Shown one piece after another: positions 1 to 64,000 of a stretch of DNA of 64,000 nt. The first letter of the stretch is position 1. Each line of letters opens with the position of its first letter. The position numbers and the translations under genes are program-made. This DNA is from Macrostomum lignano (taxonomy: Eukaryota): assembly GCA_002269645.1 (NCBI GenBank), contig NIVC01001199.1:62001-126000 (forward strand), read 5' to 3'. The notes beneath the pieces were generated by a model. The model was given only the letters and a program-made list of their open reading frames with translations. It was not told the DNA's origin and ran no database searches.

Positions 1-344
1 CTCTACTTCTCAAGCATTGAACGCTTCCCGCGTCAGAGTGTCTGCAGCCTTCATTGGTTCCTTCTCCTGCACCAGAAATCCGATTCCCCAATTCCCCGAC
101 TTACAGTGCGAGACGGAAAAAATACAAAAACAAACACAAAGTCACGTAGCAGCACTGCTGCCCACCGCCCCAGGTTTTATCTCCCTAAGCCTTGAGCTGT
201 CGTGTTTGCTTGGTCAAAACCAAATTTAAGGCGCGAAAAAGATAATTTTCCCCAAACCCGAGATAAGAAATATTTGTTAAGCTTTGCTTGCGCGCACTGT
301 GATCTCCGCCGACTCACTTATTCACACCCTCTCTCTGCCCGCAG

Positions 345-3300
345 AGTCAAGGAGCTCACCAACTACGAGCCGCAGGACCTCATTGAGAAGACTCTGTACC
401 ACTATGTACATGCGACCGACCTGCTGCATATGCGCTATTCTCACTATGTTTGTAAGTCTGGGCAGCGATAAGGCCCGTGTTAAACTGCTGAAACTAATTG
501 GGGGGCTTTCTGGTGCGAACTGTTCCAATAAATCCCCCGATTAGGGCGCCTTCCTATCCCCGATTAGGGCGCCTCCCTATCCCCGATTAGGGCGCCTCCC
601 TACCCCCGATTAGGCGCCTCCCTATCCCCGATTAGGGCGCCTTCCTATCCCCGATTAGGGCGCCTCCCTATCCCCGATTAGGGCGACTTCCTATCCCTGA
701 TTTGGGCGCCTCCCTATCCCCGATTAGGGCGCCTTCCTATCCCCGATTAGGGCGCCTCCCTATCCCCGATTAGGGCGCCTCCCTATCCCCGATTAGGGCG
801 CCTCCCTACCCCCGATTAGGGCGCCTTCCTATCGAACGATTAGGGCGCCTCCCTATCCCCGATTAGGGCACCTCCCTATCGAACGATTAGGGCGCCTCCC
901 TATCCCCGATTAGGGCACCTCCCTATCCCCGATTAGGGCGCCTCCCTATCCCCGATTAGGGCGCCTTCCTATCGAACGATTAGGGCGCCTTCCTATCCCC
1001 GATTAGGGCGCCTCCCTATCCCCGATTAGGGCGCCTTCCTATCCAACGATTAGGGCGCCTTCCTATCCCAGATTAGGGCGCCTTCCTATCCCAGATTAGG
1101 GCGCCTTCCTATCCCAGATTAGGGCGCCTCCCTATCGAACGATTAGGGCGCCTCCCTATCCCCGATTAGGGCACCTCCCTATCCCCGATTAGGGCGCCTC
1201 CCTATCCCTGATTAGGGCGCCTCCCTATCCCAGATTAGGGCGCCTTCCTATCCCCGATTAGGGCACCTCCCTATCCCCGATTAGGGCGCCTCCCTATCCC
1301 CGATTAGGGCGCCTCCCTACCCCCGATTAGGGCGCCTTCCTATCGAACGATTAGGGCGCCTCCCTATCCCCGATTAGGGCACCTCCCTATCGAACGATTA
1401 GGGCGCCTCCCTATCCCCGATTAGGGCACCTCCCTATCCCCGATTAGGGCGCCTTCCTATCCCCGATTAGGGCGCCTCCCTATCCCCGATTAGGGCGCCT
1501 CCCTATCCCCGATTAGGGCGCCTTCCTACCCCCGATTAGGGCGCCTCCCTATCCCCGATTAGGGCACCTCCCTATCGAACGATTAGGGCGCCTCCCTATC
1601 CCCGATTAGGGCGCCTTCCTATCCCCGATTAGGGCGCCTCCCTATCCCCGATTAGGGCACCTCCCTATCCCCGATTAGGGCGCCTCCCTATCCCCGATTA
1701 GGGCGCCTCCCTATCGAACGATTAGGCGCCTCCCTATCCCCGATTAGGGCGCCTTCCTATCCCCGATTAGGGCGCCTCCCTATCCCCGATTAGGGCGCCT
1801 CCCTATCCCCGATTAGGGCACCTCCCTATCGAACGATTAGGGCGCCTCCCTATCCCCGATTAGGGCGCCTTCCTATCCCAGATTAGGGCGCCTTCCTATC
1901 CCAGATTAGGGCGCCTCCCTATCGAACGATTAGGGCGCCTCCCTATCCCCGATTAGGGCACCTCCCTATCCCCGATTAGGGCGCCTCCCTATCCCCGATT
2001 AGGGCACCTCCCTATCGAACGATTAGGCGCCTCCCTATCCCCGATTAGGGCGCCTTCCTATCGAACGATTAGGGCGCCTTCCTATCCCCGATTAGGGCGC
2101 CTTCCTATCCCCGATTAGGGCGCCTCCCTATCCCCGATTAGGGCACCTCCCTATCGAACGATTAGGCGCCTCCCTATCCCCGATTAGGGCGCCTTCCTAT
2201 CCCCGATTAGGGCGCCTCTCTATCCCCGATTAGGGCGCCTTCCTATCCCCGATTAGGGCGCCTTCCTATCCCAGATTAGGGCGCCTCCCTATCGAACGAT
2301 TAGGGCGCCTCCGTATCCCCGATTAGGGCACCTCCCTATCCCCGATTAGGGCGCCTCCCTATCCCCGATTAGGGCACCTCCCTATCGAACGATTAGGCGC
2401 CTCCCTATCCCCGATTAGGGCGCCTCCCTATCCCCGATTAGGGCGCCTCCCTATCCCCGATTAGGGCACCTCCCTATCGAACGATTAGGGCGCCTCCCTA
2501 TCCCCGATTAGGGCACCTCCCTATCGAACGATTAGGGCGCCTCCCTATCCCCGATTAGGGCACCTCCCTATCGAACGATTAGGGCACCTCCCTATCCCAG
2601 ATTAGGGCGCCTTCCTATCCTAGATTAGGGCACCTCCCTATCGAACGATTAGGGCGCCTCCCTATCCCCGATTAGGGCACCTCCCTATCCCCGATTAGGG
2701 CGCCTCCCTATCCCCGATTAGGGCGCCTTCCTATCCCCGATTAGGGCGCCTTCCTATCCCCGATTAGGGCGCCTCCCTACCCCCGATTAGGGCGCCCCCC
2801 CCCCCTATCCCCGATTAGGGCGTGCCCAGAATTGCCGATCTTGGCACTCCTAAATCATTCCTGATAGCTACATGTACATAAATTCTATACCAAACAACAT
2901 TCCATTTCCAACAACCACTTTTTTATTTACAGTGCTCAGCAAAGGCCAAGTTACAACCAAATACTACAGGCTGCTAACGAAGAACGGCGGCTGGGTTTGG
3001 CTGCAGAGCTACATGACTATCGTGCACAATACCCGGTCTTCCAGGCCGCACTGCATCGTTAGCGTCAACTACGTGTTATCGTGAGTGGCCCCGGGACATT
3101 ATGCCAGCAATGTTTTTTATTAATTTAAGAAGAACCAAAAAGAATTACACACGTTTATTCGATTCAAAGTTTAAAAATGAAGACGCCAAAAATTCACTTG
3201 TGAACGAATTTTTGTGACCCGCATATCTTGGAATTGTCACTTAAACCTAAATCGGCCTTCAAATATCTTAGAATTGTCACTAGTACCCAAATCAACCTTC

Positions 3301-4942
3301 AAATATCTTAGAATTGTCACGAGTACCCAAATCGACATTCAAGCATTTCACCGTCAATCGCAAGAGCTGTTCTAATTATGAAAAATTCAAAACATCCGAA
3401 CCCCGCAGGGAGCTCGAGCACCAGAATCTGCAGCTGCAGGCCGACCTGCCGCAGTCGCAGCAGCTGCACCTTCAGTCGACGCCTTCCAGTTGTTCGCAGA
3501 GTTCAACAGTTGGCGGCAAAGAGCCGGCGGCCGAGCCCAGCCTTGCCGGCACCCCGCTGTCTGCCGTGTTCGGCGCTGGCGACTCCAGCGACGCTCCGGT
3601 GACTCCGGCGAAGGCGGCCCCGACAGCGGCCGGTGCTGGCGGCCGGAGCGGCGGCGGCGGCGGCGGCACGAAGGCGCGCGGCGCGTCGAAAGCCGCAAGA
3701 AGCCGCACCGCGCCCTACGTGGCGCCAGCTGCGTCGACAAGATCAGCCGCCACAGGTGCCGGCGCCGCCGGTGCCACCGCGGCAGCCTCAGCAGCGGGAG
3801 CGGCAACTGCTGTTGCCACATCGCAGAAGCAGCAACAGCAGCAGGCAGTCGCTCCGCCAGAACCTGCAGCAGCCGCTGTCGCTTCGTCACCTCTGGTGTC
3901 TCCCGGCTCGGTCTACAGCGGCAGCGGCGGGTTCGCCGCCAGTCAACAGCATCAGCATCAGCTGCTCCAGCATCAGCATCAACAGCACCAGCACCAGCAG
4001 CCGCAATACCTGTCAAACTACTATTCAGGAATGATGGAGGATCCAGCAGCCGCCTACGCCGCCGCCGATGCGGCCGCTTATTCGTCGTCGTCGTGCGGAT
4101 CGTCGGTGGTGATGAAGCAGCAAGCCCAGCATCCGGGATATTACCAGCCAACACCTGCAGGCCGATATGGTCTCGGGCAGCATCACCAGTACCAGCAGCA
4201 CATTCAGCATCATCAATCATTGATGCAGCACCAGCAGTCTGCCGTGATGCACTATAGCGACCATCAGCAGCATCATCAGCATCATCAGCAGCATCATCAG
4301 CAGCAGCAGTTCTCCGCCTCAGCCTACAGTCCGCATCCTTCCAGCGGAGCCAGTTCAGCTTCATCAGTCTCGTCCGCCTCACCCCAGCATCCCAATCTAC
4401 ATCATCATCAGCAGCAGCAGCAGTTGGCAGCAGTTTATACCGGATACCCGGCGCACCAGCATCAGCAGGATGGCAACGCCAACACGCTGTCGGCGGCGGC
4501 CCTGCTGCAGGTTTCGTCCAAGTGCGTCAGCCCGCCGCCGCAGCAGCCGCCGCAGCCGGTGATTGGCTGCGCCCCGCCCGCGATAGACGCTGCGGACCCG
4601 GCCAACAGTCCGATTGCCGGTTACCATGGCTACGGCTCGATTGGGTACGACTATGCCGCATGTATGACCGCGATCGATGGTGGTCATGAGTTCGCGCACG
4701 CATATCCCCAGCATCCAGGCCAGCTGCAGCATCACCAGCAGCTTCATCAGCAGCATCAGCATCAGCAGTTCCACAGCCCGCTGCCAGCGGCGGCACAGCA
4801 GCAGGTGTACAAAGACCTGTCACTGCCCACCAGTGTGATCGTGGAGCCGCACAAGTACCAGCAGCAGCAGCAGCAACAGCATCTTCATCATCTCCAGCAT
4901 CCCGTACAGCCTCCGCTCGCCGCGAACAGTTACGTTCATTGA
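345..4942 (+). CDS. sim: single-minded (SIM1/2-like) bHLH-PAS transcription factor, 3' part; exons 345-451, 2933-3080, 3409-4942 (5' exons lie outside the window)
   Basis: The spliced translation [95 protein letters not shown] matches the SIM PAS-B/PAC region ([39 protein letters not shown]). Splice sites are canonical (cag|345, 451|gtaagt, ag|2933, 3080|gtgagt, cag|3409) with consistent phases. The C-terminus is Q/H/A-rich and ends at TGA 4940-4942. Confidence 0.93.
534..2822. repeat. 23-bp minisatellite (CCCCGATTAGGGCGCCTCCCTAT, with a GAACGATTAG variant), about 100 copies, filling a sim intron
   Basis: A period of 23 reads directly (TTAGG at 541 and 564). The array occupies almost all of intron 452-2932. 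Confidence 0.97.
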
Positions 4943-5629
4943 CCGCCGATTCTGTCAAGGACACCTGAAGCTAGAACTCTGGACACGAAAGCAAAACTCC
5001 GACTATCGAGGGCTCCAATCCAGATTTCGAGCTTACAAGCGTCCATGTATTGTGCAGTCCAGTCAATATTCTACTTGTAAATAATTCTATATTGCTAACA
5101 CAATACATCCTTGTTGTCGTTCTGTTTTCAATCTGTAAATCAATCAGTTTTTAATGTCAATCAATTTGTCGAATTTTAGTTGCAAAAATCTTTGAGAATG
5201 TTTACCTGCGCCCCTGACCGAAACAGTCGCGACCTGGACTGATCTCGATGACCTTGAACAATGACCTTTGCACACACGTGTGCATACTAAATTATAATCT
5301 ACTCTCTTCTAATTGTTGTAGTTGGCAGACCCGATCAGCCGCTGTTCTCCGTACGCGTTAAAAATTTTTCGCCAAACAGTCTGATAGATATGATCGATAT
5401 ATTTAAATATAAATGCATACAAAAATTAACTTTTAATTGTCTTGTCTAGCGCTTGCCTTGTGGTCCTGTGTCGTTTAAGTGATTCAGACATTGTCTCTGA
5501 AGCTTCTATTTTATGCGTTTATTTATTTCTGAGTTTATACTTTTTCAGAACCGATTAATAGAGATATTCAGAAGTAGACATCTATGAGCGCATTCTGATT
5601 TCAGAGATCTATAGATACTTAGTGTAAGA

Positions 5630-6790
5630 GATTTATAGGCAGATTCAGGTGCTGAGATCTATAGGCACATTCAGGTGCAGATATCTATAGACAGATTCAG
5701 GTGCAGAGATCTATAGGCACATTCATGTGCAGAGTTCTATAGGCTGATTAAGGTGCAGAGATCTATAGGCACATTCAGGTGCAGAGATCTATAGGCAGAT
5801 TCAGGTCCAGATATCTATAGACAGATTCAGGTGCAGAGATCTATAAGCAGATTCAGGTCCAGATATCTATAGACAGATTCAGGTGCAGAGATCTATAGGC
5901 ACATTCAGGTGCAGAGATCTATAGGCAGATTCAGGTGCAGAGATCTATAGGCAGATTCAGGTGCAGAGATCTATAGGCAGATTCAGGTCCAGATATCTAT
6001 AGACAGATTCAGGTACAGAGATCTATAGGCAGATTCAGGTGCAGAGATCTATAAGCAGATTCAGGTCCAGATATCTATAGACAGATTCAGGTGCAGAGAT
6101 CTATAGGCAGATTCAGGTCCAGATATCTATAGACAGATTCAGGTGCAGAGATCTATAGGCAGATTCAGGTCCAGATATCTATAGACAGATTCAGGTGCAG
6201 AGATCTATAGGCACATTCAGGTGCAGAGATCTATAGGCAAATTCAGGTGCAGAGATCTATAGGCACATTCAGGTGCAGAGATCTATAGGCACATTCAGGT
6301 GCAGATATCTATAGGCACATTCAGGTGCAGAGATCTATAGGCACATTCAGATGCAGAGATCTATAGGCACATTCAGGTGCAGAGATATATAGGAACATTC
6401 AGGTGCAGAGATCTATAGGCAGATTCAGGTGCAGAGATCTATATGCACATTCAGGTGCAGAGATCTATAGGCACATTCAGGTGCAGAGATATATAGGAAC
6501 ATTCAGGTGCAGAGATCTATAGGCAGATTCAGGTGCAGAGATCTATAGGCACATTCAGGTGCAGAGATCTATAGGCAGATTCAGGTGCAGAGATCTATAG
6601 ACAGATTCAGGTGCAGAGATCTATAGGCACATTCAAGTGCAGAGTTCTATAGGCACATTCAGGTGCAGATATCTATAGGCACATTCAGGTGCAGAGATCT
6701 ATAGGCAGATTCAGGTCCAGATATCTATAGGCACATTCAGGTGCAGAGATCTATAGGCAGATTCAGGCCCAGATATCTATAGGCAGATTA
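5630..6790. repeat. 26-bp minisatellite (ATTCAGGTGCAGAGATCTATAGGCAG/C)
   Basis: Period 26 (AGGTGC at 5881 and 5907), about 44 copies. Confidence 0.96.
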
Positions 6791-7296
6791 TTACTTGTCA
6801 GGTAAAGTAAAATACAAAACCCATACTTTTTCAACTTGAAGACAAAAATGCTAACAGAAATGAAGGCCTCTGTAGCAGAGGCTCCTCTTGTGGATATGAA
6901 AAATCAGCAAGCAAAAATCTAACTGTATGCCTTACACACACCCGAGAGCAAACACCTCATTCCTGTCTCACTTCTCACCCCTCATAGCAGCAGTTCCGCA
7001 GCAGCTCGTGCAGGGTTGCGGGGCGGGGGGTTACGAATAAAGAAGAGGGACCTTTTTATATCCCGACCTAGGGGAGATAAGACACGGCCTGTGTATGCTA
7101 TAGTAAAGATGCTTTGCGATCCTAGCTATAGTGTAATAGAGAGGCCGTGGAAAGAAGATCCTTATAAATAGAGGCACCAACCAACGTGTCTTTTTAAAAG
7201 GGATTAATAAAGAGACTGAAATCCTCTATCCATGTGTGGCACTGACACTCCCAATCTCGAGGAATAATCCTGTAGCTAGCAATATCAATCAAAGAG

Positions 7297-7299
<3 letters not shown>

Positions 7300-7333
<34 letters not shown>
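7300..7333. repeat. (TAA)n microsatellite
   Basis: About 11 perfect TAA units immediately before the SINE head. Confidence 0.9.
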
Positions 7334-7336
<3 letters not shown>

Positions 7337-7337
7337 C

Positions 7338-7710
7338 GCAGGGGTTGTAGCCCAGTGGTTGGAGTGTCGCACTCACGACTGAAAGGTCGGGGGTTCGATT
7401 CTTGACTCACTCGGAACAATTTGTGTCCTTGAGCAAGACACTTAACTCTGCATTGCTTCAGTTCACCCAGCTGTAAAATGGGTGCCAGCATTAGCTGGGG
7501 CAATTGAGGCTGTGTGTGGCGACCCCCCAGTCCTTGGACTGAACAGCCGTACGCAGCCTTCAGATGCGCCGCGCAATAGCTGCGGCTGAGCTGTCGGTTG
7601 CACATCTGCCCATTGTCGGCATTGTCGGAGGGCTGCGGACCCCTGGCGCAACGCCTTCGGGGACATTATCCCACAATCATCGCTGAGGCAATTCCGCAGA
7701 CTAAACACAA
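7338..7710 (+). mobile_element. tRNA-derived SINE with a CORE (MIR-like) central domain; 3' boundary uncertain
   Basis: Pol III A box TAGCCCAGTGG at 7348-7358 and B box GGTTCGATTC at 7392-7401. These are followed by TGTGTCCTTGAGCAAGACACTTAAC...CTGTAAAATGGG (7422-7482), which aligns without gaps at about 47/61 to the MIR CORE consensus as I recall it. Confidence 0.7.
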
Positions 7711-9017
7711 TTTATCTCTATTCATAGCTCGTATATAAGGAACAAATCATCACTTTTTAAATTCTTGAAAGTGAAAGTTGTCACTTTCACTGTAAGACTA
7801 TCAATGTGACATTGTGATGCTTTTTAAACGATCATTTTTGACCAGCTTGCAGCTGCCTATATTTTGTTCTGGGATTAAAAGTATTAGCATATAATTGCCA
7901 GCAGAGCCATTAAAGAGACTCAAAATCTTCTTAGCTGAAAAAAACGCGAACAAGCTCCAACCTGATCTAAACTGTTCGCGCCTCATCAATGCCATTCTCA
8001 GGAAGGGGGATATTTCTAGCTTCGCTCCTCCGCGTAGAGCAGAAGCAACAATATATGATTATTAATTTGCACCGAATAACCCCATCTCCTTCACACACCT
8101 CTGGGGCCCGCAATCATAAAACAGGTTGCCGACAAAAGAGGCGAGCTCGCATTGTTAAACATAAAAAATGATGACTAATGGATTAGATATTAGCTAAGGT
8201 GAATTAATCCGTTTCAATTAGCTAAACGTTCTGTTTTCTCATTTGAATGATTTGCAGGCTAAAAAACTGCAAACTGCCTACCTGGTTAAAATGCAGTTTT
8301 TAAAGCGATATTGAAATTTAAAATAATAAAAATTAGCAAAATTAGAGGCTAAACTGAATCCAGGCATACTGAATGAACTCGCACAGCGCAGGGTGCCAAC
8401 ACAGAAATCGAGACCCCCCCACTCCACCGAAAACACGCGGGCCAAAAAACCTGCTCTCTAAAAGAAGATTAATGACCTCGGAGCGTGATTTTAATACCGA
8501 AAATATTCGCTAAAACACGAAGGGCAGAGGGGAGAGAGAGAGTGAGTGGGAGAGAACCGAGCGCCCGCACAGATCTCACATATTCCCCCAGCCATAGATC
8601 CCAGCTGCTGCTCAGAAACTGCTCACACTCCTATATCCTGTCCCGGATAAACCTCTCCTTATCTTGGCAAACTAAGTCCTCGAATATGCCAATAATACCT
8701 CATGCTCCAATGGCATAGAGCCCTCAGAGCATCACTGTATTGCATTTGTCAACCAAATTGATAATTCAAATCTTTATTGCATAGAAGTCTATGTAAAAGC
8801 TCAAAAATTTAATAGAGAGAGAGTCTATGAGAGAGGTTGCTGCTAGGATCCTTATTTATTTATTTATGCTGATGTCTATGACCGCTTGGCCATAGACAGA
8901 AGCTGTTTAGAATCTATAGTAAAGATGCTTGAATGGGATTTTAGGCATTTAGGCAACTTAGACTTCGATTTTTTTCTGTGTAGCTAGCGTCATACTACTC
9001 CCAAGTATGAGTAGAAA

Positions 9018-10950
9018 AAGTAACATATTGTTTAGCTTTTTTGGAAAAAGTCTGATAAAAAATGTACAAAAGAACTTATTGAAGACTTCAGATAATTTTT
9101 TGAACGATACGTGCAAAGTCTCCAGCCCTTTGCAGCAGGTGACAAACATATATATTATCATTGGTACATTATTGTCGAGGTCGATTATTAAAGGTATCGC
9201 AGTTTAGTTGAAGAGTTCAACAAGAAGCATGAATAAACAATTGATATTGGAAAAGCTTATGAAAAAATAAAGCATAGAAAATATAAGAATAGAGGTGCAC
9301 AATGACGGTACTGCTACTAAGAATCCTTAAAAAATGAACCGATACAATTTGGATTAAGGTGCTAAGCTACGTAAAGCCTTTACAGTTTACATGCAAGAAA
9401 AATTATGCTTTTTTCAAGAAAACGAGCAGAAACGAGAATATTTAAGAAATCTGCATTTAGAAATTTTAGGTCACTGAGGCACGATGGGAAACTTAGTGTA
9501 CACTGAGGCCCGATGGTGAGTGGGGGCTTGGCCTGGGGGGCGAGTGTACACTGAGGCCCGATGGTGAGTGGGGGCTTGGCCTGGGGGGGGGGCGAGTGTA
9601 CACTGAGGCCCGATGGTGAGTGGGGGCTTGGCCTGGGGGGGGCGAGTGTACACTGAGGCCCGATGGTGAGTGGGGGCTTGGCCTGGGGGGGGCGAGTGTA
9701 CACTGAGGCCCGGTGGTGAGTGGGGGCTTGGCCTGGGGGGGGCGAGTGTACACTGAGGCCCGATGGGTGAGTGGGTGCTTGGCCTGGGGGGGGGCGAGTG
9801 TACACTGAGGCCCGATGGTGAGTGGGGGCTTGGCCTGGGGGGGGGCGAGTGTACACTGAGGCCCGATGGTGAGTGGGGGCTTGGCCTGGGGGGGGGCGAG
9901 GGTACACTGGGTTAACTTCAAAGTAACATATTGTTTAGCTTTTTTGGAAAAAGTCTGATAAAAAATGTACAAAAGAACTTATTGAAGACTTCAGATAATT
10001 TTTTGAACGATACGTGCAAAGTCTCCAGCCCTTTGCAGCAGGTGACAAACATATATATTATCATTGGTACATTATTGTCGAGGTCGATTATTAAAGGTAT
10101 CGCAGTTTAGTTGAAGAGTTCAACAAGAAGCATGAATAAACAATTGATATTGGAAAAGCTTATGAAAAAATAAAGCATAGAAAATATAAGAATAGAGGTG
10201 CACAATGACGGTACTGCTACTAAGAATCCTTAAAAAATGAACCGATACAATTTGGATTAAGGTGCTAAGCTACGTAAAGCCTTTACAGTTTACATGCAAG
10301 AAAAATTATGCTTTTTTCAAGAAAACGAGCAGAAACGAGAATATTTAAGAAATCTGCATTTAGAAATTTTAGGTCACTGAGGCACGATGGGAAACTTAGT
10401 GTACACTGAGGCCCGATGGTGAGTGGGGGCTTGGCCTGGGGGGCGAGTGTACACTGAGGCCCGATGGTGAGTGGGGGCTTGGCCTGGGGGGGGGCGAGTG
10501 TACACTGAGGCCCGATGGTGAGTGGGTGCTTGGCCTGGGGGGGCGAGTGTACACTGAGGCCCGATGGTGAGTGGGTGCTTGGCCTGGGGGGGGGCGAGTG
10601 TACACTGAGGCCCGATGGTGAGTGGGGGCTTGGCCTGGGGGGGGCGAGTGTACACTGAGGCCCGATGGGTGAGTGGGTGCTTGGCCTGGGGGGGGGGCGA
10701 GTGTACACTGAGGCCCGATGGTGAGTGGGGGCTTGGCCTGGGGGGGGGCGAGTGTACACTGAGGCCCGATGGTGAGTGGGGGCTTGGCCTGGGGGGGGCG
10801 AGGGTACACTGAGGCCCGATGGTGAGTGGGTGCTTGGCCTGGGGGGGGGCGAGTGTACACTGAGGCCCGATGGTGAGTGGGGGCTTGGTCGGGGTTGGGG
10901 GCGAGTGTACCTGGAGGCCCGTGCTTGGCCTAGGGAGCGAGTGTACACTG
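9018..10950. repeat. Direct tandem duplication (903-bp offset) of about 470 bp of AT-rich unique sequence plus a G-rich 48-53 bp minisatellite (GTGTACACTGAGGCCCGATGGTGAGTGGGGGCTTGGCCTG(G)nCGA)
   Basis: TAACATATTG at 9021 and 9924; array starts at 9495 and 10398. The unique parts appear identical by eye. Confidence 0.93.
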
Positions 10951-11689
10951 AGGACTGATTTGTATGGGTCCAGCGCAGGGTAATAATCATTAAACCGATT
11001 GAGCTAAGCCTGGATACAATAGCAGGGCAAGATAGAAGATTTCGCTTAATGTCGTATTAAAAAAAAGAAATATATTAATTACACGATGGGGAGTATATAA
11101 TATAATATTTTCAAAAGAAAGAATAGCGATAAGAAAATGCATACGAGATGAAGAATATAGGAAAAACGACTGACTGAAGAGCAATGTTTTATCCAGGGCT
11201 AGCAATTATTTTTAATAAAAGAAAATTTAAAGTGTAAGTGATACCAATAGTATTCTAGTGGAGTTCACAAATAACTAGTCTACGACTCTACTCAGTAGTT
11301 TACTGGTGGCAACTTTATTTTTCTAGACTAATATATTAAAACAAACGAACTAATCATTGTCTTTTGGTATAACTATAAAGCAGTATAAACGAGAGAAGTA
11401 CGAGAGAAGTGCATGAAAAATATGGTTATGGGAGTTTCGCAGAAAATAAATTGTGGGCGCTTGGAATTTCCCTAATGGCTAACAACGAATAAAGAATACC
11501 CCTAGCAGCTCAACAACTATAGACAGTTCTATTTAACAGAACAGCCATGCGGAATTCTCCTTAGCAGCGCAACTATAAGAAGTTCCCATTAGCAACGCAA
11601 CTAATTACCTTGAAAACACAGCCGTAACAAATTCTTCTTAGAAATAACTATCAGAAACCCACCTAAGCAACACAACCATTCGGGATTCT

Positions 11690-12030
11690 CCTAGGCAACT
11701 CGACAATATTGGATTCCTCTTAGCAGCTCGACCATTTGGAATTTCCCTTAGCAACTCGACCACATGGGATTCCCCTTAGCAACTCGACCATACGGGATTC
11801 CCCTTAGCAACTCGACCATATGGGATTCCCCTTAGCAACTCGACCATACGGGATTCCCCTTAGCAACTCGACCATACGGGATTCCCCTTAGCAACTCGAC
11901 CATATGGGATTCCCCTTAGCAACGCAACCATATGGGATTCCTCTTAGCAACTCGACCATATGGGATTCCTCTTAGCAACTAGACCATATGGGATTCCCCT
12001 GAGCAATTCAACCATAAGGAATACCTTTAG
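11690..12030. repeat. 28-bp minisatellite (GGGATTCCCCTTAGCAACTCGACCATAY) with degenerate flanks from about 11450 to 12090
   Basis: Period 28 (GGGAT at 11766 and 11794). Confidence 0.92.
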
Positions 12031-12509
12031 AAACACAACTATAGAGAATTCCCCTTTGTATCACAACTATAAGGAATTACCATTAGCAGGGGAAGACAGG
12101 ATTTTGTCCAGGGATTCCGTGCAGAAACACAAATAGTAGTCTAAGTTAAAAAGATGAATAGAAGCAAAACTTTGCATACAGGTTTATGAAATTCATGAAC
12201 CATAGAGAAAAACAACACTATATGACACAATCAGCAATTTCTTGAATTTTGTTCGTTGTTTGAAAAGAATAGAAAGGTTTACAGTGATTAAACCATCGAA
12301 TGAAATAATCAACGCCAATAAGTAGAAATTGTCTGAATAGAATAGATATAAAAATATATTATTTGTGTTTTAAGAGCGCGCCCTATAAACAAACAGCAAA
12401 CTATTCAGTATAAATTTTCATACACTAATGTAAAATTTGAATAGTCAGATCACGACAACAGGCTACAGGTTGCTCAGATTGCAAATCGAAGACAAAAAAA
12501 CCAAGACAA

Positions 12510-13838
12510 CTAAAGCAAAAACTTGCCAACCACAAGGCCCAGCACCATGGCCAGGACTAGGAACAGAGCCGGCGGCACCAGCGGGCCTCTGGCCGTGGCC
12601 ACGGCAGTTGAACCTGACGCCGACGAGACATTGGCAGATCCCGACGGAGAGCTGGGCGGCGACGGCCGCATGGCCAGCTTGCGCAGACGGAGATCCTGCA
12701 AGAGAGATGGTTGTTAATTTTAACTGGCCAGTTATGCACACCTCTCGTAATGCTTATGACTAATTAGGGGTAAGCGTCATAGAAAGTACGCGATGCACTT
12801 TTGGAGATTGTAGCCTAGGCGAGGGGCCCAGCCAAGGTAAGTCGCAAAAATGCCTATCCGAAAAAATACAGACGTAGTACTAATTAGATGACGAGGCATT
12901 TAGTCTTAATAGGACAGTCATTGATACTCCTGCTGTTTACCAAAATTTGCGTTAATTTTGCTTTTAAGTTTTTCACAGGTAAGTCGAATTTTTGGTAAAA
13001 AATTAAGTCGCACGGCCAGTGTAAATCTGGGAGGCTGTGCATGTATGGGTAGGAGCTTTGAACTCATTATTGAAAGCATCTCGCATTTATAACAACTCTG
13101 GTTAGTCTACTTGAGTGGGTAGAAAGTTAAACGATAACAAAACGACTCTTGGACGACTTTATCATGTACGTTCAAACGTACTTTAGAAGTACGCGAGGTA
13201 CTTTTTAAAGTACGGAAAGTTTTTCAATTACACAAAGCACTTTTCAAGACTTTGTACTTTTACAAACAAAAACAGGGTCTCACTTGTTCCGCTAGCCGAG
13301 AGTTTTCATCGCGCAGTCGCTGCAACTCCTGCTGCATTTCGTGCGCGTTTTTCGGCAAATCCGAAGGCGCCGAATTGGCCGCCGCTGGCCCCGGTTGATT
13401 GGGCGACGGCGCAGAAGCGTTGGCGACTCCGTCGGCTTCAATTTGTACAACGCGCAGCTTGGAGTCCATCAGCTTGTCGGACGAAGCCGAACGCCAGGCC
13501 TCGTCAAGAGCGGCGCCAGCCAGATTAGGAGGCGTCCTGGCTGGCATTAGCAGGCTCTGCACCATGAATTTGTGCCGGGAGCGCTGCTCGGCTGTGTCGG
13601 ACTGATCGCCAGCGCTTGGCTGCAGCATGACGGCGACTTCGACCTCGCCGCCGGCCTGAATCAGGCCGCTATTTGGCCGGACGCAGTACCGTTTCGGAGC
13701 GGTTGTCTTCACTTTAAAGGCCACGGGCTGGTCGGCAACGGGATTGCTAAGTCGCAGAGTGGTGGTGACCACCCGGTCGAATGGGCCGCGGAACACCAAC
13801 TCGGAATCTGGCTTCAGGCTTAGGATCTGGCTAGGCAT
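12510..13838 (-). CDS. VAPA/VAPB: VAMP-associated protein (MSP domain, coiled coil, C-terminal TM); exons 13838-13284 and 12695-12510, 246 aa
   Basis: MSP signature FRGPFDRVVTTTLRLSNP...FKVKTTAPKRYCVRPNSG...HKFMVQS...LMDSKLR. Donor CAA|gtgag at 13284 and acceptor tgcag|GAT at 12695 join EQ-DLRLRK, followed by the tail-anchor ALFLVLAMVLGLVVGKFLL*. Confidence 0.96.
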
Positions 13839-14039
13839 AGCGGCTGGCTAAGGCTGGGTGAAGCAATATAATTACACACTTTTCAGGTGAGAAGAGATGG
13901 AACAGCTAATTGGCTGAAACGGATTCATTAACACAATTGTCAGCAGGTTAGTAGTGACCGCCCTGGCGTCGCTGGAGTTGGGAGTTCCTCATTTCTCAAT
14001 GACATCGGATTTCTAAGCCCAACACTGCAAGTACTTAAC

Positions 14040-14330
14040 AAGCTTCAGATCCTAAAAGGACAGATCCCCAGCTTCAGATCCTAAAAGGACAGATCCCCAG
14101 CTTCAGATCCTAAAAGGACAGATCCCCAGCTTCAGACCCGAAAACTCCAGATTCAAAGAAGAGTCTAGATTCTCAAATGAAAGATCCTCAAAATCCCAAA
14201 ACTTAAAATCCTACAAGTTTAGATCCCTAAAGTTCAGATCCTCTAAGCTCAGATCCTCATCTTCAGGCCCTCTAAGCTCAGATCCCTTAAATTTCAGACC
14301 CTAAAGTTTAGATCATTAACTTCAGATCCT
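14040..14330. repeat. 29-bp tandem repeat (CAGATCCTAAAAGGACAGATCCCCAGCTT, about 3 copies) decaying into TTCAGATCC-type subrepeats
   Basis: Three exact units at 14046-14135, then degenerate copies. Confidence 0.8.
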
Positions 14331-15129
14331 TAAACTATTTCATTATCTTACCACTTTAGTAGAGAAACTGAGCCAGTCAAAACAAACACCAACACGTACT
14401 CAAAAGATGGTCATAAAAGCAGAAATATTTGAATTTCTTATAAAGCCTTAATAAATTCCAGGTAAAACAGAGTACCGGGTTGCAGAGATGAGTTCAAGTA
14501 TTATGAAGGTAGTTTGAAGATAGCTAGCATTACATCATATCCTATTCTATTAGAGTCATAATTTAAGTTTACGACAAAGTAATTCCTGTACTTTATATCC
14601 GCGTGGCCATAGACAACTTTTAAAACTTGAGGATACGACGACAGATTACAATTACAATATGATTATTATACAGATATTGCTATGAAAACCATGTTCTCTA
14701 ATAAGACTAAATGCCATATTTGGAAGCTTCGAGGATTACGTAAGCTACTATTAATTCCACAAAAAATGATTTCGCATCGCATTCTAATTGAATGCCGGAA
14801 AACATTAAGGTACATTATGTAAAAAAAGATTAGTTTTGCGAGAACCAACTTTTGAAACTTAAACTTAAGACAAAAACTTTACAGCCAACGATTAAAACAG
14901 ACAGACAAACAGTTTAAGAGGAAATTAACTTTTCACACCGGAAATCTTATCTACTCTTTTTCAGTAGAAAAATTAGCGCTCTCATTTTACTTTATAATAG
15001 TAAATAATCTATTTAACTGTACAAGAATTAGCATTTTCCCTGTTTGAAGCTGCAAAAGAAAAGGGATGGCGCCCCAACCCCCAGCAAGGCCGATAAACAG
15101 TTGACTTTCCTCTTGCCCGCTTGTGTCTG

Positions 15130-15510
15130 ACTTTGGCCTCTCTCCATACTGCTCTCTAATTGGCTGAGCTAGATTGGGCCTGCACCCTAGACTTGGTTTC
15201 GTCCGTCTGAATTCGACCTCTCTCCTTACTGCTCTCTGATTGGCTGAGCTAGATTGGGCCTGCACCCTAGACTTGGTTTCGTCCGTCTGAATTTGACCTC
15301 TCTCTTTACTGCTCTCTGATTGGCTGAGCTAGATTGGGCCTGCCCCCTAGACTTGGTTTCGTCCGTCTGAATTCGACCTCTCTCCTTACTGCTCTCTGAT
15401 TGGCTGAGCTAGATTGGGCCTGCCCCCTAGACTTGGTTTCGTCCGTCTGAATTCGACCTCTCTCCTTACTGCTCTCTGATTGGCTGAGCTAGATTGGACC
15501 TGCACCCTAG
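15130..15510. repeat. 80-bp tandem repeat, about 4.7 copies, each carrying a CCAAT box (AGCCAATCAG on the minus strand)
   Basis: CTGCTCTCT(G/A)ATTGGCTGAG at 15149, 15229, 15309, 15389 and 15469. Confidence 0.92.
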
Positions 15511-15854
15511 GCTGAGTTTCGTCTGTGTAGTTTCGAGTGCAGTTCTGTGGCAGGGGCTGTGCAGCTGCAGCGAACGGGGAGTCTCCACTTGATGGATTTG
15601 ATCTTCAACTTGACTGAAAAAGCAATACGCTCGTAAGTTTTCTTTCATACATTGGCTTTAACCTTTTTAAACTTTTTTGTTGGCAATTGAGATACTATTC
15701 GATCAAGTCGTCCTATATGGTCAAGAGAAGCAACAAAACTGCTACCTCGGGTTTAAATTTAACAATTAAAGTAATTATGAATAAAAACCGTTTACCAAAA
15801 TGTTTGCAAAGGGTAGCAAAATACGCAAACGTAATCGGCGACTTTAGCATCTCT

Positions 15855-18800
15855 TTACGTGTCAGCCAAATGGAAGTCGCTGGGGTCCATCTCGCCATTC
15901 TTGCTAGCCCAATGGCCACGATTACAAGAGGCCAGCTCGTCGAACACGACCCGCTTACACTGGGCATAGTCGGCGCATTTCAATGCTCGCAAGCTGACAC
16001 TGTTCAAGTCTAAATATTCACCATCGGCTAATAATCTGCTTTGGATTCGAGCATTAATCCGTTTGGCAACCGGCACCGAGGCTGATTTGTTGGCAATCTC
16101 TTCAGCCAGTTTGACTATTCGCGACAAAGCGGCTCGCTTCGACAGTCTGGAGACTCCGCCACCGTCTAGACTGTCGGTGTCGGGCAGCTGGCGCTCAGCC
16201 GGGGTGACATTCTGCGATCGGCGAATATTTTTCTTACCCTGCGGCCCGTCAATCACTTCGGCTGTGCCGGCACTGCCGTCTACTGGCCGATACCAATTGA
16301 TTGACAGCACGGCGGTGTCGGGATCGGTCGAGCCGAGGCGCAGAGGGTCGCTGGTGCGGCCCAGCCAGGGATCGGCCACGAGCTGGTAGGCTGGGGAGGC
16401 CAAGCGATGCCGGAGACGGGGCAGGCGGCAGAGGAAGCCGCGGGCCATGTTGGCGTGACTGTAGCGACCGGCCACGTCTACGGACTGGGGTCGGGGCGGG
16501 TGACAGACGTTTGTGAATGGACTGTAAAATTGGTGAATCTATTTGTGAACAGATTTGTGACCACTTGTGAACAGAATGGATATTTAGATGGTGAACAGAA
16601 GGGCTATTTGGTGAACAGAATGACTAGTTGGTGAACAGAATGGCTGCTTGGTGAACAGAATGGCTGCTTGGTGAACAGAATGGCTGCTTGGTGAACGGAG
16701 TGACTACTTGGTGAACGGAATGGCTGCTTGGTGAACAGAATGGCTGCTTGGTGAACAGAATGGCTGCTTGGTGAACGGAATGGCTGCTTGGTGAACAGAG
16801 TGACTACTTGGTGAACAGAATGGCTGCTTGGTGAACGGAGTGACTACTTGGTGAACAGAATGGCTGCTTGGTGAACAGAATGGCTGCTTGGTGAACGGAG
16901 TGACTACTTGGTGAACAGAATGGCTGCTTGGTGAACAGAATGGCTGCTTGGTGAACAGAATGGCTGCTTGGTGAACAGAATGGCGGCTTGGTGAACGGAA
17001 TGGCTACTTGGTGAACGGAATGGCTGCTTGGTGAACAGAATGGCTATTTGGTGAACACAATAGCTAGTTGGTGAACATAATAATAGCTAGTTGGTGAACC
17101 AATTGGTGAGTTTGCGAGTTGAAAACTTATGCAACCAACAAGGCAAAAGCAAACCAACTGACCTGCAGAAACACTGGCTCAATGAAATTCGCAAGCAGGC
17201 CGCCCTACAGGCCAACATAGTTGCATAGCAGCAGCTTGTCGGAGCCGCAGTGCACAGCCAGACTGTTAGGATCTTCAGCCTCCTCTAAGCCGAATGTGCG
17301 CACCATTGAGCAATCGTACTTTTCGTAGCAGGCCAGCGAACCGTAACGAGACAGGTCCGGCTCCAGGACGCCGCATCTAAGGAGCGAATTATGAGGAGTG
17401 TGGTACTGAATAGGGATTTGTAAACAGCGGGATACTGAAATGGGGATTTTTACAGAGTGGGAACTGAAATAGATTTTAAGAGAATGGGATACTGAAGTGG
17501 GAATTTTTAAGACTAAAACACTGAAATGGGATTTTAAGAGAGTAGGATACTGAAATGGGATTATAAGAGAGTGGGATATTGAGATGGGATGTTGAGAGAG
17601 TGGGATACTGAAATGGGAATTTTAGAGAGTGCGATACTGACATACGGATTTGAAAGAATGGAAAACAATTTTTGATTTCAAAGATTTGGAGTAAAATTGA
17701 GCATTGAAAGGCGCCCTACTTACTTATCGCGAAGTAGTTCCTCTTGCGAGTGCCGTCCGAGCGGGTCGCCGCCAATCGCTCCGGCGGAGTCGCCGCCGCT
17801 GTCACCTGCGGAACAGTCGCCATCAGGCGGCGAGCTGAGCAGCAGGTGCAAAGCCAGGCCGGGTTTCAAGCGCAGCCGGTCGTCGCGATTATTTGGCTCC
17901 AACCAGCGGCCCTGGCCGGAGAAGTAGGCCGACACCTCCTGGGCTAAGCGAATGCGAAAGGCCCGCTTGGCGCACACAAAAGCGGTGCTGTCAATCACGA
18001 GCTCGCCGTAGGAGTTGTATATGTGCTCCAGCCAGTGATCGTTGACGCTGGAGCCCGTGCCCAGGGCGACCAGCTGCACTGCTGAGGATTTTTCAGGGTT
18101 TCAGTTCTACTGCACTTTGCTTTTATCTGGGATTGTTTAGTCTGCGGATTTGGGATAGCGTGGCCCAGCAACTGAGGGTCTAGAAGGTTGGCCCAGCAAC
18201 TGGGGATCTGGGAGGCTGGCCCAGCAACTAAGGATCTGGGAGGCTGGCCCAGCAACTAAGGATCTGGGAGGGTGGCCCAGCAACTAAGGATCTGGGAGGC
18301 TGGCCAAGCAACTGAGGATCTGGGAGGCTAACCCAGCAACTGGGGATCTGGGAGGCTGGCCCAGCCACTGAGGATCTAGGTTGGCCCAGCAACTGGGGAT
18401 CTGGGAGGCTGGCCCAGCAACTAAGGATTTGGGAGGCTGGCCCAGCAACTAAGGATCTGGGAGGCTGGCCCAGCAACTGAGGATCTGGAAGACTGGCGGT
18501 GGTGGCCTTGCAAGTAGGAATCTGAGAGGGTTTCTAAGAAGGCATCTGGTAAACAGACTCTATAAGCATGGCAATACCCACGGTAAAAGTGGAACCTTAA
18601 ACTAAAAAGCGACTCACTAGGCTCCGACTGTGGCAATCGCGAATCGGACAAGAATATCGCGGCCACTTTGTCGACGCCGCCAATTTTGACATCACGAAGC
18701 AGAGCGTCCAGCTGCTTCTTGCACTGATCGGCGTAGCGATCGCCAGGGAGAGCGCCAGAGGCGGCATGCACGGTCATTGAGGCCAAGGACGCGGCCGGAG

Positions 18801-20558
18801 AGGCCGAGCGATCCGCGTAGCCGCCGCCGCCACCGCTGCCACGGGCGATTACATTTAAAGCTAGCCTGGCTGCCTCCTCCTTGGCCTTCTGCTTGGACTT
18901 GGCCTCGCCCGCTTCGTACTCGCTTGGCACTCCGTCAATTGTTAAAATAGCTAAATATGCAAAATTTCCGCCCACCTGAACAGTTGTAGGGTTTGGGTAG
19001 GCCAGTGTGAAGGAACGCGGAGAGCTGCGAGATATGCGGGAATTCGGGGAAAGGAATGCGGGACTTTGGGGGAAAGGAATGCGGGACTTTGGGGGAAAGG
19101 AATGCGGGACTTTGGGGGAAAGGAATGCGGGACTTTGGGGGAAAGGAATGCGGGACTTTGGGGGAAAGGAATGCGGGACTTTGGGGGAAAGGAATGCGGG
19201 ACTTTGGGGGAAAGGAATGCGGGACTTTGGGGGAAAGGAATGTGGGACTTCGGGGGAAAGGAATGTGGGACTTCGGGAAAAGGAATGCGGGACTTCAGGC
19301 TCAGGGAAAGGAATGTGGAAATCGGAGGAAAGGGATGGGAGACTACAGGGAAAAGGGAATACGGGACTTCAGGCTCGGGAAAAGGAGATCCGGGACTTTG
19401 GGGAAAGAGGGATGTGGAACTTCGGGGAAAAGGAATGCGGGACTTCAGGGAAAAGGAATGTAGGACTTCAGGGAAAAGGAATGCGGGACTTCAGGGAAAA
19501 GGAATGTAGGACTTCAGGGAAAAGGAATGCGGGACTTCAGGGAAAAGGAATGCGGGACTTCAGGGAAAAGGAATGCGGGACTTCAGGGAAAAGGAATGCG
19601 GGACTTCAGGGAAAAGGAATGTAGGACTTCAGGGAAAAGGAATGCGGGACTTCAGGGAAAAGGAATGCGGGACTTCAGGGAAAAGGAATGTAGGACTTCA
19701 AGATTGGGGAAAATGAGATCCTAAACTTTGGGGAAAGGGGGATGCGGAACTTCGGGGAAATGGGGGGGGGCGGCGTAACTTCGGGAAAAGGGGATTGCGG
19801 GACTTCGGGGAAAACGGGGATGTGGGACTTCAGGGAAAACGAGGATGTGGAACTTCAGGGAAATGGGAAACGGGCCCAGAATTGGGAATGGGAAGCGCAG
19901 CAGAAATACATTAATTAAACAAAGAATTAAAACAGCATACCCTAGGCGCCGTAGGCCTATACTCAATGCTGCCTCGCATGGCAACCGTATACTCATTAAG
20001 AATCTGATGCGGCAATTTCTGCGATCTGCCATTAATAAAGGTGCGCAGCATCTCTTGAGCAGAATCCGATTTGGCCACATTGGCGTACCGAGGCATGCCG
20101 TGGGCCCGGTCGGTGGCATCCAGGCTCGGCATTAGGCGCACATTTCCTGACCGCTCCGATTGGGTGCGGCGATCGATGTACGGCTCCTGACTAGCGGCAG
20201 CAGGGCCAGGAGCAGCGGCAAACCCAGATGGAGCCGGGGTGACCTGACTATACTGCACCGGTTGCGGCTGCCTCTGCTGGCTAGCCAGTCTGTCTCCAGC
20301 CTCGCCGCCAAGCGCAGGAAAATCGGCATCGTCAGCTTGAAACTCTTGAGCCGGTTGGTTCGGCGCCAATAAGCCGAGGCTCTGCATCCGACTGCTCAGC
20401 GTCACGTGCGAATTCATTGGCAAGTTGAACACTTTTTTAATATGATTTTTTGATCCCAAATGCGCCTCGTACTGCGGCCAGGCCGGTATCTGGCCGGATC
20501 GGCATACCTGGCACATGTAGGGCGGACCCTCGGATTGCAGCATGTCCTGGGTAGGCAT
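15855..20558 (-). CDS. ADAD/ADAR-like protein: U1/matrin-type C2H2 zinc finger + dsRBD + catalytically degenerate adenosine deaminase (editase) domain. Exons 20558-19941, 18975-18618, 18081-17724, 17376-17163, 16484-15855. In-frame TAG at 17207-17205 (725 aa if read through, 501 aa if not; may be a pseudogene or null allele)
   Basis: Zinc finger CQVC...YEAHLGSKNH. The dsRBD KLPHQILNEY...IEYRPTAPR|VGGNFAYLAILTIDG...GEAKSKQKAKEEAARLAL is split across exons 1-2. Deaminase motifs LVALGTG, IDSTAFVCAKRAF, HLLLSSPPDGD, GSDKL...GL*GGLL..FIEPVFL, SINW, SRLSK, DYAQCK and GHWASKN align with ADAR2 (STGTK, NDCHAEIISRRSL, HLYISTSPCGD, CSDKI...GIQGSLL..FVEPIY, SVNW, SRLCK, EYQAAK, GAWVEKP). All introns are GT-AG with matching phases. 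The start ATG at 20558 is inferred. Confidence 0.88.
16590..17095. repeat. 20-bp minisatellite (GGTGAACAGAATGGCTGCTT) in ADAD-like intron 4
   Basis: Period of 20 read directly, about 25 copies. Confidence 0.95.
17410..17660. repeat. Degenerate ~28-bp repeat (GGGATACTGAAATGGGATTTT...AGAGT) in ADAD-like intron 3
   Basis: Recurring GGATACTGAAATGGG motif. Confidence 0.7.
18155..18490. repeat. 28-bp minisatellite (GGCCCAGCAACTAAGGATCTGGGAGGCT) in ADAD-like intron 2
   Basis: Period 28 (GGCCC at 18246 and 18274). Confidence 0.93.
19035..19860. repeat. 23-bp G-rich minisatellite (GGGGGAAAGGAATGCGGGACTTT / CAGGGAAAAGGAATGCGGGACTT) in ADAD-like intron 1
   Basis: Period 23 (GCGGGAC at 19081 and 19104); two subtypes arranged in blocks. 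Confidence 0.93.
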
Positions 20559-23342
20559 TTCTTTATGCTGGCAATTGATCTGCCGATACAAATACAATAA
20601 TATTACTGTAAGTAGTGCGATTTCAACCGAAACTGATCAGTGGCATAAAAATTAAAATTAATTCACTGATGCAAAATTTTAATAGAGAAAATTGATACAC
20701 GTTATAAGCAAAGCCATTGCAATCGCCCTAGAATGGAAAGAAAGCATTTTTCATAAATTCAACTTGACAGTTGAAGTGTATGACTAGCTATAAAACTCAG
20801 TCTCACCCACAGAGAATAAGGCAACCACTGTTTAAAGCTTATGGTTTTATAAACTCTAAATTCAAAAAAATGATTAACTAAAAATACAAAAATTATAATA
20901 GATAGGAAAATAAGTATGTAAAATTAATATTACCAAAATATAATAACCAATTAGAATTTAATATCCTAGACCCTATTTAATAAAGAGTATAAAAAGATAC
21001 TTATGATTTTCTATTAGCTTTCATTTTTCTTAATTTCCATAATTGAAATCAACTTGTAATAATATTCAATGACATTTATCAGCCTGTCATTCACTAAATA
21101 CAGCTAATAAAATGATACAATTAATGAACATTAAAAGCCTCAAATTTTTAATAAGTTTTAATATGAGTATTTTCACTTTCATTTCAGGGGGCTAAAGCTC
21201 TAAAGTCCCTAGCATTGGGGATTTAAATAACAGAGTTTCAACACCATGTGCACATTGGGGTTGGGTGGTGGGGCTTAAGTTAAAATGAATGTTATTGCTT
21301 TCAATGTGAAGGGAGCTCTTAAGTCCCTAGAATTGGGAACTCAAGCAACAAAGACAGAAATGTTTGACACTACATTTAGAGATTGCTAGATTGCAAATGA
21401 GGCTTCTTGGAAATCAACTGTTGAGTAGGCTATCAGCCTCAAAGAAGATCTTGCATGGTAATAATTGGATACTTTTTTACTTTAGTTACTTAAACAATGA
21501 GAAAATATGTCAGGAGAGAGAAGAGAGAAGGAAGAGAGGAGAAGGAGAAAGAAGACAGAGAAAGAAGAGAGAAAGGGAAATAAGAGAGGATTAGAGAGGG
21601 GATAGAAGGAAAGAGAGAGAGAAGAGAAAATGAGGCAGAAAAGGAGAATCTCACCAATAGCCTGTGCAATCTCTGCAGCTTGAGCAGCAGCATTTTGTAT
21701 AGCAGCTCAGGGTAGAAGGCCAAGCACTATACAATGATTACTTTATTCACTTACTATACTATAGGTTTGATATTGGCAATCCTCTACTTATGCACATTTA
21801 ATTATTTTGGAATTTTTAACTAATTTTGAACAAAGTTTTAATAGTCTAAAAAGTTTCACAATTTAGGGTTAAGGTTAGGGTTATGATTAGCAATCTCTTA
21901 GAATCCCAGTCCTTCCTACCTTAGTCCCTTTTTAAAAAATGGAGCAATTGCAGAACATTGTTTTTTTTTAAAAATAGCGTCCTAATTAAATGTGCAAACA
22001 TAGGCATAAGAATGTTTCAAAAAGCACAAGGCACATGCCCCTGTTAAGTTAGATTTTTTTATATAGAAAATGCACATTATCATATACCAATTATTTTCAG
22101 AATCCTTGTTAGTACCCATTTTAGAAAGTGCCATAAGCACTCATTTTGGCGCTGCAGGCACTTATTTTAGTGCTGCAGGCATTCATTTTGGCGCTGCAGG
22201 CGCTACGTTTTGTTGCCCTGAAGCAAAATGCATTTATGCAAAGTAGCAAAAACCAAAAAAGGAAGAAGTCTATATTTTACATTTAAAATATAGAGGGGCC
22301 AGCCTTGGCCAGATACCATTACTGGCCCCCTCATTTTAAAAAGTGAAAGGGCTGTGGCCCCATTGGCCCCCTGTTCCTACACTGGCATTCTTTCATTTTA
22401 TAATCACCTAGCACTGACCCTATGGGAGTCGGGACTTTTGTTATACGATCCCAGCCCATAGAGAACAGAAAATTGCTCTTAAAATCAAATTTCAAAATGG
22501 GACCACTTTTAAGCATATCATTTTTAAAACATAAAATCTAGTGTCTTATAGAAGTTAGAAGCTAGTCACTTTCACTTTCGTTATGTACTAGTGCTATGCC
22601 TTTATAATAGTATACTCGAATGTTCTTTCAATGTAATAACAGTATATTCAAATCTTTCTTAGAAACTGAATCTATGCGAACGCCAAATAATAGTTTGTTT
22701 TAATGCGCGAAATAAATTGGAGAATTATTTTTTGTTTTAATCGTATGGGGGGGAAATCACTATATATAGGAGCGGTTTTGCGACAAATATACTCCAACTG
22801 TCTTTTACCCGTGAGCAAATAATTGCGAACAGAATAAGCAGTTCAATCTAAACCATTTCAAAGTCTTTGAGCTAAATAGCGACTTATTCATTTGCAAAAC
22901 CTATGAAACGATTCTAAGAAATTTGCTAAGAGAAGGGAATTGGGACTAATTCCTGGAGATATACTAAGAGAGGGCGAGGCGCCGTGACCCTCTAGTCTCG
23001 GTGAACGCCCGATTAGGACTATTCACTAATACATATATCAGTACTAGACCGCTCAGGCCATAAGCTACCAGAACGCTACCAGAAAGCAGGCCATAAGCTA
23101 CCAGAACGCTACCAGAAACGCTACGCTACCCAGAAATATTTAAATGAAATTCTAAGAAATAGTTAGGGAGTAAAAACAAGTATAATCAGGATAACTGTAG
23201 TTGGCAAACAGAAATATCCCCTGTTACAACTTGGTGGCAATAGAGGGATAATTTGTAGGGACAGAAGTAAGCCTTGTCACAACTTTGGTTACAGCGGTAG
23301 GATTTTGTACCGTACGGGAATACCCCTACGACAGTTAGGCCT

Positions 23343-24199
23343 ATATGATCATTTAAATGGTAAATTTATATATAGGCCTAGATGATTGCAAGACAAAACT
23401 AAAAGAGCTTGTAGGTTTTGAATTATGATCAAACTAGTAGTAGATTTGTATTTGAGAGATTATAAAACAAAATTGACTGGATTACTGTCCTAAATTGAAA
23501 TTGTCACTGTAGAGCACTGAAATGTAGGCATACCTAGTATATTTATGGAAGGGTGTAGCTTATATTCACTTTTGTCATATGATCATTTAAATGGTGAAAT
23601 TATAAGTACATGATTGCAAGATGAAACCAAAAGAGCTTATAGATTTTGACTTACAATCACACTAATAGTAAAATTGTATTAGAGAGATTGTATGACAAAA
23701 TGATAGGAAATTGTTGCTATAATGGATATTTCAATCAAACAATCAATTGTAGCCTCTAATATGTCTGCAAACATTAAATTATAAGATTCATTATAAGATT
23801 CGCAAGCATTGCTTTCTTCCCTCACTTTTGTCATACAATCATCCCTTGGTATAACACATAGGTCCAATGAACTAGGGGGATCGTATAATGAAAGTGAGTG
23901 GGGGCTAGGGGCGGCGTTTGTAAATCTTATAATGAATACAATTTCATTCTTGAACTGCTCCAAAGACTAGCTGTTAAATGTAGACTGGGACTCTATGTCT
24001 ACAGAATGACGATGATCATTTAATATAGCAATTTAGGAAATAGTAATCTATTCACTTTTGTCATATGATCTTTCTAATGCAATTCTACTAATTCAGTGAT
24101 CATAATTCAAAACCTACAAGCTCTTTCAGTTTTGTCTTGTGATCATCTACATATAATTTCACCATTTAAATGATTGTATGACAAAAGTGAATATAAGCT
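23343..24199. mobile_element. Cluster of ~140-bp MITE-like copies: 23343-23470 (+), 23565-23703 (+), 24051-24191 (inverted)
   Basis: The copy at 24051-24191 has perfect 15-bp terminal inverted repeats TTCACTTTTGTCATA...TATGACAAAAGTGAA flanked by TA. Its reverse complement aligns with 23555-23703, and a partial copy lies at 23343. Homology extends about 10 bp past the TIR, so the true ends are uncertain. Confidence 0.55.
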
Positions 24200-27100
24200 A
24201 CATGCTTTCATAACTCTGCTATGCCTACAATCCTCAAGTTGACTGAAAAGTAAGTTGCAGTAATGAATTAGGTTGACTGTAAAGTGAGTTGCAATGATTT
24301 TTTCTTGAAAAATAAATGTGAAACATACTTTTTTTTATAAACTAGAGTGTCTTTTCGACTCTTTTATAATGGGGATCATAAGACAAAACTTGACCTGCTC
24401 AGGGATTGTAAAATGAAAGAATGCCCCTACACCTATAGGCTATGGTGCGAAACTAGATTGCCTAAATAAGATATTCTATAAATATAGTAAAACAGTAAGT
24501 TGGTCCTACTTTTACTTGCATACACACTAACAATAATATACATTTTACCAAAGGAACATGCCAGGCCCAGGCCTCCTGGACTTGCAGCTTGCAGCTAATT
24601 GTACATCTATATAGGCAAATGACAATTATGACACATAATGGTTAGGCCTACCAAGATGTGGCCATGGGCAACATTTTAGACATCTTGCTTATTCAATTTT
24701 CTGAGTATATGGACACCAAACTTGGTACCTTGGTTACAAGGCGATGTACTTTACTTAATAAGTTAATATATAGCATAAGTGTGTAGCCTATAAAACGGCT
24801 GCCTGTGCTGTGCACACAACTAACAAAGTAGGCCTGGGTTGGTACTGGTACTGGTACGTCATTAAACTGTTTAAAATGACAAAAAATGGTGGCATTTGTC
24901 GCACCCCAGAAAATAAGACTAACACATGAATGTTTGTCAAGGTGCTGGAGCAGGTATACTAGAAAAGTAAAATTTATTTAAGTTCAACAGCTTTTTGCTT
25001 GGCTGCAGTGAACTGTGAGTGTGAGTGTGAGTGTGACGTTGAACAGGTTAGAAAGATAGTTAGAGGTCCGGGTTGGAGGGTTAGAGTAGTACTATTTTAC
25101 AGCACTATTTTACTGTTCGCGCCGGGTTAGAGCTACGGTGCGAATTCGTCGTCATTGTGCAAATCAAATTGTGAATTACACATAAAAAATAAATCCAATC
25201 AGTAATAAAATATAGCTCAAAAGAATTAATTTTAATGAGTTTTAGACACAATTGAAAATCTTGCGATTAACACACAAAGTACATTTGTTTATTTGTAAAT
25301 TGTACCGTGAGCATAACTGGCGGAAGGCTAACTCGCAGTAAAAGAAAAGAATTAGGTCTAATGTGCATATTTATTTACTCAATTCATTTCATTATACTCA
25401 CCCATTGAATAGAGCACATCGCATTCCAGCACTTATGTGTCCTTGCTTATTTATCAAACTCGAATTAAAACCATTGTCTTATTGGTCATGCAGCTATATA
25501 TTTTGCAGCTAGCATTGACTGATTTGCAGTGACAAAATTTAACCTCCACCTAATACCCAGCAATGCCAGCAATTTTAGTCTCAGACTAAGGTCGACTTTG
25601 AAATCTGCATTTAAGTACTTAGCCATGTATATATAGTCTTTTATTCCTTAAATTCCTTAAATCAAACAAGGATATATGCAGCTAAGGTGGATATCTCTGA
25701 TCTCTGATCGATCATGAGCTGTGACCAATGACCATGCAAAGGCCAGGCCTGCTATGGCGGGGCTCATTTTCTAATAAGCCCCGCAGCTATTAATACTCTC
25801 CAATCCACGAGTTATAATAAATTGGTACTTTTTACGCATGCATGCAAGAACGGGACACCTGATATTGCATATGAATCGATATATTACGATCCAAATTTGA
25901 AACGTGTCATCAGATCAATGTGCTCGATCATGCATTAAACTCCAAAGGCGCGCGTTTTGTCTTGTAATTAGTGTGTAGTGCTACTAAAAACAAGTGTTTT
26001 GGAATACGCGTATCTGTGTTTGAGCTGACCATTTTCTTACATTTACATGTACATCAATCTCATTAACAAAAAACCAAGGAATATACAGTGGTCCTTAAAA
26101 ATGGATGTTCACTGTTTTCAGGCTTAGTATACATCATACTTTTGAATTAAAAATGTTGATAAATTTTACATTAGACGTAGTGCAGCTCAAAAGTTAGCCT
26201 TTTATAGTTTAGCCCAGCCAGCTGTGCGTATGATACATGCACATGTACAGGTAGCTTTACTAACGCAGAAAAAAGCAGACTGGTTCCCTTTGGAAAAATC
26301 TATCAAAAAGTCAGCGGACATTATACTCGTACACGTACATTTACCTTTGGAATTCATCATTGATTGCTCGATCAATCCTTACTGTAGAAAGTTACATGTA
26401 TGATGTACCAATAAAATGATTTACATGTACATGGTTGTTGTGTACATGTATGAAACAGTTCTATATACACGGACAGCGAAATCGACTGAAGCTTCCGGCG
26501 TTTGTTTGACGTTTCTGGCAAATGGGTACTTTTTACAGTAACGCCGACGTTTCGGCCGACAATGTCGTTTTGCGTCGGTGAACTGTAAAGATACCCTGCA
26601 CCTGGCATCTGCCACCCGACGTTGGCGGATGATGAATTTTTCACGGGGATACATGTAAACGCACTTATTTAGGCTTATACAGATACTACTTCAACTCTTC
26701 AAGTGGGTGATTGTGAGTAGTAGTGTTGTATAGTCAGTCTACTAATAAATTTTTATTCTTCAAACTCATGCAATTTAGTATTTAATTAACCATCTATTCG
26801 CTTTGCTCAATGTGCGCACTTACTGTTTCTTAGTCAAAAATAGCTCAGTTTGAGAGCTGTGCAGCACTTTTTTTAAAACGCTGCATCGAGCCCACCCACA
26901 CTATGCATTTAAAAAAAGTAAGCGTGCACACACACAATGAAACTGGGCAAATAACAATGCTCCGTCTTGGATAGTTGGAACAGAAATTAGAAATACGAAA
27001 GGCGTAGCTGCTTCCTGTTTCGAGTGGGGGCGAAAAATAATATAAGAAGTAGAATGGCATGCTATGTATGGCTTGCAGAGGTCCAGATTGAGCCTTACCC

Positions 27101-27433
27101 TAGCCAGCACACGAACAGGCCAAAGTATGCGGCTATGCAAATTAATACGCGAATGCAGCTCATAACTATAGAACAACGCAGTTCGCATCGGATGCCTGTG
27201 TGAGCCAGCTGCAGGGGTGCAGCCAGGATTCTTCATCTCTCCGTGCATCTATACTCGTGTTGGACAGGGCCGCGGTAAAGAGTAAATAAAAGTTGTAAAG
27301 CCTTAGTTCGGAAAGGGCCGCGTCGACGTAAAAAAACCCGACTCGATTTGAATTATCAAAGATTAGCAAAATAAAATTATCTTTGGTGCCGATCGTGGCG
27401 CACTCACCAATTAAGTTGAGCATCTGAGCGGCA

Positions 27434-28873
27434 ATGGAATTTGTAACTAACTTTCGTACTCTTTCGTACGTCAATTACATCGGCGTTGACGATTTCTCCG
27501 ATCGTCTGAGCTACCAGATTAGCAGCAGCATCCTGACCGTGCTGGGCATACTGGTGACAGCGCGTACCTACGCTATGATGCCGATCGCCTGCTACATACC
27601 GCAGGGATTCGGCTTTGAGAAAGGCGGCCAGCTGGACTTTGTGGATCAATACTGTCTGACAGAGGGCACTTACGCTGTTGATGTCAGGCATTTCCATCTT
27701 CATAGCGAACGAAACGATGGCGGGCTGAGCGCCTATGCGGAGCATAAAATCTACTACTACCAGTGGGTGCCTCTTGTGCTCGGCTTCCAGGCTGTGCTGT
27801 GCTGCCTGCCCCGCCTGGTCTGGCGCATGGTCAGCTTCGACCGGGCCGGCACTGACGTCGGGCGAATCGTCAAGCTGGCCAAGGACGCCTCGGAGGACTC
27901 TAGCGGCGGCCTGACGCGCAGGCGGATGGTCACGCATATTGCCAGGTTAATCGAGAGGATGATCAAACGACGCCTGCCACCGAAGAAAGAGGAAAGTGGA
28001 CAGTTAGACGCCCGGGCGCGCCTAATTGTGGCCTGGCGCACGTTCAGTCGCATGAAGCCATCGCAGCTTAGTGGAAACTACCTGATTATTACCTATCTGC
28101 TAATCAAGTTTGCCTACCTGTTGAACGCCGTAGGCCAGTTGCTTACAATGAAAGAGTTTCTACAATTGAACTCCACGCGCTACACGATGCCTGGAATTGA
28201 TCTACTCAGAGAGGTGCTGGCCGACATCGACTGGCAGAACACCATGGTGTTCCCTCGAGTGGGCGCCTGCGCCGTGAAGATGCGCTCCGCCGCTGGAGTC
28301 AACTGGCTGTACGCCCAGTGCGCCCTGCCGGTCAACATGATCAACGAGAAGATTTACGTATTTCTGTGGTTCTGGTTCTTCGTGGTCGCCGTGGTAACAA
28401 TAGTGAGCGCATTCGGCTGGCTCTACCGTCTGGCCTGGCGCTTCAGCCTGATTAACTTTGTCAAGGACTACCTGCGTCTTGCGGACAACTATAGCGAACT
28501 AAAATCTAAAAAGCATTTGATGCACAAGTTTGTTAAGCGGTATTTGAGTCGCGACGGTGCCTTCTTAATGAAAATGATTGCGCTCAACTGCGGTGATATG
28601 GTCTGCGCAGACGTGGTCAACGCTATGTGGGAGAGCTTTCTGTTGCGCGAGAAACTTGGCGACGCCTCGAATTCACCAGAGTTGCCCGGACTGCTGGCTC
28701 TGAACTGCCACGGGCTGCCCGCTTCCAACTGCGTGAATAGGCGCAGAAAAATGCTGAGGTGGCAGAAGAGCGCACCGGAGTCAAATCAACCACCAGTGGA
28801 CTTGGACGAGCTGACTGAGCACGCCGCGGAGCTGGAGCAGTGCCGGAAGGAGGGCCGCGAGATCGACCCCTGA
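27434..28873 (+). CDS. inx: Innexin (invertebrate gap-junction protein), single exon, 479 aa
   Basis: N-terminal DDFSDRL; extracellular-loop cysteines (IACYIP...DQYCL; FPRVGAC...AQCALPVNMINEKIYVFLWFWF); YYQWVP signature; four hydrophobic segments. Confidence 0.97.
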   Translation: MEFVTNFRTLSYVNYIGVDDFSDRLSYQISSSILTVLGILVTARTYAMMPIACYIPQGFGFEKGGQLDFVDQYCLTEGTYAVDVRHFHLHSERNDGGLSAYAEHKIYYYQWVPLVLGFQAVLCCLPRLVWRMVSFDRAGTDVGRIVKLAKDASEDSSGGLTRRRMVTHIARLIERMIKRRLPPKKEESGQLDARARLIVAWRTFSRMKPSQLSGNYLIITYLLIKFAYLLNAVGQLLTMKEFLQLNSTRYTMPGIDLLREVLADIDWQNTMVFPRVGACAVKMRSAAGVNWLYAQCALPVNMINEKIYVFLWFWFFVVAVVTIVSAFGWLYRLAWRFSLINFVKDYLRLADNYSELKSKKHLMHKFVKRYLSRDGAFLMKMIALNCGDMVCADVVNAMWESFLLREKLGDASNSPELPGLLALNCHGLPASNCVNRRRKMLRWQKSAPESNQPPVDLDELTEHAAELEQCRKEGREIDP

Positions 28874-30708
28874 TACCTGGGTCGCTGTTGCCACGCCGAA
28901 TCCTGTGTGCTTTGATATGAGTCAGGTTTCAGTTCTATTGACTTTTGACCAAGCAACTTTAAAACTCTTCGTGTCTTTTCGTTGCACATTTAACCGTTTT
29001 TCTATGTAATTTTACCATACTTGGGTTTCACTAATTACCAAGCGCCAAACCAGCACGCAACTGACCCTGTCTGTCTTTCAACTTGACAGCTTAAATTATT
29101 ATTCTCGTTTTATCCTTGTGATCTATTTAGGCATGGATGATCCTCGTTTTTACTTTTATTATGTTTCTCGTATATATTTCAAGTTTTTTTCATTTTTAAA
29201 CCAGAAATCGCATTCCAATTGGTAATGACGACAATTATAAAAATAATTGTACCAATCAATACTTCAAATACTATTTACCTAAAATAACGTCCTTTTGAAT
29301 CGCGGTCATCAAATGAACTTTAATTTCGTAGAATCACACGATTTTTACATTAATTTCATTCCTTTATACATCAATCGTGTGATTTGATAGCGATGTGAAG
29401 ACTCTAAACAAACAATGTGACCATCGTTTAGGTTGTGCAGTGACCATTGTTTAGGTTGTGACCGTTTTTTTAGTTTGTGACCATTTGTTACGAGCTACAG
29501 CCTCCAATACTGCGTTTCCATTGTATTACGATTGAAGTTATGAAAGAAGTATGAATATATGTTTCAAATATCCTTTGCTAAATAAATGTTATAGTAGCGA
29601 TTGTACATTCCAATTGCTAGCCACTATAAAGATTAATATAACACCTATAACAGAAAGTTTAACACAAAATATCTGTTAAACACTGTGGTTCATGCTTACA
29701 CACCTATATGCACTTTATAAAATGGCATAAATTGCTGCGACCCATTTTCTGTGCAAGCCATGTTAATATAGAAAAATTCAGAATCGAAACATTTCCTCGT
29801 CAGGTAGATTAGCACTTTGTTCTGTGTTCTAAAAGAATGCTTCAGTGTTCCAATGTTTGCTGTTGGGCTATAGTACGCGGTCGTCCCGGTTGCGTACGAT
29901 ATTGGGTGGCGTTGGAATGTGCGATGTGCGCGCAACGCATGCAGCAACTGCCAGCTGCAGCATCAACAAAAATCTCATTCGCTGCAGACGTTACGAGCTT
30001 ATAGACAACCGCCTTGACAACCTTGAAAGCGCGCTCGAATCGCTCCCACCCCCTACCCTTCTGGACTAGAGCGTAGATTCCCTCTGGCACACTTTCTTCC
30101 CCAGTCGCATCCCATTCCTGTGTTTCGAATAAGGCCGTTTTGCTAAACCCGATCAATAATTTTGCAGATGGAGCGTATAGGGGCGATGGGGGCCAGAGAA
30201 AGGAACGAGCTAAACAGTGTTTGTCCGTGGTCTGCAGGAGAGGTACCGATTGGCGTGAAGGCTACGCCATTGTCTACTAGATGGGGGGAAGAATCCCCTT
30301 CAGCCTTTGGTCCTGCCTCCGACTTTCGCCGCTACCCCCCAAGCCATTCTAGGATCGGAAATAAAAGGAGGGGTTTGAGGGGCGAACCGTTCCCTCGGTG
30401 GTTGCAGTGCCGCTGGTTGATACTTTGTAGGATTTCTCATTCTCGGCTTGAAAACAAGGTGAGTATAAGTATTGCATATTCAACTAAATATTTAATGTGG
30501 GTTACTCTCTAGCAAATATAAATATAAAAGAGCCACTGTACATGTACATACAAGACTGTGTTAAACGTATTAATCCAGGACTTGCCCTTACACAAATCAT
30601 TCCTGGATAGTCGTTTGTCCACGTGACCTACGCTCGTATTATTCTTATAGATTTCTCAGTTTGCCTAATAAAACTTGCACCAATCGAAAATTCCATTGGA
30701 GGGAGCAG

Positions 30709-32234
30709 ATGGAGGACGTGCGGAACGACCAGGGCGGCAATTTCAGCTGCACCAGCTGCAGCAAGGCGCTCACCGGGCAGCGCTACATCCTGCGCGAGGA
30801 GAAGCCGCACTGCATTCAGTGCTACGAGCAGGTGTTCGCTAACAGCTGCGAACAATGCAAGGAGAAGATTGGCTGCGATTCCAAGGTAAGCTGGATGGTA
30901 ACATGTAATATTGACTTATCAAAAAACAGTAAACGCAAATTGCATGTACCTGTATGAGTAGTCGGAGCGACGTTTTTTTAGTAAAGGTTCTTCTTTAGAA
31001 GCTTTTCAAAAGGACCGTACTACTGTAGTATAACAGTACGTGAAACTCAAAGATCGTGTAATTTTTACACCTTCTTTACACCTTTGACACTGGAATGGAG
31101 ATTAGTAGGCTATTGTGTCCGTTAAGTTTCGGCTTAGTTCCCATTGCTAAGTATAAGCGGATTCCCGTCCTCTCCAGGACCTGTCGTACAAGGACCGGCA
31201 CTGGCACGAGCGCTGCTTCAAGTGCTCCTCCTGCCAGGGCAGCCTGGTTGACAAGCCCTTCGCCACTAAAGACGACGCGTTGTTCTGTTCAAATTGTCAC
31301 GACGAAAAATACGCCGCCCGTTGCGACGGCTGCGGCAAACGTTTAACGCCGGGATTCGCAAGTACGAATACCACGGCAAGCAGTGGCACGAGGACTGCTT
31401 CCTGTGCAAGGAGTGCCGAGAACCAATTGGCAGCCGTTCGTTCATCCCGCGCGACCAAGAGGTCTGCTGCGTGCCCTGCTACGAGCAGAAGTACGCGCAG
31501 AAGTGCCGCAAATGCGAGCAGGCTATTAAACGCGGCGGAGTCACGTACAAAGGCGAGCCCTACCACAAGGAGTGCCTGGTGTGCGGCAACTGCAACGGGC
31601 AGCTGGCTGGAGTGAAGTTCACCAGCAAGGAGAACAAGCCCTACTGTGCCGAATGCTACGGCCAACTATTTGCTAAGAAGTGCTGTCGCTGCACCCAGCC
31701 AATCACGGGTCAGTCAGTGCGCTAACCTGGGTTACGACCAGTAGTATTATTAGGACATTGAAGCTTGAGAAAGGAAATGACGAGACCAATCTTGCCAATT
31801 TAACTCTTGTTTTCCATTAGTAAATTGCATCGAATTAAGGTTTTAATACGGAAAGTCAATTGGGCAGAGAAGCTCAGCAGAAAAACTTCTGATTCTCGCG
31901 ACGCGACCCATGCTTCGATTCCGTGCAAGAAAATTGGCCGGGGAGTTGTCATGATTTACACCCAAGAGGGCCAACCCCCTAGGCACAGAGTGTACAGCCT
32001 GACGATGAGAAAGTCCGGGCCGCTGTACACCCTGTGTGAGCGTGTGTACAGTACTAAATAGAGAAATTCTGAACACATTCAAACCTAGGCTTCGGTGGCT
32101 GCAAGTTCATCTCGTTCGAGGACAGGCACTGGCACTCGGACTGCTTCGTGTGCTACAAGTGCTCAGTGAACCTGGTCGGCCGCGGCTTCCTAACAGACGG
32201 CGATGAAATTCTGTGTCCGGAGTGCGGCCGCTGA
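30709..32234 (+). CDS. FHL2: Four-and-a-half LIM domain protein (FHL2/Limpet-like); exons 30709-30885, 31178-31708, 32089-32234; 1-nt deletion at 31337-31339
   Basis: A half LIM (FSCTSC...GQRYILREEKPHCIQCY) plus four LIM domains (KDLSYKDRHWHERCF, KYEYHGKQWHEDCF, TYKGEPYHKECL, FISFEDRHWHSDCF...CPEC). Canonical splice sites. Exon 2 changes frame at GGC AAA CGT; adding one A restores GKTFNAGIRK and gives 284 aa. Further 5' (PET-domain) exons cannot be excluded. Confidence 0.92.
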
Positions 32235-33498
32235 GTCTCGTATTTAGGATACGGGGAGGAAGCCAGAAAGCACACGATGGCGAATGTCCTAATTCAACTA
32301 CTTACTCACAGCTGCAGTAGTATAGCTTGGTTATTTATGAACGCACAGTCGCCAATAGGCTTCAACAGCAGCAGTAGAATTACACAGATTTTTTGTTAAA
32401 AAATTTCAACTTTGAAACATCAATTGATGCACAAAAGAAACGAAAAAGACGCAAGATTTTATATGCTACTAATGCATCAATAGTTGGCTTAAACGCATTG
32501 ATCCATTCGATTGATAATCATTATTTTCTTTTTTAGCCACTTCTCTCCCTTTATATATAAAATATTTATGCTTAACTTTAACAGCTAAACAAAGCTTATA
32601 TAGCCTTTATAAAAACCCATCTAATAACTTAACAAATACACACAATTTATATTCTATTGTTATAAATTCACTCATTGGACAAAACGATAATTTGCGAATC
32701 AATTATTTATAAACGCAAACGAAACACTTCAGACGCAGTTATTTAACTTTTTTTTCATTAAAAGCGATTTATATATTTATTATACTGAAATAAAATAAGT
32801 ACAGCGCAAATAATGAACAGAAACAGCCAATGTAAAAAACATTATATTTACAATTCATAAAAGAAATCATAACACAATTTGCACTGAAATAATAATAATA
32901 ACAATATTAGTTTTAAATAAAAACAAAATTAAAATTAATTCAGCCACGCACCAATCCTACTAATAGTAGAGGAAAAGCGTGTAAACAAATCCTATTTATA
33001 TCTGTTATAAAATAAAAGCAGCGTTATTAAGATGAGAAGTTTAAATCGAAATCAATTATTTCTACATAACAGACAAAAAAAACAAATTTGATACATCGAT
33101 TTTCATAACTTTTGTTGAGACATCTGGACACCAAATTTGGATATAGGGACTGAATAGGAATGGAGCAGCTTACTAGTTTATAAGCCTATTAATTTATCTT
33201 ATTAGGATTTCTATTGAAAATATATAATGGGATTTTAATTCAGACTATATAATGGGATTTCAATTCAGATTACATCAACGGGGTTTTAATTCAGAATATT
33301 GGGTGGGGATCTCTATAAGGATATTTTCTACGTAATTGTAGGACTATATATATATATATACTATAATATAATTACTAACTGAAAAACATTACGAGTATAC
33401 CTTTGGCCTCTGATAAATTAGGCGCGTTACTAATGTACTAAGAAAACAAATGTACTTTTATCCTTATAATCAATTTCGTCTTCTCCTTTGTTGACGCA

Positions 33499-35610
33499 CT
33501 AAAAGTCGTCCTGGGCTTTCGCATTTTTATAATAGGTCGTTAGTTCCATATTAAGCGCAGAGCCCTCTTCTCGCATGATGGCGTCAAGATCCCTGTCCAG
33601 CCTGGCCTTCTCCTCCGCCGGCTTCTCCTCGATGATGTAATCGGGCATTGCGCTGGCGGCTCTCGCTGCACCGGCCGGCCGGTTGAAGCCTCTTCCGCCG
33701 CGGCCTCGGCGAGATGGGCCGCCTTGCCGAACGCCGCGGCTGACGCCGTAACGGCGCTGGGGTGAGTAGCCGCCGACGTTGCCAGGATAACCCGCTGGTT
33801 GGTTTCTATACTGTCGGTTAAGTCGATTACTGTTGACAAACTCAACTGTGTTTCTGTAAATCCAATTATTAATTTGAGGCATAAGTAAACTGAATCTAGC
33901 TAGTACAAGTACTAGCATCCCATGGCTCTGAGATCCTCACTCACCGATCCCATCGCTCTCAGATCCTCACTCACCGATCCCATCTCTCTCAGATCCTCAC
34001 TCACCGATCCCATTGCTCTGAGATCCTCACTCACCGATCCCATCGCTCTCAGATCCTCACTCACCGATCCCATCGCTCTCAGATCCTCACTCACCGATCC
34101 CATCGCTCTCAGATCCTCACTCACCGATCCCATCGCTCTCAGATCCTCACTCACCGATTCCATGGCTCTGAGATCCTAGCTCACTGATAGATCCCATAAC
34201 TCTTAGATCCTCACTTCAAGATACCGCAGCTCTGAGATCCCATATTCCTAGACTCGGCCTGAGATCCCATATTCCCACAGTCGGCCTGAGATCCCATATT
34301 CCCAGACTCGGCCTGAGATCCCATATTCCCTGACTCGGCCTGAGATCCCATATTCCCAGACTCGGCTTGAGATCCCATATTCCCACAGTCGGCCTGAGAT
34401 CCCATATTTCCAGACTCGGCCTGAGATCCCATATTCCCACAGTCGGCCTGAGATCCCATATTCCCAGACTCGACCTGAGATCCCATATTCCAAGACTCGG
34501 CCTGAGATCCCATTTCCCAGACTCGGCCTGAGATCCCATATTCCCTGACTCGGCCTGAGATCCCATATTCCCACAGTCGGCCTGAGATCCCATATTCCCA
34601 GACTCGGCCTGAGATCCCATATTCCCTGACTCGGCCTGAGATCCCATATTCCCAGACTCGGCTTGAGATCCCATATTCCCACAGTCGGCCTGAGATCCCA
34701 TATTTCCAGACTCGGCCTGAGATCCCATATTCCCACAGTCGGCCTGAGATCCCATATTCCCAGACTCGACCTGAGATCCCATATTCCAAGACTCGGCCTG
34801 AGATCCCATTTCCCAGACTCGGCCTGAGATCCCATATTCCCTGACTCGGCCTGAGATCCCATATTCCCACAGTCGGCCTGAGATCCCATATTCCCAGACT
34901 CGGCCTGAGATCCCATATTCCCTGACTCGGCCTGAGATCCCATATTCCCAGACTCGGCTTGAGATCCCATATTCCCACAGTCGGCCTGAGATCCCATATT
35001 TCCAGACTCGGCCTGAGATCCCATATTCCCACAGTCGGCCTGAGATCCCATATTCCCAGACTCGACCTGAGATCCCATATTCCCTGACTCGGCCTGAGAT
35101 CCCATATTCCCTGACTCGGCCTGAGATCCCATTTCCCAGACTCGGCCTGAGATCCCATATTCCCTGACTCGGCCTGAGATCCCATATTCCCTGACTCGGC
35201 CTGAGATCCCATATTCCCAGACTCGACCTGAGATCCCATATTCCAAGACTCGGCCTGAGATCCCATTTCCCAGACTCGGCCTGAGATCCCATATTCCCTC
35301 AGTCGCTCACCTGCCAACTCGGAATGCATGGCTTCGCCGGTTCGGGCCTCCCCTGCCAACAGCGCCGGCAGGGCTGCTAGCGGGAAACTGTGCTGCCCGC
35401 GCCGAAGGCACGACCACTACCTCTCGCTCTCGAAACGGCCGTTCAATTCGACCCTGAAGGACCCCCCGCAGTCGGTCATTCATCGCACCTTCGTACCGAT
35501 TGCCACCGCCACCTCTATTACGGCCGGATGGAGCGCCTCTGCGCATGTCGTAAGGCCGACGTCTGGGCAGATGACCGCCACCTCTCTGGTACTGCAGGCC
35601 TGTGAATCTG
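33499..35610 (-). CDS. CHTOP: CHTOP/Fop-like RGG-rich mRNA export/chromatin protein; exons from about 35610 to 35311 and 33853-33499; 5' start not located
   Basis: RG/RGG-rich body. The C-terminal duplicated motif KARLDRDLDAIMREEGSALNMELTTYY resembles CHTOP [27 protein letters not shown] (FoP duplication). Donor AG|gtgagc at 35311 and acceptor tacag|A at 33853 match in phase. Confidence 0.75.
33917..34180. repeat. 30-bp minisatellite (AGATCCTCACTCACCGATCCCATCGCTCTC) in the CHTOP intron
   Basis: About 8.5 near-exact copies. Confidence 0.95.
34215..35298. repeat. 27-bp minisatellite (CTGAGATCCCATATTCCCAGACTCGGC) with ~11-unit higher-order blocks, in the CHTOP intron
   Basis: Period of 27 read directly; the variant order recurs at a spacing of about 297 bp. 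Confidence 0.95.
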
Positions 35611-36322
35611 GGCAAACAGCATGACAATTTTTAAATGCTTCTAAGCGCGTGTATTAGGGTATAGTTTTTTCATATTTAGAAAAGCAACAGACCCAAATAG
35701 ACTAACCAATGGAACAGAACGATAGGTTTCGGCGGGAAACGATGCAGCTTTGTATCATCATACTACTACCAGTAGTTTTTCGTAAGTAGAAATGTTGAAG
35801 AACGATAAAAGAAAATGAAATGCTTCGTTAGGAGACATGAAATAGCCCATTTTTTGCTTCTCAAAGCCTAAAATAATTCCCTTTTTATGTCTCTAAAAGT
35901 AGTTATTTGCAAATTATACATGGCACCACTATTAAAATCACCTGTCATTCAGAGTAATTGGCGTTGCATCAAGAATGTGAATTTTCGCTGGAAGTTTCAT
36001 ATCTTCTTTATAACCTGGAAGAGTGTTGAAAATTTGAACTTGAAGAACTGCTTATAATGAAGCAATATCGAAATAATATAAAAACATTTTCTATGAGTCA
36101 AGAAAGCAGTGACAATGACATAGCTGAGAAGGTAATGAATGGCTTGAATAGGAATTAGAAGTTGAAAAATTGCAGATAACCATTTAATTGTATTTTCAGA
36201 CTTTTAGACAGGGGAACTTCTGATGGATTTTTTGCTGCTGCTCAAAGCCACGTAGACAAAGATTGGCAAGTGAAAAATTGCTTGTTAGTTAAGCACAGCA
36301 GCTTGTCAGAATGTCGGATTCT

Positions 36323-36515
36323 ACCATTGTCAAGATTCTGCACCAGCACCTCGGCATGAGGAAGCTGTCCGCTTGTTGGGTTCCCCATCAGTTCAGTGCT
36401 AACCAGATGCGAGCCAGGTTTGACGGAGGCTACTCAAAGTAAGTGGACAAAATCCTCATTGGCAACGAAACCTGGGTCGACTTCTATGGCCCAGAGACCA
36501 AGGAGTCGATCTCAG
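36323..36515 (+). mobile_element. Decayed mariner (Tc1/mariner) transposase fragment
   Basis: Translates in one frame as TIVKILHQHLGMRKLSACWVPHQFSANQMRARF...*VDKILIGNETWVDFYGPETKES. This matches mariner LHEHLGMRKVSARWVPHQL...RIVTGDETWVYHYDPETK. It has an internal stop, and the first catalytic D is changed to N. Confidence 0.85.
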
Positions 36516-38052
36516 ATCTCAGGATGGGGGGGTGCTTTAGCGCATGGTTTTAGCACCTGCAAGAGTGCTTTGATTTGAATTGGAAATTATGTTGAGAAGT
36601 GATATGCACTGCATTTTCTGATTGTAGATTTTGGCACAGATGCAAGTTGCAACCAAAAGATATGAAAATTTCTAGGAACTTAAGTACTACTCATGGTTAT
36701 ATAGCATATTTTGTATATTTGAAACTAGAGTTCTTAAGAGTACTCAACTTAATATCCAAAAGTAGAATAATCAAACCTATTTTTTAATACTTAAAATCAA
36801 TAAAATTTTATCATATTTATTTATATTTAAATAGTTGATTAAAGTCAAATAGTTTATAAGATTAAGTAACTTATTTGATAATAACTAGTAAATGTATAAA
36901 TATGCATTACTATAATCCAAGAAACAAGAATTAAAATGTAATGTTAATATAAATTTAACAAAATGCATTATTTAATCATCAATTTCCATTACAATGAGTC
37001 CCTAATATACTAAGCACCAGATGTCCCAATACACATCAGATAAGCTCCACATTTATCATTATGACTAGTCTAAGTAATTAGATGAGGGCAAAGAAAACAT
37101 TCTTTTTCATCCTTAGCAGCTTTGAATGTAGTGGTGACCCAATATATAGTCACTCTTGGGATTCCTATTAATTTAGCAATAATGGTAAGCATGTACCTAT
37201 TAAAAAGGCATATAATGATTGCAATATAGCACTTTTGTATGATTAAAATTCTAAAAACTGAATGCTTCATTGTGTTTATTAAAATACTACTCCCTTTATA
37301 TACAAGTTTTGTGTCACTAGCTTATATTTGAAAGTAGCATTATTCATTTAAATTTTGTCTCAAAATTCTATTGGGACACCCAATATATAATTATAATATA
37401 TACCAAGGTCCTATTTGGATCTTTTTATTGACTCTCACAATAGTTGCCAATATACTAATAAATATTTTATTAATTTGATATTCACTATCTATATAGTAAT
37501 ACCCATAAACCATAGTATAAAGAGATGTTTTAGCAATACAATGTGTCCAACAAAAAATAAACTTCAAAATTGACCTAGTATATGACAATGTATGATAGAA
37601 ATAATTATATAGAAATATAATATACTATAATATAGGCCTACTATATAGCTAGTGCAATAATCCTTGGTTTATCAAGTGCAATAATCCTTGGCTTATTAAG
37701 TACAATAATCATTGGTTTATCAAGTAGAATAATCCGTCTTTCTAATTAGTTCAGCAATAAAAGCTTTCAATAAAAAATACATTACTAAGATTTGAACCTC
37801 GGATTGCGCTAGATTTTTTAGTCAATTATTGCACCAGAATGCACTGGTATACAGGGTGTAATACATATCCAACCCCCTTTTGTGCCAAAATTTTCTGTGA
37901 AGAAGGCCATCTTCCTGATTATAATATAGGTACATAGACAATAAATAAAAAACCTACTATATTGCAATCTATTTAAGAATCAAAATTCAACTAGTCAGTT
38001 TTTTCTTTAGCATTTTTACTATGCATTTTTAAGTCAAAAGAGCTACTCGACC

Positions 38053-38628
38053 CAGGATGGAATTCTTGCACAAAAGTTGTTACATGTTTGTATGAGCTTG
38101 TCAAATTCATACGCACTTGCACGCTGAAAAGGAGCCTACTTGCATGCTCTTAAAGAAGGTGTGTGTGCGCTCCATCGTATACGCTTGCAAGGAAGCTGTT
38201 TGCAGCAGAATCACAGACAGGATTTGACTTTTACATGCATTCAACATGGTTATGTGCCATGTAGTGTGTGCGCGCTCAAGTTCTCTTACTTTTCATAGTC
38301 CAGAAGGTTGTTTTTATGCTGGAAAATTTTAAACAAAAGTAAAACAAAGAAAAATAGTTTTTAGCAAAAACAGTTACTTTAAAGTTTAGTGGAACTCTTA
38401 TAATTTTTAAAGAATATTTTCTTCAAAAATTATAATGTTCAAGCTACTTTAAATTTAAAGTACAACTTTTTCATTTACATTGACATAAGAATTGAAAAAC
38501 TAGAAATTTCATTTTTTAGCACATGGGCCCGCCATGATCTGCATTATGACTTTTTTACAGCTAGCGTGCGCACTGCTCCAAAAATGTGCACAGGCATTTT
38601 CTTACCCCGGAGCAAGAATTCTATCCTA
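38053..38628. mobile_element. Possible old non-autonomous DNA transposon (imperfect ~18-bp TIRs)
   Basis: CAGGATGGAATTCTTGC at 38053 versus GCAAGAATTCTATCCTA ending at 38628; no TSD found. Confidence 0.3.
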
Positions 38629-39484
38629 GTGCTTGGCCTTTAAAAAAAGCATGTTTTTTTAATATTTAATCCATTTAGCATTCAGCAATTTTTTAGCCAT
38701 GATGCATAGTACTGTCATGGCAAAATTTCTGATCATATAGTATAAGTACAGTGCAAGTATAGATCATACAATGATCATAATTGATTTAAAAATTATATAG
38801 TATAATGAATTTAAGAACAATTGAGGTCTATTATGTCTATACAAATTAATATCTAGTCTTACTACTTTTACATAGAATATAATATAGATTAGGAAAGCAA
38901 ATGATCCTAGGCTATACTATAAATTAGCTTTAGGTATGATGGGATTATTCTATATTAATCAACTGTTGTCATGCACACCAAGTATGCCAAAATTTTAATG
39001 ACCTTTTTATTATGCATGTCAAATATATACTAGGCCTACTTAGCTACAGGGTGGTCCAAAGATGCAGTGGGGAGACAGGTGTTGCCCAATCAGCTATATA
39101 CGAGGCCTAACATTTAGGCATTATTAAACATGCCAAATGAATGCCATGCCGCAATGTAAAGCTGCAATTGCAACTATAAGATGATCCAATTGGCTTGATT
39201 GACATTTTAAATCTTTGTGCTAATGTTAATATATTCTAAGAAAATAAATTTTCAAAAATCATTCAGAATGTTTTACAAAAAATAACAGTTTTAACTAAAC
39301 TTTTTACTAGACTATAAGTATAACCATGTGCACAATGACAACCACAACCAAAATATAAAACTTCAAAATTCTAAGTTTTGATGCATGCCATCATTCATGC
39401 CTATTTTTACCATTGCCTTGAGAATGCCAATTGCGCCATATTTCTAGCATTGCCTTGAGCACGCCAATTGCGCCATATTTTTTA

Positions 39485-40122
39485 GGCAGTGCTTATTTAG
39501 CCGGCACCGGTCGAATAAGTTCGCTACTATTTAGCCGGCACCGGTCAAATAAGCCCGTCACTATTTAGCCGGCAGTCCTGCCCCACTGCCGGTCAAATAA
39601 GCCCGTCACTATTTAGCCGGCAGTCCTGCCCCACTGCCGGTCAAATAAGCTCGTCACTATTTAGCCGGCAATAAACAAATTTAATGCTACAATTCGTAGC
39701 AACTACGATATAAGGATATAAGGAACTACGATTCGTACGACAGAAACTAAAGTGTCTGTAGAAGTGTCTGAATAAGTGTCGGCGAATGTTTAATATGTCC
39801 TAGTTGTGGGCCCTGGCCATACTGTACATGTATACTGTCTGTAGCACACGAGAGGGCAAGGATCGCTTGGATGAATGGGTTATAGCTTATTAATTTGACC
39901 GGCAGTGGGGCAGGACTGCCGGCTAAATAGTGACGGGCTTATTTGACCGGCAGCAGGACTAGGGCAGGACTGCCGGCTAAATAGTGACGGGCTTATTTGA
40001 CCGGCAGTGGGGCAGGACTGCCGGCTAAATAGTGACGCGCTTATTTGACCGGCAATGGGGCAGGACTGCCGGCTAAATAGTGACGCGCTTATTTGACCGG
40101 TGCCGGCTAAATAAGCACTGCC
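39485..40122. mobile_element. Non-autonomous Mutator/foldback-type DNA transposon, 638 bp, with a 9-bp TSD
   Basis: Perfect TIRs GGCAGTGCTTATTTAGCCGGCACCGGTC...GACCGGTGCCGGCTAAATAAGCACTGCC. Identical 9-bp TSD TATTTTTTA at 39476-39484 and 40123-40131. Arms are built from inverted 48-bp subterminal tandem repeats around a ~210-bp core with no ORF. Confidence 0.88.
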
Positions 40123-42274
40123 TATTTTTTATCATTGATTTGAGCACGCCAAAAAAGCAAGCACGCCAAAAAAATCTGGCGAACCATATGCACGCCAGAA
40201 AATTCCGGCGTATCTGCCGCCTTCCTGACTATGTGGCCTGTTGTATTGTAGCAGGAAGGATTAAATAATTGTAGAATACTTTTAGGCGAATTCGCTTTTA
40301 ACTAGCTGCTTTAAATTTAGAAGTAAGATGAAAAATCTGATCTGTTGCTAACATACTTCCTCTTTTCTTATGAAAAGAATTTCGTTGTTGTCATTCAGTC
40401 ATTCTGGGGATAGGATGATTCGCCTAAAAGCGAAAGCGAATTCGCCTAAAAGTATTCTACAACTATTTAATCCTTCCTGCTTTACCTGCTACAATACAAC
40501 AGCAAACGAAACGATAACGAAAACAATTTTCCTGGAAAAAGGAAAAGTCAAAATAAAGATTAAAATTATTAAAAGTAAAAAACAAATTTGCGATAAACTG
40601 TACCGTTATAAAGTTACAATATTTTTTGAATTCCTTTAATTACTTTTAACCATTAATATTTACATGAAATAGTGTTGAAGTCTAGAATTTTTTAAATATA
40701 AAGAGTTGTATAAATGATTTGAAGATTATTATTGTAAAAAAAACTTGAAATCATCAATCGGTTGCTTCTTCGTTGTGTTGACGATGAATTTTCAATGTTT
40801 TTTTTCTGGCTTGGTTTCCAAAATTTAAAGTCATATTAAATTGTTAGTTTGGAATCATTAACATTGTATAATTAATGACGTAAAACAAATTCATTTCCAC
40901 AAAATTGTCTAATTTATGCGTGCACTTTTGTAGTGTGCCCTTATATACATTGTACTATGCACTAAAAATGAGGTGTCTTTAGATATATATCTACCTTTCT
41001 TTCTCATATACTAATCTTCTGATATCCTAATTGTCCAATAGATATAAATAGAATAATGCATGCGTATCGTCAAGTAGTGTGCAGTCTGAATAAGTGCAGT
41101 GTGTGGTACATGTATTATTTTAGTGGATTACGGTCATAATCAACGTAAATTTGTTTTCGTTGATTACTGGAACTAACATGAAATTACTGTATTTGAAACA
41201 GCAGATTAAAAACTAACAACAGGACAGGGGTCGCTTTCAGAAGCTCGAAATTCCACAACGTCGAAGTTTTGAGCTTTAGGGTATTTCGATCTTACGAAGT
41301 TTTCGAGGTTTTGAAAGGGAGCTCTGTTGTGAAATATCGAGCTTATCCCACGCCCCGGATCTGCAGGTATAATATACAGTAACACTGTAAACTTGCACGT
41401 ACATTTTTATACATGCTCATATAGATTTTTACGGATGAAAATGCGGTCTTATTTATTCCGAGCCTCTAGATCGTGGATGTCCCCGCTGAAACATCAGTGC
41501 AGTATGTGTGGTACACTGTACGGGCATTTACAATTACTGAAATTAACTCAAACTGCATTAGATCTGTTAAACCGAGTTGAACGTAGGGTTAACCTAAAAG
41601 CATGTTTAACATTGAAGATCAAGAAAATCCATTCGATACAATTATGTCTGTCTCGCAATAAAAAGAAGTACTACTGAGATTGAATTAGTGGGAAGTGTCA
41701 GAGTTCAGTGCAGTTTATTATAACTGTATGCCAATATAAACTGTGCAATACGCGCGCCAACTCAATGTATTTGCTTTTTACATTTCTAACTGCAAATAGC
41801 TGCACATTTTTCCTAATAAATAAATCTTAATGCATTATCGATTAGAAATATCTGCAATTAATTACTAATAAATAATCAGTGAATAGACTATTATATGTTA
41901 ACAAGTGCAAGGCCATATAATAAGAAAAACTTTTAAGCTAACCGACAGAGTGAGATGAAGGGGTGTTCAGTTTTAAAAGTACATAATTAATATCGAAATT
42001 AAACTATAATGGGCAGCAGAGGTAGTACAGCTGTAGCTTGCATAGCTCAGAAAGTGCAAGCACAATAGAAGATTATGGACCAGAGCTTGTGGGGAATGCA
42101 ATTTGATTGCTGCTGTACCGTTTAGTGCAAATTTTCCTAGCTTACTACAATCTACACTGTGAAATGATGACATTGTAAATACGAATGATTCATTTTATAA
42201 TTCTGCTGCTATAAATTGTTTGAAGACTTGACAAATCAAACTACATGTAGTGCCCTTCATACAGCCTAATTGGC

Positions 42275-42685
42275 GCCCACTGGCACAGATTTCAGCGCTC
42301 CCTGACACCCACTTTGGCGCCCTCTGACCCCATTTTGGCTCCCTGACGATTTTGGCGCCCCTGACACCGATGTTGGCGCCTCGACGATGTTAGCGCTCGC
42401 TGACACCGAATTTGGCGCCCACTGACACCCCATTTTGGCGCCCTTCGACACCGATTTTGGCGCCCCCCGATACAGACTTTTGGCGTCCCCTGACGCCTCC
42501 ATTTTGGCGCCCCTGACACCCATTTTGGCGCCCCTGACACCAAATTTGGCGCACCCTCACACTCCATTTTGGCGCCCTTCGACACCGATTTTGGCGCCCC
42601 CCCCCCCGATACAGACTTTTGGCGTCCCCGACATAGACTTTGGCGACCCGACGATTTTAGCGCTCTCAGACATCGAATTTGGCGA
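42275..42685. repeat. Degenerate ~20-22-bp repeat (TTTTGGCGCCCCTGACACC)
   Basis: About 18 recurrences of TTGGCGCCC with variable spacers. Confidence 0.8.
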
Positions 42686-42847
42686 GGGTTTAGGGATGAG
42701 TTTAACTTGTCAAAATTCTGTGTCTATCCAATAAGCTAATTTCTGCATGCAAAATCAAAACAAAATCATCTAAAGTACATGTGCACCTTTGCTGAGCGAG
42801 GATAGAGAGAGGATAAATGCTGCGCCGCTGCAGTCGCACCTGTCAGC

Positions 42848-43492
42848 TCAGCCTCGCCAATCGTCCCCATCGATGTCGTCCTCATCGTCGCTGCTGACTT
42901 CGGCGTCGATGAACTCCAGCACGGCTGCCGGGTCGAATGGCTTCAACGAGGAGGCGACTCCGTCCGGTCGTTCTTCGCCGCAGACGCTGTAGTCGGTGAG
43001 CATAGCAACGGTTGCTAGGGGCTCGTCGCCAGGCGCCGGCTGACGAACGGCGAGTCTCCGGTGACGCAGGCGGGCGCAGCAGAGGTAGCCGAGCACCAGC
43101 AGCAGCAGCAGCAGCAGGGCTACAAAAAGGAACACCGATACGAATGCCGCAGTGCTGAGATCGAGAGTCGACGGCAGCAGCGGGATGTCGCAGTTGTAGC
43201 CGGTGTAGCCGCTGGGGCACTCGCAGCTCGGCTGGTCGAGCCGCTCCTCAATCCGGCTGTGCGCCACCGACCATTTCACCGCCACGGTGCAGCGGCCGCC
43301 GTTGGCGCAGTAGATCTGCTCGTGCGGCTCGCATGGCACCTTGCGGAATACAAACGGGCGAAGGTATTCAGCTGGCGGCAGCTGCACCCGGGCTGGCTGG
43401 CGGCCGCAGGCGTCCACAACTAGCGGCGTAGACGCCAGCAACAGCGGCAACAGTGATGGAAGTAGCGACTTGGCGAATGAGTACTGTCGCAT
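42848..43492 (-). CDS. EGF-family type I membrane pro-ligand (TGF-alpha/neuregulin/Spitz-like), single exon, 214 aa
   Basis: Signal-peptide-like N-terminus; one EGF module C-x7-C(ANGGR)C...CEC(PSGYTGYN)C; a 20+ residue TM segment followed by the basic stop-transfer RLRHRR; acidic cytoplasmic tail. Confidence 0.85.
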   Translation of the reverse strand: MRQYSFAKSLLPSLLPLLLASTPLVVDACGRQPARVQLPPAEYLRPFVFRKVPCEPHEQIYCANGGRCTVAVKWSVAHSRIEERLDQPSCECPSGYTGYNCDIPLLPSTLDLSTAAFVSVFLFVALLLLLLLVLGYLCCARLRHRRLAVRQPAPGDEPLATVAMLTDYSVCGEERPDGVASSLKPFDPAAVLEFIDAEVSSDDEDDIDGDDWRG

Positions 43493-44374
43493 GTCGCTCT
43501 GCCGCTGCTGCTGTCGCTGCCACCGCCGCTGCCACCGCCGCTGCCGCCGCCGCAGCCGCAGCTGCCGCCGTCACGAAAAAGTAGATATCGTGACTACTGC
43601 AGCATAACTATACTGATGATTGTGTGACGCGGCAAATTTTGCTAGCACTCTATGCTGCCTTAATATTGTTGCAATTTGCTAATTATTGGCATTGGATTTG
43701 CTAGAACTTCAACTTCAACTGCTCGGAAGAGAAACAAAACATATCGGTAGCAGGTATTATACAGCTGATGATGGGAAGGCGAGGGGAATCTATTGGATGC
43801 GGGAAAACGGTGGTTTTTTTCTGTTGCAGACAGCCACGCAGCAGGGCAGCAAGTGTTGGAAATGGGAGGTCGGCTTGGCTTCCCCGTATTTTAGGGCCAA
43901 AGTTGGCCCCACCTCCACCCAGGGTGCGCTGGCCCGCTGCAATCTCTCTCTTCCCTACCCCACCCACCCTATGCAGCCATGAAGAATAGACGAGAAAGGC
44001 CTACTTACTGCCGCGCCAACCCCCCCCCCCCACTGCTGGCATAGGCCGATTGCGTACATGGCCTGAATCGCCCCCACCCAAGCAGCTGGGCTCCGTATGG
44101 TACGCACACACACACACACACATACACTGGAGCTGTAACGCCCTTCACATTCACCATTCTACGGCTTCACACAACGGCTGGGCTGGGGTGGGGAGAGAAG
44201 GGATTGAAGTGGGCGAGATAGAGGGGCAGAGAGCCGATAAAGGGAAGGGATTAATTTAAGAACTAAACGTGGAATAAAGGCTTATTGACGTCGATGTTGC
44301 TCCTTGGGTTTGGAGGTTTGGCAGTTGACTACAGATTGCTGTTTGTGTGTTAGAGTCGGGGATGAAGGGAGACG

Positions 44375-44527
44375 AAGGGAGACTCAAGAGAGACACCAGT
44401 GAGATGAAGGGATCACTGAAATGAAGGGAAGAGAGGGAGACTCAAGAGAGATACCAGTGAGATGAAGGGATTACTGAAATGAAGGGAAGAGAGGGAGACT
44501 CAATTGAGACACCAGTGAGATGAAGGA
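44375..44527. repeat. 58-bp purine-rich tandem repeat, about 2.6 copies
   Basis: GACTC at 44381, 44439 and 44497. Confidence 0.85.
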
Positions 44528-44953
44528 AAACTCAGAAGCAACCACAAGATTGGAATGGTAGGAGATTCAGCTGGGGAAGTGAGAAGTGCGAGCCTAAACG
44601 AGTTCGCAAGCCCACTTGCCCCGAGAGTCCCGTTATCTACACAAATATTCGCCCACGAAGTCCCCCAAACTCCGTGCATAGCTGGCCTTTTCCTGCGCGT
44701 TATACTCGCAGCTATTTTTGGGCAAATATTGTTTGTTCCACAAGTCGCCAAATTAGTAGAACAATATCAGCCTTACGTCCACCACATGCATGCAGGCTTA
44801 TCACTCAGAGCGTGAAAATGAGCAGACTTTGGACTAAATCTTTTACGTGCTCACTGTCTAATACGCCCTCGTATCTGAAACACAGAAATACTAATGCAGC
44901 ACGATAACTCTATTAATATGACATCACAAAGGCTATTATAGTAGATAAATGGG

Positions 44954-47192
<2,239 letters not shown>

Positions 47193-47669
47193 AGGTAGCA
47201 GCTGAAAGCAGAACCGCATTCTTCGCAGCGATTTCCCATGAAGCCAGTGGCCGAGAGTGCGGTCTCTCCAGTCTGCAGTTTCTCGATTAATTATTTTTGC
47301 GTGTATCAAACATTTTCTTGTTGCTCGCGTGGCTGCATGCACAGACTATACTAGCTGTATTCGCAGCCTGTAAGCAAGGGTTATTGTGTACACTTGCAAG
47401 GAACCTATACAGCCTTGTTCGAGTCAAACCGTGCTATGCATGTAATAAAGACGCCCAACCGCTGTGTGAATAGCAAGGCCAATTCCAGATCAAGTTGCAA
47501 TTCAAGGCTTAGAGCCCCTTGTGTAGCGGCATTGAAATGCGAAGGCGGCTAGCTGTGCGCAATACAGAACAACGACCTCTGCCATTTTTGGAACCACCAT
47601 TATGCCACCCAGTTTATTTTACATTGTTAGAATAGGGATGCTGATTGCTGATGATATTTGTAGCTAGGA

Positions 47670-50362
47670 GATTTTAGTGGTGTCTCATCCCCAATACGAG
47701 ACTGCATGGGATTTTAGTGGTGTCTCATCCCCAATATGAGACTGCATGGGATTTTAGTGGTGTCTCATCCCCAATATGAGACTGCATGGGATTTCAGTGG
47801 TGTCTCATCCCCAATATAAGACTGCATGGGATTTTAGTGGTGTCTCATCCCCAATATGAAACTGCATGGGATTTTAGTGGTGTCTCATCCCCAATATGAG
47901 ACTCCATGGGATTTTAGTGGTGTCTCATCCCCAATATGAAACTGCATGGGATTTTAGTGGTGTCTGATCCCCAATATGAGACTGCATGGGATTTTAGTGG
48001 TGTCTCATCCCCAATATGAGACTGCATGGGATTTTAGTGGTGTCTCATCCCCAACATAATACTGCATGGGATTTTAGTGGTGTCTCATCCCCAATATGAG
48101 ACTGCATGGGATTTTAGTGGTGTCTCATCCCCAATACGAGACTGCATGGGATTTTAGTGGTGTCTCATCCCCAATACGAGACTGCATGGGATTTTAGTGG
48201 TGTCTCATCCCCAATATGAGACTGCATGGGATTTTAGTGGTGTCTCATCCCCAATATGAGACTGCATGGGATTTTAGTGGTGTCTCATCCCTAATATGAG
48301 ACTGCATGGGATTTTAGTGGTGTCTCATCCCTAATATGAGACTGCATGGGATTTTAGTGGTGTCTGATCCCCAATATGAGACTGCATGGGATTTTAGTGG
48401 TGTCTCGTCCCTAATATGAGACTGCATGGGATTTTAGTGGTGTCTGATCCCCAATATGAGACTGCATGGGATTTTAGTGGTGTCTCATCCCCAACATAAT
48501 ACTGCATGGGATTTTAGTGGTGTCTCATCCCCAATATGAGACTGCATGGGATTTTAGTGGTGTCTCATCCCCAATACGAGACTGCATGGGATTTTAGTGG
48601 TGTCTCATCCCCAATACGAGACTGCATGGGATTTTAGTGGTGTCTCATCCCCAATATGAGACTGCATGGGATTTTAGTGGTGTCTCATCCCTAATATGAG
48701 ACTGCATGGGATTTTAGTGGTGTCTCATCCCTAATATGAGACTGCATGGGATTTTAGTGGTGTCTGACACCAAATATGAGACTGCATGGGATTTTAGTGG
48801 TGTCTCGTCCCTAATATGAGACTGCATGGGATTTTAGTGGTGTCTGATCCCCAATATGAGACTGCATGGGATTTTAGTGGTGTCTCGATCATCCCCAATA
48901 TGAGACTGCATGGGATTTTAGTGGTGTCTCATCCCCAATATGAGACTGCATGGGATTTTAGTGGTGTCTCATCCCCAATATGAGACTGCATGGGATTTTA
49001 GTGGTGTCTCATCCCCAATATGAGACTGCATGGGATTTTAGTGGTGTCTCATCCCCAATATAAGACTGCATAGGATTTTAGTGGTGTCTCATCCCCAATA
49101 TGAGACTGCATGGGATTTTAGTGGTGTCTCATATGATATGAGACAGCATGGGATTTTAGTGGTGTCTCATCCCCAATATGAGACTGCATGGGATTTTAGT
49201 GGTTTCTCATCCCCAATACGAGACTGCATGGGATTTTAGTGGTGTCTCATCCCCAATATGAGACTGCATGGGATTTTAGTGGCGTCTCATCCCCAATACG
49301 AGACTCCATGGGATTTTAGTGGTGTCTCATCCCCAATATGAGACTCCATGGGATTTTAGTGGTGTCTCATCCCCAATATGAGACTGCATGGGATTTTAGT
49401 GGTGTCTCATCCCCAATATGAGACTGCATGGGATTTTAGTGGTGTCTCATCCCCAATATGAGACTGCATGGGATTTTAGTGGTGTCTCATCCCCAATACG
49501 AGACTGCATGGGATTTTAGTGGTGTCTCATCCCCAATACGAGACTGCATGGGATTTTAGTGGTGTCTCATCCCCAATATGAGACTGCATGGGATTTTAGT
49601 GGTGTCTCATCCCCAATATGAGACTGCATGGGATTTTAGTGGTGTCTCATCCCCAATATGAGACTGCATGGGATTTTAGTGGTGTCTCGATCATCCCCAA
49701 TATGAGACTGCATGGGATTTTAGTGGTGTCTCGATCATCCCCAATATGAGACTGCATGGGATTTTAGTGGTGTCTCGATCATCCCCAATATGAGACTGCA
49801 TGGGATTTTAGTGGTGTCTCGATCATCCCCAATATGAGACTGCATGGGATTTTAGTGGTGTCTCGATCATCCCCAATATGAGACTGCATGGGATTTTAGT
49901 GGTATCTCGATCATCTCCAATATGAGACTGCATGGGATTTTAGTGGTGTCTCGATCATCCCCAATATGAGACTGCATGGGATTTTAGTGGTGTCTCGATC
50001 ATCCCCAATATGAGACTGCATGGGATTTTAGTGGTGTCTCATCCCCAATATGAGACTGCATGGGATTTTAGTGGTGTCTCATCCCCAATATGAGACTGCA
50101 TGGGATTTTAGTGGTGTCTCATCCCCAATACGAGACTGCATGGGATTTTAGTGGTGTCTCATCCCCAATACGAGACTGCATGGGATTTTAGTGGTGTCTC
50201 ATCCCCAATATGAGACTGCATGGGATTTTAGTGGTGTCTCATCCCCAATATGAGACTGCATGGGATTTTAGTGGTGTCTCGATCATCCCCAATATGAGAC
50301 TGCATGGGATTTTAGTGGTGTCTCATCCCCAATATGAGACTGCATGGGATTTTAGTGGTGTT
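47670..50362 (+). repeat. 40-bp satellite (GAGACTGCATGGGATTTTAGTGGTGTCTCATCCCCAATAT), about 66 copies, some with a 4-bp insertion
   Basis: Period of 40 read directly. Confidence 0.98.
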
Positions 50363-50889
50363 AGTACGAGACTAGGATTTCAGGCATTTGAATACCCAGC
50401 AGTGCAGTTTATAAATCAGGAAAGTTCTCTCAAAACATTCGTTTTCCAGTTTTATTGTATTTTTGTCATTGCAGCGAATCCAGAGCTGCAGCCACACGCA
50501 TGCGGGTAGCCCAGAATCTGGACGGGAAATTCAGTTGCACAGGAAGAGAGGAAAACTTGATACAGAGAAATCCAATTCCATGCATTGAGAGTTTCGGTAT
50601 GCTTGAAGATAAAAGGCATATACACATATGTATACTTTGTTTAAACATTATTTTGTCCTGGTTGTAGTCCAATATGCAGGAGATACACTTTATAGCTTAA
50701 ATATCACATACCTCAGTTAGAGACGGACAACTCACTTTTAGTGTATGGGACTGCGTACCGTAATGCATTAAATGATTTTTAGGGAACTACCGCAGGCTCG
50801 AGACACTATACATGTAATATAATACCAACCCTGGAGATCCAGGCCCCGCGAATCGAATCGTATGTACGCAACTGGCTGAGCCAAATCAA

Positions 50890-51213
50890 ATGGCACCCCG
50901 ATACCGAATGCTATTAGCGGTTCAAGTTGAAGACTTCATTTTGCTCGGCTTCGTCTGCCAGTTCGTGGAGCCGCCTACCGCCACCAAGTCGGCTGGCTAC
51001 TGGACTCCGGCTGAGCTCACGAGAACCCGGAGCGACACGTACTACTGCTGCGATGAGCTGCAGCCAGTGGCCTCGCTGCAGGCCTGCCTGGTCAGAGCCT
51101 CCCTGTGTGGCAGCAGGTGCCGCAGCGCTCTGTACAACAGCCGGCTGGCCGCCTGCCGCCTGCTGCAGTTCGCCGACATCGAGAGCAGCCCGAACTGGGT
51201 CAAGCTGGTTTAG
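50890..51213 (+). CDS. Small Cys-rich protein with a PAN/apple-like module (may be one exon of a larger gene)
   Basis: Hydrophobic N-terminal stretch, then CCDELQPVASLQACLVRASLCGSRCRSALYNSRLAACRLL, fitting the PAN pattern SLxxC...C.S..Y......C.L. GC-rich, coding-like composition. Start and end are uncertain. Confidence 0.5.
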   Translation: MAPRYRMLLAVQVEDFILLGFVCQFVEPPTATKSAGYWTPAELTRTRSDTYYCCDELQPVASLQACLVRASLCGSRCRSALYNSRLAACRLLQFADIESSPNWVKLV

Positions 51214-51778
51214 GGTCTGAGTGGGTCAAGCTGGTTCAGAGTCTGAGTGGGTCAAGCTGGTTCAGGGTCTGAGTGGGTCAAGCTGGTTCAGGGGCTGAGT
51301 GGGTCAAGCTGGTTTAGGGTCTTGAGTGGGTCAAGCTGGTCAGGGTCTGAGTGGGTCAAGCTGATTCAGGGTCTGAGTGGGTCAAGCTGGTTCAGGGGCT
51401 GAGTGGGTCAAGCTGGTTTAGGGTCTTGAGTGGGTCAAGCTGGTCAGGGTCTGAGTGGGTCAAGCTGGTTCAGGGTCTGAGTGGGTCAAGCTGGTTCACG
51501 GGCTGAGTGGGTCAAGCTGGTTCAGGGGCTGAGTGGGTCAAACTGGTCAGGGTCTGAGTGGGTCAAGCTGGTCAGGGTCTGAGTGGGTCAAGCTGGTCAG
51601 GGTCTGAGTGGGTCAAGCTGGTCGGGGGCTGAGTGGGTCAAGCTGGTCGGGGGCTGAGTGGGTCAAGCTGGTCGGGGGCTGAGTGGGTCAAGCTGGTCAG
51701 GGGCTGAGTGGGTCAAACTGGTCACGGGCTGAGTGGGTCAAACTGGTCACGGGCTGAGTGGGTCAAGCTGGTCGGGGG
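51195..51778. repeat. 26-bp minisatellite (CTGAGTGGGTCAAGCTGGTTCAGGGT) beginning inside the end of the PAN-like ORF
   Basis: Period about 25-27 (GTCTGAG at 51241 and 51267). Confidence 0.94.
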
Positions 51779-52350
51779 CAGAGTTTTGTAAGAAAAGCGT
51801 TGCTAAAACTTCTGCTTCTCAAGCAATTATGGTTACTGCAGGACTTGAACATTGCACCATGTTGAATATATATTTCTAACGAATGCGCGAACGGATATAA
51901 ATTAGTAGTTGTAAGAAAAACTCTTTAATAAGAAATATACTAGCAGAAATGTGGAAGGCATACATACAATACGGCAATCCAGTTAAGCTTCGTTGATTGG
52001 CTGGCTAACTGATTGCGGAGGTGAGGTGGGTGTATGGAGGGTTTCTTTTCTTTCACTCCATACCCCCGGCCCACCTCACCTTCAAAATCTCTCAACCAGC
52101 CAATCACAGGTCGTGAAGCAGAGGGGGAGGGGATTTTTCCTTTTGAATAAAAAAATATCGCCACTAAAAATTCTCAGTAAAAATACGGTTTGTTAACTTG
52201 TAAATAATACAGATTATGGATGGAAAGACTGTGTAAAAAATCGCAAAAACCTATAAAATATTCTAGCATAAATATTCTAGCATAAAAATTGTTAATCAAA
52301 ACTTTTTAATGCTTGAAAAATTCTTCTCCATAGGTGGCCGAAAGAAAAAA

Positions 52351-53145
52351 TTACACGAAAAAGTCTTCGAAGACAGGTTCATATTCTTCTTCCTGACAAA
52401 CTGCGCAAACTTTGGACCTCGTGACCGGGTCTAGCTGTTTATATGCCTCTAGAGAAGTTATTTTATGCAAGTGGAATGTGAAACTGCAGGCGACAACTTC
52501 GCAAAAAATTAGAAACTCGACTTTATCAATACGCATTTCAATTGCCTGCCTCAAGTAGTACAGGAGGGACTCCAAGTCTTGCTTTAAAGATGGATGCTTG
52601 AGATCCTGATGAAAGCGCTGGCACTCGGACCGAATAAATTCAACCGCCTTCGCCAGTGGAGAGACCATCTGGTACTCCTTGAAGAAAGCCATTGCCGGCA
52701 TAACATTGCTGCTATTAAAAGCAACAGTCTCATTAGAAAACTCCGCAGAGAATGTAGACAGAAATTTAACTACAAAGCGAACTGTGGAAGCCAACTTGCC
52801 AGGCAATTCAATGCGATCTTCGGCCGCCTCTTTGAAGTTGGCACTCTTGTTGAGCATAGCTCGGAACACCGGAGAGTGTACGCATAGGACATAAGAGTTG
52901 GTTGCTATCTCAGTGTTTTTAGGAATGACTCTATCCGGAATAGGAGTACCATCAGCTATAGCATCATCATCATCATCCTCCATAAAATCAGACAAATTAT
53001 ACTCATAATCAACGAGCAGAACAACAGGTCCGCATGTCAGCTTAGCCATCTCCTCCTTGACTCTCTGTTCAGCATCCGAAACAGACTGGGGCGGTGAGAC
53101 ATTGCGCCACGCCCAATAAGGAAACTCGAACGGTGTTAAAGACAT
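52351..53145 (-). CDS. BTB/POZ-domain protein, intronless ORF, about 264 aa from the probable ATG at 53145
   Basis: VVLLV...NSYVLCVHSPVFRAML...FKEAAEDRIELPG...FVVKFL...NV...KEYQM...AVEFI fits the BTB consensus. The ORF track extends the start into the satellite at 53262, which is probably not coding. Confidence 0.75.
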   Translation of the reverse strand: MSLTPFEFPYWAWRNVSPPQSVSDAEQRVKEEMAKLTCGPVVLLVDYEYNLSDFMEDDDDDAIADGTPIPDRVIPKNTEIATNSYVLCVHSPVFRAMLNKSANFKEAAEDRIELPGKLASTVRFVVKFLSTFSAEFSNETVAFNSSNVMPAMAFFKEYQMVSPLAKAVEFIRSECQRFHQDLKHPSLKQDLESLLYYLRQAIEMRIDKVEFLIFCEVVACSFTFHLHKITSLEAYKQLDPVTRSKVCAVCQEEEYEPVFEDFFV

Positions 53146-53225
53146 CTTTTGCGGCGGCTGCGCGTTCAGATTAAATCCAGCGACAGAAGAAAAGTATATT
53201 TCAGTTTTAGATAATATAGAACACG

Positions 53226-54295
53226 GGGATTGAGACACCACTAAACTCCCATGCAGTCTCATATTAGGGATGAGACACCACTAAAATCCCATGCAGTCTC
53301 ATATTGGGGATGAGACACCGCTAAAATCCCAGTTTGATATTGGGGATAAAAACACCGCTAAAATCCCAGTTTGATATTGGGGATAAAAACACCGCTAAAA
53401 TCCCAGTTTGATATTGGGGATAAAAAACACCGCTAAAATCCCAGTTTGATATTGGGGATAAAAACACCGCTAAAATCCCAGTTTGATATTGGGGATAAAA
53501 ACACCGCTAAAATCCCAGTTTGATATTGGGGATAAAAAACACCGCTAAAATCCCAGTTTGATATTGGGGATAAAAACACCGCTAAAATCCCAGTTTGATA
53601 TTGGGGATAAAAACACCACTAAAATCCCAGTTTGATATTGGGGATAAAAACACCACTAAAATCCCAGTTTGATATTGGGGATAAAAACACCACTAAAATC
53701 CCAGTTTGATATTGGGGATAAAAACACCGCTAAAATCCCAGTTTGATATTGGGGATAAAAACACCACTAAAATCCCAGTTTGATATTGGGGATAAAAACA
53801 CCGCTAAAATCCCAGTTTGATATTGGGGATAAAAACACCACTAAAATCCCAGTTTGATATTGGGGATAAAAACACCGCTAAAATCCCAGTTTGATATTGG
53901 GGATAAAAACACCACTAAAATCCCAGTTTGATATTGGGGATAAAAACACCACTAAAATCCCAGTTTGATATTGGGGATAAAAACACCACTAAAATCCCAG
54001 TTTGATATTGGGGATAAAAACACCGCTAAAATCCCAGTTTGATATTGGGGATAAAAACACCACTAAAATCCCAGTTTGATATTGGGGATAAAAACACCGC
54101 TAAAATCCCAGTTTGATATTGGGGATAAAAACACCACTAAAATCCCAGTTTGATATTGGGGATAAAAACACCACTAAAATCCCAGTTTGATATTGGGGAT
54201 AAAAACACCACTAAAATCCCAGTTTGATATTGGGGATAAAAACACCGCTAAAATCCCAGTTTGATATTGGGGATAAAAACACCACTAAAATCCCA
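53226..54295 (-). repeat. Inverted copy of the 40-bp satellite (2-3 units, 53226-53330) grading into a derived 37-bp satellite (AGTTTGATATTGGGGATAAAAACACCGCTAAAATCCC)
   Basis: ATGCAGTCTCATATTGGGGATGAGACACCACTAAAATCCC is the exact reverse complement of the 47.7-50.4 kb unit. The 37-mer shares ATATTGGGGAT and ACACCRCTAAAATCCC. Confidence 0.95.
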
Positions 54296-54934
54296 ATTAA
54301 TGTGTCCGCGGAAACGAACCATGGGTCGCGACGCGGGAATCACTCCTTTACTACATATTAGCATGCAGTGAGCGATGAAAGCTCCAAAAAAGTAATACTA
54401 TTTACAAAGTACTTCGTGTCTTCTAATGTGACAGATTTGGTAACGAGGTCAGTTGAATTACCAAATAGCAGTATATTTGCTATATGGCTACTGCTAGTAT
54501 CATTCATGCACATATAAAATTACAAGCTATAAACTACACAGAAATAATATTAATAGTATATTTACAACGGAGCTAAGCTTAGTATAAATATATTTTAGCA
54601 TCAGTGCAAAGCAAAACAAAGCCACAGGAAAGCTGGCCAAATGCCAAATGCAGTAAAAACAATAGCTGATAAAATTGAGCACGGGAATGCAGTAAACTAA
54701 GCACAGTAATTAATTAAAAATAAAAAACTACTGTTTAAAAAACAGCAGTGGCTCTTGCACGCGAATGCAAATGCAAACGTTTAATAAATAATTACCGTTA
54801 AAAATACATGATGATCAATGCTTTATCACTAAGTATTTACAATATCTACAGTAATATTATACTCGTATTGTAGTAACAATGACTGTTCACATTTGAGAAT
54901 TACTTTGTAAGCTATAGGTAAAATGCACGAAAAG

Positions 54935-54935
54935 T

Positions 54936-54966
<31 letters not shown>

Positions 54967-54972
54967 GCAGGC

Positions 54973-55029
<57 letters not shown>

Positions 55030-55036
55030 GGCAGGC

Positions 55037-55067
<31 letters not shown>

Positions 55068-55078
55068 GACAGACAAAC

Positions 55079-55153
<75 letters not shown>

Positions 55154-55164
55154 CTAAGACAGGC

Positions 55165-55214
<50 letters not shown>

Positions 55215-55290
55215 GCAGGCAGAGAGACAGACAGACAGACAGACAGAGACAGACAAACAGAGACAGACAGACAGACAGAGACAGACAAAC

Positions 55291-55377
<87 letters not shown>

Positions 55378-55516
55378 CTAAGACAGGCAGACAGACAGAC
55401 AGACAGGCAGACAGACAGACAGACAGACACTAAGACAGGCAGACAGACAGACAGACAGGCAGACAGACAGACAGACAGACACTAGGACAGACAGGCAGGC
55501 AGGCAGACAGACACTA

Positions 55517-55565
<49 letters not shown>

Positions 55566-55780
55566 CTAAGACAGGCAGACAGACAGACAGACAGGCAGAC
55601 AGACAGACAGACAGACACTAGGACAGACAGGCAGGCAGGCAGACAGACAGACAGACAGACACTAGGACAGACAGGCAGGCAGGCAGACAGACACTAAGAC
55701 AGGCAGACAGACAGACAGACAGGCAGACAGACAGACAGACAGACACTAGGACAGACAGGCAGGCAGGCAGACAGACACTA

Positions 55781-55841
<61 letters not shown>

Positions 55842-55928
55842 CTAAGACAGGCAGACAGACAGACAGACAGGCAGACAGACAGACAGACAGACACTAGGAC
55901 AGACAGGCAGGCAGGCAGACAGACACTA

Positions 55929-55985
<57 letters not shown>

Positions 55986-56316
55986 CTAAGACAGGCAGAC
56001 AGACAGACAGACAGGCAGACAGACAGACAGACAGACACTAGGACAGACAGGCAGGCAGGCAGACAGACAGACAGACACTAGGACAGACAGGCAGGCAGGC
56101 AGACAGACAGACAGACAGACAGATAGACAGACAGACAGACAGACACTAAGACAGGCAGACAGACAGACAGACAGGCAGACAGACAGACAGACAGACACTA
56201 GGACAGACAGGCAGGCAGGCAGACAGACAGACAGACACTAGGACAGACAGGCAGGCAGGCAGACAGACAGACAGACAGACAGATAGACAGACAGACAGAC
56301 AGACACTAAGACAGGC

Positions 56317-56374
<58 letters not shown>

Positions 56375-56450
56375 GCAGGCAGAGAGACAGACAGACAGAC
56401 AGACAGAGACAGACAAACAGAGACAGACAGACAGACAGAGACAGACAAAC

Positions 56451-56545
<95 letters not shown>

Positions 56546-56556
56546 CTAAGACAGGC

Positions 56557-56610
<54 letters not shown>

Positions 56611-56686
56611 GCAGGCAGAGAGACAGACAGACAGACAGACAGAGACAGACAAACAGAGACAGACAGACAGACAGAGACAGACAAAC

Positions 56687-56761
<75 letters not shown>

Positions 56762-56900
56762 CTAAGACAGGCAGACAGACAGACAGACAGGCAGACAGAC
56801 AGACAGACAGACACTAAGACAGGCAGACAGACAGACAGACAGGCAGACAGACAGACAGACAGACACTAGGACAGACAGGCAGGCAGGCAGACAGACACTA

Positions 56901-56957
<57 letters not shown>

Positions 56958-57168
56958 CTAAGACAGGCAGACAGACAGACAGACAGGCAGACAGACAGAC
57001 AGACACTAGGACAGACAGGCAGGCAGGCAGACAGACAGACAGACAGACACTAGGACAGACAGGCAGGCAGGCAGACAGACACTAAGACAGGCAGACAGAC
57101 AGACAGACAGGCAGACAGACAGACAGACAGACACTAGGACAGACAGGCAGGCAGGCAGACAGACACTA

Positions 57169-57225
<57 letters not shown>

Positions 57226-57312
57226 CTAAGACAGGCAGACAGACAGACAGACAGGCAGACAGACAGACAGACAGACACTAGGACAGACAGGCAGGCAGGC
57301 AGACAGACACTA

Positions 57313-57365
<53 letters not shown>

Positions 57366-57621
57366 CTAAGACAGGCAGACAGACAGACAGACAGGCAGAC
57401 AGACAGACAGACAGACACTAGGACAGACAGGCAGGCAGGCAGACAGACAGACAGACACTAGGACAGACAGGCAGGCAGGCAGACAGACAGACAGACAGAC
57501 AGATAGACAGACAGACAGACAGACACTAAGACAGGCAGACAGACAGACAGACAGGCAGACAGACAGACAGACAGACACTAGGACAGACAGGCAGGCAGGC
57601 AGACAGACAGACAGACACTAG

Positions 57622-57670
<49 letters not shown>
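54935..57670. repeat. Complex (GACA)n microsatellite with GGCA/GAGA/CACTAA variants in higher-order blocks
   Basis: Read directly; the source of the SVCL/QTDR ORFs. Confidence 0.99.
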
Positions 57671-57854
57671 GCAAGATGAAATTGGAAGCTAATACGCAGC
57701 CATGACCCACAGAGACGCGCAGCTGTAAGCGCCCAGTCAGCAGGCCAGTAACAATAATAATATTAATAAAATGGAATAAAAAAATGCGACACAACAATGC
57801 AAAACAAGATTTACTAAGCCAGGCAACTATCATAAAAGCCAGTTAGGCCAGTGA

Positions 57855-60800
57855 CTAGTTGACTTCCCTCTGCAAGGTTCGTCTTGGCCGCGGCACAGGC
57901 CGGTGCAACTGAGACGGCGGCTCTTCCTTCTCGTCAACGCAGCCGCAGGCGTCACCAACGCCTTCATCGTGTACTGGAGCCACGGGCGACGCGGATGCAG
58001 ATGCAGCATAGGATGCTGAGACAAATGCGGCAGCTGAAGCAGTCGAGTTTGAGTCGGCGCATGAGGCGACTCCCAAACTGAAGTTGTTCTCCTTCTCGCT
58101 TGAGTCCACCTGGGGAGAGTTGATGCAGAAGATCATAAGTGTGCTCAAACTGGATTTGACAGTGTGCTCAATCTGGATCTGACAGTGTGCTCAATCTGGA
58201 TCTGACAGTGTGCTCAAACTGGATTTGACAGTGTGCTCAATCTGGATCTGACAGTGTGCTCAAACTGGATTTGACAGTGTGCTCAAACTGGATCTGACAG
58301 TGTGCTCAAAGTGGATTTGACAGTGTGCTCAAACCAAGCTTACAATACTCAAGTCGGTCAGAGGTGCCAGTCCCCGCAGTCGATCGTTAAGCAGTCTGGC
58401 GCGCGCCTCCCGCCTGGCTACCTCGGCCTCACGCTTGGCTAGCCGAGCCTCACGCTCGTCGGCGGCGGCGGCGCGGGCGTCCAGCTCTCGTTCGCGCGAC
58501 TTCAACAGCCGCCGAAGCCGGCCAAGGCTGTCAGCCAGCCGGCGCTGCTCGTCAGCCCAGCGGCGCAGGCTGGGCTCCGGCAGCTCATCGGGCGGCAGGC
58601 GGTCGCGAATTGAAGGCCGGTCGAGCAGCTGCTCAACGGAGATGCGTCTGTCTGGGTCCAGCTGCAGCAGGTCGGCGATGATGGAGCGGAGAGGCTGTGA
58701 GCGATGGAGGTGATGCGAAAAAATGTCATGTTGATGGAATATCATAGAACACAATGGGATATTTCAGAACAATAGTATAATTCAGGGTACAATGGGATAA
58801 TTCGAATTCGAATGATCAGGACACATAGGGATAATTTAGAACACAATGGGATAATTCAGGACACATAGGGATAATTTAGAACACAATGGGATAATTCAGG
58901 GTACAATGGGATAATTCAGGGTACAATGGGATAATTCAGGGTACAATGGGATAATTCAGGGTACAATGGGATAATTCAGGGTACAATGGGATAATTTAGG
59001 GTACAATGGGATAATTCAGGGTACAATGGGATAATTCAGAACAATAGTATAATTCAGGGTACAATGGGATAATTCAAGACACATAGGGATAATTTAGAAC
59101 ACAATGGGATAATTCAGGACACATAGGGATAATTTAGAACACAATGGGATAATTCAGGACACATAGGGATAATTTAGAACACAATGGGATAATTCAGGGT
59201 ACAATGGGATAATTCAGGGTACAATGGGATAATTCAGGGTACAATGGGATAATTCAGGGTACAATGGGATAATTTAGGGTACAATGGGATAATTCAGGGT
59301 ACAATGGGATAATTCAGGACACATAGGGATAATTTAGAACACAATGGGATAATTCAGGACACATAGGGATAATTTAGAACACAATGGGATAATTCAGGGT
59401 ACAATGGGATAATTCAGGGTACAATGGGATAATTCAGGGTACAATGGGATAATTCAGGGTACAATGGGATAACTCAGGGTACAATGGGATAATTTAGGGT
59501 ACAATGGGATAATTCAGGGTACAATGGGATAATTCAGAACAATAGTATAATTCAGGGTACAATGGGATAATTCAAGACACATAGGGATAATTTAGAACAC
59601 AATGGGATAATTCAGGACACATAGGGATAATTTAGAACACAATGGGATAATTCAGGACACATAGGGATAATTTAGAACACAATGGGATAATTCAGGGTAC
59701 AATGGGATAATTCAGGGTACAATGGGATAATTCAGGGTACAATGGGATAATTCAGGGTACAATGGGATAATTTAGGGTACAATGGGATAATTCAGGGTAC
59801 AATGGGATAATTCAGGACACATAGGGATAATTTAGAACACAATGGGATAATTCAGGACACATAGGGATAATTTAGAACACAATGGGATAATTCAAGACAC
59901 ATAGGGATAATTTAGAACACAATGGGATAATTCAGGACAAATAGGGATAATTTAGAACACAATGGGATAATTCAGGACACATAGGGATAATTTAGAACAC
60001 AATGGGATAATTCAGGGTACAAGGGGATAATTCAGGGTACAATGGGATAATTCAGGGTACAATGGGATAATCAAGGGTACAATGGGATAATCCAGGACGC
60101 AATGGGATAATTCAAAGTACAATGGATCTGGTCCCAGAATAAACAATAGGATCTTATAAGACAGCAGGAGCGCAGAGAAATAGTGGTAGCATTAACAAAT
60201 TTAAGTAGTAGACTAAAAATAAAGTGCAGACGGCTCTCACCTCTCCGTAAACATCTGGCAAGGGGCGATAGCTGCCAGATAAGATAGCCGCCACTAACTG
60301 GTCGTGAGTGGACCCATTAAATGGAGGCCTTAAACAGGCCAGCTCGTAAGCGACCACGCCAAGGGCCCACATGTCCGATTTTTCAGTGTAGCCGCACAGT
60401 TTCACCTGCGGGAGAGGCGGCAGGGTGAGTCTGGGTTTATTATTTTGTTTCTAAAAAGGTATAAAAGAGTAAATACGCGCTCGTAATACGGGAGAAATGT
60501 ACTTTTATAGCTCAAATAGAGCGTACATATTAAAATTTGGATACCCACAGGCACAAAGGGACACAAAGAAGAAACGCACTTTTACAGTACGGGAGAACTT
60601 ATAGGGTACAAGAGTACTTAACAGTACATAAGTACTTTACAGTGCAAAGGTTCTTTTAGGGTACATGAGTACTTTACAGTGCAAGAGTACTTTTAGGGTA
60701 CATGAGTACTTTACAGTGATGTTTTTAAAAGCGCAAACTAATCTTTGTCGGACAAAAGTACGTCTGATCTTAAGCATAGTTAGTACGAAAATTCCCCGTT

Positions 60801-61683
60801 TCACACCTGCTCCGGACTCATATAGTAGGGAGTGCCCAGGTAGGTGCTAGCAAAGCTGGCATCTCCGGCCAGTACTCTGGCGAGGCCGAAGTCGCCAAGT
60901 TTGATGCTTCGACCGGCATCTAGAAAACAATTGGCCGGCTTCAGGTCCCGGTGCAGCACCGCTTTGACACCTTGGCGACAGTGGCAGCAGCGTAGAGCCA
61001 GAGCGAGCTGCGAAAGCCAGCGAAGGATGTCATCTTCAGGGATGTACTTTCTGTGTAGGGAGGAAGGAGACAAATGTGACACTTGCTAAATGAATTTATT
61101 GCCCTGTGGAGCGCACTTAGAAAATCTAAATCACAGCTCACTTGTCTCTCCTATGCTGTTTAATAAGCGCAGCCAGATCGCCATTGGGGCAGTACTCCAT
61201 GATAATGTAGGCCCGCTTCGCCTCCCGATCAATTATATAGTTATAGCAGCGCACGATATTGCAGTGCCGCAGCTGGATTATCAGGTTAATCTCGGTCAGC
61301 AGCATCTGTTTCCTGACGTCGCACATGTCGCCAAAGTCGATCTCTTTCCAAGCAATACTGGCGCCGTCTCTTAAGCGGCGGACTTTTTTCACCACACCCG
61401 AGCTGCCCCGCCCGATCACTTCGACAACCTCGTAGTCGGCCAGGGCGCTGCCGTTGCCGCTGCCGACGCCGCCGCCGCCGCCGCTGCCTGACGCCGGGCC
61501 CTGCGAAGCATTAGAGCTGCGACTGCGTGTCGACGAAGAGTGTCGGCCCCCCATAGCGCCGCCCGAAGCTGAATGACCGCCGGTTGGGGCAGCGGCGGCG
61601 GGGGCTGCTGTCGAATCCTCATTGGTCTGTTGCTGACGCTCTTCAGCAGCAGTTGAGGTCAACTGAGGTGGCTGCTGCTGCGA
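57855..61683 (-). CDS. NEK2: NIMA-related kinase, NEK2-like; exons 61683-61142, 61050-60807, 60405-60241, 58694-58344, 58109-57855
   Basis: DYEVVEVIGRGSSG, IAWKEIDFGDM, EINL, NIVRCY..IIDR, IIMEYCPNGDLA, HRDLKPAN, KLGDFGLARVL..DASFASTYLGTPYYMSPEQ and EKSDMWALG...YELACLRPPF closely match NEK2, with a coiled coil after the kinase domain. All junctions are GT-AG with consistent phase. The start is either the internal ATG at 61554 or is supplied from upstream. Confidence 0.92.
58139..58332. repeat. 23-bp minisatellite (CAGTGTGCTCAAACTGGATTTGA) in the last NEK2 intron
   Basis: Period 23 (GTGCTCA at 58141 and 58164). Confidence 0.92.
58760..60125. repeat. 20-bp minisatellite (GGGATAATTCAGGGTACAAT and variants) with ~500-bp higher-order repeats, in a NEK2 intron
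   Basis: Read directly; the marker ACAATAGTAT recurs at 59041 and 59539. Confidence 0.96.
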
Positions 61684-61761
61684 CTGGAATAGTATAGAAA
61701 GTTCCGATTTATCAGATAGAATCTCAGCAATGAGAGCGCATGAGTAACTGAGGCGATCAGC

Positions 61762-62132
61762 AATGTGATCCTCATGTGACTGTGCAATGTGACCCTCATG
61801 TGACTGTGCAATGTGACCCTCATGTGACTGTGCAATGTGATCCTCATGTGACTGTGCAATGTGACCCTCGTGTTACTCTGCAATGTGACCCTCATGTGAC
61901 TGTGCAATGTGATCCTCATGTGACTGTGCAATGTGACCCTCATGTGACTGTGCAATGTGACCCTCATGTGACTGTGCAATGTGATCCTCATGTGACTGTG
62001 CAATGTGACCCTCATGTGACTGTGCAATGTGACCCTCATGTGACTGCAATGTGACCCTCATGTTACTCTGCAATGTGACCCTCATGTGACTGTGCAATGT
62101 GATCCTCAGGTGACTGTGGAATGTGACCCTCA
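61762..62132. repeat. 24-bp minisatellite (TGTGACCCTCATGTGACTGTGCAA) between the RARS2 3' end and NEK2
   Basis: About 15 copies. Confidence 0.95.
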
Positions 62133-62210
62133 CTTGTAAAAACCACAATCCAAAACAAAAAAGATTGAACACATTTTGTTAATAAAAAATACTGATCACT
62201 TGAATATATA

Positions 62211-62216
62211 TTTATT
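62211..62216 (-). terminator. Candidate polyadenylation signal (AATAAA) of RARS2
   Basis: TTTATT on the plus strand, 150 nt downstream of the RARS2 stop. Confidence 0.45.
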
Positions 62217-62365
62217 ATTCTACTATGATGGAAATGATTTCGGCAAACAATTTAGCTACAAAGACTAAAAATCAACAGATAAAACGGTCAATTAGAGACT
62301 ACTACCAACTGTCGAATGAGTAGTAAAACTAGCACATATAGGCAGAAATATGCAGAATAAAGGCA

Positions 62366-63816
62366 TCAAATGCTAAGCATCGGAGTCAAGCCAACCAGTC
62401 GCATAGCGGAGGCCAGCACCGACCGGGTCGAGTTAAACAGCGCCAATCGGCCAATCGCGCCGCTATCTTTGGCGCATGTCAGCACGGGTAGGACACGCAG
62501 ACAGGCATTTGCGCGCGACACCAATCTATTAGTGTAGGCCACTAATACGCATGGCTCGTACGTTAGAAAGGCTTCTAGAGCCGTGTCCGGATAGGCTAGC
62601 AATTGCTCGGCCAGTTCGTTAGCCGCTGTAGCAGCCTTGGGCCCAACTAAATTCAATGCCAGATCGATACTACTGCCATCGTCTGGGCTGCTGATACCGG
62701 CTTTGGCTGCTTTGCTGGCGAGGCTGCACAGCCTGCAAGGGTTTGGGGCTGGTTGCTTTTTTCTCTCACCAGAGGTCTTCAGGGGCTGATGCTACTGCTA
62801 TCCCTTGGGTCTTCAGGGCTGATCCTACTGCTATCCCCCGGGTCTTCAGGGGCTGATGCTACTGCTATCCCTTGGGTCTTCAGGGCTGATCCTACTGCTA
62901 TCCCCCGGGTCTTCAGGGGCTGATGCTACTGCTATCCCCCGGGTCTTCAGGGGCTGATGCTACTGCTATCCCTTGGGTCTTCAGGGGCTGATGCTACTGC
63001 TATCCCCCGGGTCTTCAGGGGCTGATGCTACTGCTATCCCCCGGGTCTTCAGGGCTGATCCTACTGCTATCCCCCGGGTCTTCAGGGGCTGATGCTACTG
63101 CTATCCCCCGGGTCTTCAGGGGCTGATGCTACTGCTATCCCCCGGGTCTTCAGGGGCTGATGCTACTGCTATCCCCCGGGTCTTCAGGGGCTGATGCTAC
63201 TGCTATCCCTTGGGTCTTCAGGGGCTGTTGTTACTGTCTGTTCACCGGGTCTTCAGGGGCTGATGCTACTGCTATCCCCCGGGTCTTCAGGGGCTGATGC
63301 TACTGCTATCCAATGGGTGTTCAGGGACCCTGCTACATATCTACCCGGCCCATGACCGTCAGGTAAGCTACTTCTGTTCTCTCAGTCATTTAATCGCACC
63401 TGGCATGGCAGTACTGAGCGCCAACAGCCGAATTATCGCTGTCCCAGCTGAACTTAACCGGCTGCAGCCGGCGCACTCGCATCATCTCCATGGCAACGAC
63501 GCTGGCGGCTAGCCTATCAGCAATCGATGAAGCGTCGGACCCGTCGATTCGTCGATTTGGCGACGCTTTCGATCTTTCGAGCATCCTGGCTTGGCCAACG
63601 TCGAGTATGTCGCGGAGCAGTACCACTCCGCCGGAGCCGCTCCGCCTGGTGCTCATGCCTTCCACTCGGCCGAATTCGACGTGCATCGGCCAGGGTGACG
63701 GATTGGCCAGGTCCGGACGGCCCAGGGCGGTCAGGGCGCGGCCAAGACGGTCAAAGTGCAGCCGCTGGGCCGATTCGACAACGTAGTGGGCGCGTCCACA
63801 GCCCAGATTGTCGGCT
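62366..63816 (-). CDS. RARS2: Mitochondrial arginyl-tRNA synthetase, 3' part; exons 63816-63400 and 62732-62366 (5' exons lie beyond the window)
   Basis: HVEFGRVEGMSTRR, KFSWD...AQYCHAR|LCSL and the DALR-domain end GRLALFNSTRSVLASAMRLVGLTPM match RARS2 (HVPFGVVQGMKTRRG, KFSWD...[35 protein letters not shown]). Splice phases match. Confidence 0.88.
62775..63310. repeat. 33-34-bp minisatellite (GGGGCTGATGCTACTGCTATCCCCCGGGTCTTCA) in the last RARS2 intron
   Basis: About 15 copies. Confidence 0.95.
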
Positions 63817-64000
63817 CTGCATTGGATAGAATAGATTTTCTAAGGCTATTGAAACTTTTCTAAGGCTTAGACTTTTCAAATACTCGTAGCTATTAAATAC
63901 GGGACGCTTCTAAATACGCTCGTTTTCTCTTATTCTCTTATTATTTCATCAGAATAGAAAAAGGAGCCGATAAGGTAGGGAGAGGGGAAGGAGACAGAGA

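What the first reader, a model, noticed from the sequence alone, without database searches (positions are those of the whole stretch)
17163..17376. In-frame amber (TAG) codon at a conserved Gln inside an otherwise intact ADAR-family gene: nonsense allele, readthrough, or A-to-I recoding site
Seen: exon 4 reads ...GAC AAG CTG CTG CTA TGC AAC TAT GTT GGC CTG TAG GGC GGC CTG CTT (DKLLLCNYVGL*GGLL), with the TAG at 17207-17205. The 14 codons after it and the 630-nt last exon are open and keep ADAR fold and IP6-pocket residues (SINW, SRLSK, YAQCK, GHWASK). All five exons splice in phase. Known: the ADAR2 equivalent is GIQGSLL, so the codon is normally CAG. UAG is the preferred ADAR target triplet, and UAG-to-UIG editing reads as Trp (the HDV amber/W site). 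Inference: the simplest explanation is a recent C-to-T nonsense change in a duplicated paralogue, or a consensus error. The exciting alternative is a pseudo-editase whose full-length form needs readthrough or A-to-I editing, which would be an editing-sensing feedback switch. The stop is 42 nt upstream of the last junction, so by the 50-55-nt rule a 501-aa ZnF-dsRBD truncated product could escape NMD.
Basis: partly seen in the sequence, partly recalled or inferred. Interest (0 to 1): 0.75.

Follow-up and report, generated by a model that had tools for sequence, protein, structure and literature searches.

The report
Nonsense mutation in one gene copy
One of three near-identical copies of a catalytically dead ADAR-like (ADAD-type) gene in the triplicated genome of the flatworm Macrostomum lignano has a single C-to-T change that turns an invariant glutamine codon into a stop, which is most likely an ordinary young null allele and not an RNA-editing or readthrough switch.

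Summary
A five-exon, 725-codon minus-strand gene (20558-15855) has one in-frame TAG at 17207-17205, which is codon 502 and lies 42 nt before the last exon junction. The window is Macrostomum lignano assembly Mlig_3_7, contig NIVC01001199.1. GenBank already annotates this copy as a CDS that ends at this TAG (PAA70899.1).

The same assembly holds two more syntenic copies (LIM-innexin-this gene-VAP). They are about 99% identical in coding sequence, and both read CAG. This fits the published three-subgenome structure of the species.

The glutamine is Q in 147 of 150 distant relatives and never Trp. The protein is an ADAD-like pseudo-deaminase: the zinc-ligand and catalytic positions read T, F, D and G in place of H, E, C and C.

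I found no duplex over the TAG, no readthrough context and no structure after the stop. The 672 nt after the TAG carry no private change, so the change is very recent or is a consensus error. That also means the dN/dS test on exon 5 has no power.

Best reading: a recent nonsense allele in one redundant homeolog (about 0.75). An assembly or polishing error is about 0.14, a functional truncated product about 0.05, and editing or readthrough rescue about 0.03. No reads were available to settle this.

The parts
19941..20558 (-). Exon 1 (618 nt). It holds the ATG at 20558-20556, a low-complexity N-terminus with a C-x2-C-x12-H-x5-H pattern, and the first half of the dsRBD. The donor is AGG|GTATGC.
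   Evidence: It is 100% identical to L001, the GenBank locus that carries PAA70899.1.
18618..18975 (-). Exon 2 (358 nt). It holds the second half of the dsRBD, a poly-Gly (GGC) tract and the linker. Seven of the eight coding substitutions private to this copy lie here.
   Evidence: dsrm 23.4 bits against a cut-off of 23 when scanned alone.
17724..18081 (-). Exon 3 (358 nt, or 355 nt with the NAGNAG acceptor at 18078). It starts the deaminase-like domain. 'DSTAF' replaces 'DCHAE' and 'PDGD' replaces 'PCGD'.
17163..17376 (-). Exon 4 (214 nt), which carries the premature stop.
17205..17207 (-). In-frame TAG at codon 502. Base 17207 is T on the minus strand here and C in both homeologous copies. 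It sits at a Gln that is invariant across the family.
   Evidence: private to this copy; Q in 147/150 and 60/60 relatives. The GenBank CDS for this copy ends exactly here (gene end L001:13432 = window 17205).
15855..16484 (-). Exon 5 (630 nt including TAA). It encodes the C-terminal half of the deaminase fold with the IP6-pocket-like Y..K and W.sK motifs. It is open and 100% identical in nucleotides to the homeolog L003.

Best explanation
The window comes from the neopolyploid flatworm Macrostomum lignano. Most of its genome exists as three diverged subgenome copies.

The gene is an ADAD-type member of the ADAR family. It has one dsRBD and a deaminase-fold domain whose zinc-ligand and catalytic positions read T, F, D and G in place of H, E, C and C, so it cannot deaminate.

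In this one copy a recent C-to-T transition changed the invariant Gln codon CAG to TAG. The product is cut at residue 501. That removes about 220 residues, roughly the C-terminal half of the deaminase fold, including the conserved IP6-pocket-type residues. The truncated domain is therefore expected not to fold.

The two other homeologs are intact and supply the function, so the null allele is tolerated. This is the first step of losing one homeolog after genome duplication.

Shown here: the TAG, the gene model, the three copies, CAG in the other two, the conservation of the Gln, and the dead active site.

Inferred: that the T is real in the animals, that the truncated product is inactive, and that redundancy explains why the allele is tolerated.
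For: - Identity of the window. PAA70899.1 (BOX15_Mlig028402g1, 526 aa, partial) matches the window translation and ends at ...CNYVGL. Its locus is GCA_002269645.1 NIVC01001199.1, and its DNA is 100% identical to the window exons.
- Three copies. Two more loci have the same gene order, innexin then this gene then VAP, and both have intact ORFs of 2187 and 2190 nt.
- Three-way coding alignment. Codon 502 is T/C/C. The T is private to the window copy.
- Divergence between copies. dS is 1.7-2.9% and dN/dS is 0.15-0.21. This matches the published three subgenomes (S, L1, L2), where 3-copy blocks make up about 70% of Mlig_3_7 and the SNP rate is 1.1% in coding sequence and 2.2% overall (PMC10733133).
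- Private mutations are normal for this copy. The flanking introns carry 7 private SNVs in 550 aligned bases, or 1.3%. One private exonic change is therefore not an outlier. 3.8% of all possible single-base changes in this CDS create a stop.
- Nothing else is broken. All splice sites are canonical. The 672 nt after the TAG carry no private substitution. The neighbouring innexin gene is intact, and the 185-aa first coding block of VAP is open and 98-100% identical, in all three copies.
- Importance of the residue. Q in 147/150 representatives, including catalytically dead ones, and in 60/60 in a second alignment.
- What is lost. In the AlphaFold model the domain is confident (pLDDT above 90 around the site). 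The part after residue 505 holds 4 strands and 6 helices. The fold matches ADAR1 and ADAR2 deaminase domains, with TM-score up to 0.82.
- Quality of the assembly. It was polished with Illumina DNA and RNA-seq reads (PMC5730564). A plain long-read miscall to a base that no copy carries should have been corrected.
Against: - I could not inspect any independent read, transcript or second assembly for this copy. The annotated truncated CDS is translated from the same genome sequence, so it is not independent evidence.
- 93% of short read pairs map to more than one locus in this genome (PMC10733133). Polishing is therefore less reliable here than usual.
- Outside a cluster in exon 2, the TAG is the only private coding change in this copy. 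A very recent mutation predicts that, and so does an error.
- The absence of decay downstream would also fit continued translation of exon 5.
Confidence: 0.75

Rival explanations
1. Assembly or polishing artefact. The animals carry CAG in this copy too, and the T is a consensus error in a region where three 99%-identical copies confuse read placement.
For: - This is a single base in a single assembly. Outside the exon 2 cluster it is the only private coding change.
- 93% of read pairs map to more than one locus.
- UniRef has proteins from the older ML2 assembly that match the two intact copies (P0001 matches L003, P0005 matches L002). It has none for this copy, so no second assembly confirms the T.
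Against: - The contig was polished with Pilon using Illumina DNA and RNA-seq reads.
- Mis-placed reads from the paralogues would push the base towards C, not towards a T that no other copy has.
- This copy demonstrably has its own private SNVs nearby, 1.3% in the introns. Private variants are therefore expected.
- Long-read consensus errors are mostly indels, not transitions (general knowledge).
Confidence: 0.14
2. The mutation is real and the 501-aa product is used. On this view a dsRBD-containing protein without an intact deaminase fold has a function of its own, for example competing for dsRNA. Its mRNA would be spared from nonsense-mediated decay because the stop lies 42 nt before the last junction.
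For: - The stop is 42 nt from the last junction.
- The dsRBD lies upstream of the stop and is modelled with confidence.
- A transcript-based gene model exists at this locus.
Against: - The product would carry about 170 residues of a half deaminase fold that probably cannot fold.
- No private change suggests adaptation.
- The 50-55 nt rule comes from mammals and is untested in flatworms (general knowledge).
- The gene models are genome-guided and reads map to several copies, so expression of this copy specifically is not shown.
Confidence: 0.05
3. Programmed recoding. The full-length protein would be made from this copy either by A-to-I editing of UAG to UIG (Trp) or by stop-codon readthrough (near-cognate decoding of UAG usually inserts Gln). 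This would make expression conditional.
For: - U-A-G is the neighbour context ADARs prefer (general knowledge).
- Flatworms have active ADARs. Planarian ADAR1 and ADAR2 have the CHAE motif, and ADAR2-dependent mRNA editing has been shown (PMC8797187).
- Exon 5 is fully intact.
- Any leaky decoding as Gln would restore the ancestral residue.
Against: - No duplex over the site. Exon 4 plus its flanks folds no better than shuffled sequence (z = +0.49). No inverted-repeat arm covers the TAG. The best pairing partner anywhere in the pre-mRNA gives -44.4 kcal/mol, and 26 of 31 control exon segments pair at least as well.
- Trp is never seen at this position, 0 of 150 relatives.
- The context UAG-GGC is not one of the known stimulatory motifs. 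The 120 nt after the stop are no more structured than shuffles (z = +0.40).
- The stop is absent from both homeologs. It is therefore not a conserved feature.
- The assembly was polished partly with RNA-seq and still reads A at 17206. This is only weak evidence against heavy editing.
Confidence: 0.03

Closest known systems
ADAD1/TENR and ADAD2 (adenosine deaminase domain-containing proteins), including the lophotrochozoan ADAD class
   Same: - One dsRBD followed by an ADAR-type deaminase fold with mutated zinc ligands.
- The nearest catalytically dead relatives are mollusc proteins named ADAD1 or ADAD1-like, from Aplysia, Physella, Littorina, Haliotis and Potamilus. Aplysia and Physella have the same T/S-L-D pattern at the H, E and C positions.
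- ADAD is described as a conserved, mostly single-copy class in lophotrochozoans (PMC6651903).
   Different: - Only about 23-36% identical to any relative. No relative scores better than E = 1e-21.
- All four active-site positions are altered. [quoted passage not shown]
- It has a long N-terminus that is modelled as disordered and carries a C2H2-like pattern found in none of 149 relatives.
- Germline expression and function were not tested.
Early loss of one homeolog after whole-genome duplication (a nascent pseudogene)
   Same: A single disabling point mutation in one of three syntenic copies that differ by 1-3%. The other copies remain intact and under purifying selection. The species is documented as having three subgenomes (PMC10733133).
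   Different: There are no secondary lesions yet. The event is too young to show relaxed constraint and may still be polymorphic in the DV1 line.
Amber/W editing site of hepatitis delta virus, and other ADAR stop-codon recoding
   Same: A UAG whose middle A, if edited, would read as Trp and open a downstream frame.
   Different: Here there is no base-paired structure around the site. Trp is foreign to this invariant Gln position. The stop is not conserved in sister copies.
Programmed stop-codon readthrough in animals (UGA-CUAG type, or stimulated by a downstream structure)
   Same: An in-frame stop followed by a long open extension with recognisable domain sequence.
   Different: The stop is UAG followed by GGC. 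There is no stimulatory motif or structure, and the stop is not conserved.

Membership tests
ADAR/ADAT deaminase-fold family (Pfam A_deamin, PF02137) | Significant full-length match to the adenosine-deaminase (editase) domain, and the ADAR fold | tested here: met
   A_deamin 86.8 bits against a cut-off of 27, covering profile positions 1-326 of 329. The model of the intact homeolog matches ADAR1 and ADAR2 deaminase domains with E = 1e-17 to 1e-20 and TM-score up to 0.82.
Catalytically active ADAR | Zinc ligands His and two Cys, plus the catalytic Glu (the motifs HAE, PCG and SCSDK) | tested here: not met
   H to T, E to F and C to D. The SCSDK Cys column holds G, with a Cys one position earlier. 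In 150 relatives these columns are H in 129, E in 120, C in 130 and C in 134.
ADAD (TENR-like) class | A single dsRBD plus a deaminase-like domain with mutated zinc ligands | tested here: met
   One dsrm at 23.4 bits against a cut-off of 23 when scanned alone, and a dsRBD fold in the model. The active site is dead. The closest dead relatives are named ADAD1 or ADAD1-like.
ADAD (TENR-like) class | Groups with ADADs in a phylogeny; expression restricted to the germline | not tested
   No tree was built and no expression data were available. Similarity to ADAD-named proteins (E about 1e-17 to 1e-21) is no stronger than similarity to active ADARs.
A-to-I amber-to-Trp recoding site | The target A lies in a stable intramolecular duplex (an editing-complementary sequence) | tested here: not met
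   Local fold z = +0.49. No inverted repeat covers the site. The best duplex in the pre-mRNA is weaker than for 26 of 31 control exon segments.
A-to-I amber-to-Trp recoding site | A/G mixture in cDNA at a position that is A in the genome | not testable with these tools
   No read data can be reached. The collection holds no independent transcript or contig for this copy.
A-to-I amber-to-Trp recoding site | The recoded residue (Trp) is compatible with the protein | tested here: not met
   The column is Q in 147, E in 1, N in 1 and a gap in 1 of 150 relatives. Trp never occurs. The column is invariant in the 60-sequence alignment.
Programmed stop-codon readthrough | The stop codon is conserved in relatives | tested here: not met
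   Both homeologs read CAG. All named cluster members other than this copy have Q.
Programmed stop-codon readthrough | A stimulatory 3' context or a downstream RNA structure | tested here: not met
   The context is UAG GGC GGC. The 120 nt after the stop fold with z = +0.40.
Programmed stop-codon readthrough | The extension stays under purifying selection after the stop arose | tested here: inconclusive
   There are zero private substitutions in the 672 nt after the TAG. There is therefore no signal either way.
Pseudogene of a duplicated gene | A disabling mutation, with an intact paralogue in the same genome | tested here: met
   A TAG at codon 502 of 725, and two intact syntenic copies.
Pseudogene of a duplicated gene | Relaxed constraint or accumulated secondary lesions | tested here: not met
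   No other stop, frameshift or splice-site change is present. dN/dS against the other copies is 0.16-0.21. At most this is a nascent pseudogene or a null allele.
Variant nuclear genetic code (TAG = Gln) | TAG used repeatedly at Gln positions | tested here: not met
   The other 35 Gln codons in this gene are 26 CAG and 9 CAA. This is the only in-frame TAG, and the homeologs use CAG here.

The most novel reading that the evidence does not exclude
The TAG-bearing homeolog would be a conditional gene. Full-length ADAD-like protein would be made from it only when the UAG is edited by an active ADAR, or read through. Otherwise it would give a short dsRBD protein that escapes NMD. That would couple the output of a pseudo-editase to the cell's editing or termination state.
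Probability: 0.03. Interest if true: 0.8.

Novelty: new member of a known kind. Interest (0 to 1): 0.12.

Why it matters
If the best reading holds, this is a routine example of early gene-copy loss in a young polyploid. It has modest use as a copy-specific marker, and as a reminder that M. lignano gene models must be checked copy by copy.

Two by-products have some value. The gene family is a highly divergent flatworm ADAD-type pseudo-deaminase that I did not find discussed in the searchable literature. The Gln at this position is among the 14 invariant residues of the ADAR/ADAD fold, and it is kept even in dead members. That points to a structural role and not a catalytic one.

The finding would be important only if the 3% recoding scenario were true.

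Tried and rejected
- Alternative splicing around the stop. Exon 4 is 214 nt, so skipping it shifts the frame. Four in-frame GT sites lie upstream of the TAG. The nearest, TAT|GTTGGC at 17217, would remove 18 residues that include the invariant G-x-Q-G and the conserved Pro. It is a poor donor and is present in all three copies alike. I rejected this as a rescue route, and there is no evidence that the site is used.
- Variant genetic code. Rejected.
- Editing-complementary sequence. I ran a local fold, an inverted-repeat search and a duplex scan of the whole pre-mRNA against control exon segments. All were negative.
- Structure that could stimulate readthrough. Negative.
- Independent sequence evidence. 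The 33-aa ORF that ends at the TAG, and the UniRef protein P0001, are not on record on any other contig. The homology search found no transcript-derived or read-derived fragments and no orthologue from another Macrostomum species.
- dN/dS on exon 5 alone. Not informative, because there are zero private changes.
- Rfam scan of the window. No hits.
- Literature search for the gene identifiers Mlig013792 and Mlig028402. No hits.
Full report
**1. The observation**

The minus strand at 17240-17181 reads GAC AAG CTG CTG CTA TGC AAC TAT GTT GGC CTG TAG GGC GGC CTG CTT GCG..., with the TAG at 17207-17205. I rebuilt the gene from open stretches and splice signals. The exons are:
- exon 1: 20558-19941
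- exon 2: 18975-18618
- exon 3: 18081-17724, with a NAGNAG alternative acceptor at 18078
- exon 4: 17376-17163
- exon 5: 16484-15855

Their lengths are 618, 358, 358, 214 and 630 nt. All have GT-AG borders. Joined, they give 725 codons plus TAA, with a single internal stop at codon 502. The stop ends 42 nt before the last exon junction, and 14 codons of exon 4 follow it.

**2. What the gene is**

Pfam finds a full-length A_deamin domain (86.8 bits, residues 331-709). It also finds one dsRBD: 18.9 bits in the whole protein and 23.4 bits when scanned alone, against a cut-off of 23. The best solved relatives are the ADAR1, Hydra ADAR, ADR-2 and ADAR2 deaminase domains.

The active site is gone:
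- 'DCHAE' is 'DSTAF'.
- 'PCGD' is 'PDGD'.
- The Cys of 'SCSDK' is replaced, giving 'HCGSDK'.

Across 150 representative relatives these columns are H in 129, E in 120, C in 130 and C in 134.

The nearest catalytically dead relatives are mollusc proteins named ADAD1 or ADAD1-like. Aplysia and Physella share the same T/S-L-D pattern. ADAD is a recognised lophotrochozoan class with one dsRBD (PMC6651903). Mouse ADAD1 and ADAD2 are inactive, germ-cell specific and needed for male fertility, and they do not affect editing (PMC7360552).

The protein is very divergent. No relative outside its own cluster scores better than E = 2e-21 among 1.84 billion representatives. An AlphaFold model of the intact homeolog has a confident dsRBD and deaminase domain and matches ADAR1 and ADAR2 structures, with TM-score up to 0.82. 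Residues 1-161, including the supposed zinc finger, are modelled as disordered. The C-x2-C-x12-H-x5-H pattern gets only a sub-threshold zf-met hit and occurs in none of 149 relatives.

**3. Where the window comes from, and the other copies**

The homology search returned one cluster, from Macrostomum lignano. Its members are:
- PAA70899.1 (BOX15_Mlig028402g1, partial, 526 aa). It is the window copy exactly and ends at ...CNYVGL.
- PAA62120.1 and PAA54659.1 (Mlig013792g1 and g3), plus two UniRef entries from the older ML2 assembly. All of these have VGLQGGLL.

The three GenBank proteins map to three contigs of assembly GCA_002269645.1 (NIVC01001199.1, NIVC01001971.1 and NIVC01002874.1). All three contigs have the same gene order: LIM, innexin, this gene, VAP. 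The annotated CDS of the window copy ends at window position 17205, which is the TAG itself. The truncated model is therefore already public, though nobody has commented on it.

This matches published work:
- About 70% of Mlig_3_7 lies in three-copy paralogous blocks that correspond to subgenomes S, L1 and L2.
- SNP divergence is 1.1% in coding sequence and 2.2% overall.
- Indel differences are large.
- 93% of read pairs map to more than one locus (PMC10733133).

**4. Comparing the three copies**

Against the window copy, the exons of the other two are 94.9-100% identical. Exon 3 is identical to L002, and exon 5 is identical to L003. In the three-way coding alignment, codon 502 is T in the window and C in both others.

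The window copy has eight private coding substitutions. Seven fall within 193 nt of exon 2. The eighth is the TAG. Pairwise dS is 1.7-2.9% and dN/dS is 0.15-0.21. The family has therefore been under purifying selection in all three copies.

The introns next to exon 4 hold 7 window-private SNVs in 550 aligned bases, or 1.3%. This copy is thus a separate lineage with its own mutations, and one private exonic change is not an outlier. 3.8% of all possible single-base changes in this CDS make a stop, and 2.6% of transitions do.

There are no private changes in the 672 nt after the TAG. At the intron rate about 8 would be expected if that stretch had been free to drift since the copies separated. 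The stop is therefore much younger than the copies. This also means a dN/dS test on exon 5 cannot separate 'too young to decay' from 'still translated'.

All splice sites are canonical. The neighbouring innexin gene is intact, and the first coding block of VAP (185 aa, all that was compared) is open and 98-100% identical, in all three copies.

**5. How much the lost part matters**

The Gln is Q in 147 of 150 representatives (E in 1, N in 1, a gap in 1) and never Trp. It is kept in catalytically dead members too. It is one of 14 invariant columns in a 60-sequence alignment.

In the model the residue lies between two short helices in a region with pLDDT above 90. Everything after it would be missing: four strands and six helices, including Y..K and W.sK motifs that line up with IP6-contacting residues of ADAR2. 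From what is known of ADAR2, where IP6 is buried in the core, a half domain is unlikely to fold. That last step is inference.

**6. Tests of the recoding alternatives**

Editing:
- Exon 4 with its flanks folds no better than shuffled sequence (z = +0.49).
- None of the 10 inverted repeats in the gene covers the TAG.
- The best partner for the 51-nt TAG segment anywhere in the pre-mRNA gives -44.4 kcal/mol. The mean for 31 control exon segments is -49.9, and 26 of them pair at least as well.
- Editing would give Trp, which never occurs at this site.
- Planarians do have active ADARs (PMC8797187), so the enzyme is probably available. The substrate features are missing.

Readthrough:
- The context is UAG GGC, and the following 120 nt are unstructured (z = +0.40).
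- The stop is not shared by the homeologs.

Other routes:
- A variant genetic code is excluded. The gene has 26 CAG and 9 CAA codons and one TAG, and the homeologs use CAG here.
- An in-frame cryptic donor at 17217 (TAT|GTTGGC) could skip the stop. It is weak and would delete 18 residues including the invariant motif.

**7. Real mutation or error?**

Mlig_3_7 was assembled with Canu from PacBio reads. It was then polished with Pilon using Illumina DNA and RNA-seq reads (PMC5730564).

A long-read miscall to a base absent from all copies should have been corrected, and mis-placed paralogous reads would push the base towards C. This favours a real T. Multi-mapping weakens the argument, and I could reach no independent data:
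- The collection holds no other contig or transcript for this copy.
- The gene models are genome-guided, so the truncated GenBank protein is not independent evidence.

**8. Verdict**

My estimates for the four readings are:

| Reading | Probability |
|---|---|
| Real, recent nonsense allele in one of three redundant homeologs, with an inactive product | about 0.75 |
| Consensus or polishing error | about 0.14 |
| Real mutation with a functional truncated product | about 0.05 |
| Editing-dependent or readthrough-dependent expression | about 0.03 |

The finding is real as sequence but ordinary in biology. It fits what is expected in a neopolyploid at the start of homeolog loss. Phased genomic and cDNA reads would settle it.

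Noticed in passing
window 16589-17081, 17396-17640, 18161-18497, 19034-19867 (introns 4, 3, 2 and 1 of the gene); compare L002 and L003: Every intron of the gene is largely filled by its own minisatellite, with periods of 20, 29, 28 and 23-25 nt. Copy numbers differ strongly between the three homeologs. Intron lengths in window/L002/L003 are 965/1079/982, 536/2249/1427, 347/169/380 and 678/386/438 nt.
   Followed up: partly
window 18078-18084 (acceptor of exon 3): There is a NAGNAG tandem acceptor (CAG|CAG). Public proteins from these loci use both forms ('SEPTVQLV' and 'SEPMQLV'), which differ by one codon.
   Followed up: partly
window 18618-18975 (exon 2), about CDS positions 636-828: Seven of the eight private coding substitutions of this copy cluster within 193 nt, next to a GGC (poly-Gly) tract that encodes 5, 8 or 9 Gly in the three copies. 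Exon 3 is identical to L002 and exon 5 is identical to L003. This mosaic suggests recombination or gene conversion between homeologs.
   Followed up: partly
L003:11670-12039 compared with protein PAA54659.1 (P0004): The GenBank protein for Mlig013792g3 has 5 Gly where its own genomic locus encodes 9. The model was probably made by mapping a transcript from another copy, leaving a 12-nt gap. Copy assignment in this annotation is not always clean.
   Followed up: no
It occurs in none of 149 relatives and lies in a region modelled with pLDDT about 30. It may be a lineage-specific U1/matrin-type finger, or it may be chance.
   Followed up: partly
window 13263-13847 (minus strand) and 27434-28873 (plus strand): Two neighbouring genes flank this one: a VAP-type MSP-domain protein and a single-exon innexin (479 aa, TGA stop). 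Innexin is intact in all three copies. For VAP only the first 185-aa coding block was compared, and it is open and 98-100% identical in all three. The VAP gene is called only at L002 in the gene lists returned for the three loci.
   Followed up: partly
window 535-2800, 5627-6789, 34232-35298, 44938-47198, 47670-50361, 53294-54295, 54936-57670, 58751-60125: The window contains very long tandem arrays. (ATAG)n spans 2.3 kb, (CAGA)n spans 2.7 kb, and minisatellites with periods of 20-40 nt span 1-2.7 kb each. They account for the extreme GC-skew and AT-skew blocks in the composition profile. This agrees with the reported 15% simple and tandem repeat content of the genome.
   Followed up: no
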